Assembly: GCA_046563655.1 (NCBI GenBank)
Contig: CM102286.1
Location: 3,472,001 to 3,536,000 of the forward strand
Reading direction: 5' to 3'
DNA from: Yuukianura sp. NJ FZ-2021
Taxonomy: Eukaryota
DNA: 64,000 bases
Shown here: one piece after another, positions 1 to 64,000 of the stretch
How positions within the stretch are numbered: position 1 is the first letter of the stretch
Layout: every line of letters starts with the position of its first letter
Program-made: the position numbers and the translations under genes
Notes under the pieces: model-generated
The model's database searches: none
What the model was told of the DNA's origin: nothing
The model's input: only the letters and a program-made list of their open reading frames with translations

Positions 1-3000
1 ACTCCAACAATAAGAATGGAAAGTGGAAGTGTGGATGCATTGACGATTGCCTAGGAAAAATTTTCGAAAAATTACAAAACTGAAAAAATGTATAAAACTA
101 GCTTCTTTACTTCTTTCGTAAGCGGCATGTCCGTGATGATCCCATCAGTAATGATGAGCAGAATGTAATAATGTTGTCCATTCATGTTTTGTCTAGCTTC
201 ATTTGCTATTTCACGAATCACTGGAGCGAAATTGGTTGGTCCATGCAGTTGCACTTGTCGGGTGCATCTTCTGCAATTTCAAAAAATTTAGGTGAGGAAT
301 TTGTTTATGCTTATAACAGTTACCTGTAGCTGTCCAAAACGCCAGCTACCCCACTGCAATACGCAGAAGAGGAAAGCGTCACAGGAAAGTGATGTGAAGT
401 CTCTGCGTTATTAGGACGAATTATGGCGCCAAATCCATAAACGGGAAACATTTTGGTAGAATCATAGTCTTGAACAATTTCTCCAACTGCTTGAATTGCC
501 TGCTCGTAAGGATTCGTTTTGTTTTGTGAAATATGGTGAAGGCTGTTGGGTGAAATTGGGTGACCATTTGACGACGTAAAGTCAATTGAAAAGCAACAAT
601 GGATCTGAGTTCCACTCGTAATATACTCCATGAAGGTGTAAATTGGGCTAATTTGGATTTGTGACACGCGTAGTTTTGCTTTGAGAGTTTTTCCGCTTTT
701 GCCTGTAAGTGCAATTCCATCACCGCCAAGCATTCCCATCAGTTGTGTCACATTGGTCGTTACGGTTCCTATTAACTTGTGGTATCCATTGTACCCTTCT
801 TTGAAACATTGGATCTGAAGTCCCCTGTCTTTGTCTCCATTGCACAGACTTCGCATTGTTATGTTGTTTGGTTTCCAATTTGGATTTTCCGAGCGTAAGG
901 ATTCGCTTCGGTAAACAACTGTGTAAGTTCCGGTTTCATTTGCCTTTGAAATGATGTAGAAAACTTTTGGGGCGCAGAAGCTAAACGATGTTTTCATAAG
1001 CCTTCCTTCCAGTTTCAGCATCAACTGAAATTGAATTTAAAAAAAATGCAATGAAAAAATTTCTTTTGAAATATTTTAGCAAGTTTAGTGACTTCAGTAT
1101 CATACTTCTTCTTTCAATGCCGCCAATTCTTCAACACACAAAATGATGGAGCCCTTGTGGCGTCTGTCTTGTTTTGAAGTTGGAAGTGCCGCGTAAGCTG
1201 CATTTTTGTCCCGAAGAAGTGGTAAAGTTAGGCTATTAAATCCAGCAGCAACCATTTGTGCCAATTTGCACTCCGCAAATCCCAAAAAATCATGCTGGTC
1301 CAGATTGGCAGAAGGGGAGTCAATGTCGTAAACCTCGAATCGTAGAAATTGATCTTGTTCAAAAGTGTAATCCATCACAACCTAATCAATACAAAATATA
1401 TTAATAAATAGGCTAATAATTATTTGCACATAAGTTTAATTTTAATGTGTAAGCTACCTTGGATACAAAATCTGGATTTAGCGTATCCCAAATGACTTCA
1501 GTTCGTAGAAGTTCAGTCCATCGCGTGAACCCAATCGTTTGGTAGTAAACTACACACATCGGATCGGATCTTGACAAAGTATCCATATTCGGCAAATCTC
1601 TGTATGAAAAACACAAAATCAAAATTTTGGATTTTCCCAAAATTTCTGAAACTAAAGCATAGCATCGCAAAAGTTTTCTGCAAAAGCAATTTCATCCAGA
1701 AATTCTGAACTTCATCCACCCGTAAAGAGTTCCCAATCGATTTCCCCATGTTACCAAGTCGTACGGAATATGTACTTACTTAGTGAATATAAGTGCGTTA
1801 TGCTCGAGTGAGGATTTGCCCAAATTTCATATACATTTTCGGTGCGTAAACTTATGTACACAAAATGCACTGAGAAAGGAGCGTGCATAAGAATGCCTTA
1901 CCGAATCGGTACATAAAATTTCTGCATATAAACAGCGCTGCTCTTGTATATACAATTCATTTACTTTTTGTACGCGAAATATCCACTAAAATGATAGCAT
2001 ATACTCAGTATCTGATCAAATTAATTTTTATTAATCAATGCTATTAAATATATAGTATCAACAAAATGCTAATAATTGCACAGTGGAATACAAAACATCT
2101 TTTTCTTAAAGGGTAAACAAATACACTTTGTCCTTAAATAGTCCTTACTAGACAATGCTTTTCTAACCAGTTTGAGTAAGTCGGCAAATTCCTGCTTCAA
2201 AGTAGCTTGATTCTCAAGGACAACTTGTTGGAATTCTAAAAGTAAACAAGAAGAGTCATAAGTAGGAATACGAAATTCAGTAATATGATCAGCGTAGTGA
2301 CATAAATATTTACCTCGAAACTCGTATTGCTGTTGCTCGATGCTGTATTGCAGTTGCTGAATCGTGTGCTGCAGTTCAGCAATCGATACAGTATTGACCA
2401 ATGTAAGACTCAGTGGAACTGCTTCATTAACTGCTGCTAAAGCTACTTCTAAAATAAACAACAACACAATTACAATTTTGTCCTATCATAAGCCAAAACA
2501 GCTGTATGGCAATCACCTTCTGACTCCGTCAAGTTATGCTCAAAGGTATGAAGGCCAGTTTCAGCTCCATGTGGCGGTTGTTCAACAAAATTGTAATGCA
2601 GTGGTACTGTCGGTGCTGGTAATCGGGCTTGGGATTGTCCCTCGCTTTCTGAAATATCTGGAATCTCTAGCACTTTTGAAGTTCGCAGAGAGTTGGATTT
2701 TTCCCCCGCTTTTTCAAGTGAAACTGAAAAAAATTAACAAAAGTTTATTAGAAATTATAGGAAGGTTGTTTACTAGCATAATTGGTATTTTAATAAGCAC
2801 TAAACTACTAATTCGCTTACCGAATGATTTGATGTATTCAATGTCGTACTTTTTCCAGTCCTCTGGCTTTGACTCAGCCGATGTGGCCAGTTCCCTTAAG
2901 TTTTTCGTTAGCTTTGATAGCCAGTGACACCGTATTTGGTCGTCGTCAAACGCTAACCATGATGAAGGAACAACTGAAAACCTGTTTTCCGCTTTGAAAA

Positions 3001-3509
3001 AGAGAACTGAAAAGTTGTTGTAGTTGGTCCCCATCACGGACGAGTTGAAGACAAAACTAAACCGTACTATCATTAAAACTTAACGGACAACGAACTTCTG
3101 CTATATACTTTTTCAGCACCTATAATTCACCACTAAATGCTCTCAGAAAGAGAAATGAGAATCACTCACATAAACCGCACATAAATCTTACACCAATATG
3201 CATGAGTGCAGAAGAAGCGCTGAATATGTACGCATTATTTCCGAAGGTTTCAGTTACGACAGTTTAAACGCATTTTGCCTACTTTTTAAATATCTTAGGT
3301 ATCAGCATACAAAAAATCAGAACCATTTAAGCGCATAAATGGCAATGCAAAAGGAATCACGCTATATTCCTCACAGTTTATTTACGAAATATTCTAGATA
3401 TTCACAAAATATGTACGAATGGTAAGATGGGTCCTTACCTGCACGAAATGCTAATTTCTACTGTAGATGTTGGCTCGATGGCTGACCCCGGGACAAATTG
3501 ATTCGTCAT
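1..3509 (-). CDS. Copine (two C2 domains + vWA domain), 3' end beyond window start
   Basis: Exon 1 3509-3439 reads [24 protein letters not shown]. Exon 2 1599-1458 reads [17 protein letters not shown]. Further exons at about 1381-1106 ([12 protein letters not shown]), 1024-323 ([21 protein letters not shown]), 270-109 ([25 protein letters not shown]) and <50 ([11 protein letters not shown]). GT-AG junctions were checked for exons 1-2. Confidence 0.95.
1745..3431. mobile_element. Non-autonomous EnSpm/CACTA (CMC)-like DNA transposon in copine intron 1
   Basis: Left end is CCCATGTTACCAAGTCGTAC and the reverse complement of the right end is CCCATCTTACCATTCGTAC. A 2-bp direct repeat TC flanks both ends (1743-1744, 3432-3433). 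It carries a spliced accessory ORF but no transposase. Confidence 0.8.
2149..3034 (-). CDS. Transposon-borne spliced accessory ORF (DUF4806-associated-type N-terminus + coiled coil), 3' truncated
   Basis: Four exons join in frame at GT-AG junctions: [41 protein letters not shown]...[15 protein letters not shown] / VSLEKAGEK...DISESE / EVALAAV...QQQYEFR / [17 protein letters not shown]. From recall, the VVPxxW..CxW..PxxW.xY pattern resembles accessory proteins of invertebrate CMC elements. Confidence 0.55.
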
Positions 3510-4950
3510 TTTGAACTAAGAAATCAGAAAAACGCTAAATACAAGCCCAAATTTGCAAATTCAATTACACCGCATAAAAAGGACTAAATTGTAGGGTTAC
3601 AGCAGAAACAACGGAAAGGGATTAATCGTCACTGATCACAACTTTTATGAACAAGCATACAACCATACTACCCACGCTGCCGTCACCTCTATGCGTAAAG
3701 TGCGACTGACTTAAACGTGCGTCTAAACAATCAACAAGTAAACCTAATGACGTCAATGGTCTCATCCCCGGAAATGCAAATTTAGCTTTCACCTAGGTTG
3801 AGCGTAGGCGTCTCTTCGGTACTTGTATCGAAAAAATTTACAGAAACAAAGCCAATACATAGCACTATATTTGTTAAATAGAAGAACGAAATTTAAGTGT
3901 AATGTGATAAATTTAAGGTTCCAAAATGTCTAGAAGTAATTTCCAAAGTTATTTCTCATATTTAATGTCTTACAACCACAACCACTCCTTATCAATCTTA
4001 TAATTGGTACATTTAAAAACAACTCATTTGTATAACATAATTAACGAATTATAAAAGGAATTCCAGATTAACAGTACCTAGGTTTCCAATTTACAACATT
4101 ATGCTTGTATTCTCAGAAACTATTGGGGTACAATGATGTGTTAGCGACGAACTTCTGCTTGGTTTATTTTTGGGATACACCGTTTTAGTAAACCACGTCA
4201 GCACTAAAGTAGGTCTTTGACTCATCGTTAGATCAAGAAAATGCTCATCCTAAAAGCTTTTTTTTTTTTACTTTCGCTTACCTTGGCGAAAGTTTTTTTT
4301 TACCATTGAGACAAGCTCTGAATGAAACAGTACAAAAGAAAACCAAAACTTTATTAATGTTTTTGTTTTTACGTAAAGTTTGGACAGCAATTCTCCGCAA
4401 GGTTGAGTGGAACTTGGTAGAAAAACAATATTTTCAGGCTGATGAAGCATAACTTTTATTTACCGTTCCCGAAGTATATGCTGATTCCGTGTGTATACTG
4501 TTCAATTTTTGTTAAAAAGAATACAATATTAAAAAATAATACAGAAGGGATTTGATTTTGGCGTTTTGCCTAAAATTTAATCTTTTCAAAAAAAAACTGC
4601 GCCAGCCCATTGTTCATCCTTATTAGTAACACGGCACAAGTGTTATAAAAAAAAACAAGTTCTGTATTGTTGTGCGAAATACTACACTTTTTAAAGTGAT
4701 TGAATTCATTAAGGACGTGTGTTATGCGTCTAATAAACAATAATCGTTAAATTTAGTAACCACGATAACGGAGCTTGTGCAGTTAGTAAAACATGCAGAC
4801 ATCGACAAAAAGAAACACCCTTAAGTGAGTGGTGAAAAAGGATCAGTGGAAAGATGATCAAAAAAAGTATGCACTTTGAAACAAACAAACTACTGACACA
4901 AGTTCGGTTGCCGTCGTCTGGGTTTTAAAATAACTTTTCCGAGACAGTGA

Positions 4951-5246
4951 CATTGAAATTGAAAAATGGCGTGGCTCAGCGTAGGAAGGTCGTACAATGA
5001 CCCACAATATATCAAACTTTAGGAAAAGACTTGATCTAGTACCCTGTCGGAGAAAATTACACAATTTTAGTTCTAACTGTGAAAAAAATTGACTCAAACA
5101 TTCCACCCCCATATTTACATAGATAGAACTAAAATTTTGTAATTTTCTCCGACAGGGTACTAGATCAAGTCTTTTCCTAAAGTTTGATATATTGTTGGTC
5201 ATTGTACGACCTTCCTACGCTGATCCAGACCATTTTCCATTTGATG
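4951..5246. repeat. Long near-perfect inverted repeat (foldback/MITE-like), arms about 125 bp, loop about 30 bp
   Basis: TCAGCGTAGGAAGGTCGTACAATGACCCACAATATATCAAACTTTAGGAAAAGACTTGATCTAGTACCCTGTCGGAGAAAATTAC (4976-5060) recurs as a reverse complement at about 5139-5223 with about 1 mismatch. Confidence 0.9.
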
Positions 5247-5340
5247 AGTTACAGCCGCATTTTGACCCCCCGTTTCCAGGGTGTTCGCACACCTTAATAG
5301 TCAAGTATCACTGAACCAACCCAGTACTCACTCACGCAAC

Positions 5341-5814
5341 ATGATTTACTCTGTTGTGACATTTTTAACTTTCCTAACATTATCTTTTGCAAGAGTGAAC
5401 CAAAATGCGGAAAATTTTAAAATTCATCAACAGTGTTACGAACTTTTCGACAAACTTATTCATAAGGCACACGAACATCGAAAAACTAAACTTGTGCAAA
5501 CACAGTTTAGAGTTTGTGATTCTAGCCCCCAAAATTTTCACAAATTTCTTCAAAGAATCACTCTCCAGTCAAATCCAAAAGTTCAGCCAAGTGAAAATTT
5601 TTACGTAAACGTACCATTTCTTCCCAACCACCAACTTCAGCCCAAAGAAAGCAGTGACCACACTAAACAACACGGAAATGGAGTTTCAGAACACAAAATG
5701 GAAGAAAGTTTACTAACAAGAGAAGCCACGATTGTTTTTCTTGTTGTTTTTGTTCCAATTTACTTTAGCGTCCTGTTGGTTGCTACAGTCTACTTTATAT
5801 ACATCCTCGGGTAA
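5341..5814 (+). CDS. Uncharacterised protein with signal peptide and C-terminal transmembrane helix
   Basis: MIYSVVTFLTFLTLSFA is a signal-like N-terminus and IVFLVVFVPIYFSVLLVATVYFIYIL is a hydrophobic C-terminus. 157 codons are open. It may splice at the GT at 5811. Confidence 0.5.
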   Translation: MIYSVVTFLTFLTLSFARVNQNAENFKIHQQCYELFDKLIHKAHEHRKTKLVQTQFRVCDSSPQNFHKFLQRITLQSNPKVQPSENFYVNVPFLPNHQLQPKESSDHTKQHGNGVSEHKMEESLLTREATIVFLVVFVPIYFSVLLVATVYFIYILG

Positions 5815-5914
5815 TTTTGAATTTACTACTAAAACAAAAATTATTGGAATTTTTAAGGTATAAGGCGAAATTACTTTTTTAGTGCATCCGAGTTAGTCGT
5901 TGTCATAAACTGTA

Positions 5915-6531
5915 ATGCTGTCCACAAAATTTCTGTATTTGTCGGTCATACCATTAGTGGCTTCCAGTCGTCAATTCACTGTAGAACCCCGTCTTCATAA
6001 AAACCTTCATCAGGTATAACACAAACAATTTTTTCAGAATTCAATCTTACCAGATAAATTTTACATAGTTTTATGCTGTCAATGCACCAAAGTCTGTGGA
6101 CCGCGGAAAACAAATTTCGACGGAGTACCTACCAGTATGGCTGACTATTGCGGGAGCATCAATTGCTTCAGGCCTCCTACTTATAATTGGGTAACATGGA
6201 CATTTCAATATTTCATCTGCACTAAAATTCTTAATGTGCCTTCATAAAATTTTTTAATTTCAGGCTGGCCGCGTCACAATTAACTGAGGAGTTACATCAT
6301 GCAAGGAAACATGAAGCACATAAGGAAAAAACCGCCGGTGAGATTCAAAGGTTAGGCCGAAGAGATCAAGTGCTGCATATCCATGCAGCAGTTCTTGATT
6401 CGTCAGAAGAAAGCGACAAAAAAGAAAAAGACAGCGAAGAGGAAAAGAAAGACAAAGCGGCAAAAGGGCTTAACCTGCCCGTCAATTGTTTTCACCTTCG
6501 AATTCCGTTGGAATCGGAGAAGATCCGTTAG
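5915..6531 (+). CDS. Predicted 3-exon small type I membrane protein (not in ORF track)
   Basis: Exons 5915-6013, 6069-6190 and 6264-6531 join in frame through 55- and 73-nt GT-AG introns: MLSTKFLYLSVIPLVASS...YLPVWLTIAGASIASGLLLIIGLAA...DSSEESDKKEKDSEEEKKDK...EKIR*. Confidence 0.5.
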
Positions 6532-8365
6532 TCATGCTCACTGCCTCCAAATACGACGGCGCTGAAAATGTCAGGATAGGAATCAACATTTATATTTTCA
6601 GAATGCAGATATGTAACTTACGAACGTCGGAATCATCATCACTTTCATTTTGTTCAGATGGACTGAGGTCCTGAACGTGTCCACCAACAGGTCCAACTAT
6701 TTCTGGCTGACGTAGTCGATTACTTAAGCTTCGTTGGCTTATTACACTGTTTGCTCTTGATTGAATTTGTCGCAGTGGAATTGTGCCAATAATTACGGGA
6801 ACTTTTGCAATGGTGAGTAGTCCTGTTGGGAGTTTAGTTTTAATCTGGAAATAATATTAATTGTTAACATATAAAAGAGATTTGATAGTTGTTTCTCAAA
6901 GTTATAATTTTCATTTTACCGCTATAAAGTATTTGGTTGAAATCAGGTACGATGAATTCAGTGGAGTTGAAGGCAGTATTTTTGACGGTACTTCAAGTCG
7001 AGCTGTAAATCTAACCTGCTTTCCCCAATTTTTTTGATAAATTATACTAGAACTGAGGATCACTTCAGACTCCGAGAGTGATCCGGACGGACATTTGTAC
7101 GTTGTTTCCTACAAAATAATCAATACAAAAATATAAACCTACAGCATCACCGGCCAAGGTTTGTTGACATTGATTTTCTTTATCAGGTTGAGTAATACCT
7201 CATGTTTTATCGATTTTGAAAAAAAGAGTGTCTTCCATTTCTTGGTATCGTAGTCACAACAATACAGGCGAATTTTTTTAATTTTACATACAAATTGGTA
7301 CCTTTTTTTTTCATTTTTTTTTGCAATAAGTGAGGTAGTGTTCAACCTGTTAAAGGAAATTCATTTTTCGATGTCAAGGAACCTTGATCACCGGCAAAGC
7401 GTGTAAATTTATCTTCTTACGTTTATGAGTTCTACAAGGATTGTTTGAATGCAGAAACCGACAGTATGAGACATTTCCACCGACAAATATATAAATTCTC
7501 CCGGAATGTATCCTTGTGACGGCAGTTGAACATTCGTGTTAATCACTTTCACTGCATACTCGTCATCTCCATTTCCACTACGTGTTGACCGCATCGGAAG
7601 TGTTTTTTCAAAAGAGAAGTATGAATTGAGCCCTGCCAGCGAATGAAGATTCAGATCTTGTGAATTGATGACACGAAATATGACTTTGTGTGAAATCCTC
7701 ATGGGGTAGCGGTGACCCACTGAAAATGAAGTCATTGCTTCATACTGGACCATGCCTAAGTGACTGGTGAAAGTTGAAGGTAGAGCGGCAGGAAGGTTAA
7801 ACTGAAATGGAAATCCATTTTGTCCAGGAGCCAACACAACTGAAGAAAAATCTGTTCAACGGTATAAAATATACATTTAAAACGTTTTGTATTAAAAAGA
7901 AGTTTGTTTCAATGGGATTTACTTTTATATACCTGCGGGTGTAAGGAATACTTGTCTTTGCAAATGAATTTCATGGCTGTCTTGACCAATACTGTTACGC
8001 TGATTTCCCAAGGATACTGCTGACGAACATCGCGATGTATTTGCATTTATTATTCTACTGCCCAAGTTTGTTCTTGTGAAACCATTGAACGTTACCGAAA
8101 TTACTAAAAATTCAACAAATCTAACTTTTGCATCGTTTGCTCAATATTTGATCGTCAATTGTCTCAAAACGTAGAAAAAATTTATAGCTAACCAAACAGT
8201 AGGAATCTGTCTAAGAAATTTTATTATAACCTTACTTTCTCTGAGCCGTTGTGGTTCGCCAGTTCCATTTACTACAATGACTTGACCTCTGATTGTTTCT
8301 CCAGAAAAGTAGGCATGTTTCGGAAGAAAAATTTGAGTTTTAAACATTAATTTTGAAACGTCCAT
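6482..8365 (-). CDS. Alpha-arrestin (arrestin domain-containing protein), copy 1
   Basis: YFSGETIRGQVIV, PGQNGFPFQFNLPAALPSTF..HLGMVQYE, GYIPGEFI, KVPVIIGTIPL and terminal APSYLEAVSM are present over about 6 exons. The stop TGA is at 6484-6482. Confidence 0.88.
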
Positions 8366-8505
8366 TTGATATTAGCCGCAACAACAAAATTTTACTTCCT
8401 GAATTGAAAAATTGTCACTATGTTTTATTTTCTTTTTCTGAATTGACAATGAATTCAGTTTTGGAGAAAGTAAAATCCATTTCTTCGTTCAGGCGCAGAA
8501 CATGG

Positions 8506-8523
8506 AAGTAAACATTGACGTCA
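8506..8523. promoter_or_regulatory. Forkhead (GTAAACA) + CRE (TGACGTCA) composite motif upstream of arrestin copy 1
   Basis: AAGTAAACATTGACGTCA lies about 140-160 bp upstream of the ATG. The identical 16-mer occurs upstream of arrestin copy 2. Confidence 0.55.
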
Positions 8524-8689
8524 CCTACATCCTGTCTTGAAATGAATTAATCTCTTATCTGCTATTACTGTAATACTAATACTGAAATCTGGATTAGATT
8601 ACCGATTGGTTTGTTTATTCTCATGTTGTTGCATTTCATGATGTAATTGAAAGGAAATTAAACTGCAAACACTGTATCACTTCACTGTA

Positions 8690-11028
8690 TCACTTTCTAG
8701 TGATACTTTGGAAGTATCGTTCATACGCTCGATCAGCAGCTACTGAACCGTAGATTGGTGCATATCCGGAGTGCTCAACGTAACCATTCTGTTCTTGATA
8801 TTGACGCAGAGTCACTCGACGGGAAGTGGCGTTTTGAGCAATTGTCCGGGTTCCTTGGAGTGCTCGTTTGACACTTTTGGCAGCCATTTCTTTTCTTCTG
8901 GCCTCTTCTGGACCCAACTTTCTTGCAGCGATCAGTCGTTCCCTCATCTGTTCCAAACTGATTTCTTCATCTGCTTTTGTCCTCTTTACAGCAACTTCCG
9001 TAACTGGTGCTGATAGTACTGGAGCCGTAGTTGTGGATGCTTGCGCTGAAGACGCACTAGCAGCGGCAGCAGCTTCCTTCGCTTCTGCGGCTCGTTTTAG
9101 TAACCTCTTCTTCTTCTTTCGTCTCCTTGCCTTTTCTTCTTGGATTTCCTGGAGGCCAGTAAATAAATCTGTTAAAAATAGAATTCAAACTGGAGAATTG
9201 AATTGAATAATTCGATTTACCCGGATCTTCTTAGCCTGTGGAGGCGGGACGGATTATTCCGTTGTTCCGCTGATTGGATTCCACCGATCTTCATCAACCC
9301 CACCACTAAACCAGCAAAACCTTACTCAGGATACCTTTAGCATCACTACTGTTTAGCGGAAACTCCAAAAATCAGGTCGGAAATTGGCATTACGGTACGA
9401 AATTTTAGAACAAAAATCAACATATATTTTCAGGATTTCCTACTACCCCTAGGAAGGTTAGGAAATGGAACCATTTGTGTCCAAAACTGTTGCAAACCGC
9501 AGCAGCAGTTTCGCGGCCAGCATAACCTGAAATACCTACCGGGTGGGGCCCACTTCTCGCGTGTTTTTGAATTTCCCACCTTATTGCAGTGATGCTGGAG
9601 GCAAAATTAAGTAAGGTATTACGGGTTTGTTGGAGTTCAAGAGTTTGATTAACCAAGATCAGCGGAATCCAATCAGCGATATCAGCGGAATAATCCGTCC
9701 CTTAAGGCGCTCAAAAAGAAAGTCAATGAGTCTGATGGCTTCAAGTTTCCGTCGAGCGATTAAATACTTTCGTTCTTCCATGGCAATTTTCAGATCCATG
9801 TCACCAGCATCTTTATCTTTTCCGGAAGTGTCTTCCGCTTCGCCTGTTTTCGAACTAGATTAGCAATATTTTAGTGTTAAAAAAAATAGACACTAGGTTA
9901 AAAAATTTGGCTTTCGGAAGGAACTACTAACGTGATTGCTGTAGCAGTAGATTTTGCTCCAGTTTTTTTCTCATCTTGTCCTGGAAGAGATTGTAGCTTT
10001 CTAATTTCAGACTCACGTTGATTGATAGAATCTTCGCTTAAATGTTTCGTTTTATCGAAATCCACCTGATAATTTTAAGAAATGAACTATGAACTTAAAA
10101 AAACTCAAATTGTTAAGCGAACAATTTGTCCCAGACCTTAATTGAAGTAACGAATAATTTTTCATCCTCCTTGTGAGCTAGAAATGATCCTCTCAGGGCA
10201 TCCATGGCCTTCACGAAACCCAAGTACTCTTTGTACTGAACATATCCTTCAAATACACGATCGAGATTGAAGCTGAAAGTTTTTATCCCGGATAAACTAG
10301 GCTTCATTTTGTTCCTGTATGGATCCAACATCGGGATGTCAACACATCGAACTTCTCCAAATACTTCCCAGACTCTGCGAAACATTCGTTCAGAAGGCCT
10401 TGCTGCTGGGTCAATTTCACATGGTTCCTTCCCTCCTTTGGAGGAATCCTTCGACTTTGCGTCGCGGAACCAGTCAATGGGAAGGTTTTGAAAATGAATT
10501 GTATCTGGTCGTTCCCCCGCCTTCATTTCATTCATATTTCGAGCATCCCGAAAAAACGAATCCCAGTCGTATTTGGAAGGAAACGAAATCTTTGTCTCGG
10601 CACAAAAAATTTTCAATGGTTCTTTGATTCCAGTCACCTTCATTTTCTTTCCTGCAGATTTTAGAAAACAAATCACGTAATTAGTCGAACAGTTTTTGTA
10701 ACGTCCCCAAGCACTTACCGTCAAGTCTTCCCACAATACTTTTCAAAACAGTTCGGTTTTCCAGGTCGCCTTCAAATCTAATAAATTCCAAAGTGTTCTT
10801 CACAGTCTTGATAGATATAAATTCGTCCGGTGCTACGAGAGTTTTCAATTTTTCCATAATCCCCCAACTGGAGACATTTGTTCCACCGCTTGGAATTGAG
10901 TGTTTGAGTGTAGGGAAGTGAATTGTGATATTGATTCTGGACATTGGTTTTAGAAACAGATTCCCTGGAGTGTATAGCTCTGATACGTCAGTAATGTCTC
11001 GAGATTCGTGCATCGATGACAATTTCAT
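8690..11028 (-). CDS. AKAP17A: A-kinase anchor protein 17A (splicing factor XE7/SFRS17A)
   Basis: Family motifs LFLKPMSRINITIHFP, SWGIMEKLK, EFIRFEGDLEN, MNEMKAGERPDTIH, VDIPMLDPYR, VDFDKTKHLS and EERKYLIARRKLEAIRLI are present. Exons are about 11028-10719, 10654-10136, 10065-9932, 9854-9701, 9235-9221 and 9148-8690. Joining the last two exons requires removing the MITE. Confidence 0.92.
9247..9700. mobile_element. Mutator-like MITE within AKAP17A coding sequence (candidate introner)
   Basis: TIRs are GGACGGATTATTCCG-n6/7-CGCTGATTGGATTCC at both ends, with patchy inverted similarity for over 100 bp. Minus-strand flanks are CGCCTTAAG and CGCCTCCACAG, read as a decayed 9-bp TSD. Confidence 0.85.
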
Positions 11029-12214
11029 CTTGACAGGTCAGGACTAGGGTTCACAGTCCGTCCGAAGTTATTCCAAACGTTAGCTGTAGAAACATTAGAT
11101 TCACAAATTCATTGTTAATTTTGAATTTTAACCAATAAATGAAATAAATCTAGAAGAGAATTAAACGAAAAACAGCCACAACAAAAGTACATAAATTCCA
11201 GAATTACAAGAAGCTTACCATAAAAATCTCACCCGAGAACAACCGTAGAGAGACTAACAAAAATTAACTGCTTTCCGCTTACGTAGTTAACTACTTAGAA
11301 CTTCAATTAATCAATACATACAATGACATAACTAATTTCGCAATTTGAAATTGTTTTGTTTTTTATTGAACTTGACTTGAACATTGACATTGAATTTATT
11401 TGATACATTTTTTTATAAAAATTTCTTTATGAATTATGAATTTCGCGCTCTTTTCTCGGAGAAAGTTTTTCAGCGTCCTTTTCTTATCGAAACAGAATTT
11501 TTTTTTGTGGAAATGTTCAATTTATTCGACTTTTTTTTTAGTAGAGGAGGTCAATCTATTATAGTAACAACCAAAAAATAATTGCTTTATTTTTTGAATT
11601 CGACAATGTGTAATGTAAAACTGGAAAACAGAAACTTTTTTAATTTTCATGTCCAACTTTAGTCGCTTTTAGTTTTAATCTAGTTATCAAAGTAAATGAT
11701 AAAGGATATGAGCCGAACATAACCTTTAAATTTTTAATAATTTATTACAGGAAAATTATCTACTCTGACTATTTCCATCAAACTACATTTTGTCGCATTA
11801 AAAATTTTCGAAATTTTTGAAATGTAAGCCAACTCAGGACTCGGACTTACAAACAAATGATTGACTTGTGTTAACGAAATTTACATAGCTCGATATTTTG
11901 GTTACACTTACGCAGAGCTTATTTATACAATGCTAGTTTAAGTAAAAATTTTAAAATGTTAAATAATATTATTTATAAGCAGGTACATTTCTAAAGGCCT
12001 AGTTTTTTTTTTAAAAAGCACATATTGAAACATTGAGGTAAAGCAAAACAATAAATTTGTAATAAAATGTGAGCTTATGTATTAGTATAATTTGTGCACG
12101 CACATATTTTTAGTCGTGTCAAGAGTATTTTTGCACTAGTGCAAGGAATTTCAGAGATGTAAACCACAATTTCCACAAAGAAGCTAAGCAACCGATGAGA
12201 CTATCGATTTTCTG

Positions 12215-13868
12215 TCAATTCTCATCTTCGGTATATAATTCAGCCGGTAAAGGTGAAGATCCGTTTGACATGCTCACTGCTTCCAAATATGAAGGAGCTG
12301 AAATATGTTAAGCTATTTTGGAATATTTCTCAAATCGTATTTCAAAATAAAAATAGTGCTATTTTCAGAACATAATTTTATTTTGTAAAATCGAGTGAAC
12401 TATGACTTACGAATGTCTCCACCATCATCACCCAGTGTATCGCACAGGGCTGGTGCACTGGGTTGATAAATGCTTCCACCCACAGCACCTTCCAGTTCCA
12501 GTTGCGGTGGTTGGTCACCGGTACGCCTTTCGCGTAGACTGCTTGTGCGCAATTGAATTTGGCGCAACGGAACGGTTCCAATGATCACCGGAAATCTCCC
12601 GACTGTAACCGCAAGCATGGCGTTTTGCAGTTGGATTTTAATCTAAAAATACAAATTGAAAATTTCTTAAATCGTGTTTTTCAGGTTTCAAATTTTTTCT
12701 AAAATATTTACCAAAACAAAGTACTTGACGGCGATCAGGTATGAGCTGTGTTGCGTTGAAGGTAAAGTCTGTGACGGAATCTCCAGACTGGCAGTTAGGT
12801 GACCCTGCTTTCCCCACCTAGGGGGAACCGCATCACATCGGCTCAAGACCTCTGACTCTGTCAATGTACCTGATGGGCAAGCGTAAGTCGTTTCCTGTTA
12901 AATTACAATTAAAATTAATTAAGTCGAAGTTAATTAATTAACCTAATAAATATTACAAACTTACGCTTGTAAGTTCCACAAAAACATTCTGGATTGGGAG
13001 TCCCTCCGGGTAGATTATTTGCATTGATAGTTTGATCAATTCTCCGGGAACGTAGCCTTGCGTTGGAATTTGAACCGTCGTGTTGATCAATCCGAACTGT
13101 TGTTTTTTGCTTGACCGAACAATGGAAGATTTCATCGGAATCAATTTCTCAAAGGAAAAGTACGAATTGAGTCCAGCGAGGGAATGCAAATTCAAATCCT
13201 GAGAATTTATGACACGAAAGATGACTTTTGAGGAACATTCTGTCGGGTAGTAGAAGTGACCAATCGAAAACGAGGTCACAGCTTCGTAGTGAACGGCGCC
13301 CAAAGAGCTGAAGAAACTGGATGGTAGGAATGCAGGAAGTTCAAACTGAAATGGAAATCCATTGTGTCCTGGTGCAATTTCAACCGAATCTGAATCTATT
13401 AAAAAACGTAAAATTATTGCTAATTTTCTAACATACTAGCTTAACCTAACTTAACTTTGAGTTTAATTGCTAATTAACTCTAGATTACCTTCAGGGGTTA
13501 GGTAAATCTTCGTCTGTAAATATACTTCTTGCCCAACACTGTTTCGCCTGTTTGCCCAAACTAAGGATGACGTACCCGGTGCAGTTTTCGTAATTTTTCG
13601 GCCCTCCAAGTTCGTTTTTGAAAATCCATCAAAAGAAATTGCAATTCCTGAAAATATTTTGGTTCAGTTTTGCAACATTTTGCAAATTCTAGAAATATTG
13701 TTTTTTAAATGGGAATTTAAAAAAAAAATATATCTTACTTTCTCTTAGACGTAGCGATGCGTCTGTTCCGTTGATGACAATCACTTGACCTCTCATGACC
13801 TCGCCAGAAAAGTAGACTTGCTTCTGCAGCAAAATTTGTGTTCTGAAGCGTAAATGTGACATGTCCAT
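12215..13868 (-). CDS. Alpha-arrestin (arrestin domain-containing protein), copy 2
   Basis: This is a paralog of 6482-8365 with the same exon layout: MDMSHLRFRTQILLQKQVYFSGEV, KVIFRVINSQDLNLHSLAGLNSYFSFEK (identical in both), GYVPGE, RFPVIIGTVPL, APSYLEAVSM. Confidence 0.88.
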
Positions 13869-14043
13869 TTCAAACAAAACTTAAAACTTCTCCTTTTGTA
13901 TTGGAAAAAACACAGCAATGTTGCTGCTCACTTTCCCTCCGGTTGTTGCCTACTAACTGAAGTCGGTTTCTGTTTGGCGAAAGTGAAAAAATCAATGTTC
14001 CCGAAAGTTTGCGGCGCATAAACCGGGTCATCTGAGCACGAGA

Positions 14044-14059
14044 AAGTAAACATTGACGT
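14044..14059. promoter_or_regulatory. Forkhead + CRE-like composite motif upstream of arrestin copy 2
   Basis: AAGTAAACATTGACGT is identical to 8506-8521, in flanks that show little other similarity by eye. Confidence 0.55.
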
Positions 14060-15436
14060 ACAAACTCTAGCGAAAGTCATAGCTACTCACTTTCTTCCCG
14101 GAAAAATCAATTGTCTTGCTGCGCAGATACTTGAATGACTCAAACTGATCGTGTCTCGGTTTACTTTTTGCAAGAATTGCGTCACTAGACCGCTTTAGTT
14201 TACTTTCTCTCACAAACTTACGTCAAGTCACATGTTGCTCTTTAGTGAAAAGGGAAAGTGTCTGTTTTAGAGAAACTATTTTTGGAAAAAGTCGTAGTTT
14301 TTCGTTTCCCAAAATAGGAAATTCAATAAACCTTACAAGGGTTTGACGCTTCTATTTTTAGTCCTCCTTTCTAACAAGGTACAAAAAGAATCTAAAAAAC
14401 GAAACCAAAATTTTATCTTTGGCTAGTTTCCCACTTTCCACTTTACAAAATAAACTTGGAATGAGTCAAGGCTTGTGTGATAGATGTGATATGCATCCTG
14501 TTTAGATTTTAGATGTCATTGGAGTCCAATGCCAAAGTGGTTTGATTGGGGATTATGAACCTCCGGAAGTTCAGAATATGCATTCCAAAATTGCTGATTG
14601 TTCGCTATAATTGTGCGTTTTCGTGAATAAATTTTTTTTTCATCGCCTGCTAAAATATCACAGCGTCCTGCCAAAACCTTTAAAAAGATAAACTCCAAAA
14701 TAAAAACTTGTTCATTCAGTTTATTGGTTTTCGAAATTTCAAGATTTGTCATACTTTCTTTTAATTTTCTCCTATAAATGTAAAAAAAGGCGTTTCGAAA
14801 TAAAGCATTCGTTTAGAACTTCAAATAATTAAAATTAGCGTCTACGTGCTTTCTTCATCTCGATTAAGAGTGTAAATCCGGAATTTTGACGGATTCTTCC
14901 AAATCCGGATTTTGAAAACATAGAGTCCGGATTTTTAGTGCCATTAGAGAGTATGGAAAATTAGGAAATCCCAACAATCAGATTACTATGTACTTCACAG
15001 TTCACAAATCCTAAACTATCCTGACTGCATTCGCCTCATTGTCGATAACTACTTGACCTACGGATGGGAAAGATATTTGCACGTACGCATGCTCTAACCA
15101 TGCTAGTTTAAGCGAAAATGGATTCCTGGCAGCATTCCCAGAAGAAGTCGACTTCTTTCGATATTCACACGAATAGGGACACGATTGAGTATCTCAGTTT
15201 TGTACAAATTATGGAATTTAGCAAACTCGCAGTAGCATACCTCGTTGAACTTGGTCAACCGCAAACTGATTAAGAAAACGCTTAATTTTAGAAAATAAAA
15301 TAAAAGTACTGGGACATTGAAAAAAAATGAAACAAATGTGCAAAAGGCACAAACCGAACTATATTGTCACCAATTAGTAAGTCAAATCAATTAGAATAAA
15401 ACAACTCCAAGTATCTTTACAAGTATGAAGAGAGTT

Positions 15437-16154
15437 TTAGGCGTAGACAACTTCCGTGACTCTAAAATCCCCGTAAAAGTTGAAATGTGAGACTTCATTC
15501 TTGTTCACACGATGAGCATAGCGAGCGTATAGAAGTCCATTGAAGTAAATCTAAAACACAAAGCAGGAATATTACGCAGTTGACCTCCATTTAAGTTATA
15601 ATAATAATAACAATGTAATAATAATACTGTAAACTCACAACGTATTCGAAGCTTTCACATTTGATCTTGATTTCGTTGGTACCGTCGTAGTTCACTGGAA
15701 ATGCTGGGTGAACGCGCTGCTCCTTACCCCAGCCGGCCATACCTTCGCCTTTGTTTGTATTCAAAACTACGATATCATTGTCCAACCTTGCCTGAATATG
15801 GAGGGCGGCTCCACATTCTGGTGCGTCGTGCTTCGATGTCATCATTTCCATTTCGTTCAAAAACGTTATGGCAAACCTAGGTGTACGAAAATAGACAAAC
15901 CAGAAACCAGAATTTACTACAAATCAAGCATATTATGTTTAGAAATGAACTGTTCAGTCCGACTCCAGCTGACAAACATAACCATAACCAACTGATAAGG
16001 TTTCAGAATAACGTTTCATGTTTTATTTTAACATATACCACGACCACATTGGTACAACTTACCAAGCATTACAATGCAGCGGTTTCCCACGGATAGTCAA
16101 ACTTCGTCCATCTCCGAACCCATGTGGCAGAGGACTCGTGAACGGAAGTTCCAT
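15437..16154 (-). CDS. Single-CRD (proto-type) galectin
   Basis: Three exons: MELPFTSPLPHGFGDGRSLTIRGKP / FAITF..ALHIQARLDNDIVVLNT..WGKEQR / IYFNGLLYARYAHRV..FYGDFRVTEVVYA*. These carry the galectin H-x-x-x-R, V-x-N and WGxExR motifs. Confidence 0.88.
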
Positions 16155-18565
16155 TGTTTCGTACGGTACTGGCCGTCCCACGGATCAGACTTGACAGCGA
16201 CAGCACAACGATACTTGCAAAAAAAAGAGGTTACTATGCAGATTAGTTAGTAAAGTTCCACCTGTTACTGGCTTTTTACGGGGGAGGGAATAGGGATGAC
16301 CCGCATTGTCTGAAAAGACATTATAACATTATAACTACCTTGTGCTAAATCGTATAAACTAACCCCGGTGACCCGTCAACGTCTAAACTTCTGTTTTCGT
16401 TGAAAAAAATGAAGATGATTGATTAAAACATCAGCAGCAGCACGACGGACACGCACGCGGTACTTTGTTGATGCTTGCCATATGCCGTGCACCCCAGTCA
16501 ACCCCGTGCCTACCACTAATGTGTACAAACATTAGTATACTAAGTACTAGTATCAATGTGTGCATAAATGGAATTGTAAAGTATTTCTGAAAGTTTGTAG
16601 GGTCCTTCCTAATTAACTACATTAGTCGTGTAGCTGTAACCACGCCATAGTCACTACCGGCAGAATGGCGGAGATAGGGGTGACTGCATACTGTGGTTAC
16701 AGCGTTCTGCTTTGTCCTGAAGTAAACCTCTTCTCCTTATCTGAAGAGTGGGTAGCGCGCTCTACTGCCTATCAAATTCGGAGGGAATTCTTACCTTTAG
16801 TAATAGTAACTCTCCTTATCCGCATGAATGTTAATTTCTAAAATTATGGTTCGTGCTTTATTCGAAAAAAATATCGGCGATAACGCAGCGAACATGATTT
16901 AACTAACTAAACTATTAAATCCTAGACTTAAATGCATGTTTTTTTTCTGCTTGGATCGTGTTTTTTTAAGAGCAGGAAGCAATTGTTATTGTATGTAAGC
17001 GCTTATAGAGGAATTTCGAAAGTTTAATTGCCTGTTGCATTTCCATCAACGAAATTCATAACAAATAAACCACGATCTAAAACTTAATTCTTGTTGGTAT
17101 TTTATATACTTTACTTTATGGTATTTTATAGAACGGTCTAGTTGGCATAAAAAGTAAACGCAAAAAGTTGCTGCAACGAAAATTATTTTCCATACAATTT
17201 CCCATTTAGTGTTTCTTGCAAGGTCGTTCTCACAAATTACACCGTACCTTACGTTTGACTTTGTTCTAAAACGATTATGCCCGATATTTTGAATGTTATG
17301 TTGAATAAATAATTATTGCCACTAATTAACTATAGTTACCAGCATTTTGTAATTCCCATGACCAACAAGTCCGGGTTCTGGGCCATGCCAAGCTTTGCAT
17401 TGCATTGCACGAGATGGGATTTGAGATGATTGAAATGTAGTGGGAAAAACAGCATGTAACCCCAATCGCATTCAATCCAAAATTCTCATGGGGCCAAACT
17501 CCTTTACCGTTCTTAAGCGGACAAATTGGAATTGTATTTTTTTTAATAATTTGAAACCTCGCAGGGATCGAATCCTTTAGTAGAAATTACGCTAATAGCT
17601 AGTGTATGACCGGGTTTTGAACAAAGCCCCCAGCATAAAATCTCAGCACGATTGTTTTATAATGACGAATAAAGTATTGTCGAAGTAAGGGAATAACTTC
17701 GCTTAGATAACTTTGGTTAGGAAGGTTCGATTGTGTGGTTAGGAAGAAACAAGGTTTATGTGGAAGTAAGGTAATAAACTTCTTTTAGTCAACTCCTTTG
17801 TGTGTCGTAATACAATTTCATTTTGTCGAAACGGCACGGTTAATGTAAATAAGTTAAATAGTAAAGATAAATTTTAATTGCGTTGATTAACTATCGGCAC
17901 GATACTCTAGAAAGCTCAAAAATATTGACATAATTTTGTTTTTAAATTGCTTAAAAACATTTACTTTAATTTAACATTTAAGGCATGGGAAATTATAAAT
18001 ATTTAGCAGCAAAAACAAATATAAAGTACCAGAGGTGGCGGCGGTATCCAATGCCGACTTAAAAAAAACTAGTAATTCATGACGTCATCGTGGGAAAATA
18101 GTACAATGAATTTTTTGGGATTACTAGTATTTTATTTACTTTATAAGCACGTGACAAATCAATGACAATAAAAATGTTTCATATGTTTACAATCCAGTTG
18201 AATAGAATTCCTTTTGGAAAATATAAGTTATTCCAGGTAAACTATAGTCCTATACAACATTCGATGGAACGCGAAATTTTTAGTTTTTAGACACTGCACA
18301 GTCGCAGCCAACTAACTTTAACAAAACCTCTTCTCATATACCCGATCGCAGCATCTTTATTAAAACACATCCTTGAAGTTAAAATGCATGCGAAGATCTT
18401 ACAGTTTGATATGAGAGTTTTGTTCCAGCTCAACTTAAAGACTGGCTGTAATTGCAATTTGCCCTTCGTAACTGGAGTCGATTGTTCCAGAAGGCCTAAA
18501 AACCTATTGTTATTTCTGTTTTGTAAAAAAGTTGACCTTACAAGATCAACAATTCGAAAGTTGCC

Positions 18566-21007
18566 ATGTATTTACGGAGCCAGTTACCGCTGATTCGGTC
18601 ATACCTGGTCCAGTCAATCATAGTTGTTAATTTTCTTTACCTTTTAATACATTACGCGGATACCATAATTTCGCTAACAGTAAATTCTGATAAGAGAAAC
18701 GACTACGCAACGTTATCCACACAAAACCAAAACTCTTCTTTTGATTACATAGTTGGTAAGAATTTACCATTAATTTACTCTAAAACGTTACAAAATCACT
18801 GCGGTGATAAATTTATGTTTCGTACAATGTAGTTGGAGCGGGTTCAGCGGGATCGATTGTTGCTAGTCGACTAGCAGAGAATGCTTCGATTAACGTTCTG
18901 TTGTTAGAAGCCGGTGGAAAACCAAGTCCAGTTACACAAATGCCTACGCTTGGTTTCATTCTGAATTTTCGAGCGACATCATGGAGGTATCGCACAGTAC
19001 CACAAAAGAATGCCTCTAGGGGTCTCAATGGCCAGGTTAATCCTAAGTTAACGAATTCGTATATTATCCAACGTTATATTCATTTATGTTATTGCCGCCA
19101 CTTTAATGATTATCGTGTATCTGTATTAGATTGTTCATTGGCCTGGCGGAAAAGGTTTGGGCGGATCTTCTTTAATAAATGCCGGGATATTCATCCGTGG
19201 AAATATTCAAGGCTATGATTTAATGGCAAAGAGGACAGGAGATCCAATATGGAAATCCGAAAACATTTTAGAATTTTATAAGAAAGTGGAAGCATATAAC
19301 GGCCTTTTTGATAAAGGTACATAAAGGTGTAATGGACACCGTTGCAAACCACAAAGCCTAACTACACAACATTATGTTTCACTCATTGCAGATATGCATG
19401 GTAAAAATGGAGATTTGAACATTGAAGCACCAGCGGTTGTACCGCTAACTAAAATTTTGCTGGAAGCGGGAGAGGAGCTGGGGTACCGGACAAGAGACCC
19501 TAATGCCAAAGATGTTCTCGAAGAAGGTACAAATTTTCTTAAAATGATAAATAAATTTGAATACTGTAAAACAAAGCGATTTGGTTGTGAAGGATTTGCC
19601 CAAATCGAGTCGTACACTAGGTTTGGCAGACGGGCAGATACATACCACGCTACGTTAAAGAAAAATTTGCACAGAACAAATTTAGTGGTACGAAAATATT
19701 CTTTTGTAACAAGACTACTATTTCGTCCCGATGTGCAAAACGAAGTTATTGGTGTTGAATACGAACGGCATGGAAAAACATACACTGCAACAGCTACGAA
19801 GCAAACAATTTTATGTGCCGGTAGTCTGTCGACACCTAAAATCTTAATGTTGTCCGGAATAGGACCAAAGAAACATCTTGAGAAAATGCAGGTAAGTCCA
19901 TTGAAGTTTTCTTCAGTAAGTATTTCTAACACTTTTTCATTTCTTACACTTTATTTTCTAGATACCAGTACGAGTAGATTTACCAGTAGGCCGAAGGTTA
20001 CAAGATAAATACGGAGCTTTAGTAGGCCCCTTCATCGTCCCGGAAGGCTACTCCTTCAATTTTGAACGTGATGTGAACATCTCAAGTATTTATGATTGGA
20101 TAGTACATGGAGGTGGTTTGCTCAACTCTGCCAGAGCTGAAGCCACTTTTTCAGTTTTGAGTGACACTGCAAAACGGACGGGAGATACCTACGCTCCGAA
20201 TGTTCATAGCTACATCTTGTCTCAGACGCCTATCAGTCCAGAAACCGTCTTTGGATTAAGTTTTAACTTTAACCAAGTCAGCTTAGACTACATGTCCAGA
20301 TCAGTCCAATATGGCGACGGATTTTTTCAGCTCGTGACGATGAGTCGGTCCGTTGGAACGGGAACGTTACAACTTCGAGATAATAATCCACATACTCCTG
20401 TGGAGATTGATCCAAAATACTTGCAAAATCAACTGGATATGAGAACATTGGTAGAAGGTAAGCCATTTTCAATAAAACGAGAATGGATCTGTCAATCCTC
20501 TAAAATTTTATTTTTGTACGCAGGGATAAGGTTCTCGGTGGACGTTATTGAGAAAACAAAGGCTATGCAATCCATTAATGCTCATTTGTTCCGAGAGCCA
20601 TTTCCTGGTTGCGAAAGTCATCACTTCAAATCGGATGCTTATTACGAGTGTCTTGCACGACATACTACAATAAGTGCCTACAAGTACTGCGGTACTGCTC
20701 CCATAGGGACCAGCGATGACCCAGAGGCAGTCGTTGACTCCAGGTTTCGGTAATAAAATTTCTGTTTTTATATATTTATTCACTTATACTTTATTTACAT
20801 AATTTAAAAATAAGTATCGTGTTTAGAACATCTTGACAAATGTTATATACCAATTTTACTATTTCCACTTTCAGTGTTTTGGGTACGAAGGGTCTTCGCG
20901 TCATTGATGGATCGCTATTGAGAATCAATGAAGTCAATACAAATGATGTAACAATGCGCATGGTTGGAGAACTCGGCGCCTCCGTACTCAAAATGGATTG
21001 GACATGA
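18566..21007 (+). CDS. GMC oxidoreductase (glucose dehydrogenase-like), copy 1
   Basis: FDYIV|VGAGSAGSIVASRL, VLLLEAGG, WPGGKGLGGSS, ILCAGSLSTPKILMLSGIGP, DPEAVVDSRF and GLRVIDGS are present, with an N-terminal hydrophobic segment and about 8 exons. Confidence 0.93.
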
Positions 21008-22520
21008 TATTTAGAAAGAAAGTTGGGCAAATTGTTTTGTTTTCACAATCTACACTGTTTGTTACACTGCTTTCAAGACGTCACTATTCTTTTCTCCACA
21101 TTATGGCATTAATAGTAATTTTAATAATAATAATAACAAATTAGAAACTATTGTTAATTTTCAAATATATATGAAATTAATTTGAGTTCGTTCTGTCAAA
21201 TATGTGATACCGAGAAAAAGTATAGGAAACTGTTGTTTTATAAAACATATTAACGATCAATGTTACTCGATGCTTAAACTTCCTTTGGCTTAATGCCACT
21301 TCCACTTTTTATCCAGTGAAAGAATTTGTGAATTTCATTAGTTTTTCACACCTTTTCACAAAAATCTCAAAATATTTACTTAAATAATTAGTTTATTTGT
21401 AGATATTTTGTATTTTTGTTTTCTTCAAAATATTTTTTTATAAATATAAAAATATTTTCTATTTAAAAAAATATTTCTGTCGTGTATAAAATTAGTGTCC
21501 CCTGTCAAGTGTCAACCATAGTTATTAGCATTGTGTAATTCCCAGGACGCAAATTTCCTGAAAATGTCCAAGAACAGAATACAATAGTTAATTTTCCACG
21601 AAACAAATCTAGACCTGACAGGTTTTATTGCGCAAAAGAAACGTCGCATGGTAGGTCGTTTATGTTTTTTACTAAAACCGGTTCTTCAAAAAAAATTAAT
21701 AACAACCTTTTAAAAACTGGTTCAACACGTACAATATAGTGCTTAATCCTCGTCGGCAGTTTAGCAGAAGGCGTTACCACCTAAAAGCTGCTAACAACTG
21801 GAAATGTTATGGATGGAATTCACCTAAACAAGTAAATCTACAAACGTCACTTTACGGAGATCTTGTGATGATCCTAGGATACGACTTCCAAGGAAACAAA
21901 AATCGAAAACGAAATTAAAAATGAGGTTAACCGTATATATTCTAACTCAGGGCTAAACCAATTAACTGGTATCCCATTTTTTGTAGAGGCAGTCACAAAT
22001 CTTATTCATTTACGTCACGATTTATAGCAGTCATCGCACTAAAAGCCTTGATTGTGTTCAGAATCAGGTTGACTAAAAATTGTTTTTGAAAATAAAAGTC
22101 ATGCATTTAAGCGTCGCATTCACACTTGAAGTTTTTTGGTAGAATTGTTTTCGTGATTCAATTCCAGGTAAAGTACTCCGCATTCCGTTGGATGGCAATA
22201 AAACGCAAAATTTTACTTTTTTTTGACTTACTTTACTTACGCAAACACCTTACAAAACTTACTTCTCCTGTCCTGTACCATATCACAGCATCTTCATTAA
22301 AACACTTCCTTCAAGTTAAGATGACAAAACAAACGCGTGCAAAGATGTTGGCAGTTTGACGTGAGAGTTTGGTTCCAGTTCAACTAAAAGACTGGTTTTA
22401 ATTGCATTTTTCACTTCCCCAACTGGAGTCGGTTGTTGCACACGGACTAAAAGAGTTGATTTTGATTTTTGCCGTGCCATATAGAGTTGACCTTACAAGA
22501 TCAACAGTTCCAAAGTTGCC

Positions 22521-25354
22521 ATGTACTTACGGAGTCAGTTACCCTTGATTCGGTTACACCTCTTACAGTCAATCATAGTTGTTCCTTTTCTTTACCTGTT
22601 AATTCGTTATGCGGATACCCTCGTTTCGCTAACAGCACATTTTGATCGGAGAGACGACTACGCGACGCTATCTACTCAAAACCAAGACTCTTTTTTTGAT
22701 TACATAATTGGTAAGAAAGTGCTTACCATTTATTTATTCCAAAATGTTATAAAGGTCATTTCGATATGTTTTTGTTCAACGTAGTTGGGGCGGGTTCAGC
22801 TGGATCAATTGTTGCAAGTCGACTAGCAGAGAATGGTTCGATTAAAGTTCTATTGTTAGAAGCCGGCGGAAAACCAAGTCCAATGACACAAATGCCTACG
22901 GTTGCTTTCATGCTGAGCAATCGAGCGTCGCAAGACTGGAGGTATCGCACAGTTCCACAGAAGAATGCCTCCATGGGTCTCAACGGACAGGTTAGCCTTA
23001 AGTTAACCAAATAGCATCTTATGTGCAGTTATATTTCTGTGTATTACGATCACATTAATGATTCTTGTGACATAGGTTGTACATTGGCCCGGCGGAAAAG
23101 GTTTGGGTGGATCTTCTGTAATAAATGGTCTGATATTCATCCGTGGAAATATTCAGGGCTATGACTTAATGGCAAAAAGGACTGGAGACGCAATATGGAA
23201 ATCCGAAAATATTGTAAAATTTTATAAGAAAGTGGAAACATATAACGGCCTTTTTGATAAAGGTACATGACATAGAGTTGCAGTACGCACCATTACAAAC
23301 AGAAAACGTAACTACAAACACATATACAAATATATTTCTATGTCTACGTGTGCTAAGTTACATATGTGCTTGGTGGTGTGCAAGTATATATGCAACAGTA
23401 CTTTTATACATAAAGGTTTGTATACCGACGTACAGCTTACTATGTATATTTACATCTGTACATCGTATACTACACATTCATGCAGACCTTCGTACATACA
23501 ACTAGTACTATTTGCATATATTAGAAACGCATGTTATGCAAATGTGTATAATATACATAGCGTAGCATGTACATGTAGAAATATTGTGTAGTACGCTATA
23601 TTTAGAAACACAACTTTAACAATATAGCAAAATTAACAATATTTAACAAGTACCTAGTACTTAAATTTATCGTTTTTTGTAGATTTGCATGGTAAAAATG
23701 GAGATTTGACCATAGAAGCTCCAGCGGTTGTACCGCTAACTAAAATTTTGTTGGAAGCTGGAGAAGAGATGGGATACCCATCACGAGACCCTAATGCCAA
23801 AAATGTTCTCGAGGAAGGTAAAAATCTTTTTGAAATTACAAAAACTTTGAATGCCATAAAGCAAAGCACTGTTGTTGTCAAGGATTTGCCCAAATCGAGT
23901 CCTACACTAGGTTTGGTAGGCGGGCAGATACATACCACGCTACGTTAAGGAAAAATTTGCACAGAACAAATTTAGTTGTGCGAAAATTTTCTTTCGTAAC
24001 AAGGCTGCTATTTCGTCCTGGTGTAGAAAATGAAGTTATTGGCGTTGAATACGAACGGCATGGAAAAACTTACACTGCAACAGCTTCGAAACAAACAATT
24101 CTATGTGCCGGTAGTCTGTCGACGCCTAAAATTTTAATGTTGTCTGGAATAGGACCGAAGAAACATCTTGAGAAAATGCAGGTAAGTCCATTGAAGTTTT
24201 CTTCAGTAACCTTTCTTAGGTGTTCTTAAGTAAACTTTTAAAACGAGAAGGGAAGTTTTTAGTAGAAAGTATTATTCGCACATTTTCATTTCTTACATTG
24301 TATTTTCTTAGATACCAGTACGAGTAGATCTACCAGTAGGTCAAAGGTTACAAGATAAATACGGGGCCTTAGTAGGCCCGTTCGTCGTCCCCGAAGGCTA
24401 CTCCTTTAACTTTGAGCGTGACGTTAATATCTCAAGTATTTATGATTGGTTCTTACATGGGGGTGGTTTGCTCAACTCTGCCAGAACTGAAGCCACTTTT
24501 GCAGTGTTGAGTGAGACTGCAAAAAGAACGGGAGATACTTACGCACCGAATGTTCATAGCTACATCTTGTCTCAGACGCCTATCAGTCCAGAAACTCTCT
24601 TCGGATTAAATTTCAACTTTAACCAAGTCAGCTTAGACTACATGTCCAGATCAGTCCAATATGGCGACGGATTTTTTCAGCTCGTAACGATGAGCCGTTC
24701 TGTTGGGACAGGAACGCTACAACTTCGAGATAATAACCCACGTACTCCTGTGGAGATTGATCCAAAATACTTGCAAAATCAACAGGACTTGACAACATTG
24801 GTAGAAGGTAGACCATTTTCAATCAAAGCTGAATATAAAATAATTGCTAATTTTTTAAAACTTGTATTTTTGTACGCAGGGATAAGGTTCTCTGTGGACG
24901 TTGTTGAGAAAACAAAGGCTATGCAGGCTATTAATGCTCATTTGTTCCAAGATCCATTTCCTGGCTGCGAAAGTCATCAGTTCAAATCGGATGGTTACTA
25001 CGAATGTCTCGCACGACATACTACAATAAGTGCCTACAAATACTGCGGTACTGCTCCAATAGGGACAATCGATGACCCAGAAGCAGTTGTTGACTCAAGG
25101 TTTCGGTAATAAAGTTTTTATAATTCTTTCACTTATGCTTTGTTTGCGTTATTTAAAATTACTTATTGCTTTAGAACATTGCCCCAAACTTTTTAGTAAA
25201 TTTTACCTGTTCCACTTTCAGTGTTTTGGGTACGAAGGGTCTTCGAGTGATTGATGGATCGCTGTTGAGAATCAATGAAGTCAATACAAACGATGTAACA
25301 GTGCGCATGGTTGGAGAACTCGGAGCCTCCGTTGTTAAAATGGATTGGACGTGA
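22521..25354 (+). CDS. GMC oxidoreductase (glucose dehydrogenase-like), copy 2 (tandem duplicate)
   Basis: It has the same motifs and exon structure as copy 1, with high identity extending into upstream sequence (about 22240-22520 vs 18310-18565). Confidence 0.93.
23316..23612. repeat. About 290-bp TA/CA-rich insertion in intron 3 of GMC copy 2
   Basis: It is absent from the 75-nt paralogous intron of copy 1 and is bounded by the direct repeat AAACACA (23316-23322, 23606-23612). Confidence 0.6.
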
Positions 25355-26784
25355 CGCTGACAAACGCATATGAGAACGGAATCCCGAAATATTATATGTA
25401 CTCAAATTTTATAATTTCAAGTATTACTGTTTGTCACAAAGCTTTCAAAATTGTGTTATATTTCTCTTCTGTTCATTATTCTTTACACTATTTATAATAC
25501 AAGTTATTAATTCTTGCCAAAGATGTGATGCTGATGCGAGCGATGATGAATGATGACTTTACGAAATAAATTAACGATCTCACAATCGCTGTTAGTAGGT
25601 CAGGTTTTTGAAATGTATCAAACGGATCAGTTTTGTTCAATATTTTTTAAAACAAGTTTCGCTGTGAACTTAAGGCAGCAGTTGTGCATGCTCTGAAGCT
25701 ACATGCTACGAAATCCAAAGCATCCTTAGTAGATTTTCTACCTGCTCAACCGAATATAAAACGTGATGAGCTTCTCAATTTCCAATCAGGTTTACATTTA
25801 AAATGCAACTACGCCACTTGCACAACGGTTGACCTTGCGTTCAGATTTTTTGTGTATGAATGAAACAAAGCAATCAAGATCCGAACATCCGGCAATCATC
25901 GGCACATGATCATGAAGACCTCCAAATGTGCTCGAATGGGGTGTTCGTGTAGTTGACGTCCAACCGGTTTAGAATACCGAAGTCAAGGCTGCGTGGTGAC
26001 ATTGATATTGACGGTTTTTCCTAACTAATGTCAACCATGACGCGAAAAAAGAACTTTTCCTTCACGCTTATGTAACTCTTATTCACCTCATTAAAAAAAA
26101 GTTTTGGCATAGGAACTCTTTGTTGAAATAGGTTTTAACCAGTTTAGGAAACCAGTTCAATCTCAGATTAAATCGTGTTTTTTAATTGTTCCAGGATCTA
26201 GTGTCCTCGTTGGAGTAATGGACTCAGGTAATTCTCAAAGTTTTAAGAATTCACTCTGGAAAAAGTCACTTTTCAAGTTATCCTTGAGATGCACATTAGG
26301 TACTTTAAGACAGCAATGTTAGGGAATACGGCTGATTTGCTTCCATTACAGAGTCACAGCGCTGCCATGTTGTTATCGCAATTAATATGAGCGCGAATCT
26401 TTTGAGGAATCTTTCTAAATTAGTATCTATTGAGGGCATTGACAAACCTGTGTCAACTCTGTACTGTAAATTTTTGCTCATAACGGTCTTTGAAGGCCGT
26501 TAGTGCTTACTTTGTTGAGTGTTGTTGCCTGAGCCTGAGCAAGAGTCTTACACCGGAGCCACTTTTAAAAAACTTTTTAAATGTTCGCTCCCAGAGCAAA
26601 AGTTATGAAAACTTTATAGGTGGCAGTTACGAGCGGAAAGGAGTAGGAGTTTCTGAAAAATACTTATCATGTTGGTTACGGACATTTATCAGCATAGAGG
26701 GAAAATTAGAAAGCATTAACAAATTTTTCAATCAAGCTTAAACAAAATGTTTCTGCACATTGGGCTAATTCTCGTCGAATTTAT

Positions 26785-29209
26785 TTAAAGATTTGCAAAC
26801 GAGGTCTTGAAATTTGTGCACTGAAGCCACCACAGGCGATTGTCTCTGGGATATTCAGGATCAGCGGCACTAGTAAACTACAAATTTAAAAATTAGACAA
26901 ATTATAAAGTTTAATCAGAATTCTACAATACAATGATAGTTGTAATTAACAAACCTTGTGTCCAGAAATGTGTAATTTCCAGTAACGTCCTTCCCGAAAG
27001 AAAAATGTGGTTCCATTTGATATCCCTAAAGTTGCGTCAATTCGGTCGTAAGGAATGCCTCTCCAATGAGTTCTAATGTCATGCCTCGTTGCAACTTTTT
27101 TGGAAAGATCATAGTCCCAGTACTCCGAACCTGTTAACAAAAAAACTTTTTGATGTTTTTATAACTGCATTTTAAGAAACTAAATTTTAGTTGAAGCACC
27201 TTTTATGAAAAAGATGGATTTCGAATCTTCTCCAAGGAATGCCGCATTAATGTTATCTGAATCGAAAAAAAAATTAAGTACTAATTCAGGTAGAAATAAA
27301 AAAAAAAGTTAGAACTGACCAGGGATTCCATTAAAATTTCTTCTGATGACTTTTGGATAGCCTTCGTCCACAACAAATCCACTCGTTCTCCAATACAAGG
27401 TTCCCTTGAGTTTTTTTTTTACAGTTTTAAACATTTTATTAGGTTTTTCAAAAATTTGCAAAGGCTACTGACCTTGAATAAGTATGTTTTGTGATTAAGT
27501 GTAAACGCTGCATCAATTGACGCCGGAATACGTCCGTTGTAAACATTTCGAATTCTCTGTATGTCCGTAGCGTGTACATATCCGCCATTCTGATTAAGGG
27601 TGATAAGCTCATCTCCTAAAATTTCAAAAAAGAAAAAAAAACAATCATTGCTTTTTTTTTCTAAATCACTTTTTAAGGTGTTGAAACTCATTTTCCAGCG
27701 CGTTGGGTAAAAAAAAACTTTTTCTTTTAAACTTTACCTCTAAAAATTAGAATTCTTCCATTCGATATGGAGGCAATTGCGTCGAACCTGCCATCTTGAC
27801 ATATCGCATGTCTCTGAAGAATATTTGTGGCATGCGTTGTTTTTTGTGTTGTGGATGACGACGTAGATGGTGCCACTGTGGTTGTCACTTCAATTGGCTT
27901 TGAACCATAGATTTGCTAAGAATGTAAACTCAATTGAACTTTGAAGCAATTTAAATTTAAAAATATTAAAAACGACAACACAAAATAGCTAAAAAGCAGA
28001 GTATTTTAAACCTGGACGCCTCTGATGTCATCTTCATTTAAACCGACTCCAAGCCTCACATCTTGTATCAAGTGCGAAAACATTATGGCCTGCTGACTTG
28101 ACGAATGACGGAGTCCAAGTGTATGTCCTATAAAAATAGTCATTTAAATAACCCGCCAGTCATTGAATATTTGACGCAAAAAAAAAGTTCAAGAAACTCC
28201 AATTTGAAGTAGTGTAGGTAGTGACTTGCTCTTTTGTTTTCTTTAACCAGAAAAACTGTAGTGTGGATTTAATTTCTTGCTTACTAACCAATTTCATGAA
28301 GGGCAGTATAAAACAGCATGTTTTGTGCTGTCCAGTCCACTTCCTCATTAAAGTGAATGTCCCCGGATAATCCAGAACCAGGCGGGTAAAAGGCATGTGC
28401 CAACTGAGAGCCTCCTGGCGGGAACGGAAAGTTGTCTCCGTGTGATCCATGTGTAAATTGAATGTCAATATCCGCCTGCTGTACTCATTTAAAGCATAGA
28501 AATTCATTTGAATCCTTCAAAATTTTGAATTTAAATGAATTTTGAATAACACATAAATTCAGGAAGTTTAAAAATTTTTAACTCTTACCACATACTCGTC
28601 GGCACTAATAGGAACAAATGTTAATGGAATGTGAACCTCCCATGATTGAAATGCCTTGCGGATTTCGGCGTCGGTAAAATTACGCGTGATTCTTTGTTGA
28701 CTGTAGCGCGAAATATGGTAACTAATGACATTTTTATCCCATTTGGTACCGTACAGTGTGTACTTTTCTGGACGGAGGTGTAGTTTTTGAAATTCAAGGG
28801 AATGGTGATGACGCAAAACTGTATCTTTGTTTGAACATCGCGGGAAATTTATGACTCGGAGTGTTTCTTTGTCCAAAACGCCTGTCTCATTTAGCCCCAT
28901 TCTCTCTTGCAAGTCTTTGATTGAGTCGCTAAAGTCTCTCAGCGACATGCGACTTGCATCGACGTTAAGGTCATCAAAGTAACCAAACGATGTCAAATAT
29001 TCCTACAAACAAGCACTTACAGTTATCATTAAAAAAACTAAAATGTAGTAAAATACTATTTTTTTATTTTGAAGCCTTACGAGTACGTCAGATTTTCGAG
29101 AATATTTCCGAGTTGCTTTTTGTAACCTTGCTTTTCTGATTGCTTGTGTCTGGATGACACAGAAAGTGAAAGTGAAAAACAGCAAAGAAATGAGTTTGAA
29201 GCGAGCCAT
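26785..29209 (-). CDS. Matrix metalloproteinase (signal, prodomain, catalytic, hinge, hemopexin)
   Basis: Signal MARFKLISLLFFTFTFCVIQTQA, cysteine switch PRCSNKD, LAHAFYP, GDIHFNEEVDW, zinc motif HEI|GHTLGLRHS and Met-turn AIMF are present. A Thr-rich hinge and hemopexin repeats (IDAAF, TYLFK, TFFFREGRYW) follow. Confidence 0.94.
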
Positions 29210-29699
29210 CTTTGGTAATAAACTTCAAAATTTTGTAAAATTAAGCCAAAAACTTTCAATTTGGAAGAAAGTGAAACATCTTCGCCACTTTTATACTTAG
29301 GATGAGTACCCAAACTTCCGATGATGACAAATTCGCGAGTTCATTGATTTTCATTCACGTCAGAGTAACAGTGACTAAACTAAAACCGTTACAACTTTCG
29401 CACTTGCAAAAAAAATTGCAAAGAATTGCGAGAACTGACACTACGCAAGAGCCTTTTTGTGATTCTTAAGTCAACAAACTTTTATGCACTAATCTTATCA
29501 AACAGTTATGGACATTGGAAACTGTAGCGATTTATTGAGGTCAAATTTCCAAGAAGCGATTGACCTCGACAGTCAGAGTGGTCAAAAGGCAAATTTGTTT
29601 AACCAAACTGTCGTTTTAGGTAGTTACACTTTTAGCTACAAATTAACTTGCTAAGCTAACATTCATATAATCCTTTGTCTTGACCATACCGTTACTAAG

Positions 29700-31297
29700 T
29701 CATAAAAATTTACGAATCCAACTGACATATTTTGGCACATTGGTGTACACTCCAGGTAAATTTGGACTTCCGCATCCAATTCCCCAAGAAACAAGACCAG
29801 CTAATACCCAGCGTCCATCGGATCTTTGACACACTAATCCCGATCCACCATCTTTTCTACAAGCATCTTTTCCAGCTTCTCCGCCGGCGCAAACAAACGC
29901 GTCTTGGTTAAGCCGAAATGAAGTTTTTCCTAAAAATGATTTTAGCAAACGATTTTCACACTCATTTCCATCCAGAACAGCAACATCGACATGTCGTAAT
30001 GCTAGAGATGGCTTGTCATTTTCTGTTATTCCATAGCCAGGTACCCAGCACCTAAAAATTGCAAAATTTTTAGTAAAATTTTTAAATTACGATATTACTT
30101 TTATAATATTTTGAGATGTTGACCTTTGCCCTGTTAAGGTCACTTCTGGACCTGGAAGACAAATGGAGTTGATGCTGGGACTCATGGACTTTTTCAGTTT
30201 ACATGTAGGATCCAGCTTGACAATGGCAATGTCATTTACCAAAGTTTGTTCATTAAAATCGGGATGCAAAATTATTCGATCAACTTTGACTTCTACAAAT
30301 GGATAAGGCTCTGTGGTAGAATCTGTATTGAGTTCGCCCACACGCACTTTTAGGTTCTTGCAACTTTAAAAAACAAAAAGTTTTTATAAAAATTGCATTG
30401 TTTGGAAGTCAGCAAAATCCTTACTTGGTGCAAGCAAAGTCTTGGACGCTATGTGCAGTAGTGACAACTGTGTAGTCATCCAGCAGAGACCCGCTGGCGA
30501 CAAATTTAAGTTTATCTTCCTGTAGAATCAAAGCGTTCCATGGATACTCTCCAAATTCTGCCTGGAAACGTAAATGACACAAAAATTCAAAAAAAGTTAA
30601 TACGAAAATGGCGGGAAAGATGTTTTTTACTTCTTTTTTTGGAAGACGCGGCAAAATGACATTTCGAGTTCCACAAACAAATTCCCGTTCCTCGGGAACT
30701 GGTGCTGGTTGTGGAGATGGAATTATGTTGTAACAGCAAACAGAGTCTACGCAAGTTGGAGTAGGCGGGGCAGGCTGTTTCGAAAAATTTGAAAACTATC
30801 ATTTTCAATTTTTAAAATTTGGAGAAAAAGTTTTAGTTATTTGCTTACATCGTTAATAATTTTTGACGAGTCTCTCCAGGTCTTAGGACTTTCATAATCC
30901 TTGTTCAGAATTACCCTTCTACTGGCAGCAATTTCGCGCGGACCAAAAACTCCCGGATCTGCGCATCTATCTTTCGGTACGCATGTGCACTCCGACTTTC
31001 CACTTTCAGGTTGAAGTATGGGAAATGGTTTGGTAATAATTTTGGCTAAATTTTAGAAAAGTACAATTGTTCAGTTCAGTTAACTTTAAGTGTTCAGTTG
31101 ATGCCAAAGTGAATTTAAATTGCCTTGTTGTGCAAGTTAGTCAATTAGTAAATTGGCACAAATTGACTAAATTTAGTTTATATAGAGAACTTACGAGGAG
31201 TCTGTTCAACTCCACCAGCTTCTTCGCCAAAGTCAATTGACTGCCCAAAATTGTAAGTAATGTTGAAACAGATTAACCATAGGACGATGTGCTTCAT
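29700..31297 (-). CDS. Clip-type serine protease homolog (PPAF/masquerade-like, non-catalytic)
   Basis: Signal MKHIVLWLICF, Cys-rich clip-like region, AEFGEYPW, TTAHSV, NDIAIV and LAGLVSWGIGCG are present. DACRKDGGSGL shows the catalytic Ser replaced by Gly. Confidence 0.9.
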
Positions 31298-31952
31298 TTT
31301 TTGAATAAAACAAGAACGAGCGTCAAAACGCATAAACTGCAGTAAATGTAAGTGAAGGCGAAGTGGACGCATTGAAAGCAAAATGCACTCCATTTTTATA
31401 GTAAACTCAAATTGTATTAATCAAGCTTATGGGAAAATAATTCATTGATTTTACCAAAATTCTATTAGTTTGTGGAAATGAAATCAGGAACAAAGGACCA
31501 ATGCAAATATTAGAGTGAGGATTTATCCAGATTCAGTACGGAAGAATAAGCCATCCTGCAACTACGATTTAACAAAGGTGAGAAGCTAGCACATACGTAC
31601 TACGTTGTACATTGTACACCAAAACAAAATTTTGTAAAACAGAATGAAAAGAACAATTCGATTTTTTACCGCCCAGTATTTATTTTTATATCAAAATGTC
31701 AAATGACACAATTCTACAAAAATACTGTTTCAGTTCTTCTGAAATTTGTTTAGTTGTTTTTGAGGTAGCATTTCGAAATTGTTAGCTTGGTTGATTAGTT
31801 TTGGTCTGATTAAATTTGAACTATTTTGTAGCTAAAGTTTGTGTTGAAGTTGGTTAACTCAAGTATAATTTTATATTTACGAAGCACATATTTCAAAATT
31901 TTGAACATGAAAACCATAACCTTTGTTAAAAATAAATATTTTTTGAACAAAT

Positions 31953-34611
31953 TTATCGAACAGCGTCATACCCACCCTTGAGACCATCTTTTGTTAAAAC
32001 AATTTGCCACAAGTTAAGTTTTCGTGCAAAAAAGGCTCCAGCTGAAGTGTCCAAATAGAACTTCCACATTCGATAAAATGTTGGACCATACTTGGCTTCC
32101 AATTTTGGCCAAGCTTCGTCAAACTTTTGACTCCAAGCGAGCAGTGTGTCTCCGTAGTAAGAACCAAAGTTGTGCCAGTCTTCAATAACAAACAGACTTT
32201 GCATGGCATTTGTAACGTCGCAGTAGTAAGGAATTTCTCCATTGGGAAAAATGTACTTCAGCGTCCATGGATCCTTCCGTTCCATCCGAGGATCATGAAC
32301 GCCAATTGTATGCAACAAAAATATGCCGTCTTCAATAAGGCAACGATTTGCGACTTCAAAATATTCGCGGTAGTTTTTGCTCCCAACGTGTTCAAACATT
32401 CCAACAGAAACGATTCTGTCAAATTTTTCATTCAGTGTTCGGTAATCTTGGACTCGAATGTCAACCGGCAGGCCTGCGCAGAAGTTTCGCGCATATTCGG
32501 CTCCCTCTTTGCCAATAGTTACTCCCACTACGGAGACTCCGTAATTTTTGGATAAGTGTTTAGCTAGGCCACCCCATCCACAGCCGATATCCAACACCTT
32601 CATGCCTGGTTCCAGTTTCAACTTTTTGGCAATCAGTTCCAGTTTGGCAGTTTGTGCTTCAGTTAAATTTGTAGCATTTTTCCAGTAGCCACAAGAGTAA
32701 CTCATGGACGGATCCAAGAAGGCTTCGAAGAGATCATTCCCTAAAACACGCAAAAAAAATATGAAAATTAAAAAAAAAATGGTCGAATTTTTCCATTTCA
32801 TGCTGTAAATTACTTCTAAGCAACCACAGAAATTCGTCTCACGGTAACTCGTTATGAAAATTACGCTTGAAAAATTTCTTTATTGACCAAGCACTTACCT
32901 GTGTCATAATGGCTGGATACTTCAAATGCTTTTCCCAGCGTCTGCATGTTGAATAGTCCATGCCTGAGGTAGCTAACGATGCTGTTTCGAAACGAAGTAG
33001 CTTCTTTGTACATTTCACTTTTTAGCATCAGATACATAAATTTTTCCAAAGATTTGCATTCCCATAGTCCTACAATTGAAAAAAGCAGGTTTACTAAGAG
33101 TCCGAATATAATTATGGACTTGAGACTCTGTATTAACAGCAGTGTTCTTCCAGCTACATCAAAATAGGTGGAAGTATCCACTTATCCATTTTATCCAGCC
33201 ATTTCTTCCAGATAAAACTGGATGAAATATATTATCCACTGGATATCCGCTGGACGAAATGTCAAAAAAGTGGATATACAGCATTCCTCCTTAACGGTAT
33301 TGTATTTACAAGAAAAAAATTGTACAAAAAATGGACTTTCTTGAACACATGAACCTAAGTTAAGCATACGTGTGATTCTAAAGTTAAATGCATGCCAATA
33401 TAAAGTTAATTTGTGATTTTTGTGAAGTTCTATTGCTGGTAATTTATGTGTGGAAAAGAAAAGTGGGGTGCTTTGCGTTTGGAAAAAGTCATGGGATCAA
33501 AACCTAGCCTAACCTTTCACCCTCTTTATGACTCAAACGTAGCATATTGCGGTTGTTTTTGGTTTTTTTTTTTGGCTAATATCAAAGTTGAGGTTTAATT
33601 TCAACTACTAATCGCAAACCGCAAAAACTTTCAATTGCTTTCAGTTTGGTGTATGTATAAAAACTAATCTTGTAATAGTTGAGCTTATCTGAACAATTTA
33701 GCGGCAAAGTCCTAATGATAAATTGAAACATTTTGAGTTAGGATTTAGGAATAGCATATTGGGTTTGCCAACGTGAATATTGGTAAATTTCCATTCTACT
33801 ATACCATATAACGTCAAGTTGCACAAACGCAAAAATTTACGCATTTCCGAACATTCAAACGGTAGACTCCAATTTCTATGCTCAAAAGCTTTCCTTCAGA
33901 GAGTTTTATTAGTCTTTGCGTGTCTCTGAATTGTCCAAGATGTCAAAGTGTCCAACATGACATAGTACTGTAATTTACTTCCAACCGTCCATTCATGACT
34001 CTTTGACGGAAAAATGTCTCAACGCACGAAACGATGTCATTAATCTAACTCTATCTCGGAGTGAAATAGCTTTAGAGAAAGAAAGTGTCCGGGAGTACAG
34101 AAATAAAAATGATTACGGAAAAAACCGAAATTTTGAACTGCTTTCATTTTGACGTTACGCATATTTTTTAGGAACAAAATAAAACCAAATTGCGCAATAA
34201 AGCGACTCCGAAATTATAGTTCCCTTGCTTCACAAATTTTTGTCAAAAGGAGAAAGTTCTGTTCAAAGTGAAAGTCTAAACACAAAGACCTTAATGAAAC
34301 AAATGCCCAGAACATTTTTCTTCAAACGCGCTTTACTTTTCATGTTTGACTTTACCCTCCATGTACATTTCTCCCAGTCCAAGTTCGAGATCACAGGCGA
34401 CACGAACAATCCATTCCTTTTCATGGCCAGCCTTGATTGTAATTCCCGCCGGACCGGTTCCGTCTAAATGAATTCCAGCTTGCCTGTATTTAGTTGTCAC
34501 AAGACTTTTGGCCAGTGGGAACAAAATGGTGGACAGAAGGAAGCGTTCCAAGGCCTTGTAGGCTCCCAAGGCCCCTTGAACCACTGTGTATAGGAAATGT
34601 GTCACTTCCAT
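31953..34611 (-). CDS. cfa: Cyclopropane-fatty-acyl-phospholipid synthase, bacterial Cfa type, 2 introns
   Basis: LGLGEMYMEG|LWEC, LFNMQT, HYDT|GNDLF..LDPSMSYSCGYW, VLDIGCGWGG, FDRIVSVGMFEHVG, FLLHTIG, DPWTLKYIFPNG and EDWHNFG match E. coli Cfa motifs as recalled. Confidence 0.95.
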
Positions 34612-36207
34612 TGTCTGTCCAGAAACGAAATGAATGACTGTCACTGTCAAGTCAATGTAGTCGTGTCATTCTAGTCCCTGTGGTTGGCAGTGGCTAGAGT
34701 CTGGTGGTTGTGGGTAAATGGTGAATAGTGTTATGGCTTCCCTCCCACTTCAAGCTTTCCTTTCCAACTGCTTTTCCTATTTAGTTTTTTTCCTTCGTCC
34801 GGCCTAAAATGTACTGCTGGAAGCCTCCTCAAAGTTGTTTGCAGCTTTTTCACGATTTCTGTGCAATTTCAGTCGGACTGAGAGGCAGAAGGAGAGGTTT
34901 GGCATAAAACATAAAAGCTTAAAGTGGTTTTCCTTATTCGAAAGATGCTTATATGGAAATGATTGTGTAGAACTGCCTGTGGCACTTATGGTTCTCCATG
35001 CACTGTAGAAACTGTGGAGTTATAATAAAAAAAAGATCCTATGGAAAAAGTGCTTAGTAAAGCAAAACTTAAGTTGATGCTGAAACCACCTTGCAGGTTT
35101 TTAGCATATGTTTTTTTTTCTGGTTAAGGTGATAAGTAGTTTTAAGAGCCCGTGCAGAGATGCATAAGTGATCAAAAATAAGCAACGACACGATACTGAT
35201 GTAAGTTTTGTGCAAACATTTACTAAAAATCTGGAGCATGAAGTGTACTGCATGGAGACGCCATAAACACTTTGTTTGCTTGCGTGACCTCCACCTCAAA
35301 GCTAAATGAGGTCACAAAAACAAGCGTATGGAGACGGTAGAACCAGATCTGTGAAGTGGTGGAGCTTATAGGTGAGAGTTTTTTTTTTTCAGGCAAAAAC
35401 TCGTTAGCACCGCGTGATCAAATTCTGAAATGAAACTTTAATGACAGGACAAAAATTGTAGTCTAGCGGTGACAATGGTATGGGCATTAGACGTGGATAT
35501 TTTTGAAACTAAGGTTAACAGGAAATGACTAAAATGGCTTAACGGTAAATTAAGTGTAGTGTCAGGATGGCACTTAATTAGTCACAGTCATGTGGAATAC
35601 ACAGGTATGAAAAATTCGTTGTGTGCTTCTAAAGTGTTTTTCAGTTCAGCAGACTTGGACTGTGACTAATGCAAGGACAAAAAGCATCATCCATTGTCTA
35701 AACTTCACTCTTTGAATGTCTTTTACATTATAAGTATTTTATAATTAAAATTTTTATTTAAAACAATTTGTAGCTAAATTTTGTTAAAATTTGTGTGACA
35801 AATTAAAATTTTCAAACACTAAAAATTATCAATTGAAAAATACAGTGCAAATTGTGTGTTTTCCCGAAAAAAAAATTGTAGGTTTTTTGTATCATAATTT
35901 TTTTGAATTTGTATAAAACTTGTTTTGAAAAGTAGCAAATTCAACAATTTCTGAGAATTGGAAAATAAAGAGCGTATTAATGAAGCGTATGGAAAGTTTT
36001 GATACAATAATAAATCTAATCTGATATCATTTGTTTGTTTTTAGATGTAGAATTTTTACGTCAGCCGTACTGCGCAAAATTATCTGGAAATTTTTCAAAA
36101 AATTGATGAAAGTTTTTGTTTATATAAAATTTGTTTGACACCGATTTTGTCAGTGGTATACGGATTTTGTCTAATTTGAAGAATTTCTTTTAAATCTTCG
36201 TCTCATA

Positions 36208-36831
36208 ATGAATCTAAAACTTTTTGTTGTAGTTTTTGTCACGTTGGGCACAATTTCTGCTGCTCATGCTCGTTCAGTCTTTCTAGCTTTCTCTGCAAGG
36301 TATTAAAGAAATTTTAACTCCACTTTAAAAAAAGTATTGACTCCTAAATTTTATTTTCAGAAATCTGCCTTCAATGGACATTGCCAATGGGGCTCCAGAT
36401 GCATACGTAATTGTGTTCTACCGAGTAAGTGAATCTTCTCCATATGAAAATCGTGGAGAAACAGACAATATTTCGGATAACCGAAATCCTGATTGGCCAG
36501 AAGTTTTTGAAATTTTCGACAATGGAAATCCAAACCAGGTCTGTCTACCCGTAAAACCTTTCATGAATTTTCACAAATTAACGTTGCATTACAACCAAAT
36601 ATGCCACAACAAAATTGTAATTTTCCAAATACATGGTTTGTTATTATATTTGTTTTTCAGCGAATGAAATTTGAAATGTGGGACTCCGACTCTCCGGATC
36701 CAGATGATTATATGGGCTTTGTGGAACTATTTCTGCAAGAAATTACTGAAGATGCTGACGGTGTAGTAACAAAGAACTTAACTCATGGACAGCCAGGCGG
36801 TGGTCAATTAATTATTAAGAGGCAGTTATAA
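36208..36831 (+). CDS. Small secreted single C2-domain protein
   Basis: Three exons (36208-36299, 36361-36538, 36661-36831) give signal MNLKLFVVVFVTLGTISAAHA. The C2 motifs follow: SARNLPSMD..PDAYV, NPDWPEVF, MKFEMWDSD..DDYMG. Confidence 0.85.
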
Positions 36832-37708
36832 ATTACTAAAATTTGCTAATCTAAAACTAAACTAAAACTAATATTGCCGTCTGTATTGAATTATCCTTCT
36901 TTTGTTCACATCAGTGGAAAGTGACTAATTAATTCTTCATCTGAATTTAAACTTACTAAAGCAAAGCAAAAAAACTAACCTCAAAGCTTTCGCAACACGA
37001 AATGTGAAGGTCAAGGTTTAATAATTAAGTATTAAATTATGCTACGTTTTTTGAGTTGATTCAAATTAGGCTCATGCAAGATCTAACATTTTATAATAAA
37101 TTCACAAAAAAATTGATTTATAAGCATGAAAATTTTTTGCGCATAAATTATAACTATTAAATTCTCTATGGATTTACAAGTACAACTACATCAAAAACCC
37201 GTTTTTTTTTTCTAAAAATCAACTCGTAAGTAACAATTTTTTGAACAAAAAAAATATATTCAAGGTTGAATTCAAGGTAAATTTGTTTTAGACACGTTAA
37301 AACTGAATTTTTGTGTTACAAGTATGTCCAGTTCAGTTGGATATTTCACCGTGTAATCAGTTGATAAAACACATCTTGCAAGTAATAACTTTCTGAAAGT
37401 TGACTATAGGTGTAACTCAAGTACTTGCCAAATTTTGTATTTGTTCAAGGTCAAACGGATTATGGTAAAAGCGATTTCAGTTCTTTTAACAGACATCATC
37501 AAGAAATAAAGAATCTGTTGTCTTTTACGTATCGACTTGAAGGAATCCGAACAGTTCCTACTTGCGTTGCTCGAAATTTCTAAGCTAATTCTCTTCTAAA
37601 ACAAAAAGGAAACAACTTCAAACGCTAATGTTTGTACTGAATAATATTAAAATCTCGTAACTCAATCAGAAATGTTAACTTGGATATAATTTTGTTGTTT
37701 TTTAGAAA

Positions 37709-39444
37709 ATGCTTGCACAAAATCCTCTGGACGCTTTGGTAGTTGGAGCCGGATTTGCAGGAGTACATACGCTTTGGAAATTAAGAAAACTTGGATTTTC
37801 AGTCAAAATTTATGAAAGTGCAAGTGACCTTGGGGGAACTTGGTTTTGGAACAGGTATCCTGGTGCTCGAGTAGACAGTGAAACGCCTGTTTATCAACTG
37901 AGTGAAGAAAAAGAAGGCTGGATTGATTTTGAATGGACACAACGTTTTCCTGGACGCGATGAAATACAACGTTATTTTCACCATTTGGATAAAAAATTGG
38001 ATCTGAGCAAAGACATTGTCTACAACACTGAGGTCACTGAAGCTGCGTTTGATGATTCTTTAAACCTATGGCTCGTCAAAACAAGTACGGGTTTGTCAAC
38101 ATGGGCTCGACATTTGGTCCTTTGTGTTGGGGCTTTAGGAAAACGGTAATATTTCAATAACAAAAAAAAGTATGCTATTTTAATAAAAAAAGTTAATCTA
38201 ATAACAAAAATGCATTATGTTTTTTGCTCAGACACACCCCACCTTTCCCTGGACTGGAAAAGTATAAAGGAAAGTGGTATCATTCTGCATTTTGGCCAGA
38301 AGAAGACGTTGATTTGAAAGGGAAAAAAGTCGCTGTAGTTGGAACAGGAGCCAGCGGTGTTCAAATAGTCCAAGAAATTGGACCAATCGTGGGTCACCTT
38401 ACAGTGTACCAGCGAACCCCAAATCTTGCTCTGCCAATGCGCCAGCGTTTTCTCAAGGATAAAAATCAAAATACTGACAGCATTGCTACCCAGCGTTGGA
38501 AATTTCCAAAGAAAGAGGAATATGAAAACATTTTTCGACATTTGAGAGAAAGTTTTGGCGCTGTTTTGGTCAACATGGATTTTACTGCAAAGGTTTTTGA
38601 AGAGACGCCACCCGAGGAACGGCAACAATTCTATGAGTATTTGTGGGAATATGGCGGATTTGCAATTTGGGTGGGAGGTTTCAAGGAAGTTTTCTTTTCA
38701 CAAAAAGCCAATGACGAAGTCTATGACTTTTGGGCTAAAAAAGTTCGCGCTCGAATTACCGATCCGAAAAAGCGGGACTTGCTGGCACCTTTGACTCCGC
38801 CGCATGCTTTTGGCACTAAACGGCCATCTTTGGAACAAGCTTATTACGAAGTTTACAACCAACCTAATGTAGACTTAATTGATGTCAATGATTCTCCAAT
38901 TGTGGAAATTACTGAACAAGGAATCAAAACGGCCAAAGAAGGTGTAGTTCCTGTAGATGTCATAGCTTTTGCAACTGGATTTGATGCCATAACTGGAGGA
39001 ATTTTGAACATCAAAATCACCAATGGAAAAGGAGCATCACTTGAAGACAAGTGGAAATCACGTCTGGCGGCGTATTTGGGCGTGAGTACTGCTGGGTTTC
39101 CGAATTTGTATTTCTGTTTTGGACCGCAAGCTCCAACAGCATTTGCAAATGGACCAACCTGTGTCGAACTTCAAAGCGACTGGATTGCCGATCTCTTGGT
39201 GAACATGAGAACTGGCGGTAAAGTTAGGATCGAAGCGCTGAAATCTGCTGAAGATCAATGGGTCACTGATGTGAATGACCTTTGGAAAACAAGTTTGTGT
39301 CCTGGAACGAATTCGTGGTACCAGGGAGCCAATATTCCTGGAAAAACAAGGGAGCCCTTAAACTACCTCTGTGGAATTCCAGCTTACATTGAGCATTTGG
39401 AGAAATCTAAGATTAGCAATTACGAAGGTTTTGAATTGTCGTAG
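37709..39444 (+). CDS. Type I Baeyer-Villiger monooxygenase (FAD/NADPH), one intron at about 38146-38230
   Basis: DALVVGAGFAG, GGTWFWNRYPGARVDS, fingerprint YKGKWYHSAFWP (FxGxxxHxxxWP), VAVVGTGASGVQ, QRTPN, FGTKRP, ATGFD and SWYQGANIPGK are all present. Confidence 0.95.
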
Positions 39445-39727
39445 GGCTGGACTGCTTTTTGGACAGCATTACGTGGTTTACTCTTGACCTTGCTTTAAAC
39501 TTACTAAAACGAGTTAAAAAAAATAAATTCAAAAGTTGCTCAACCAGAATTGTGAAGGTCAAGATTTAATAATTTAGCGTTGAATTATTTCATGTTTCCT
39601 GAGTTGACTGGAATTTGGCAAAACGTAAGATTTCATGATGAATTCAAAAAACAAACAACAAAATTTAATGAAGCAGGAAAAAATTTCGCGTAAAAATAAT
39701 TACTAATAAATTCATTTATAATTATAG

Positions 39728-40304
39728 TAGATTTGATTGATGTCAATGACTCCCCAATTGTGGAAATTACAGAACATGGAGTCAAAACGCACAAAGAAGG
39801 CGTGATTCCCGTGGATGTTCTCATTTTGGCAACTGGATTTGACGGTTTGACCGGAGGAATCTTGAACATCAAGATTACCAATGGCAAGGGCTTGTCACTT
39901 CAAGACAAATGGAAATCAGGCACTACCTGTTTTCCGGGTTTGAGTATCGCTTTCCCAAATTTGTATTTTCTCTATGCACAACAAGCCCCGACATGTTTTG
40001 CCAATGCAATGGACCCAATTGTATTGAAATTCAAAGCAACTGGATTTGTGATCTTCTGGTCAGCATGAGATCTAACGGGAAATTTCGAGTTGAAGCTTTG
40101 AAAACTGCTGAAGATGAGTGGGTCAAATTAGTTCGTGAAAATGGGAACAAAATGTTGTGTCCTGCAACTAAATCTTGGTACTGTGGCGCCAACATTCCCG
40201 GGAAAACCAGGGAAGCATTGAACTTTTTCGGTGGCCTTCCAGCTTATGATGAGCATTTGGAGAAATCCAGCAACAACCACTACGAGGGATTCGAGCTGTC
40301 ATGA
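39728..40304 (+). pseudogene. Truncated, frameshifted duplicate of the BVMO gene (3' third only)
   Basis: It starts abruptly at VDLIDVNDSPIVEITE. A 5-nt tandem duplication CAATG CAATG (40002-40011) shifts the frame. It ends YEGFELS* like the intact copy. Confidence 0.9.
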
Positions 40305-41623
40305 AATTTGAAAACGCTAAGTGTTTCATGCCCATTTTTATGTTGATATGACATTTTATCTCTAGTATTTAAGTTTCATCCAAGTGTTTTTAAATTAAGA
40401 TTCAGAAATAAAAAAAATTTTGCTTCCGGTGAAAAAAAAAAAAAAATTTTTTTTGAATAAAATTCAAATTTTGAATCCAAAATCTTAATTTAGAGGTGTT
40501 AATATGAGTTATCTGTCAAACTTTCGTTCGTTGATTTTCAACTTGTTGTTCTTTCTTTTGACTTTGCACATTTCAAGCCAATTCCCATTTCCGAATCGGA
40601 AAATCCGATATCTCTCTGTATGTTTTTAATAAGTTATGTAATAATAATGTTAATAAGTATATGTTTAATAAGTTAATTCCCCATTCTTCTCCAACACAAC
40701 TTTGCATCGTGTTCATAGTCACTATTGTGGTAAAAATTTGAAAAAATGCTTCGAAAGAAAAGGCGCTTTATTCAAAACGTATTTCTATGCTTTTATACTT
40801 TATTTACTGTTTTCGTTCTCGTCAACTTTTTCTGTCTTGCAGGTATGTCCAAAGCTCGGCGAATTTTGGAACTTTGTTCTGTGATTCACTCATCTGCTCA
40901 TTTTCTTACGTTGAATTCGAAGAAATAATGTTCTTAATTAAACTAGTGTTACGAATAAGCAATAATAGTTAATTACCAAGGAATGATTGCTTTAATTAAT
41001 GATTAAACCATAAACATAAACAACCATATAACCTCAGCAAGGCGGAAATCAGAATGAGGGTTTTAGTTTTCTAGTGTGATGGACCCTCGCCGAAAGTATT
41101 TATGATCCTACAAACGTAATATAAATTGCCGAACTCTGCATGCATTTAATACACGCACGTAGGCAAAACCAAACCTTGTTTTGTTTTGTCAAAACTGCGG
41201 ATCGTCCGAAGATAACGTTATTTAGTTAATGGTGTGGTAAGAAGTTATAATTAATTTACCTCAAGAACAATGCAAAAGGAAGAGTGTAATTAATTGTGCA
41301 ATCGAAATGGATAGACATCAGATTAGAATCGAAGGTAAATTGAATTGAATAGAAAATTAGAATCTCTGTCTCGTAGCTTAACAGCGTTGTAAGATCAACT
41401 TGAGTTAAATTACGATTCAATTCAATCGTTTTAAGATTTAAACGTCATTTTAATCTGGCAGATGTCCAAGTATTGGGGACGGGAACCGCTTCCCATAATC
41501 ACTAAACTAGTAATTGAGCTCATTCTCATGTATTTTCTTCAAGAATAGGCTGTCACTGCTAACTTCTAGTCACCACATAACAAGAAGAAATACGGGGGGT
41601 TGATCTCTCTCTAAGCATTCGAG

Positions 41624-44600
41624 ATGTCAGCGGACACCGATACCTCCATGACTGATGAAAGCGGTGAAGAGAGTAAAGTGCTACTGGTACGTCAGCTGAT
41701 TTTTATTTCATACACTGTATGCCATACACATACAGTGTATGCTAAACAGCCTGTAATATTGACGAACATAATCTGTCTATGACTAGGTGCTTTCCAAACT
41801 GGCTGACATCGAAGGTCAAGGCAAATTCGACGATAAGAAATGTCGTGCCGTTTTGGATCTCTGGGATGAATTTTCAACAATTAATCCCGATTTATTCTCC
41901 AGCTATATAGATATATTCAAGCGTTTGGCAAAGTAAGTCATAATTCATCTTACCATCTGATCCAGTTCTCTGTTAGACCAATGTTTTCTCCAATGTAACG
42001 ATACTAGTTAACCTTAATTCAATTCTATTTTCAGAATTGTATCTCGCACGATTCTGGGTGGACTTTGGGCGAAGTTGAGGGAGACAAAGAATGAGAGGTT
42101 ACGCGAAAATACTTCACGGGTTCAAAGGTATCTGGAAAGAGGTCCTGGAGACGCGAAGGCTCATTGCGACGCAATATCGTCGTTACTGGACGCCAGCCCC
42201 TGGACTAAACCAACCGTCCAGGCTATTATGAACTCAAAGGACGACGAATCATCATTGGAGAAAAGTATTTCCTCAGTTTCCATACTTCCAGTAGTATTTT
42301 GTCTTTAATAATTTTTGGCTCAGCAGTAACCAGTATATGTGTTGTTTAGTTGATACCTTGCTCAAGGAAGAGGGGTGGATGCTAATACAATCTCGCTTGG
42401 AAACTCTGACCGGTCTTCCCGAGCAATTACTGGCTGCCTTTACTGAAGCGTGTGTCCTTATAGCTCAAGCACAATCCACCAGCGATGCAATTGACAGCAG
42501 CGATTCATTCCATCATCTACCGCTGGAGAGATACTACGAAATATTAACACTCTTTTGCGTCATAATTGCAAGGAAATGGCAACCAGCTAATAATGTAAGA
42601 GAATTTTAGAAAAAGAAGACGAAATCCACGGAGCACATATAATTATTCTGCGTATTCTTTCAGGATCTTTTACATAGAAAATTGAAGCCATACTTAACTC
42701 AGCCACGCTTAGTCATTGAAGTCGCCAATCGCTTGCTTCAGAAGGAGCAAACATCTCGACTTCAGCCAAGTTGGAAAGGTTGGAAAAGCTGTCAAGACCT
42801 TTGCCTTCCTATTCTGGAAATGGCGATGATTAACTGCAACGAGTCAGAAGTGGAAGAATCAGACTTAAATCATGTGTTCCAGCTGTGTTTGAGCTTTCAC
42901 TATCAAGTCAAACGTCGGCCGTCCAATGGTCTTCCGCTGCTACTTAAAATCGTGCAACCAGCTGATACTCCTGAATCAGTATCGGAATTGGAGAAAGTGC
43001 TTCCAGAGAAACTGAACTTTTTATGCGAAACAGCTGTGAGAAATGAGTACGCGTACAAATATGGGGACTGGGTGGTAGATTTTGTAAGTTAAATACAAAG
43101 ATTACGGACTTTTTAACAAATTATTTGCCTACTAAATAACTCTCGTGAATTTTTAGTATGGACTGAACAAAGCCACACGAGCCAAGTGTGTCGACTTATA
43201 TTTGAGCCGAATATCCATAGATGTGTCAAAACTGCTCACTATGAAGGAATTTGAAGTTGACAAAGACGATGAACAAGAAGAGCGGAAGATATTTGTACAA
43301 CTGAACCAGTCATTGGGAACTGCTTTCAATTCAATAGCAAAATACTTCACTGGCAATCCGCAAGTTACTTTTGAGATACGACTGACCGCCTTTTCTCTAA
43401 ATCCTACCCAGGAAGGATTGGATATTCTCCGCCAAATGACCAGCGATCCAAACTCTCCAATTGATTTAAGAACAAAATTATCTAGAAGTCACAACGAGGG
43501 GCTTGATCTCCCTGTAGGCTTATTTACTGACTTTACCAACATGGTGTTTGCGGCCCGAGTCAACCGGTTGACATGCTTCCGTGACAGTATCGACAACTTT
43601 AGCGAGATGTGCCAACGACATTTGTCCACTGGTGGGAACGATATACGCAGAAGAAGTCAACTGGATTTGGCCAAACCCACTGATTATACTATCTACGAAG
43701 GCCTTCAGCCTGCCTTTGATGAGGACGACATGGGCTATGAAGCTGGTTATTTACCAAATGAAGAGGATTTGGCTGAACTGTACATGGAGGAAGAAACTGG
43801 CCAAAAGCAAAATCGAGTTAGAGAACCAAGGTCACGCATGAACTTCATATACAGTCGAAGGAGACTGATGAAAAAGGCGGCTCTAAATGGGACGGCGATA
43901 TTGGGCAATAAGATCAGGAGGAAACGCTTGAGAGATCAAAGTGACGGGACTATCTTAACTGGACTCAAACCGCAGAAACGAACTTATGTAAGGAAACTGA
44001 AGACTGTGGATGGAGATGAAAAGCCGAAAATAAGAAGACAGTATGGGCGGAGGCGGAAACCGACGGATGGAAGACTGAAAACAAATGACACAAAGCTTTC
44101 AAAAGCCTCACTTCTGAGACTCGGCGGGATGAAACCAGTTATAAAGCTAATCAACTTGAAGGAACAGATACTGACACCGTCCGACGCTGAACCAACAAGT
44201 GAAGCTGTCGCTGCAAAATTAAGACGTGCGAACCGACCTGCCCGGAAACGCAAGGCATCTGTCAGCTCTAACAATTCTGCTGATGCAGCTGAGTCCAATC
44301 AAAGTCGATCGGCATACAAACGCGGAGACATTTCAACATGCGCAATTGTGGCAAGGCAGACAGCTTTTTGCAACAACGGGAAAAGTGGAATTTGGCCATC
44401 AAGTAGATCTGCTGGAATGGTCAACGACCTAATGTGTTTTCCACAACTTCCTACACAGTTTCCAGTGAACGGATCCGAAGTTGAGGGGATGACATATCAT
44501 CTCTCTGCCTCTTTGTATTATGTGCTCAGGGGCCTGAAGCCATTGACCACTGGAAGTATTGAAGCAATTGCTCAGAAGTACACAGACTTAAGTGACATTG

Positions 44601-47600
44601 TGCTAGCGAATCAAAACGTACAACCCATCCATTCCTATTCGCATTCACCGATTGTCTGGCGGAAGTACATGGGAGACAAAATTGAAGTTAATGACAGTCA
44701 AGGCGATGTAGTTCCTGGAGAAACGGAAAAACTGAATGCTAATTTACCTCCAGCGGTAACAAATTCTGTTCTCTCTCTACTATTGCAAGAATCACATAGA
44801 CTGGACCCCGAAGTAGCAGTAGAAGCAGACGTGAACTTTGATCCCGCAACAGTTTCTTCAAGTTTTGATTCTGGAGATATCGCAGACTCTATCTCCAGGG
44901 CAGATGTCAATGCAGAACTGTTCCCCAGCCCAGACCCGGATCCACTGAATCTCCAGTATGAACTTACGTTGCCACCTAGCTCAGTTTCTGTTGCAGTTGC
45001 TTTGAGTGATAGCGGGTGAGATCATCTTTTGTATTTCTCGTTAAACATTTTCTTATCATTTATACATGTAATGTTAATACAATTATGAATAATGCCTGAC
45101 TGTATGAAATTGTTTTGCTTATTAAATAGCGAAAGCTATTTTATAATAGGATTCATGTCTGTCTGTCTGTGCGAAAAAGTGGGGGAACCCACCCCGACTC
45201 TTCCTGGAAGGGGGGTCGAAAAATGGGGGAGGGGCCACCATACATGTAAACCTCGAGTTTTCCTTTTGTACTTTTGTATAGGTGACCTTGACCTTTGACC
45301 TGGGGTTCTGGAGATATAGACCTTAGAAGTTGCATAATGGCGTCGCTCATGCTATTCGCGTCTATAACTCCAGAACCACTGGACCGATTTTCAATCTGTT
45401 TTTCTTCACATTTGCGTTTCACATGTCCCAGGGTTGTCTAATCACAATCAGTGTCCAGCTTGACCGGAGGTTGTCCAGGTCCAGGTCAAACGTCAAGGTC
45501 GAATAATGTATTGACGGAACTCGAAAAAATGGCCTCTAGAAAAGTTGTTTATCTTATTGGGCTGAACAACTTTTGTAAAGGTGTCCTTACCTTGACCTCT
45601 GATCTACGGTTACAGAGATACAGACGAAGTTGCAAAATTGCGTCCCTCGTCCTACTTGGGAAGCATGACTTACTTTATGTTTTTCCCCGAGTCTGTCTGT
45701 CTGTCCGTCTCTCCGTCTGCCTGTCTGCACTATAACCATACCTCCGAAACCCATAGACCGATTTGTAATCTGTCTTCGTAGATCAGTTTGTCATAGCCTG
45801 GGGGGGGGGGGGGTGACTAATACGGTTCCCGTTTGACCGGAAGTGCACAATTTCCTGGTTGTGCACTCTAGCCTCCTCTCGCTACTTACGTATGCCGTTT
45901 ACAATGGTTTATTAAATAGCGAAAGCTATTTAATAATCTGATTCATGTCTGTCTGTCTGTCTGTCCGTCCGTCCGTACCCAGCAATTATCTCGGAACCTA
46001 CCTGACCAATTTTCCCCGGGTTTTCATCAGTGGACATCCCATGACGGCCTCCAGATCAAGTTTGTTTTTGTTTCCGGGTCTATGACCTTTTAATGGGTCA
46101 AAGGTCAAGGTCATTGACCTTTTGAATATAAAACCGGGAAAATGACCCTAACAAAAGTTGTTCCTCTCATTGAGGGGAACAACTTTGGTATATGAACCAT
46201 GGGTCTCTGACCCCTCCAAGGGGGTCAAAAACGGGATCAAAGGTCAACATATTAAAATACACTTTGCATGGGTTAGGCAAGCCGTCTACCTTGCTCATGC
46301 ACATACAAGGCAGAGATCCTAGCCCTGCCGTAATAGCCATTCAACCCAAGAGGACCCACTCCCCCTGGGGGGAACCACCCTACTCCCGGGGGGCGGGAAA
46401 GTGGCGGAGAAGCCCCGCGCCCCCAGGGGTGTGGAGCGAATACGTGGGGTGACACTCCCACTCCCCCCAGGGGGCGGGAAAGTGGTGGAACACCCCCCCC
46501 CCCCGCACTTCCTGCGGTGCGGAGCGAAAAAATGGGGGGAACACGCCCACTCTCCCTGGGTGGGGCGGGAAAGTGGGAAAGTGGGGGGAACCCACCCCCA
46601 CTCCCCGGGGGGAGGGGGCGTGTGAGTGTGGAAAATGGTGGGGAATGTTGGAATGTAGGGGAAACGGGGAAGAATACGGGGAAAAGAGTGAGTACCCACC
46701 CCCCACATTCCCCACCTGGGGGAAAACCATCTATTGGCTTGAGCTATTTCGTTATGTGCGGTTTACAACCGGTTTATTTTCTAATCAAAATCAATTACAT
46801 ACTACTTTCTGGTTTAGGAATGATGCTAACTATAACAGCGAAATATTCGAAAAACTGACGGACATTTTGCCATCATCACTAATTGAGGAGTTGGAGCAGG
46901 GAGCGAAATGGCCTAAAAATTCAGATACTTCATCCAGTAGCATCGCAGCAGTTTGTTACAATTCTACAATGCTTTTGCTTGGAGACAATGATTCAACCAT
47001 CACCATAAGCGATGAAGGTTTGAGCTCGTCAGAATCTGAACTACCAATTGTTGCCCAAGCAGAACGTTATTTTGGACAGAAAACAGAAGAATCTCAAAAT
47101 GACCAGGCTCATACGCTGGAAGATCTCGGGACTGGTAAATCTGAAGATACATTTCTCTCTCCTCGGCCTTGCACATATTCCGTTCCACTTCCATTGCGGC
47201 AAGTAACGAATGAGACTTTCGGAGACTTGGAGGAGCACAATACTGATGTTCTGAAGGAGACAAATATTGAAGAAATCAGCACGAAAATTCAAAAAACAAA
47301 TTACACCGAGGCCGATGAGATAAACCGACAAGACGTGGTGATGCAGACTCTTAGCGAACTTGTTTCTGCTACGTCGTCACCGGAAGTTGGGTCCACAGAT
47401 GATAGCTCTCCAAATCCGATCCAGACCTTTCCGAAAGTCTTGACGGAACCTTGGGATGTCGAGGACAATATGACACCGGCAATCGAGGAGGTGGCAATAC
47501 CGATGGCGGATTGTTCAAGTGAAGCTGAGATTCATAAAGAAATAGTCCCCGAGCCTGTTTCCGAATGTAATCCAAGTATCGAGGAGCTGCGAGATGCTCC

Positions 47601-50600
47601 TGCCATTGAAGTGGACAACCATCTGAATAACGGGGAGCACGCGGTTTTCCCACCGACGGCACCAGACGAGTCAAACGAGTTCAATGAAACTGTTATTCCA
47701 GATTCGTTTGTTAGACTGTCGCCAATACCTGCTGATGTACTTTCCACTTCTAAAAGACGACGGAAAGGAAAGAGAATCATAAGGAGAAAGATTGTGAAGA
47801 GAAAGAAACGACGAGAAGAGAAAATACCCAGCGAAGAACCGAATAACTCGAATTCAGTTCCTTCTGATCCTAACCTTGCCGCAACTACAAGCTCTTCCGT
47901 ATCAACGACGGCAATAGACTCTAACTCTCCGTCTTCAAGCCTTGCCGCGACGGTAATACTGAAAGAATGCACAGTTCGTTTGACTCGGCTCAAGCCAGAA
48001 GAATTTCCTTCATCTAGCGTCCCGAGTACAACTAGCGCCAGCACATCAACTGAAACTTTAGAAATAGGAACGTCGCCGAATGATCTGAAGAATGGCAAGA
48101 CAAAACCAAAGCAGAAGAATCGAAGTCCAAGAGGGGATTTTCATGACTACTATGAAGAAACTGAACCGTCGTCAGGAGGTGACAGTGATGCCGATGCCTT
48201 GTCTGAGTACGTTCCTTCGGATGACGAAGCTGCTTATTCTTCTGATGACCAATCGAAGCGTGCATCGGTACTGCTAAGCCCGTCCGTTATGAAAAGGACC
48301 GCCACAAACAATGTAGTAGTGAACTGGCCAACTGCAAATCCTGCAATTGTCAAAAGACCCGGGACAAATTCGTCAGTTGTGAGACGACTAGCTCCAAAAC
48401 CTTCAGTTACGAAAAAAGCTGTTCCATACCACCGTCCTTCAGTCGTCAGAAAGCCCATTCCAAACTTACGCATTCCGAAACCAAAAAATGATGACTCGGA
48501 GATATGGGCAAATCCAGTTGGAACCACCCAACCTACTCTTCATCCGTTTCCTGAAGTATACCGTATCATTGGTCACGAAACTTTGGCGAAGAACGTGACG
48601 GAGAAGGACGTGGTGGAAACAATTGATTTGGTTTCATCTGATGACGAAGGCGATGAATCCAGTTCCCAGTCGAATTGTGTTCTTCCCGATGATGGTGACA
48701 ACGACGCTGTGAGTGAAAACGAAATGGAAGTGGAAGAACCGAAAATAGGAGCATATGAAGTTGAAGTCAATTTGGATCCGACATTTATTTTGGGCGAAGA
48801 TGAAGAAGATCGTCTAGACTCCACTTTCTGTTTCGGTCCAGATCAAGTCTTGTATTTCACACAAAATACTGCGAGACAAGGTCGAAAACAATCTTTCCCG
48901 AATGCAACGATTGAGATACTTCAAGTCACAAATGAGGAACAACAGGAAGAAGATTTACAAAACTGTGTAAGCAATGGGAATCTGACTGCTAGGAATCCAT
49001 GGAGCCGTAAACAGTCGCTGGGTTCTGGTAACCCGAGTCCCGTTTCACTGCCCGTTCAGATTCTGGGGGAAATCATCAATGGAACGGAATTTGTGCCGTT
49101 TTCGGGAGACGAACTAATTTTACCGGATTTGGCTGGTGAGGTGAATGCATTACTCTAAACTTCCTTAGTATTAGAATCAATGTTGTATATATAAAAAAAT
49201 ATAGTTTCAACTTGTTTTAGACAGTGATAACTCCGAGAAGGATGCGATTCTAGAAGGGACAATGCAAAATTCCTGTGACGATGGCGAAGGAAAGACCCAG
49301 CGTGAAGGTGGGGATGTAGAAGCTGAAAAACTAGAAGCAGGCAAGATTGACCTTGGAAATGGAAGTCATTCAAATGATGGCCAATTAGGAACGGAACACA
49401 GTTCGGCAGCGAACCTCGAAATGTTACGCGACGGTACAGAATCTAACCATGACTGTAGGACCGCGACCGAAAAAATCGAAACTCCATTTGATGTGGGACA
49501 ATTCAACACTGGCTGTACCACTCCCGATACCTCCCGATACCCCGATACATGTGATGTCGCAAAATCCAAAGCTGAGTCTACCACTGCCGATTTTGGAAGC
49601 TCATTCGATGTGGCAGGATCAAGTACTCACTATACCATCTCCAATGTCGGCACTTCATGTGATGTTTCACAACCTAACACTGACGGTTCCATTGATGATA
49701 CCGTAACTCCTTGTGATCCCACAACAGAACCTACCATTGACTGTACCTCTCCGGATTCAAAAATCTCATCAGATGCCAAAAAATGTAACGCTCACTATTG
49801 CAGCCCAGAAAGAGAAGCTCCATTTGATATCACAGAGCCAAGCGTTGGTTGTTCCATCTCCGATACGGAAACTCCATTTGACATCACAGAATGTTCACCC
49901 GCCGATGCAGAAACGCCATTTGATATCGCAGAACTAAAGATTGACTGTTCCACTGGCAATACCAGAGCTTCATTGGACACCGCAGAATCAAACATTGTCT
50001 GTTCCTCCTCCGATCCGGAAACTTCATGCGATTCCACAACAGAATCTAATATTACCTGTTCCTCTAATGATTACGGAACTCCATGCGATGGTCTCCTACT
50101 CGCCCGGTATGTGGCCATATATCGCTTTCATATTTTTTTTTCTATGACCAATTACTATCATAATATTATAGTAGTAATTAAGATAGGCCGGAAAATTAAG
50201 ATAAATCTTTTTTGGGACTTTAAAATCCTTAAAAACTTTGAAAAATCTTTTAGAAATTAAGATCCATCTTTTTCTACCAATTTTTCTAAATTTTGCAAGA
50301 TTTTGACAGCCGAAAATCTTTTCTTCTGCTAGAATTTTTCCACCGTCTGAGGAATCTCAGTTCCCGCTTACGTTTGATGCGTGAAATGGTGTGTTCTGAA
50401 GGTTTTTTGTTCTAAAAACTTCATTTTTGCTAATTCTTTTTGCAAAAGTGCAAAATGTGACTATGGAAAACTTCGCAATATCCATTGTGTCACATTTTGA
50501 ACTTGTTACATCAAATGATGAATTGATTAAATTTCAAGATTTTTGTAGTTTTTTAGAATTTTTTTTTGAGATTTTTTGGCTTATTTTCTTAGAGATTTTA

Positions 50601-51419
50601 AAGTTCTTAAAACGGCTTTGTTTTTGGAACTTTCTTTTCCGGCCTTGCTAATTAACCATCACCCAACTTAAGACCTTTAGACTTTATCGCGTACGGGAAA
50701 TTTCATCCAGGGCACAGTTAGCATGACTCAAAAGTTCCTGCAAGCTATGGCTAAACCTAAAGCTAAATCATGGTCAAAATAAAGTTCGTACTAATTCGCT
50801 TTTTTGTTTCTCCAGTAGGCTTACTCAAGCCCTAGATTCGGATCTTCTGGAGACTCTAAGTCCAGAGGCTTGTGAAGATTTTCCGAAGTGTCGACCCGTG
50901 GTAGGATCCAGGCGCATTTGTATAGTAAAATTAGTCTACAAAAACACAGGCGAAACAACCGACCATGGGGAACATACCACTATGGCACCAAGTGACATTG
51001 GAGGGATTTGTGTCAACAGGAACACTGACGAACCAACCCACAATGGAGAACGATGCAGCACGGTCCCGAGCGACATTGGAGAGACTTGTGTCAACGAGAA
51101 TACAGACAAACCAACCGACGATGAAGAGCAATCCAGTAAGGCGTCAGGTGACATTGGAGAGACATGCGTCACGTCAAAGTTAAGTCGCAAGATTGACTGG
51201 AGGGAGTTATATTTACTCACACCGACGGAACAACGAATAGGATTGAGATTGCGCAGAAGGAAGACACAAACTGATGATGAGCACGAAGACGAGCAGCCCA
51301 TGCCAAAACTGTTTCGATTCGATTCCAGTACGGATTTATTTGAGTTTGATGCTTCACTGGAGTCAGAACTTGATAGTCCTCCGCCCGTGCTCCCATGCTA
51401 CTCAAATATCCATGATTAA
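41624..51419 (+). CDS. Very large protein (over 2,000 aa) with a helical N-terminus resembling the ZNF292/RLF/ZNF654 N-terminal region and a long disordered C-terminus
   Basis: Exons join in frame from MSADTDTS (41624) through 43202-45015, 46818-49135, about 49221-50106 and about 50816-51419 (checked junctions: GG|G AAT, G|AC, CG|G). SPWTKPTVQAI, EEGWMLIQSRLETL and IRLTAFSLNPT recall that family. Basic NLS-like tracts are present and no C2H2 fingers were seen. Confidence 0.6.
45119..45908 (+). mobile_element. Helentron-associated (DINE-1/HINE-like) non-autonomous element, copy A
   Basis: It starts with the hairpin TTATTAAATAGC-GAAA-GCTATTT followed by a GTCT microsatellite. An internal AAAAGTTGTT..AACAACTTTT stem is present. 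The 3' end is GCTACTTACGTATGCCGTTTACAATGGTTT. Confidence 0.7.
45909..46777 (+). mobile_element. Helentron-associated (DINE-1/HINE-like) non-autonomous element, copy B, with G/C-run array
   Basis: It has the same 5' hairpin TTATTAAATAGCGAAAGCTATTTAATAA plus (GTCT)n(GTCC)n and the same internal stem. The 3' end is GCTATTTCGTTATGTGCGGTTTACAACCGGTTT. G-run/C-run repeats lie at 46350-46725. Confidence 0.7.
49480..50090 (+). repeat. Degenerate coding tandem repeat of about 21 aa (ETPFDI/TPCD type)
   Basis: ETPFDV, DTCDV, GSSFDV, GTSCDV, VTPCDP, EAPFDI, ETPFDI (x2), ETSCDS and GTPCDG recur at roughly 63-nt spacing. Confidence 0.75.
50174..50655. mobile_element. Degenerate MITE-like element in last intron of the large gene
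   Basis: AGGCCGGAAAA (50185-50195) is inverted at TTTTCCGGCCT (50635-50645). Further inverted matches are TAATTA outside and ACTTTAAAATC inside. Confidence 0.5.
50940..51172 (+). repeat. Three 78-bp (26-aa) coding tandem repeats
   Basis: NTGETTDHGEHTTMAPSDIGGICVNR / NTDEPTHNGERCSTVPSDIGETCVNE / NTDKPTDDEEQSSKASGDIGETCV. Confidence 0.85.
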
Positions 51420-52447
51420 TGGTGCCTAATGCTTCTTCCTTTGTTTCATGAGATGTTTATAGAATGATAGTACACGAGAAGTTTATGCTAGACGAATTAC
51501 ATTACAAAGTTTGTACACCAATGTAACAATTTAACCACGCTTTCTTTTGAAAATTAAGCAAACCAGAACAGAACTGCCGCTTAGAATTAAATTTAGTAAG
51601 AGGGGTGTTAAACTGACAAACGAAATGGGCAAGGTACGCAAATGAACTTCACGATTTTTGTAAATTATACCAATGAACTTATAGTTACTTAATTTCTGTT
51701 AATGTAGCTGAGCATCAATGTTTTCATCATGTTTTCTACAAACTATGAATTTGTTACTGTAATAGTTGATGGTTAGTCATATATTTTAGGTAAGAATAAA
51801 TACCTTCCAAGCCTTCTTATAACTATTTACGTAAGAAATATAATATCATTTCATTCCTTTAAAAATCAAACTTTCTCAAAATTGCAGTAAAGAAATCATC
51901 CACGCTACTTCTGTGTGCATTGTTTCAGAAACTATTATTCATAAAGTATCAAAATTTTGAGTTTTGCTTTCAGTCAGCTCAAACAATAAAAATTGGCTTT
52001 TGCAAAAGGTAACCAGTTTAGTAATTTCAAATTTACAGTTTGTGTAATTCACTCCAATGCTGTTTCAGTTACTTGGTAAATACGTGGCTGTGGAAATGTC
52101 CTAATATCTAGTGAAGTTTAGTATATCAAGAAGTTTGGCTTTCATAAGTACATTAAACTTTAACTTAAGAAATCAAATTCTAGGAAACAGCGTATGATCT
52201 AAACAGCTAGTATAGAAATGTTACCGTTAAAGCTCAGCAAACATTTGATGTTTGTTTAAGAAATTTTTGAAGGCATTTACGGTTAGTTATAGAGGAAATT
52301 CGGAAATTCAATTTCCCAAAATCCTTTAAAAATCTTTACCTCAAAATTCACTTTCACTTTGAAATCAAACGAAACCGCAAACGTTGTGCAAAAAACTTCC
52401 AATCTTCAATTGCATTTACTGTCTAAAAGATTTTTTTTTAACGCAAA

Positions 52448-53953
52448 ATGTTGTCTAAAGCTGCAATCAACGCTTTTAGCTTGTGGATGACGCTTAGCAT
52501 CAAACTCAAGTCGTCTCCATTTATATGGAACAAAGAGACGCTGACGTTGAAAACTGATGACAGTCGAACCACAAAAGCGCTTTTTACGTTTTCAACAATT
52601 TTTACTGTATTTCACGCCTGTTTTGTCACATTGCGAAGTTTGAAGTCTATTATTTTTGATGGAATTTCTCCTGTGACCTTTATTCTACAGTTGACCTTGA
52701 TATTTCAGTGTCTCTTAGCAGTAGTCATACAGCTCAATACCTACTTTCGAAGAGACGAACTGGCAGAATTCATGACAATGGTTTTGCATATTGAGCAGCG
52801 ATTGACCCGTAAGTAAACTTTTTACAACCAATTCCAAAGTTTTTGAAAAAAAAAATGCTTATTTAATTTGTATTAAAATTATTCTTATTAAAATTTCAGA
52901 GTTATTTCAAAAAAGAAAAATAAAGGACGCTTGTGGACCATTTCTTTGGATCCTGTCTGCATTTAACTTTGTGCAAATATTTGGAATAGCATTTGTGTTT
53001 TTGACACGCCCTACGAACCAAGTATTTTACTTTTCTCTGACGTTTTTGAAACGCAAAAGTATTTGGAAGTACTTTTTTGCTCCACTGGAAGTATTTCCAT
53101 ATGTAGTCTGCAGGCTAAATGTTCTACCTTACTCGGGTACCGCCATCATGTTTGTGGCAAGTACAAACTTCTGGCTACAAGAAATGCAGTAAGTTCAAAC
53201 GTTTCGTGTTTTTCTTTTCAATATTGCAAATTTTCTTTGCAATTTTGAAACTTTCAAACCATTTTCAGATTAAACCCAAGCAATATCCCGTCTGCTACGT
53301 CACCTTCTCTCCGTTCTATTCCGAACGTGCTACTGGTATACCGAAATTTGCAGTTGATGATGAACCGGTTCAATTCAATGGTCAACTTCAGTGCTATGCA
53401 AGGTCAGAAGATTCTAAATCTGTTAATGGCAATGGGTGGATTCTACGGCACAGTTGCCTTCTACAATCGACTGCCATTGGAAGCCTACATGACGTTTCCG
53501 TTGGTAACATTCGCAAGTTTTATGTTTGCCAGAATTGTCTACCCGTATGGCTATATTCTTAATGAAAGTGCAGCAGAGTTCAGAAAGTCATGGAATCTTG
53601 GAAGTACTGACATCAGTTCAGTGTTAACCAAAGAGCCTAGTTGTGATTTGCAAGTTATCGTTGACCGGTCTAAAACAAAAGACGATGAAATGTCAAAGGC
53701 CATTCAATTTCCGGCAGTTCGGGAGCAACAGACGCTTCTTGAGCGGCCGATGGACCGATTTGTCAAACAGGAAATCTCTAGAAGACGCAAAGTGAAATAT
53801 TTGCTGAAGCATCTCCGTTCCTGTCGTGACCTCAAATGTCAAATGGGCATTTTTTATTATTTCGAAAAATCTACTGTAGTTACGTTCATGTACACAGCAG
53901 TTGATTATGCAATTATGCTTATACTGTCGGTTGATGATTACGGCTTTCACTAG
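52448..53953 (+). CDS. Divergent gustatory/odorant-receptor-like multi-pass membrane protein
   Basis: Three exons encode multiple hydrophobic helices. The N-terminus has PFIWN and the C-terminus reads LRSCRDLKCQMGIFYYFEKSTVVTFMYTAVDYAIMLIL, resembling the terminal helix region of arthropod GR-superfamily receptors. Confidence 0.65.
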
Positions 53954-54204
53954 TTTTGGAAAAAATAGTCCCAATTTAGACACCTTTGATTTGAGAAATT
54001 TTGACTTTTAATTTTCCAAAAAATTGTGTCAATAAAGTAATGTCGGTGGAACTAATGCCGAACTAATCTGCCGAAGCTATCAATACTGAAACTCCAAACG
54101 TTTGAGGGTTTCGAAAATAGTTGCATTTTCAAAGTTGTTAATTTAATGAAAGCTTAATTCCGTTGAAACAACACTCCGATTAGCTTTAACTAAATTGAGG
54201 CTGC

Positions 54205-55847
54205 CTATTTGACCGGTATCTGCATTCCCATCATCACTTTTTCAATAGATTTTAGCAACTGGGTCATGTCCGATGGAAATAAGTGTCCAATGTTGCCAAT
54301 CCGAAAACAGTCAGCTTTAGTAACTTTGCCGGGATAGATTACCTGTCCTGCATTGAAAAAAGTGTTTGAGTAATACTTTGTTGCAATAAAATCATAAATT
54401 CTAGAAAAAAAAATCAAACCTTCTTTGCTTAGACGATCATAAAAGTCCTCAAAATTGAAATTGGAATGACTGTGGTACTTGAACGAAGTAATAATATGGC
54501 CATCAAATTCGTCTGAAATAAATCGCTTAAATCCAAGACTTGTCATTCCATCCTTTACGATTTTGTTGTTCTCCTTGTATCTTCAAAAAAGTTCAGCATT
54601 CAAAAATGAATGTTTCAATTTGTCAAAAATTTGCCAACTAAAAGTGTTTTCAATACCTTCGAGATCTGCCGGCAACACCGCCTTCATCGTCAAGCTCAAG
54701 CAAAGCTTGCCGTAGCGCCAAAATACAATGCGTTGGCGGAGTAAATCTAAATTGTCCTGTACGCTGCATTGATGTCCATTGGTCAAACAAATCTAAACTA
54801 AGGGAGGCACTCCGTCCTGAAATTTTTTCAAAAAAGTCTAAATTATAAAATTCACATTATTTTTAAAAGTTAGTTTACAGTTATTGTGGAATGACCTTGA
54901 CATTGTAGAAGGCTTTCTTTTCGACAAATGACAAATGCGAATCCAGGAACTCCTTGGAGACATTTGTTAGCAGAGCTGATGAGAAAGTCAACCGAAGCAT
55001 AGTCAGCTACTACACCACCGAAGCTACTCATGGCATCCACGATGTAGAAAATTGACGGGTACTTGATCTTTAACTTCTGCCCAATTTCCTCTACATTAGA
55101 AATTACACCGGAGGTTGTTTCACAATGAACAAGAGCTAACGAACTATAATTTCCGGAAGCCAGCATCTCCTCTACGTTCTTGTTCAGTTCAACTGGACGA
55201 TCTTCTGGAAAATTTACTATGTCGTATGGGATTTTGGTCAAATTACAAATTTGGCCCATTCTGACTCCATAAGCTCCAGAAGCAAGAATAAGTACCTGAA
55301 ATAAATCAAATTAAATATTTAGCTAATTATAATATTAATCAATACTTAAAATTCATCCTTCACTTTTTTGCTTCTATCTGAAGTTGTTTGCAGGGTAGCT
55401 TCCACTGCAAAAGTTCCGCTTCCTTGCATCAGAACGCATCCGTGCGTTTCGGTAGTGAATCCTGAAAAACAATACAAAAGATGAACTCGGTGCAATTTTT
55501 GGTGCTAAATGTGCAAATATTTTTCTATACAAAAAATCTAATCGACAGTAGCAACTTTTTTAAAGAGGTTCAAATTGGAAGTACCAGCAATTCCGATAAG
55601 TTTTTCCTGAAGCGCTTGCACTATGCCAATAAACTCTGGGTCACGAGAACCAACGTCCCGATTCATTGCAGCGCGGACGCTGGAACTTACGCTTAGTGGT
55701 CCCGGGGTAAACAATTTCTTGGCTACAAATAAACATCAATCGGTTTAAACTTTAAAAGTTGCACAAATTTATTCAATTTAAGAATTTAGTAAGTTGTGAT
55801 TCAAATTTATTATATTTTGAATGTTTGGACGAACCAGGCTCAGACAT
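54205..55847 (-). CDS. phnW: 2-aminoethylphosphonate-pyruvate transaminase (class V PLP enzyme)
   Basis: [66 protein letters not shown]-lysine motif [30 protein letters not shown] and FRIGNIG are spread over about 7 exons. Confidence 0.93.
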
Positions 55848-57622
55848 TGTCGTAGTCGAGATGATGGAGATAGTCTGCAAAACGAAAATCGAATGAAACA
55901 GATTTTTAGGAAAATCTTTGTTAATAAACTTGCCACTTGAAAAGACTTTTATAGACATAATTTTTTCAATTAATTTTTTTTGTTTAAATACCAAGCGTGT
56001 CGACTTCAACTGACGAAATTACTAAAACTTTCAATGCACGAAATTTTCAATTTACAAGGTCTTACCAATGACTACTTTCTCCGACTAAAACTCATAATGG
56101 ACTAAAGTAACTTTAACAAAATTAAAACTGCTCAAGCAAATGCCGTCTAGTTCAATTGTAATTTAAACAACAACTCAAATTTCCAAAAAGCTCTAAAATG
56201 CCATTCATTAAGTTTATTAGACAAAGGCTATAAAACTCTGTTCTGTCTACGAAAATAAAAGGATATGTCTAATAGCAACATGAAATCGCTCCAGAAGTCC
56301 GTCAAAACATAAAAGTCAAAACCATTGAAACATGAAACCGTTAGACCGCAAATAGGGTCTACAACTCATCAAGTCAATTGGTCAACGAATCGCAGATGCC
56401 ACTGGAGAACACAGAGCCACTACTTTTCTGCTTCAAAATATTAGCATTGCAATTCAAAGAGGGAACTCCGCCTCGATCCTGGGAACCCTTCCACCAGGAA
56501 AAGATTTGGATCAATTATTTTATCTTTAACTATATTTTTAATTGCTCAAATTTGTCTTCAACCTGCCACTGGCAGGTGCATGTTTTTCGTTAAATGTTGA
56601 ATAAATTTTATTACTTATTTTGAATTAAATCTTCTATCACACAGTACTACCCTACAAAAAAAAACTAAATAATTTCGACTCTTTCTACTCTGTACTCTGT
56701 GTATACATGAGTCCGTCCCAAAACCACTTAGCATTTAATCTCACATTAAGTGCTCGTCTTCATTCACTTCATCTTTGTATTGATAGAAGAAGCATTTCCA
56801 AGGACGCTGCTATTCAAAGTGGGTTATCACAACCGACGCTACTTTAGGAACGCTCTTTTAAGATTTTGAAATAAAGTTAGGTTATTGAAGTTATACCTAA
56901 ATTCAGATTTTGAAAAACCGAGCTGAATTGAAACGGGCAATGCAGGGTAAGTGCTGGACTAACAAAATTGTGTCAACTGATCGATTACCGTTACTTGTAA
57001 CACTACTGACCGTTAACGGGGCGTCCTCTGCAGTTTTGGTCCAGATCTGCTAAGAAGATGCGAATGGTGTGGAAGAGTTCATTCACTCCTGCCCGCTTTT
57101 CTGTTTACCTTTTTTCTGTCAATGTTCTAACCGCCCGCCTGCCTGACTCCCTATGTTCTTTCACTTTCCTCCACAATTTCAGAATTTATAACAGTAAATA
57201 CCGGGCATACCGGCAGAAACGGACAACAAGCGGCTGAAACCACGGTGGATACTTCAAAAGGGAGCAACAGAAGGGACGAAGGGAGGGAATTATAGTGGCC
57301 CTGTGGTCTGCAAGCAACACTTTGTTGTGTCTATTTGGTAAAGTTCCCGGAAGGCGCCTTTTGGTAACCCCTCTTCCTGTCATACTCTTGAGAATTGAGA
57401 GTGGCTTTTGTCTAACCGAACTTTTTTTGACCTCATCTGGAATCCATTGACCTCGAATTAGGAGCCACGGATCTCATCAACGGGCTCACTGCTTCTCTCC
57501 AGTCAAATCAGCGGCAACACAAGTATGTAATCTTCGGATTTTTTGATAAGGCTCAAATTTAATAATTTATAATTATTCAGTAAGGTTATACTCATACCAC
57601 GTTTTAATTGCAGGACTGTAAA

Positions 57623-59053
57623 ATGGAGAAGAAGCTCTTACCCTCACCGTCGTGTTCGTCAGCTGAAGAAGCAGTGGGTGACCGGCAGACTAGGATACAG
57701 ATTTATGAAGATGTCGGTTCTTTCACACTGCAAATGGAACAAGAGTCCACGACGATGTGCCATGTATTTAAGGCTTCCAGTTCTCTGGAAAACCAATTAA
57801 CACCTAAGAAGTCCCGGGAAACTACTCCTTCAGGGCTGGAAGCACTACTGTCGGGTCCAATAAAATTGACTGATGTGGACTTACTAACACCGGGCCAGGA
57901 GAACACTGTTCTGGGAAAGGCCATTCAAGGGCTAGGAATAAGCAGTCCTACGACACCTCGCAGTTCTAAGGTGACATTTCTGTCCGTATAACTCATACGA
58001 ATCATAGGAGTTCATATCCTGCTAGATGAATTCGAATGCTACTAACAGTTTTTTTTTCTACTTTTTGATGATTTTAGACTGGCCGGAGTAGAGAAACTGC
58101 TCTTACTCCAGTCAACAGGAAGAAACGCACAAGACAGTGTTCCTTGAGTGAGTCGGAATCCAAGATCGACGACGACGAACCTGGTCTCAAAAAACTTTGT
58201 CCTACCCCGAAAGATGACCAAGACGAATTGCAAGTATTTGATCTCAAACCGAAGTTCTTTCGGTCCCAGTCCGAGTCTGGAGTACCAAGGAACATCAAAC
58301 ATGCCATGGAACAAAGTGAGACACCAAGGCCATATGATTTGTTGAATTATTATCGGCAAACTTGAATTTATTTTCCAGAGGAGAATAATCCGTTGTTGAT
58401 TGGAGACTGCTCTCGGCAATACACTTTGCCAATTGTTACACAAGGACGGCATGATGATCTCAGGGAAATCTCTGCGAAAACTTTATCCGAGTTACTAGAT
58501 GGGAAGTATGATGTCAATTATACCGTGGTTGACTGTCGCTACCCGTACGAGTATGCTGGAGGACATGTCAGAGGAGCTGTCAACCTATTTACTGAGTCCC
58601 AAGTTTATAAAAAGTACTTCGATGAACCGAAACGGACAGATTCTTCGGAACGAGAGATTCTAATATTTCATTGCGAGTTTTCGGTGGAACGAGGGCCACG
58701 AATGTACTTTTACTTTATACAACTTTGCAAATTTTTAACCCAATGCTTGTGTAAACTAATCCATGTGTTTGATAAGGTGTCGTATGATTCGAGACTGGGA
58801 TCGGAATGCCAACATTAGCTGTTTTCCTTCCCTGTTCTATCCAGAAATGTACGTCCTTCATCGTGGTTATAAAGGATTCTATGAAGAGCATCCGTCGTAC
58901 TGCGAACCTTCAAAATACGTCAAGATGGTGGAAGATCCCGAAAAATTGAGAGTATACAAAAGCCAGTGTAAAGCCGAAGCGATTAGGACAAAATCTAAGA
59001 GTGTTCCCAGTAAACTGGGACGACCAGTGTCGATCAAGAAGTTGCTTATGTGA
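57623..59053 (+). CDS. cdc25: Cdc25/string M-phase inducer phosphatase
   Basis: LIGDCSRQYTLP, HDDLREIS, VDCRYPYEYAGGHVRGAVN, active site IFHCEFSVERGP and LFYPEMYVLHRGYKGFY are present over 4 coding exons. Confidence 0.95.
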
Positions 59054-59857
59054 GCGGTGAGGTCACTCAAAGAGAGGTCAAGGGTCATGACAGGATTCAC
59101 TATTCAAGGTTACATTTGTGTGAAGGGTTAACCAAGTTAGACAAAACCAATACAACAACATAAAACGTTAACGAAAACAAAAAAGAATTTTTGAGAACAA
59201 GGACAGTTAGCCCCCAAAACTTTTAATTTTTCCCTGCTTGTCAATTGCCACAACTTTAAATTGCTCCAAGACAAATCATTGTTTTTACGCTTTTTGTTTC
59301 CAATAAGATTAATTCCATAAGATTTGTGTTAGGTTTGATTTACAGATGATAATAGCATGTATGAAATTGTTAATTGTTTTTTAGTTCATCCTTGCTATTT
59401 TGTGTTTTACCTCCATAATCTATCTGTAAGCGGCAAGTTTTCCCCAATCCCAGAAGTTAACACGCGCGGCACGCACTCTGATTTCATCATTTCAACTTAA
59501 ATATGAAATCAAAGTGTTGTGTTGATGATTTTAGTTGTTGCACAATTTTATTATTTAAACTTGCATGAGATAAATTCTTAAAGTGCCAAAAATTCACTCT
59601 CAAATGAACCCAGAAGTTATAGGAATAAGTAGTGAATGGAAAATATGGATAATAAGTTGTCATTAATTCAGCCTGTTTTTTATTTTCTTTGATATACAAA
59701 AACTAATAAAAAATCAAGTTTTTTTTTCGATACTGGAATTTCGATTTTTAACAAAACAGTTGCGTTTAACGAATTCAAAATTATTCAATTTTTTTTATTG
59801 CATTAGATGAAAACTGCATATGGAATCGCGCGGTTGAGATCGGATGTGAAGATTTAT

Positions 59858-60684
59858 TTAACCGTGGTATGCTCCATATCCGTATCCTAAAATTATTTTG
59901 AAAAATGTTAACTTGAAATTCTTAACAATTTCAACATTTAAAAAAGTGCAATTTTTTCTTACCGAGTCCACGGTATCCAAATCCACCGTATCCAAGTCCA
60001 CCATAGTAACCACCATAGTAAGGAGCAGCGTAACCATAGCCAGCTAAATTTGAAATTTTGAAAAAAAAAGTTAGTTTTTTTGGAATCCGGTGTATTTCAG
60101 GTTATGTTTTTACAGTTACCATATCCGAGTCCTCGGCCATATCCCAAGCCATAGCCTCCGTATCCCAATCCTCCATAGCCATAACCGCCATAGCCGTATC
60201 CGAGACCGTAGCCTAAAAATCAATTCAATTCAAAATTTCAGTGATTTTTGAAAAAAAAATGGTTTTTAAATGTGATATTTTTGATTTTCTAGAAACTGCA
60301 ACGTGAACAATTTACAACGTTTTAGGCGTCAAATGAAACTAACAAAAATGGTAAGACGCGTGTAACCATACATATATCCAGAGCCTGCAGTAATCGCATT
60401 ACTTGGTTTCATTTTTTTTTCACTAATTTTAAAAAATTTTCAAAATTTTCAGAAAATTTCGAAAACTGGCGTACCTAGACCACCATATCCAAGACCGCCG
60501 TATCCCAAACCACCATACAGATTTCCTTCGGCAGTTTGAAGATCCTTCTTCTCAGCGACTTCTTCGGCGGCCAAAGCCAGGGCGATGCATGCAAGGAAGA
60601 TTGCCTGATTTCAGAAATAAAATACTAAATTAGTTTTCGAAATTTTGAAACTTTTGTGTTGAATTAGCTTACGATGGTCTTCAT
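59858..60684 (-). CDS. Small secreted Gly/Tyr-rich protein (cuticular/eggshell-like), missed by the ORF track
   Basis: Short exons read MKTI|AIFLACIALALAAEEVAEKKDLQTAEGNLYGGLGYGGLGYGGL|GYGLGYGYGGYGYGGLGYGGYGLGYGRGLGY|AGYGYAAPYYGGYYGGLGYGGFGYRGL|GYGYGAYHG*. Confidence 0.88.
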
Positions 60685-63600
60685 ATTGAAGATTTGGTTT
60701 TGGTTTGTTTGTTTGTGTGTTTGGAAGCTCTAAAAGTGACTGATATCGTTTTGGATCAAAGTGGTCTCCTTTTATTGTAAAATCGTAACCATGGAGAAGG
60801 ACAAATTTGGGTGATGATTCTATCAGGTTAGGTGCATAAGGTTAGCTAACCCTTTGTTCCTATTGTAATTGCTAATTAGGTTTGTTGGTTTTGGTTGGCT
60901 AGTGTTAAGTTACACAGGCAAAGAGATCAGGTAGTTTCTTGAATTTCCTGCATTTTGCCCCCCAATGCCCCCTCCATATGCCACTTGAAAGTATAACAAT
61001 TTCAATTCTGCGTAAAACAGAAATTTATTAATGTGCTGCTGAAGTTATTGTCTGGGGTGATTCAAAATGGGTGGCCGAAGACATTGAAGTTGTTCTAAAT
61101 TTTGTGTTTGAGTGACATTTGGTTCATGTCAATCAAAATGGTGTCAGTGTCTCAATATGTCTCTGCAGGTCATTCGAATTTTGCTGATGTAATGGATGCT
61201 TAGAATGTTGAGTTCCGTCAGTTGAAGAGGGAACCACTGCCGTACATTTACATAAACATGATACAATTTCCTTCAAATAAACACCTTTTTGTGTAAAATG
61301 GATTGTGTTAATTGGTATTCAGGTCTTCTTTGTAAAATATGAACCTGTTTCCGTTGCGTATCACATGTAGTTAGTGTCGTAAATGGACACAGGCGCAGAT
61401 CAAGTCATTGTAGCTTAAAAGTCATACGAATCTACAAATCCGTCTGCTGCAAATCGTTCGTTTTTCAAATCAAGTTTTCAAGTCAAGAATACAATTCGAC
61501 GTCAAAATTGTGGAGTCTGTTTTTCGCTTGTGGTTTTGTGTAATTGGCTCAATTTGGCTTCAGTTTTTGATGCAACCTAGCTGAATGCTAAAGGAAAGCG
61601 TGCGTACGCCGCAGTTACGCGAAATATGCTTAACTACGTTAAAGAATTTTTTTTTTGTATAACTTTCATTTGGATATGCAATAGATAGAGAAGTAAGCGG
61701 TTTATTGGAAGGTTTTTGAGAAAATTGAAATTAATTTTCGACTCACATGTTTTTCATCTAAATTTAAAAAAAAGGTTTTCCAACCTTACGTAATTTTTAT
61801 GCACTCAAAGTTCGTACTAGTGTCCGCTACATGTCTTGTATTCGCGTGATTACTTTTGTGCGCTATTTCCAAGTTATAACAAAGAATGTGTACAACGCCA
61901 AATTTTTTTTTGAAAACCAACCTGATTTGATTTGACACATACAATTGCAACCCAAGCGCCTTCGAAAACTGTCACATATAAAAGCAAACAACTTGTGCAA
62001 TAAAATTTTAATTTCATTGACACTTTGTAGTCATTGGAATTCAAACAATGAAAGTTACTCATCTCTTGAGCATCTTTTCAATTTCATTGGTTGGAGCGCG
62101 TTGAAACTAAAGATGTCGACCATGGAGACACTATTCGAAACTGGTTTTTGGACCATTTAAAAAAATTGTTTGCGGAACTAATCAAGAGTTGAGTTGCTGG
62201 AATTGGATTTCATTGTTAAAATTAATTGGGCTATAATTTAAATTACATTGACCGCGCCTTTTCGCCAACTTGGAATTGTATTCTGTTTATCCTCCTCCAA
62301 GCAATTAAACTAAACTTGTAATTAAAAATAAACGAAACAGCCGAATGTTTACTCTTCCGCCATTTAGTGAATCTAGTTTTGTATCTTTTTGAACTACAGA
62401 AAAAAGACTATAGATTGATAGGTCATGCGTGTTGCGTACAGGGTTTGAGGAAAGACAAATCTTAAGTAACCTACGAATTACGTACACGCATATGCTTTCA
62501 GTCGTGAATTCAAAATTGGATTCAATAAGGTCAAGCCTAACGTAAATCAATACGTAACACTTCCTGTTTCAATTCTAACTTGATTATGATTATTGCCAAA
62601 ACAGCTAAAGTAAGCAGGAAGGTGGGCAGAAGAAGGATTGAATTTGGGCAATAAATCAAGCTTTGTAAATCAAAATTTACGAATTGTGAATCCGTGATTA
62701 CTAAAACCAGAAATGCAAAATCAAGTCAATGCAATTCAGGCAGAGAGGTTGTTGTGATGCTATCATCATTTGACTACAGTTATGAATCATCTATAACAAA
62801 TCGTTTAAGGTAGGTAAAAGTAATTACAGATACTTCCTAGTCGGTCATCTTGTTTGTGAATCTGGCAAAAAGCAACAATAATTTGAATTAGAAGTTAGAT
62901 GTAAAAAATATGGCAGTATTTCATCGTCTTCGAAGTCCCCACGACGTCGTAACACGAGCACGTAAGTTGTACATTGAAATTCATTTTTGAATTACAAATT
63001 TTTGTTTTTGCCTCTAGTTTTTCAGCATTTTGTAGCCTAAGTGCACAGAAATTGAAAATAATTGTTGTTTAGGACAAGGTCGCAGCCAGGATACTTAAAA
63101 GTTAAGTTTACTATTTACTTGTGTATAAATTTCTGTTCATGCGTAAATACACTTGTGGTTGATTTCGAACTTTTTTTTTCGAAGTTTCAGTGAACAAAGG
63201 GAAGGAATAGTTCTTGAAATTTTTTCTTCTTAGATAAATTGTATTGTGTAAATTCTCAGCAATTTTGGTTAAGTTCATTGCCGCCATCATCTAAAAGATT
63301 AAAGTTTAAGGCCTTTTCACACTAGAGTAACCTCACTGCCTGGGAAGGTCGCAACCAATTAGAAAATCAGAAGCGACAAGTATCATTGTTATGTAAACTG
63401 AAGGGCATCAACACCAAAAAACAATTTGTGTGTACGTACTTCTTGAAAGATTGTCATTGTCGTTCCAATGGTTGATTTAAAAATTAAGACAAAAGAATTT
63501 AACAAATTTAGAAGTTATCCTCAGAACTGCATGTTAGAATCGATTGTGGGAAAAAAACCGGAAGTCTTCCGCACGCTTCACAATTTTTGAAGAAATTCTT

Positions 63601-64000
63601 TGAATAATCCAAATGCCTAGTACTCTAATGTACAACTTTACTTTACAGCTAAAAGATAAGTAGCACTTTGCCCAAATCAGTTTTGAAGCAGAATTTAGTA
63701 ACGTAAATGATTCAAAGTTTTGAAGTAAATAATGTGATCAATTTCGTCAACATAGTTCAGTAGTCCATTTTGATTTGTCATGAATGCCGCCGTGAATGGG
63801 GTAAATTGAAATGGATTTAGAGTGATTATGATGCTTTACCAACGGAATAATCACGCCATCTTGCGTGATTTTATGGCGTTTATATGTCCATTCGCTACGT
63901 TCACGAAAATTTGGAATAAAATCGGATAGAACTTCTATGTTCAATCCTTTTGATTTGACAAAGATGGATAGATTTACTAGCACAAAAGTGAGTTTACTAA

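Follow-up and report, generated by a model that had tools for sequence, protein, structure and literature searches.

How can a gene be read through to its full-length product when its coding sequence runs into a palindromic transposon-like element, and when GG is found at the place where the GT of a 5' splice site should lie? This question is raised by an AKAP17A-like gene on the minus strand of a 64-kb window (the whole stretch of 64,000 nucleotides that was analysed) from the arthropod Yuukianura sp. NJ FZ-2021. The locus is notable because AKAP17A has recently been shown to help cut hairpin-forming transposons from mRNAs. An initial annotation of the same DNA had regarded the element as a candidate introner inside the coding sequence, which must be spliced out as a non-canonical GG-AG intron. 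The relevant features are listed in the order of the gene, with coordinates of the window.

10719..11028, minus strand: exon 1, start ATG at 11028-11026, donor TTGACG/GTAAGT (gene model)
10137..10651, minus strand: exon 2, RNA-binding domain (Pfam PF25015 RBD_AKAP-17A, E-value 3.9e-47, 161 bits)
9932..10065, minus strand: exon 3, between two GT-AG introns (71 and 77 nt; gene model)
9701..9854, minus strand: exon 4, with the conserved block ...AMEERKYLIARRKLEAIRLIDFLFERLK at its end and AAG (9703-9701) as last codon (alignment of 26 homologues)
9247..9700, minus strand: palindromic non-coding MITE-like element, 454 bp, 44% GC (repeat and arm comparisons)
9686..9700, minus strand: 5' terminal inverted repeat GGACGGATTATTCCG, with GG at 9700-9699 at the place expected for GT (sequence)
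9659..9661, minus strand: in-frame TGA if the element is retained, giving a product with FERLK+GRIIPLISLIGFR of 384 amino acids (frame reading)
9361..9539, no strand: hairpin apex, missing in the second haplotype, which has 5 letters instead
9247..9261, minus strand: 3' terminal inverted repeat, reading CGGAATAATCCGTCC on the gene strand (sequence)
9236..9246, minus strand: tail CGCCTCCACAG of 11 nt between element and micro-exon, with a pyrimidine-rich tract and AG acceptor (sequence)
9221..9235, minus strand: micro-exon GCTAAGAAGATCCGG (AKKIR), 15 nt, donor CGG/GTAAAT (gene model)
9149..9220, minus strand: GT-AG intron, 72 nt (gene model)
8690..9148, minus strand: last exon, open frame of 152 codons plus stop, with the basic cluster KARRRKKKKRLLKR and the C-terminal motif DRAYERYFQSI

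On the minus strand, the parts around the element follow each other in the order ...GAGCGCCTTAAG(9701), GGACGGATTATTCCG... ...CGGAATAATCCGTCC(9247), CGCCTCCACAG, GCTAAGAAGATCCGG(9221) and GTAAATCG. Joining position 9701 to 9235 and 9221 to 9148 yields a reading frame of 1587 nt for a protein of 528 amino acids, confirming the micro-exon, the short intron behind it and the last exon as they had been annotated. The remaining four introns of the gene are all of the GT-AG type and measure 67-77 nt. As expected of an AKAP17A orthologue, the predicted protein contains the AKAP-17A-type RNA-binding domain (PF25015) and the conserved helix following this domain. Homologues at E<=0.001 were recognized in 684 of 1018 candidates, the closest among the matches listed being a protein labelled P0001 (65%) and those of Folsomia candida (61%) and Orchesella (56%). 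The junction FERLK/AKKIR/EIQEEK aligns without gaps to 26 homologues, which were hand-picked from 120 listed, and the micro-exon-encoded AKKIR corresponds without gaps to DMAVK in P0001. Excising 9700-9236 therefore restores the conserved frame, as had been claimed; the gap-free junction itself holds against the 26 aligned homologues, and this alignment replaces the human one given previously in its support. An anchor motif in exon 4 was found in 100 of the 120 homologues listed, and the C-terminal motif [DE]RAYE[KR]YF in eight of the same 120, of which the three closest carry it near their C-terminal end. A search with nothing but the last exon (range 83-266 aa) scored none of 139 candidates, so the tie of this exon to the family comes solely from the C-terminal motif.

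The element directly follows the exon end CTTAAG (9701), on which the sequence and the repeat search agree with the initial annotation, and it accounts for 454 of the 465 nt in the segment 9700-9236 that needs to be removed. Within the 64-kb window, the 15-mer GGACGGATTATTCCG has exactly two occurrences, one on the plus strand (9247-9261) and one on the minus strand (9686-9700), compared to a chance expectation of 0.04, and none of 100 shuffles reached a count of two. The repeats had been regarded as decayed, which does not apply to their ends: 15 of 15 positions are exact, 19 nt are shared at 95% identity (9246-9264 with 9683-9701) and about 46 nt at 87%, and the two arms can be aligned over approximately 170 nt. 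Terminal inverted repeats, small size (454 bp) and the lack of coding capacity all fit a MITE, the longest frame within the element comprising 94 aa and entering from the exon border. No match to Rfam was obtained in 8600-11100 at E<=1, which argues against a snoRNA, miRNA or ribozyme. The whole segment is predicted to fold into one long hairpin with -209.3 kcal/mol and a z of -11.65 (none of 100 shuffles being equally stable), whose terminal stem of 16 unbroken base pairs, from G9701-C9246 through G9686-C9261, would begin at the very last exon base. The earlier suggestion that the repeats may pair and bring the borders together is thus in line with the predicted structure.

Further copies of the repeat, for which a search had been proposed, are absent from the 64-kb window, where only self-matches were recovered. 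The 15-mer does occur at no fewer than 120 loci of metagenome contigs (at least 120, with one match each), and none of the 120 listed has similarity (E<=1e-3) extending past approximately 25 nt, so these matches should be regarded as chance. Additional copies are hinted at by read contigs matching the inner part of the element, which show 4-20 differences and deviate in depth. Terminal inverted repeats starting with G are associated with Mutator (or Merlin) transposons. A comparison of the potential target sites CGCCTTAAG and CGCCTCCAC gives 6 of 9 identical positions (binomial p of about 0.01, uncorrected for the several lengths tried), and the first five nucleotides of the 11-nt tail, CGCCT, are also found 9 nt upstream of the element. 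With a target duplication of 6/9, neither the proposed affiliation to Mutator-like elements nor the conversion of a 9-bp duplicated target into the acceptor is established.

The borders of the segment to be removed read AAG/GGACGG ... CCTCCACAG/G, with GG at the 5' end and a good CAG acceptor at the 3' end, exactly as first described. The segment starts with GG rather than GT because the final base of exon 4 is followed immediately by the inverted repeat. If it is retained, reading on from CTTAAG gives GRIIPLISLIGFR followed by an in-frame TGA, and the product would end with ...RLKGRIIPLISLIGFR and stop. This TGA after 13 codons, together with the lack of any GT between 9700 and the stop, agrees with the initial annotation: the only GT dinucleotides in exon 4 before it are at 9804 and 9767, where splicing would remove the conserved block YLIARRKLEAIRLIDFLFERLK, and the next one (9653) is located past the stop. 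Several other ways out were considered. GC donors at 9710/9708 and inside the inverted repeat have poor contexts, and a U12-type AT-AC intron does not fit. Shifted GA...GG borders yielding the same mRNA are conceivable on paper, because G9700 equals G9235, and are inferior to GG...AG. A-to-I editing is incapable of turning GG into GU, and precise somatic excision from the DNA has no support, the empty site being present in no contig (although contigs miss rare variants). Finally, no AATAAA or ATTAAA signal for internal polyadenylation is present in 9701-9149. The long isoform with its basic cluster and C-terminal motif is only possible if approximately 9700-9236 leaves the RNA. We infer from the DNA sequence that such an excision occurs at all, and the same applies to the machinery used.

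The age of the intron position can be judged from short forms of AKAP17A, which are defined here as ending within 60 residues past the conserved lysine at the end of the exon 4 block. They represent 14 of the 100 anchorable homologues and diverge immediately past this same lysine. The residue right after it is Val (GTN) in 13 of the 14 short forms, whereas the long forms have Val in 19 of 86 cases (Fisher p 5e-7). Such a pattern is expected from a putative GT intron at exactly the same phase-0 position in copepod-like crustaceans and Lottia, which would be retained in the short forms. It indicates at the protein level that the intron position is ancestral, and hence that the intron was not made by the element. 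Rather, the element appears to have taken over an existing intron and replaced its GT, and the initial view of an introner making a new intron inside the coding sequence is not supported. The anatomy of the locus, its conservation and the old position of the intron are thus shown.

Public read contigs from four runs (X1, X2, X4, X5) add information on natural variants; they are DNA-like, and none of them skips an intron of the gene. A second haplotype with a joint 9360->9540 that skips 179 nt is represented by one contig in each of the four runs. Comparing one of these (X2 record 9, which covers 8918-9746 and lacks the 179 nt of the apex) to X1 record 3 shows that all 13 substitutions fall within 9135-9678. 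No substitution is present in 263 exon nucleotides nor in 9679-9700, so the second haplotype also carries GG. The difference between exons (0/263) and intron plus element (13/365) is significant (Fisher p 0.001), indicating that the exons of the second haplotype are constrained. For the last exon, the two GG haplotypes show 0 differences over 217 nt (8918-9134), while intron and element differ by 3.6%, and the last exon is thus shown to be under purifying selection in GG-bearing haplotypes. Exonic differences among the copies are synonymous in 15 and non-synonymous in 5 cases (among the differences listed), those listed for exon 1 against other haplotypes being mostly synonymous. A variant haplotype contains the tail as CGCCTCTCCAG, with changes at 9239 and 9240. 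The same runs also contain a diverged copy that has GT at this site; its word depth is similar, which is not equivalent to copy number. Exon variants, for instance at 9976 and 10461-10539, distinguish the GG copy from this GT copy. The element is present in each haplotype spanning the site. Of its paired hairpin positions, eight vary between haplotypes, four of them remaining wobble-paired, four being broken and none showing a compensatory change, and thus no sign of selection on the stem is seen among these eight positions.

As a tentative answer, which we consider possible rather than probable, we favour a transposon-filled old intron whose removal is guided by the hairpin and joins a non-GU 5' cut to a canonical acceptor. 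In this arthropod, the 454-bp palindromic MITE would occupy the old phase-0 AKAP17A intron, which in other animals would give rise to the short isoform when it is retained or used alternatively; the hairpin of the terminal inverted repeats would set both borders side by side, and the canonical 3' acceptor would then be joined to a non-GU cut at or near the end of the repeat. This arrangement would equal the hybrid SOS-spliceosome splicing that depends on AKAP-17 in C. elegans, and the diverged GT copy would represent a later stage, in which the transposon-filled intron has regained a normal donor.

The available text on SOS splicing (Zhao et al., Nature 2025, PMC12779559) describes a spliceosome-independent process that is triggered by inverted repeats and excises transposons from mRNAs, requiring AKAP17A, CAAP1 and RTCB in worms and human cells. 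Base-pairing of the inverted terminal repeats (ITRs) is necessary and sufficient for excision, and the excision sites are located in or near the ITRs and rarely conform to GU-AG. According to the same text, SOS splicing is demonstrated only in C. elegans and human cells and is imprecise, exonic insertions are apparently purged over time in the authors' view, and intronic Tc1 insertions are not SOS-spliced. Hybrid splices from an ITR to a canonical site, which are AKAP-17-dependent, were described there for Tc1 insertions located 3 nt away from a donor of the host, or 11 nt away from an acceptor. The features of such a substrate are also found here, namely ITRs predicted to pair, no usable GT or GC donor, and an acceptor 11 nt from the terminal inverted repeat. 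As judged from the text available, the cases Tc1::Ngfp and Tc1::dpy-19(n1347) resemble the present locus in having an ITR-pairing DNA transposon at a host splice site, where the side of the transposon offers no GU and the opposite side offers a canonical site. In the worm, the distance is 3 nt to the donor or 11 nt to the acceptor; here, it is 0 nt to the end of the exon and 11 nt to the acceptor. The worm cases are laboratory alleles of Tc1 with RNA evidence and proven AKAP-17 dependence, whereas the present one is a natural allele known from DNA, which contains a 454-bp non-autonomous palindrome and resides in AKAP17A, the pathway's own factor. Besides these limits of SOS splicing itself (its demonstration in two systems, its imprecision, the purging of exonic insertions and the intronic Tc1 result), three observations speak against hairpin-guided removal: the GT-donor copy in the same runs might supply the long isoform, the site AAG/GGA is also compatible with the GG donors of a copepod, which are purely spliceosomal, and the stem lacks compensatory changes (0 of 8 variable paired positions).

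The second of these points leads to a plain spliceosomal GG-AG intron, for which a U2-type spliceosome would tolerate G at +2 of an otherwise good site (AAG/GGA...) and the role of the hairpin would be limited to shortening the effective distance; we regard this as unlikely, but worth serious attention. In the copepod Eurytemora affinis, GA/GG donors make up about 12% of the introns (36/297), with an exon-terminal AG and A at +3 being near-obligate (Robertson 2017, PMC5714493). Both of these features and a normal acceptor recur in our arthropod, where the intron likewise starts with GG and is required for the full-length protein; six of the eight donor consensus positions besides +2 match, the 3' end offers a pyrimidine tract with CAG, and one precise junction would best account for the exact ungapped frame. 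However, GG donors are quoted at approximately 0.014% of human introns (PMC5714493), and all 11 other junctions in the window (four in this gene and seven in two GMC-oxidoreductase paralogues) have good GT donors with none needing a non-GT one, giving no sign of a permissive genome, although a sample of 11 is compatible with a frequency of a few per cent. Moreover, the introns of E. affinis are lineage-specific and new, and no link to transposons is reported in the main text, whereas the present one is a single case in 12 introns examined, occupies an old position and consists of an element with terminal inverted repeats. The GT copy, on the other hand, would gain importance if the element simply stayed in the RNA, so that the GG copy gave either a short product of 384 aa with RNA-binding domain and conserved helix or a transcript subject to NMD, and the long isoform came from the GT copy, which has a similar word depth in these runs (a value that does not measure copy number). 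This we also think improbable without dismissing it. A truncated isoform appears natural in view of the 14 short forms among 100 anchored homologues, and human XE7/AKAP17A is described in the available text of PMC1635291 as having isoforms of 385 aa and 695 aa, the short one likewise being truncated and lacking the C-terminal basic/RS part; its stop comes from an alternative exon, and positional equivalence with the present gene is judged from length only. Retention is less easily reconciled with a last exon that has stayed open for 152 codons and kept its conserved C-terminal motif, with its complete identity over 217 nt between GG haplotypes next to 3.6% divergence in intron and element, and with the stretch 9701-9149 containing neither AATAAA nor ATTAAA that could specify an internal 3' end.

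An origin as introner, with a Mutator-like MITE inserted into a continuous coding exon and generating a new intron whose acceptor AG derives from the duplicated 9-bp target, appears distinctly improbable. The corresponding empty site would be an uninterrupted ...CTTAAGGCTAAG... exon. Element and 11-nt tail indeed constitute the entire intron, CGCCT is found 9 nt before and directly after the element (6/9, p of about 0.01 uncorrected), and a 15-nt micro-exon beside a normal 72-nt intron would be expected if the element had landed 15 nt ahead of an old donor. Co-option of target site duplications as splice sites is known for Micromonas introners (PMC11282704, as far as its available text goes). 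However, position and phase equal those of the GT intron deduced for other arthropods and Lottia (13/14, p 5e-7), so that a fresh insertion would have hit this site only by luck; furthermore, the target duplication works only with a 2-nt indel and loses significance after allowing for the lengths tried, and no second copy of the element was found in the 64-kb window, the at least 120 metagenome loci all being due to chance. The available descriptions of introners in Micromonas, Aureococcus, dinoflagellates and others (Gozashti et al. 2022, 2025; PMC11282704) agree with the present locus in that an intron consists almost entirely of an element with terminal inverted repeats and that one border may derive from flanking duplicated sequence, but they refer to multi-copy families forming new introns with canonical sites, whereas the position described here is not new by protein-level inference. 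In the available parts of the main texts of both studies, Collembola, springtails or arthropods are not mentioned, and a copepod once. The MITE-derived non-canonical introns of Fritillaria borealis (Henriet et al. 2019, as cited in the text available from PMC11282704 and 10.1101/2025.08.15.670264) are a genome-wide phenomenon with less than 10% GT-AG introns, species-specific positions, AG-AC or AG-AT ends and a modified spliceosome, in contrast to a single GG-AG case at a conserved position. We consider it hardly credible that an assembly or sequencing error hides a true GT at 9699, even though the diverged copy in the reads has T at this position: the G is part of the 15/15 exact inverted repeat, and the independent contig of the second haplotype shows no difference in 9679-9746 (X2 record 9 against X1 record 3; an argument from counts among the differences listed).

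Returning to the hairpin-guided removal of a transposon-filled old intron, the identity of the host gene may be a coincidence. If it is not, the locus would provide the first hint of the SOS pathway regulating its own factor. Autoregulation, feedback and arthropods gave no hits in a word search of the available text of PMC12779559, and among the matches listed, as judged from titles and the beginnings of abstracts, no other paper links the SOS pathway to regulation of its own factor. A more far-reaching and rather speculative proposal, to which we assign a low probability, is that the AKAP17A mRNA serves as a natural and maintained substrate of an AKAP17A-dependent SOS or hybrid pathway, with the transposon hairpin of its own gene being cut out, a feedback loop acting on the ratio of long and short forms, and the GT copy as the next stage. 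If this were true, AKAP17A protein would be needed for removing the transposon hairpin from its own mRNA, the ratio of the long (nuclear, with C-terminal domain) to the short isoform would be set in a self-referential manner, and the GT copy would be an SOS-rescued transposon turned into an ordinary spliceosomal intron.

The locus bears on how a donor-destroying transposon survives in an essential-looking gene with a constrained downstream exon, and on SOS splicing beyond nematodes and human cells, with natural and long-lived targets. According to the authors of the SOS study, natural targets in mammals are not yet known and the protection is possibly short-lived in evolutionary terms (available text of PMC12779559). 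It also bears on the use of SOS rescue as a stepping stone toward a normal intron, since the GG and GT copies, which differ at the same base, look like the states before and after such a transition.

The AKAP17A-like gene occupies positions 8690-11028 on the minus strand, its largest exon matching Pfam PF25015 (AKAP-17A-like RNA-binding domain, E 3.9e-47). A search of a large protein collection returned 684 relatives at E<=0.001 from 1018 candidates, the best of them being the transcript-derived protein P0001 (65% identity) and proteins from Folsomia candida (61%) and Orchesella (56%). These matches place the source among the arthropods, closest to springtails. The gene model joins six exons into a protein of 528 aa. 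Four of its introns are of the GT-AG type and 67-77 nt long each; the fifth removable segment, 9700-9236, has 465 nt and starts with GG.

This segment contains the element, a MITE-like palindrome between exon 4 and the micro-exon (9235-9221). GGACGGATTATTCCG begins immediately past the exon end CTTAAG (9701), and its exact reverse complement terminates at 9247. The bounding terminal inverted repeats (TIRs) claimed in the initial annotation are thus present as an exact 15-mer pair, which occurs nowhere else in the 64 kb (0.04 occurrences expected). With mismatches allowed, the repeat extends to 19 nt (95% identity) and to about 46 nt (87%), and the two halves of the element are alignable over about 170 nt. 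The RNA from 9720 to 9221 is predicted to form a single long hairpin (-209.3 kcal/mol, z -11.65; none of 100 shuffles equally stable) with a terminal stem of 16 bp, whose first pair, G9701-C9246, includes the last exon base. Three subterminal direct repeats, ATCAGCGGAAT(C/A), lie 14 and 9 nt apart in the 5' arm (9658-9692) and may represent transposase-binding motifs. An open-frame scan of the element gave no convincing coding frame, an Rfam search of 8600-11100 (E<=1) no family for it, and the 64-kb window no second copy. The 9-bp target duplication postulated earlier matches at only 6 of 9 positions and requires a 2-nt indel to yield the present CGCCTCCACAG; as a speculation, the acceptor tail may consist of a remnant of a duplicated exon end (CGCCT) and the end of the old intron (CCACAG). 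Other features of the window are as follows.

4957-5242: second foldback-type element, arms of 129 nt, 92% complementary, loop of 28 nt
18811-20750 and 22715-25351, plus strand: GMC-oxidoreductase paralogues in tandem, their GT-AG introns matching each other
31956-32879, minus strand: 308-aa single open frame, PF02353 (mycolic-acid/cyclopropane-fatty-acid synthase family), E 1.3e-80
43157-45016 and 46453-49155, plus strand: two very long, disordered-looking open frames (620 and 901 aa)

The second foldback-type element is unrelated in sequence to that in the AKAP17A-like gene and neighbours an arrestin-domain gene. One GMC intron measures 420 nt in the second copy (23263-23682) vs 75 nt in the first (19317-19391), perhaps due to an insertion. 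The PF02353 family is named after bacterial mycolic-acid enzymes, and the frame assigned to it is uninterrupted. The 620-aa and 901-aa frames have no match in Pfam, and the region between them (45119-46186) carries many inverted repeats, one of them an exact 18-nt pair, TGACCTTGACCTTTGACC.

Reading through into the element adds 13 residues before a TGA at 9661-9659, as had been noted initially, and the only two GTs of exon 4 ahead of this stop (9804 and 9767) fall within or upstream of the block AMEERKYLIARRKLEAIRLIDFLFERLK, conserved across animals as distant as molluscs and insects. Joining exon 4 at 9701 to the micro-exon and the last exon does give FERLK/AKKIR/EIQEEK in frame. This junction aligns without gaps to the closest relative (FERVK DMAVK KEQEE) and to 25 others, the 26 homologues having been hand-picked from the 120 listed. 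The last exon terminates in DRAYERYFQSITRK, and the motif [DE]RAYE[KR]YF is found in 8 of the 120 homologues, among them the three closest, which likewise carry it close to the C-terminus. The ungapped junction and the shared C-terminal motif therefore identify the last exon as part of the AKAP17A-like protein in the frame of the model.

A view on the homologues bears on the age of the intron. Anchoring on the conserved block was possible for 100 of the 120, the 20 not matching the pattern being left out. Short forms ending soon after ...ER[VL]K recur across crustacean-like transcriptomes: 14 of the 100 (P0017, P0021, P0039, P0045, P0048, P0058, P0061, P0069, P0080, P0087, P0093, P0095, P0101 and P0111) end <=60 residues past the same lysine with unrelated tails. 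The residue after this lysine is Val (GTN) in 13 of the 14 short forms vs 19 of the 86 long forms (Fisher p 5e-7, the independence of these akin sequences being overstated), and one transcriptome contains both a long (ERVK/ATNK...) and a short form (ERVK/VKCS...). Judged at the protein level, the Val excess appears to be the footprint of a retained intron starting with GT just past the lysine codon, in copepod-like crustaceans and a Lottia gene model. Since relatives carry this footprint at the same lysine, the intron was not made by the element, which contradicts its initial description as a candidate introner. The element rather seems to fill an old, often alternatively used intron, whose GT it displaced. 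Human XE7 is described with a short form of 385 aa and a long one of 695 aa (PMC1635291), and retention of the element in Yuukianura would give 384 aa; the short forms together with the human 385-aa form suggest that the switch between short and long isoforms at this AKAP17A intron is ancient.

Read evidence comes from assembled contigs of four public runs from two studies. All four contain a haplotype that lacks the hairpin apex, with five letters in place of 9361-9539. Its contig record 9 from run X2, covering 8918-9746, shows 8+5 substitutions, and the same numbers recur in the shorter record 3 from run X1 (9135-9678), so all 13 lie within 9135-9678. None affects 8918-9134, exon 4 or the outer TIR, and thus GG is also present in this haplotype; exon changes amount to 0/263 nt vs 13/365 nt elsewhere (p 0.001). 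Another version has the acceptor tail CGCCTCTCCAG. A diverged copy, which differs at 28 positions within 8918-9164 and has an in-frame gap of 9 nt there, departs from the window sequence at 9164 and returns at 9700, where the gene strand reads AAG/GTAC..., i.e. T at +2. The span between these anchors is about 579 nt vs 535 in the window; the outer TIR is shorter by about 13 nt, and the letters past the donor are 83% identical (19/23) to the subterminal repeats, indicating the same element-filled intron with a canonical donor. This sister copy, which may be paralogous, a strongly diverged haplotype or derived from a close relative within the sample, appears to have regained GT. Among the exonic differences listed, 15 of 20 are synonymous. 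No empty site occurs among the contigs of the four runs, in which rare variants are invisible. One sample contains at least 3-4 versions of the locus (8650-11050): one like the window, the apex-deleted haplotype, the one with the variant acceptor tail, and the diverged copy (about 11-15%, at similar word depth). They recur in a run labelled as a different organism, which points to a mixture of animals, to genome duplication or to a species complex.

The downstream exon is under purifying selection in haplotypes with GG, which argues for in-frame removal of the element. Such selection likewise speaks against the element staying in the RNA with a short product as outcome, which we regard as unlikely. 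Removal of 9700-9236 by a GG-tolerant spliceosome is equally doubtful: the site AAG/GGA fits the donors of the copepod Eurytemora affinis, where about 12% of the introns begin with GA or GG, always preceded by an exon ending in AG and almost always with A at +3 (PMC5714493), but all 11 other checkable junctions in the window have GT. Ranked above both, if still tentatively, is a hairpin-guided route in which the paired TIRs would prompt removal, by analogy with SOS splicing. According to its description (Zhao et al., Nature 2025, PMC12779559), this process excises DNA transposons from mRNAs in response to base-pairing between their inverted terminal repeats, cuts in or near the repeats, rarely at GU-AG, is not stopped by a spliceosome inhibitor, and in both worms and human cells depends on AKAP17A, CAAP1 and RTCB, a ligase. 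Where Tc1 was located 3 nt away from the donor, or 11 nt away from the acceptor, of the host gene, AKAP-17-dependent "hybrid" splices joined a repeat-side site to its canonical partner. The Yuukianura repeats similarly lie 0 nt from the exon end and 11 nt from the acceptor; unlike in the Tc1 cases, the host gene is AKAP17A itself. No compensatory changes occur at the 8 variable paired hairpin sites, giving no sign of selection on the stem. SOS splicing is not yet known from arthropods.

Introns that are filled by transposons and have non-canonical borders derived from TIRs are reported for Fritillaria, Amoebophrya and euglenids (PMC11282704), GG donors are already recorded in an arthropod, E. 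affinis (PMC5714493), and the hybrid SOS splices described in PMC12779559 stem from laboratory alleles, whereas the Yuukianura locus is natural. Unusual is the combination of an old intron, a TIR-overwritten donor, persistence over haplotypes, constraint downstream, a sister copy with GT regained, and a host gene for an excision factor. The latter may be chance; autoregulation is not mentioned in the accessible part of the SOS paper, nor in titles and abstract openings of the related papers listed. The locus may be no more than an odd intron of an ordinary kind, or it may be a natural case of self-targeting.

What the first reader, a model, noticed from the sequence alone, without database searches (positions are those of the whole stretch)
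31953..34611. Bacterial-type cyclopropane fatty acid synthase domesticated with spliceosomal introns
Seen: a full-length Cfa with two GT-AG introns (one about 1.3 kb) between plainly animal genes, which argues against contamination. Established knowledge: Cfa cyclopropanates membrane phospholipids in bacteria for acid and stress tolerance, and animals generally lack it. The motifs closely follow the proteobacterial enzyme as recalled. The extra N-terminal hydrophobic extension (MEVTHFLYTVVQGALGAYKALERFLLSTILFPLAK) may be an acquired membrane-targeting segment. Inference: horizontal acquisition giving an animal its own cyclopropane lipids, which matters because cy17:0 and cy19:0 are used as bacterial biomarkers in soil food webs.
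Basis: partly seen in the sequence, partly recalled or inferred. Interest (0 to 1): 0.7.

Follow-up and report, generated by a model that had tools for sequence, protein, structure and literature searches.

The report
Bacterial-type cyclopropane lipid synthase in a springtail
A springtail genome carries an expressed, intron-containing gene for the enzyme bacteria use to put cyclopropane rings into membrane fatty acids; it belongs to a family shared with other springtails, mites and an ostracod, which could explain springtail cyclopropane lipids and complicate the use of such lipids as "bacterial" markers.

Summary
On the minus strand at 31953-34611 lies a 3-exon, 404-aa gene with two GT-AG introns of 1286 and 158 nt. 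It encodes a full-length E. coli-type cyclopropane fatty acyl phospholipid synthase (Cfa). It passes the NCBIfam equivalog cut-off and matches PDB 6BQC at E 9e-93. The SAM motif and all five bicarbonate-site residues are kept.

Contigs of one public run skip both introns exactly. A contig from a second study links the gene to its animal neighbours. The host is a springtail.

The gene is not a private, recent acquisition. It sits in a well-supported clade that holds no bacterial genome sequence. That clade includes several Folsomia paralogs, Orchesella, the mite Dinothrombium, an ostracod and a protist transcript. Most of its full-length members examined share an N-terminal helical extension, and members of several subclades share one intron position.

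Bacterial origin is the best reading, but the donor and the time of transfer are unresolved. Two Orchesella Cfa genes were already listed as horizontal transfers in a 2016 supplement, so this is a new member of a known kind.

The untested link to springtail cyclopropane cuticular hydrocarbons (sarekensane) and to the cy17:0/cy19:0 "bacterial" biomarkers gives it moderate interest.

The parts
34356..34611 (-). Exon 1 (ATG at 34611; codons 1-85 plus the first base of codon 86): N-terminal helical extension and the start of the Cfa N-domain
   Evidence: gene model. P0001 residues 1-85 align to 34611-34354 at 70% identity. There is no in-frame ATG between the upstream stop and 34611.
34522..34611 (-). 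About 30 codons of N-terminal extension that are absent from typical bacterial Cfa
   Evidence: The window protein and the 16 other eukaryote-clade proteins in which the I-x-I-N-G motif was found have 30-62 residues before it (42-51 in 15 of the 17). The 7 plain bacterial proteins in which it was found have 3-18. The maximum Kyte-Doolittle 19-residue mean in the window protein is 1.31, against 2.3-2.9 in bacterial TM-anchored forms. The AlphaFold2 model of ortholog P0001 has a helix at 2-28 with block pLDDT 74-93.
33070..34355 (-). Intron 1, 1286 nt, GT-AG, phase 1, GC 0.34
   Evidence: An X1 contig joint 33068->34355 skips 1286 nt with CT..AC ends on the + strand, but its longest flank is only 28 nt. 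X2 and X3 contigs contain the intron DNA.
33145..33283 (.). Repetitive element inside intron 1
   Evidence: summed contig depth is 2000-4000 in X2/X3 against about 200 in the flanks, with many loose ends at 33145, 33183, 33243 and 33283. There is no second copy in the window.
32899..33069 (-). Exon 2 (171 nt), the rest of the N-domain
   Evidence: P0001 residues 85-145 align to 33070-32888 at 85% identity.
32741..32898 (-). Intron 2, 158 nt, GT-AG, phase 1 inside the Gly codon of the G-N-D-L-F motif. The same position recurs in relatives.
   Evidence: An X1 contig joint skips 158 nt at depth 188 with longest flank 173. L083 has a GT-AG intron at the same position and phase. All 12 relatives' ORF fragments that run upstream of the motif lose homology at this Gly.
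31953..32740 (-). Exon 3 (788 nt including the stop at 31953-31955): the whole SAM-dependent catalytic (CMAS) domain
   Evidence: Pfam CMAS 6.9e-80. PDB 6bqc 9.3e-93. NCBIfam NF008686 421.4 bits against a cut-off of 400.
34612..34676 (-). 5' UTR as far as a spliced-run contig reaches
   Evidence: X1 record 3 covers 34355-34676.
31788..31952 (-). 3' UTR as far as a spliced-run contig reaches
   Evidence: X1 record 2 covers 31788-32739 and then jumps over intron 2.

Best explanation
This is a functional, expressed nuclear gene of a springtail. It encodes an E. coli-type cyclopropane fatty acyl phospholipid synthase.

Shown:
- The gene is intact, has three exons and is spliced at canonical sites.
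- It is linked to native arthropod genes.
- It is under strong purifying selection.
- It keeps the two-domain Cfa architecture, the SAM-binding motif and every bicarbonate-site residue.

Inferred mechanism: the enzyme takes the methyl group of S-adenosylmethionine and adds it as a methylene across a cis double bond of an unsaturated acyl chain in a phospholipid, giving a cyclopropane fatty acid. The extra N-terminal amphipathic helix, about 30 residues long, holds the enzyme on an internal membrane (ER or lipid droplet).

Inferred evolution: the gene descends from a bacterial cfa that entered a eukaryotic lineage long ago. After entry it gained an intron in the G-N-D-L-F Gly codon and the N-terminal extension. 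It then diversified into a multigene family now found in springtails, trombidiform mites and an ostracod. The window copy gained a second intron.

Speculative: its products are endogenous cyclopropane lipids, possibly precursors of springtail cyclopropane cuticular hydrocarbons.
For: Gene model and splice sites.

Spliced contigs in X1 at both introns, and at five introns of neighbouring genes; X1 has zero depth in the intergenic stretch 30170-31471.

Linkage in a second study: X5 record 23 (5959 nt) covers 28000-33179, which spans matrixin, trypsin and Cfa exons 3 and 2.

Family assignment:
- Pfam CMAS 6.9e-80.
- 6bqc 9.3e-93, with Cys, Glu, His, Ile and Tyr of the bicarbonate site aligned and identical.
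- NF008686 equivalog at 421 bits for exon 3 alone and 511 bits for ortholog P0001 over profile positions 18-382 of 383. Other CMAS subfamilies fall far below their cut-offs.

Selection against L081: pN 0.11, pS 0.81 (saturated).

Composition: CDS GC 0.44 and GC3 0.44, against 0.39-0.44 and 0.23-0.43 for neighbouring exons.

Clade:
- 41 of 343 rows at support 99, with none of the 78 GTDB genome-locus ORFs in the tree inside it.
- A 46 versus 43 split at 100.
- A 28-row clade at 99.
- Names.

Shared intron.

Shared extension.

Nearest bacterial genomes are only 53-60% identical and come from many phyla.

O. cincta Cfa genes Ocin01_07379 and Ocin01_09578 appear in the HGT gene set of PMC4987106 (supplement; main-text passages).
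Against: - No run on record as RNA holds the gene. X1 is labelled 'DNA?' (a guess by the tool), and its RNA nature is inferred from its behaviour.
- The intron-1 joint has only 28 letters on its shorter side, and reads were laid at 90% likeness.
- No enzyme assay or lipid data exist for this species.
- The trees are unrooted 'quick' or FastTree analyses with many unnamed rows. The bacterial sister group is unresolved, and one long-branch row (P0231) changed sides between trees.
- The clade's spread over Hexapoda, Chelicerata and Crustacea plus a protist transcript fits an older or more complex history than one transfer into springtails.
- Field practice treats cy17:0 and cy19:0 as prokaryote-only (PMC5696395, introduction passage). 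That would be surprising if springtails made much of them in storage lipids.
Confidence: 0.75

Rival explanations
1. Old vertical inheritance. The gene was already present in the arthropod ancestor, or in an earlier eukaryote, and has been lost from most lineages, including almost all insects. On this reading it is not a transfer into springtails.
For: The clade holds no bacterial genome locus and includes Collembola, an acariform mite, an ostracod and an MMETSP transcript. Members of several subclades share one intron position and most full-length members examined share the N-terminal extension. Other eukaryote-looking Cfa groups exist, for example one with the holozoan Syssomonas.
Against: Inside the clade the branching does not follow species relationships: the mite sequences sit in a polytomy with springtail paralogs. 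The Syssomonas group is not sister to the clade. Named animal hits were confined to these few taxa in two searches that each listed the 120 best of 8000 scored candidates, so lower-ranking animal hits would not have been seen. The clade is only slightly more distant from bacteria (53-60% identity) than its own subclades are from each other.
Confidence: 0.15
2. Transfer among arthropods. One eukaryotic lineage domesticated a bacterial cfa, and the intron-bearing gene then moved between soil arthropods (mites, springtails, ostracods), for example through predation on eggs.
For: A shared intron and extension combined with a patchy distribution. Dinothrombium sequences nest among springtail paralogs. 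Trombidid mites eat springtails and their eggs (PMC6275457, background passages). Microbial-type terpene synthases show a similar Collembola plus Acariformes distribution, and transfer within arthropods has been proposed for them (PMC11665903, abstract and discussion passages).
Against: Support inside the clade is weak, with many forks under 80. Most rows are unnamed. The mite contigs could hold prey DNA (P0010 lies on a 3092-nt contig). Ancient paralogy with differential loss gives the same picture.
Confidence: 0.2
3. Changed chemistry. The protein is a CMAS-fold methyltransferase that no longer makes cyclopropane phospholipids. It instead makes methyl-branched or methylene lipids, or acts on another lipid class.
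For: The CMAS family includes enzymes with other outcomes; mycolic acid methyltransferases and plant N-methyltransferases appear among the PDB hits. The family has expanded to at least 4 copies in Folsomia and 7 genes with this GO term in O. cincta, which invites divergence. Sarekensane carries a methyl branch as well as its rings (PMC10825826 abstract).
Against: All five bicarbonate-site residues and the SAM motif are identical to those of E. coli Cfa. The equivalog model for true Cfa is passed, while the Brucella-type, CfaB and mycolic models score far below their cut-offs.
Confidence: 0.15
4. Bacterial contamination or an assembly chimera.
For: Nothing beyond the high similarity to bacterial Cfa.
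Against: The gene has two spliceosomal introns with AT-rich sequence, and contigs skip exactly these introns. It has host-like composition. A contig from a separate study and organism label spans it together with matrixin and trypsin genes. Orthologs exist in other springtail genomes.
Confidence: 0.01

Closest known systems
E. coli cyclopropane fatty acyl phospholipid synthase (Cfa; PDB 6BQC; NCBIfam NF008686; Pfam PF02353 CMAS)
   Same: The catalytic domain aligns end to end at E 9.3e-93. The SAM motif and the bicarbonate-site Cys, Glu, His, Ile and Tyr are identical. The two-domain layout is kept. The equivalog cut-off is passed.
   Different: The springtail gene is eukaryotic and nuclear, with two introns. 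It has about 30 extra N-terminal residues predicted as a long amphipathic helix. Its activity is untested.
Annotated springtail Cfa genes: Folsomia candida XP_035707367/8 and further paralogs; Orchesella cincta ODM99302.1; O. cincta genes Ocin01_07379 and Ocin01_09578, listed among HGT genes in PMC4987106
   Same: They fall in the same eukaryote-only clade with the same N-terminal extension. The Orchesella-cluster genomic ORF P0030 loses homology at the window's intron-2 position. The published HGT call is in a supplement table.
   Different: The window gene is only 61-66% identical to them over exon 3. It falls in its own 6-row subclade with unnamed sequences P0001-P0005. It is therefore a different paralog or comes from a distant springtail lineage.
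Cfa-like proteins of the velvet mite Dinothrombium tinctorium and the ostracod Cyprideis torosa
   Same: Same clade. The mite proteins carry the same kind of N-terminal extension.
   Different: They come from other arthropod subphyla. The ostracod sequence is on a long branch. Nothing about them was found in the main text of the mite genome paper, which has 0 occurrences of 'cyclopropane'.
CFA synthase acquired by Formica/Iberoformica ants from Enterobacteria (PMC13320244, passages read)
   Same: A bacterial cfa fixed and expressed in an animal genome.
   Different: It is an independent and apparently younger event. It is about 75% identical to bacterial references and has an enterobacterial donor. 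The springtail clade is 53-60% identical to any bacterial genome and has no identifiable donor.
Other eukaryotic CMAS-family enzymes (Leishmania CFAS, Sterculia cyclopropane synthase, Coprinopsis cfs1); seen only as titles in the reference list of PMC13320244, otherwise recalled
   Same: They are SAM-dependent lipid methylene or methyl transferases of bacterial type found in eukaryotes.
   Different: They were not compared by sequence here. As recalled, the plant enzyme is fused to an oxidase domain.

Membership tests
E. coli-type Cfa (NCBIfam NF008686 equivalog) | Score above the curated whole-protein cut-off of 400 bits | tested here: met
   Exon 3 alone scores 421.4 bits. Ortholog P0001 scores 510.7 bits over profile positions 18-382 of 383. 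The spliced window protein itself was not submitted.
E. coli-type Cfa | CMAS catalytic domain with the SAM-binding glycine-rich motif | tested here: met
   Pfam PF02353 at 6.9e-80, covering profile positions 18-273 of 273. The motif V-L-D-I-G-C-G-W-G-G is identical to that of 6bqc in the alignment.
E. coli-type Cfa | Bicarbonate-site residues (C139, E239, H266, I268, Y317 in E. coli numbering; the numbering and the roles are recalled, not taken from a call) | tested here: met
   In the alignment, chain positions 140, 240, 267, 269 and 318 of 6bqc_A (offset +1) are matched by identical residues in the window protein.
E. coli-type Cfa | N-terminal lipid-binding domain preceding the catalytic domain | tested here: met
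   Window exons 1 and 2 are colinear with P0001 residues 1-145. P0001 aligns to the NF008686 profile from position 18. The AlphaFold2 model of P0001 has mean pLDDT 88 and pTM 0.87. Pfam has no model for this part, and exons 1 and 2 gave 0 hits.
E. coli-type Cfa | Catalyses cyclopropanation of phospholipid acyl chains | not testable with these tools
   This needs an enzyme assay or complementation of an E. coli cfa mutant.
Other CMAS subfamilies (Brucella-type CFA synthase NF053839, CfaB NF040703, mycolic acid methyltransferases NF040660) | Score above the respective curated cut-off | tested here: not met
   Scores are 236 against 600, 185 against 650 and 156 against 390 bits for exon 3. They are 275, 199 and 169 bits for P0001.
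Horizontally acquired gene fixed in an animal genome | Physical linkage to native genes, independent of the assembly in hand | tested here: met
   An X5 contig of 5959 nt (other study, other organism code) spans 28000-33179, with 218 differing letters and 95 gaps. The neighbours carry animal Pfam domains, and the copine exon is closest to Collembola.
Horizontally acquired gene fixed in an animal genome | Spliceosomal introns removed in transcripts | tested here: met
   X1 contigs skip 158 nt and 1286 nt exactly at the GT-AG sites. Caveats: X1 is not on record as RNA, and the second joint has a 28-letter flank.
Horizontally acquired gene fixed in an animal genome | Phylogeny places it among non-animal sequences, and it is absent from most animals | tested here: inconclusive
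   The clade lies in an unresolved polytomy with bacterial groups. Named animal relatives come only from Collembola, one mite and one ostracod. However, the clade itself holds no bacterial genome locus, there is no rooted tree, the donor is unknown, and most rows are unnamed.

The most novel reading that the evidence does not exclude
The springtail Cfa family is the missing enzyme behind arthropod cyclopropane lipids. On this reading springtails make their own cyclopropane fatty acids, which are elongated and decarbonylated into cuticular cyclopropane hydrocarbons such as sarekensane of Vertagopus sarekensis. If so, cy17:0 and cy19:0 in springtail and mite tissue are not purely dietary 'absolute bacterial' markers. 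The family, marked by one shared intron and an added membrane helix, would have spread among soil and sediment arthropods after a single domestication of a bacterial gene.
Probability: 0.25. Interest if true: 0.7.

Novelty: new member of a known kind. Interest (0 to 1): 0.5.

Why it matters
1. Soil food-web studies treat cy17:0 and cy19:0 as fatty acids 'only synthesized by prokaryotes' (PMC5696395, introduction passage). An intact, expressed Cfa family in springtails and mites makes that assumption testable.

2. Cyclopropane cuticular hydrocarbons were described from a springtail in 2023. The paper names no enzyme: 'synthase' and 'genome' each occur 0 times in its text (PMC10825826). This gene family is an obvious candidate.

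3. A shared intron and a shared added N-terminal helix across springtail, mite and ostracod genes give a clean marker. It can help separate one old domestication from repeated transfers among arthropods.

Tried and rejected
- Whole-genome search of the window's own assembly: no genome is held.
- Earlier notes of this scan: nothing by place, sequence or words.
- RNA evidence: no RNA holder is listed among the 5 runs found. Splicing evidence rests on run X1, whose kind is only guessed.
Among the three best loci, the only ones examined, it returned one close relative (L081) and one intron-bearing relative (L083); the rest of the 80 kept loci were not examined.
- Donor search: the best 80 GTDB loci are 53-60% identical and spread over Gammaproteobacteria, Bacteroidota, Chlamydiota, Patescibacteria, Kryptoniota and others. 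No bacterial group is a supported sister.
- Bacterial Cfa forms with their own N-terminal transmembrane anchor (P0318, P0334, P0313, P0320, P0382) were considered as the source of the extension. They group inside the bacterial side and not next to the eukaryote clade, and their anchors are far more hydrophobic.
- FastTree joined the clade to 43 representative-library rows, some of them eukaryote-like. With a site-heterogeneous model these rows fell apart into separate groups, so this is not evidence for one large eukaryotic family.
- Literature searches: 'cyclopropane fatty acid synthase' + springtail gave 0 papers. 'cyclopropane' + 'horizontal gene transfer' + Collembola gave 1 irrelevant paper. 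The enzyme name + Folsomia gave 1 irrelevant paper. The two supplementary files held as text for the Folsomia genome paper contain no 'cyclopropane'. File 1 of the O. cincta supplement could not be searched.
- Second copy of the gene or of the intron-1 repeat in the window: none.
Full report
**1. What is in the sequence**

The minus strand between 31953 and 34611 carries a three-exon gene.
- Exon 1 is 34611-34356, exon 2 is 33069-32899 and exon 3 is 32740-31953 (stop included).
- Together they give a 1215-nt reading frame and a 404-aa protein.
- Intron 1 is 1286 nt and intron 2 is 158 nt. Both begin with GT, end with AG and interrupt a codon after its first base.
- The introns are AT-rich (GC 0.34 and 0.30), while the coding sequence has GC 0.44.
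- The ATG at 34611 is the first in its open frame.
- tblastn with the closest relative finds only these three exons in the 64-kb window, so there is one copy here.

**2. What the protein is**

- Exon 3 alone (261 aa) matches Pfam CMAS at 6.9e-80 over profile positions 18-273 of 273.
- It matches the solved E. coli cyclopropane fatty acyl phospholipid synthase (6bqc) at 9.3e-93 over chain residues 125-378.
- It exceeds the curated cut-off of the NCBIfam equivalog model for this enzyme, 421 against 400 bits.
- It stays far below the cut-offs of the Brucella-type, CfaB and mycolic acid subfamilies.
- In the alignment the glycine-rich SAM motif is identical to that of the E. coli enzyme.
- The five residues that I recall as forming the bicarbonate site (C139, E239, H266, I268, Y317 in E. 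coli numbering, not taken from a call) correspond to chain positions 140, 240, 267, 269 and 318. All five are identical in the window protein.
- Exons 1 and 2 have no Pfam hit. They are colinear with residues 1-145 of the full-length relative P0001.
- P0001 aligns to the equivalog profile from position 18 to 382 of 383, so the N-terminal lipid-binding domain is present as well.

**3. It is a real, expressed animal gene**

The flanking open frames carry copine, arrestin (twice), GMC oxidoreductase (a tandem pair), matrixin with its pro-domain, trypsin, AKAP-17A-like, class V aminotransferase and Cdc25-type rhodanese domains.

The 11 best named relatives of the copine exon all come from springtails (Orchesella dallaii, Folsomia candida, Allacma fusca, O. 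cincta), at 45-58% identity. The host is therefore a collembolan that is not close to any annotated one.

Five public runs hold the stretch. Four were laid on 28000-41000.
- Run X1 is labelled only 'DNA?', a guess by the tool. It has no cover over the intergenic stretch 30170-31471.
- X1 holds contigs that skip exactly 158 nt (32739->32898, depth 188, 173 letters on the shorter side) and 1286 nt (33068->34355, depth 155, but only 28 letters on the shorter side).
- X1 also has five further GT-AG or CT-AC joints in the neighbouring matrixin gene and in a plus-strand gene near 36.3-36.7 kb.
- Runs X2 and X3 of the same sample contain the intron DNA.
- X1 therefore behaves like a transcriptome, and both predicted junctions are used.
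- X1 contigs extend the transcript to 34676 and to 31788.

Run X5 comes from another study and another organism code. It has one 5959-nt contig covering 28000-33179, with 218 differing letters and 95 gaps. That stretch holds matrixin, trypsin, Cfa exon 3, intron 2 and exon 2 on a single piece.

Compared with its nearest relative (L081, 74% nucleotide identity over exon 3), synonymous sites are saturated (pS 0.81) while pN is 0.11. This shows strong purifying selection.

**4. Relatives**

The word-indexed search scored 8000 candidates and listed the best 120.
- Five unnamed sequences are 72-82% identical.
- Next come Folsomia candida 'cyclopropane-fatty-acyl-phospholipid synthase' at 66% and two Dinothrombium tinctorium proteins at 63%.
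- After these come bacterial proteins at 57-64%.

Cluster look-ups added Orchesella cincta (ODM99302.1), O. dallaii, the ostracod Cyprideis torosa and an MMETSP transcript. A profile of 15 clade members found three more Folsomia paralogs and no other named animal among the 120 listed.

In GTDB species genomes the best 80 loci are 53-60% identical. They come from Gammaproteobacteria (many Lysobacterales), Bacteroidota, Chlamydiota, Patescibacteria, Kryptoniota, Nitrospirota and a few archaeal bins.

**5. Trees**

- FastTree on 343 rows (window, 264 database proteins of at least 240 aa, 78 genome-locus ORFs) puts the window in a 41-row clade with support 99. The clade contains every named eukaryote and none of the 78 genome loci.
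- IQ-TREE (LG+C20, short search) on 89 rows gives a branch of length 0.3 with SH-aLRT 100. It separates 43 bacterial rows from 46 clade rows. One long-branch row, P0231, moved to the bacterial side.
- A third tree of 80 rows added more distant representative sequences. It keeps a 28-row clade at 99. A second eukaryote-looking group that includes the holozoan Syssomonas lies elsewhere and is not its sister.
- The clade hangs in a polytomy with bacterial groups, so no donor can be named. All trees are unrooted and most rows are unnamed.
- Inside the clade the window sits with P0001-P0005 (98-99). The mite sequences lie in a polytomy with springtail paralogs. The ostracod and the MMETSP sequence lie on long basal branches.

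**6. Two shared derived characters**

First character: the intron. L083 is a 5252-nt metagenome contig (GC 0.38) from a different subclade. It has a GT-AG intron in the same phase inside the same Gly codon of the G-N-D-L-F motif as window intron 2, and no intron at the position of window intron 1.

Of the 54 clade proteins inspected:
- 12 are ORF fragments, called on contigs that mostly exceed the ORF by 1 kb or more, that run upstream of this motif. All 12 lose homology exactly at that Gly.
- 12 other fragments start at an internal Met and say nothing.
- The full-length ones, which are transcript-sized or annotated, read straight through.
- The 12 informative fragments come from at least six subclades, including the Orchesella cluster.

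Second character: the N-terminal extension.
- Where the conserved I-x-I-N-G motif could be located, the window protein and 16 other eukaryote-clade proteins have 30-62 residues before it (42-51 in 15 of the 17).
- The 7 plain bacterial proteins in which it was found have 3-18 residues before it.
- The extension is moderately hydrophobic and interrupted by Lys and Glu. The maximum 19-residue hydropathy is 1.31 in the window protein, against 2.3-2.9 in those bacterial Cfa forms that have a true transmembrane anchor.
- AlphaFold2 models it in P0001 as a helix spanning residues 2-28, with block pLDDT 74-93 in a model of mean pLDDT 88.
But the segment was acquired at the base of the family and not in this gene.

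**7. Interpretation**

The best-supported account has four steps.
- A bacterial cfa entered a eukaryotic lineage long ago.
- There it acquired an intron and an amphipathic N-terminal helix.
- It then diversified.
- Springtails now hold several paralogs: at least 4 in Folsomia and 7 genes with the Cfa GO term in O. cincta.

The present data cannot say whether the first recipient was a springtail ancestor, an older arthropod or another eukaryote. They also cannot say whether mites and ostracods got the gene by descent or by transfer among arthropods. A similar Collembola plus Acariformes distribution, with proposed intra-arthropod transfer, is in print for microbial-type terpene synthases (PMC11665903, passages). 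Trombidid mites eat springtails and their eggs (PMC6275457, passages).

The mechanism is inferred from conservation. SAM-dependent methylene transfer to a cis double bond of a phospholipid acyl chain, with bicarbonate in the active site, is established for E. coli Cfa (recalled).

**8. What is already known**

- Folsomia and Orchesella proteins carry the Cfa name in NCBI.
- In the O. cincta genome paper (PMC4987106) the main text describes 253 HGT genes. It names 'actinobacterium-like cell wall biogenesis' among the top enriched terms (passages). The supplementary table lists two Cfa genes under that term and under GO:0008825. The word 'cyclopropane' does not appear to be in that main text (one search did not return the paper).
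- The two supplementary files held as text for the Folsomia genome paper have no 'cyclopropane'. The trombidid mite paper's main text has none either.
- A separate, younger transfer of a CFA synthase from Enterobacteria into Formica and Iberoformica ants was published in 2026 (PMC13320244, passages).
- The gene class in springtails is thus known at annotation and supplement level. I found nothing on its introns, its N-terminal helix, its wider clade or its products.

**9. Why it may still matter**

Sarekensane is a long-chain hydrocarbon with two cyclopropane rings and is the main cuticular lipid of the springtail Vertagopus sarekensis. Its describers call it fatty-acid-derived and unprecedented in arthropods. 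They note SAM-dependent ring formation in general terms and name no enzyme or gene (PMC10825826, abstract and passages; PMC11321324, passages).

Soil ecologists list cy17:0 and cy19:0 among markers 'only synthesized by prokaryotes' (PMC5696395, introduction passage).

An intact, expressed Cfa family in springtails bears on both points. Neither link is shown here.

**10. Verdict**

This is a new member of a known kind, of moderate interest.

Noticed in passing
window 37706-39444 (+), with a second partial copy at 39700-40304 (+): A type I Baeyer-Villiger monooxygenase lies 3 kb from the Cfa start on the other strand. Its best PDB matches are named Baeyer-Villiger monooxygenase (6jdk at 6e-123, 6y48) and 'dimethylaniline monooxygenase, putative' (5j7x), followed by phenylacetone, steroid and cyclohexanone monooxygenases; that these are microbial enzymes is recalled. 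Animal FMOs match only at about 1e-5. It is probably a second gene of non-animal origin next to Cfa. A flavin monooxygenase with a Mycobacterium best hit also appears in the O. cincta HGT table.
   Followed up: partly
window 18811-20753 and 23834-25109 (+): A tandem pair of GMC oxidoreductase genes whose exon translations are very similar.
   Followed up: no
window 33145-33283 and 40152-40585: Two short stretches with 10- to 20-fold excess contig depth and many loose ends in the DNA runs. These are dispersed repeats, and one of them lies inside Cfa intron 1. There is no second copy of intron 1 sequence in the window.
   Followed up: partly
L083:1047-2684: A metagenome contig (GC 0.38) holds a two-exon Cfa of the P0123/P0059 subclade. 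Its GT-AG intron is at the same Gly codon as window intron 2, and it has its own N-terminal extension. The organism is unknown.
   Followed up: yes
proteins P0202, P0232, P0192, P0248, P0199: A separate group of Cfa homologs, three of which (P0202, P0232, P0192) show N-terminal hydrophobic segments in the sequence heads printed, includes a protein of the holozoan protist Syssomonas multiformis. It is not sister to the springtail clade, which suggests further independent eukaryotic acquisitions.
   Followed up: partly
protein P0221 with locus L033: A 488-aa Cfa with a long low-complexity N-terminus, seen on many Logan/ENA contigs, pairs with an Enterobacteriaceae (Plesiomonas) sequence at support 95. 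It might be the ant CFA synthase described in PMC13320244, but this was not checked.
   Followed up: no
proteins P0318, P0334, P0313, P0320, P0382: Some Cfa proteins that group on the bacterial side of the tree (unnamed, on contigs up to about 270 kb) carry a true N-terminal transmembrane anchor, with hydropathy 2.3-2.9. They form their own clade.
   Followed up: partly
window 46273-46858: A GC-rich (0.45-0.49), Pro/Gly-rich low-complexity stretch is open in several frames on both strands. It lies at the start of a very long plus-strand ORF, 46453-49158.
   Followed up: no
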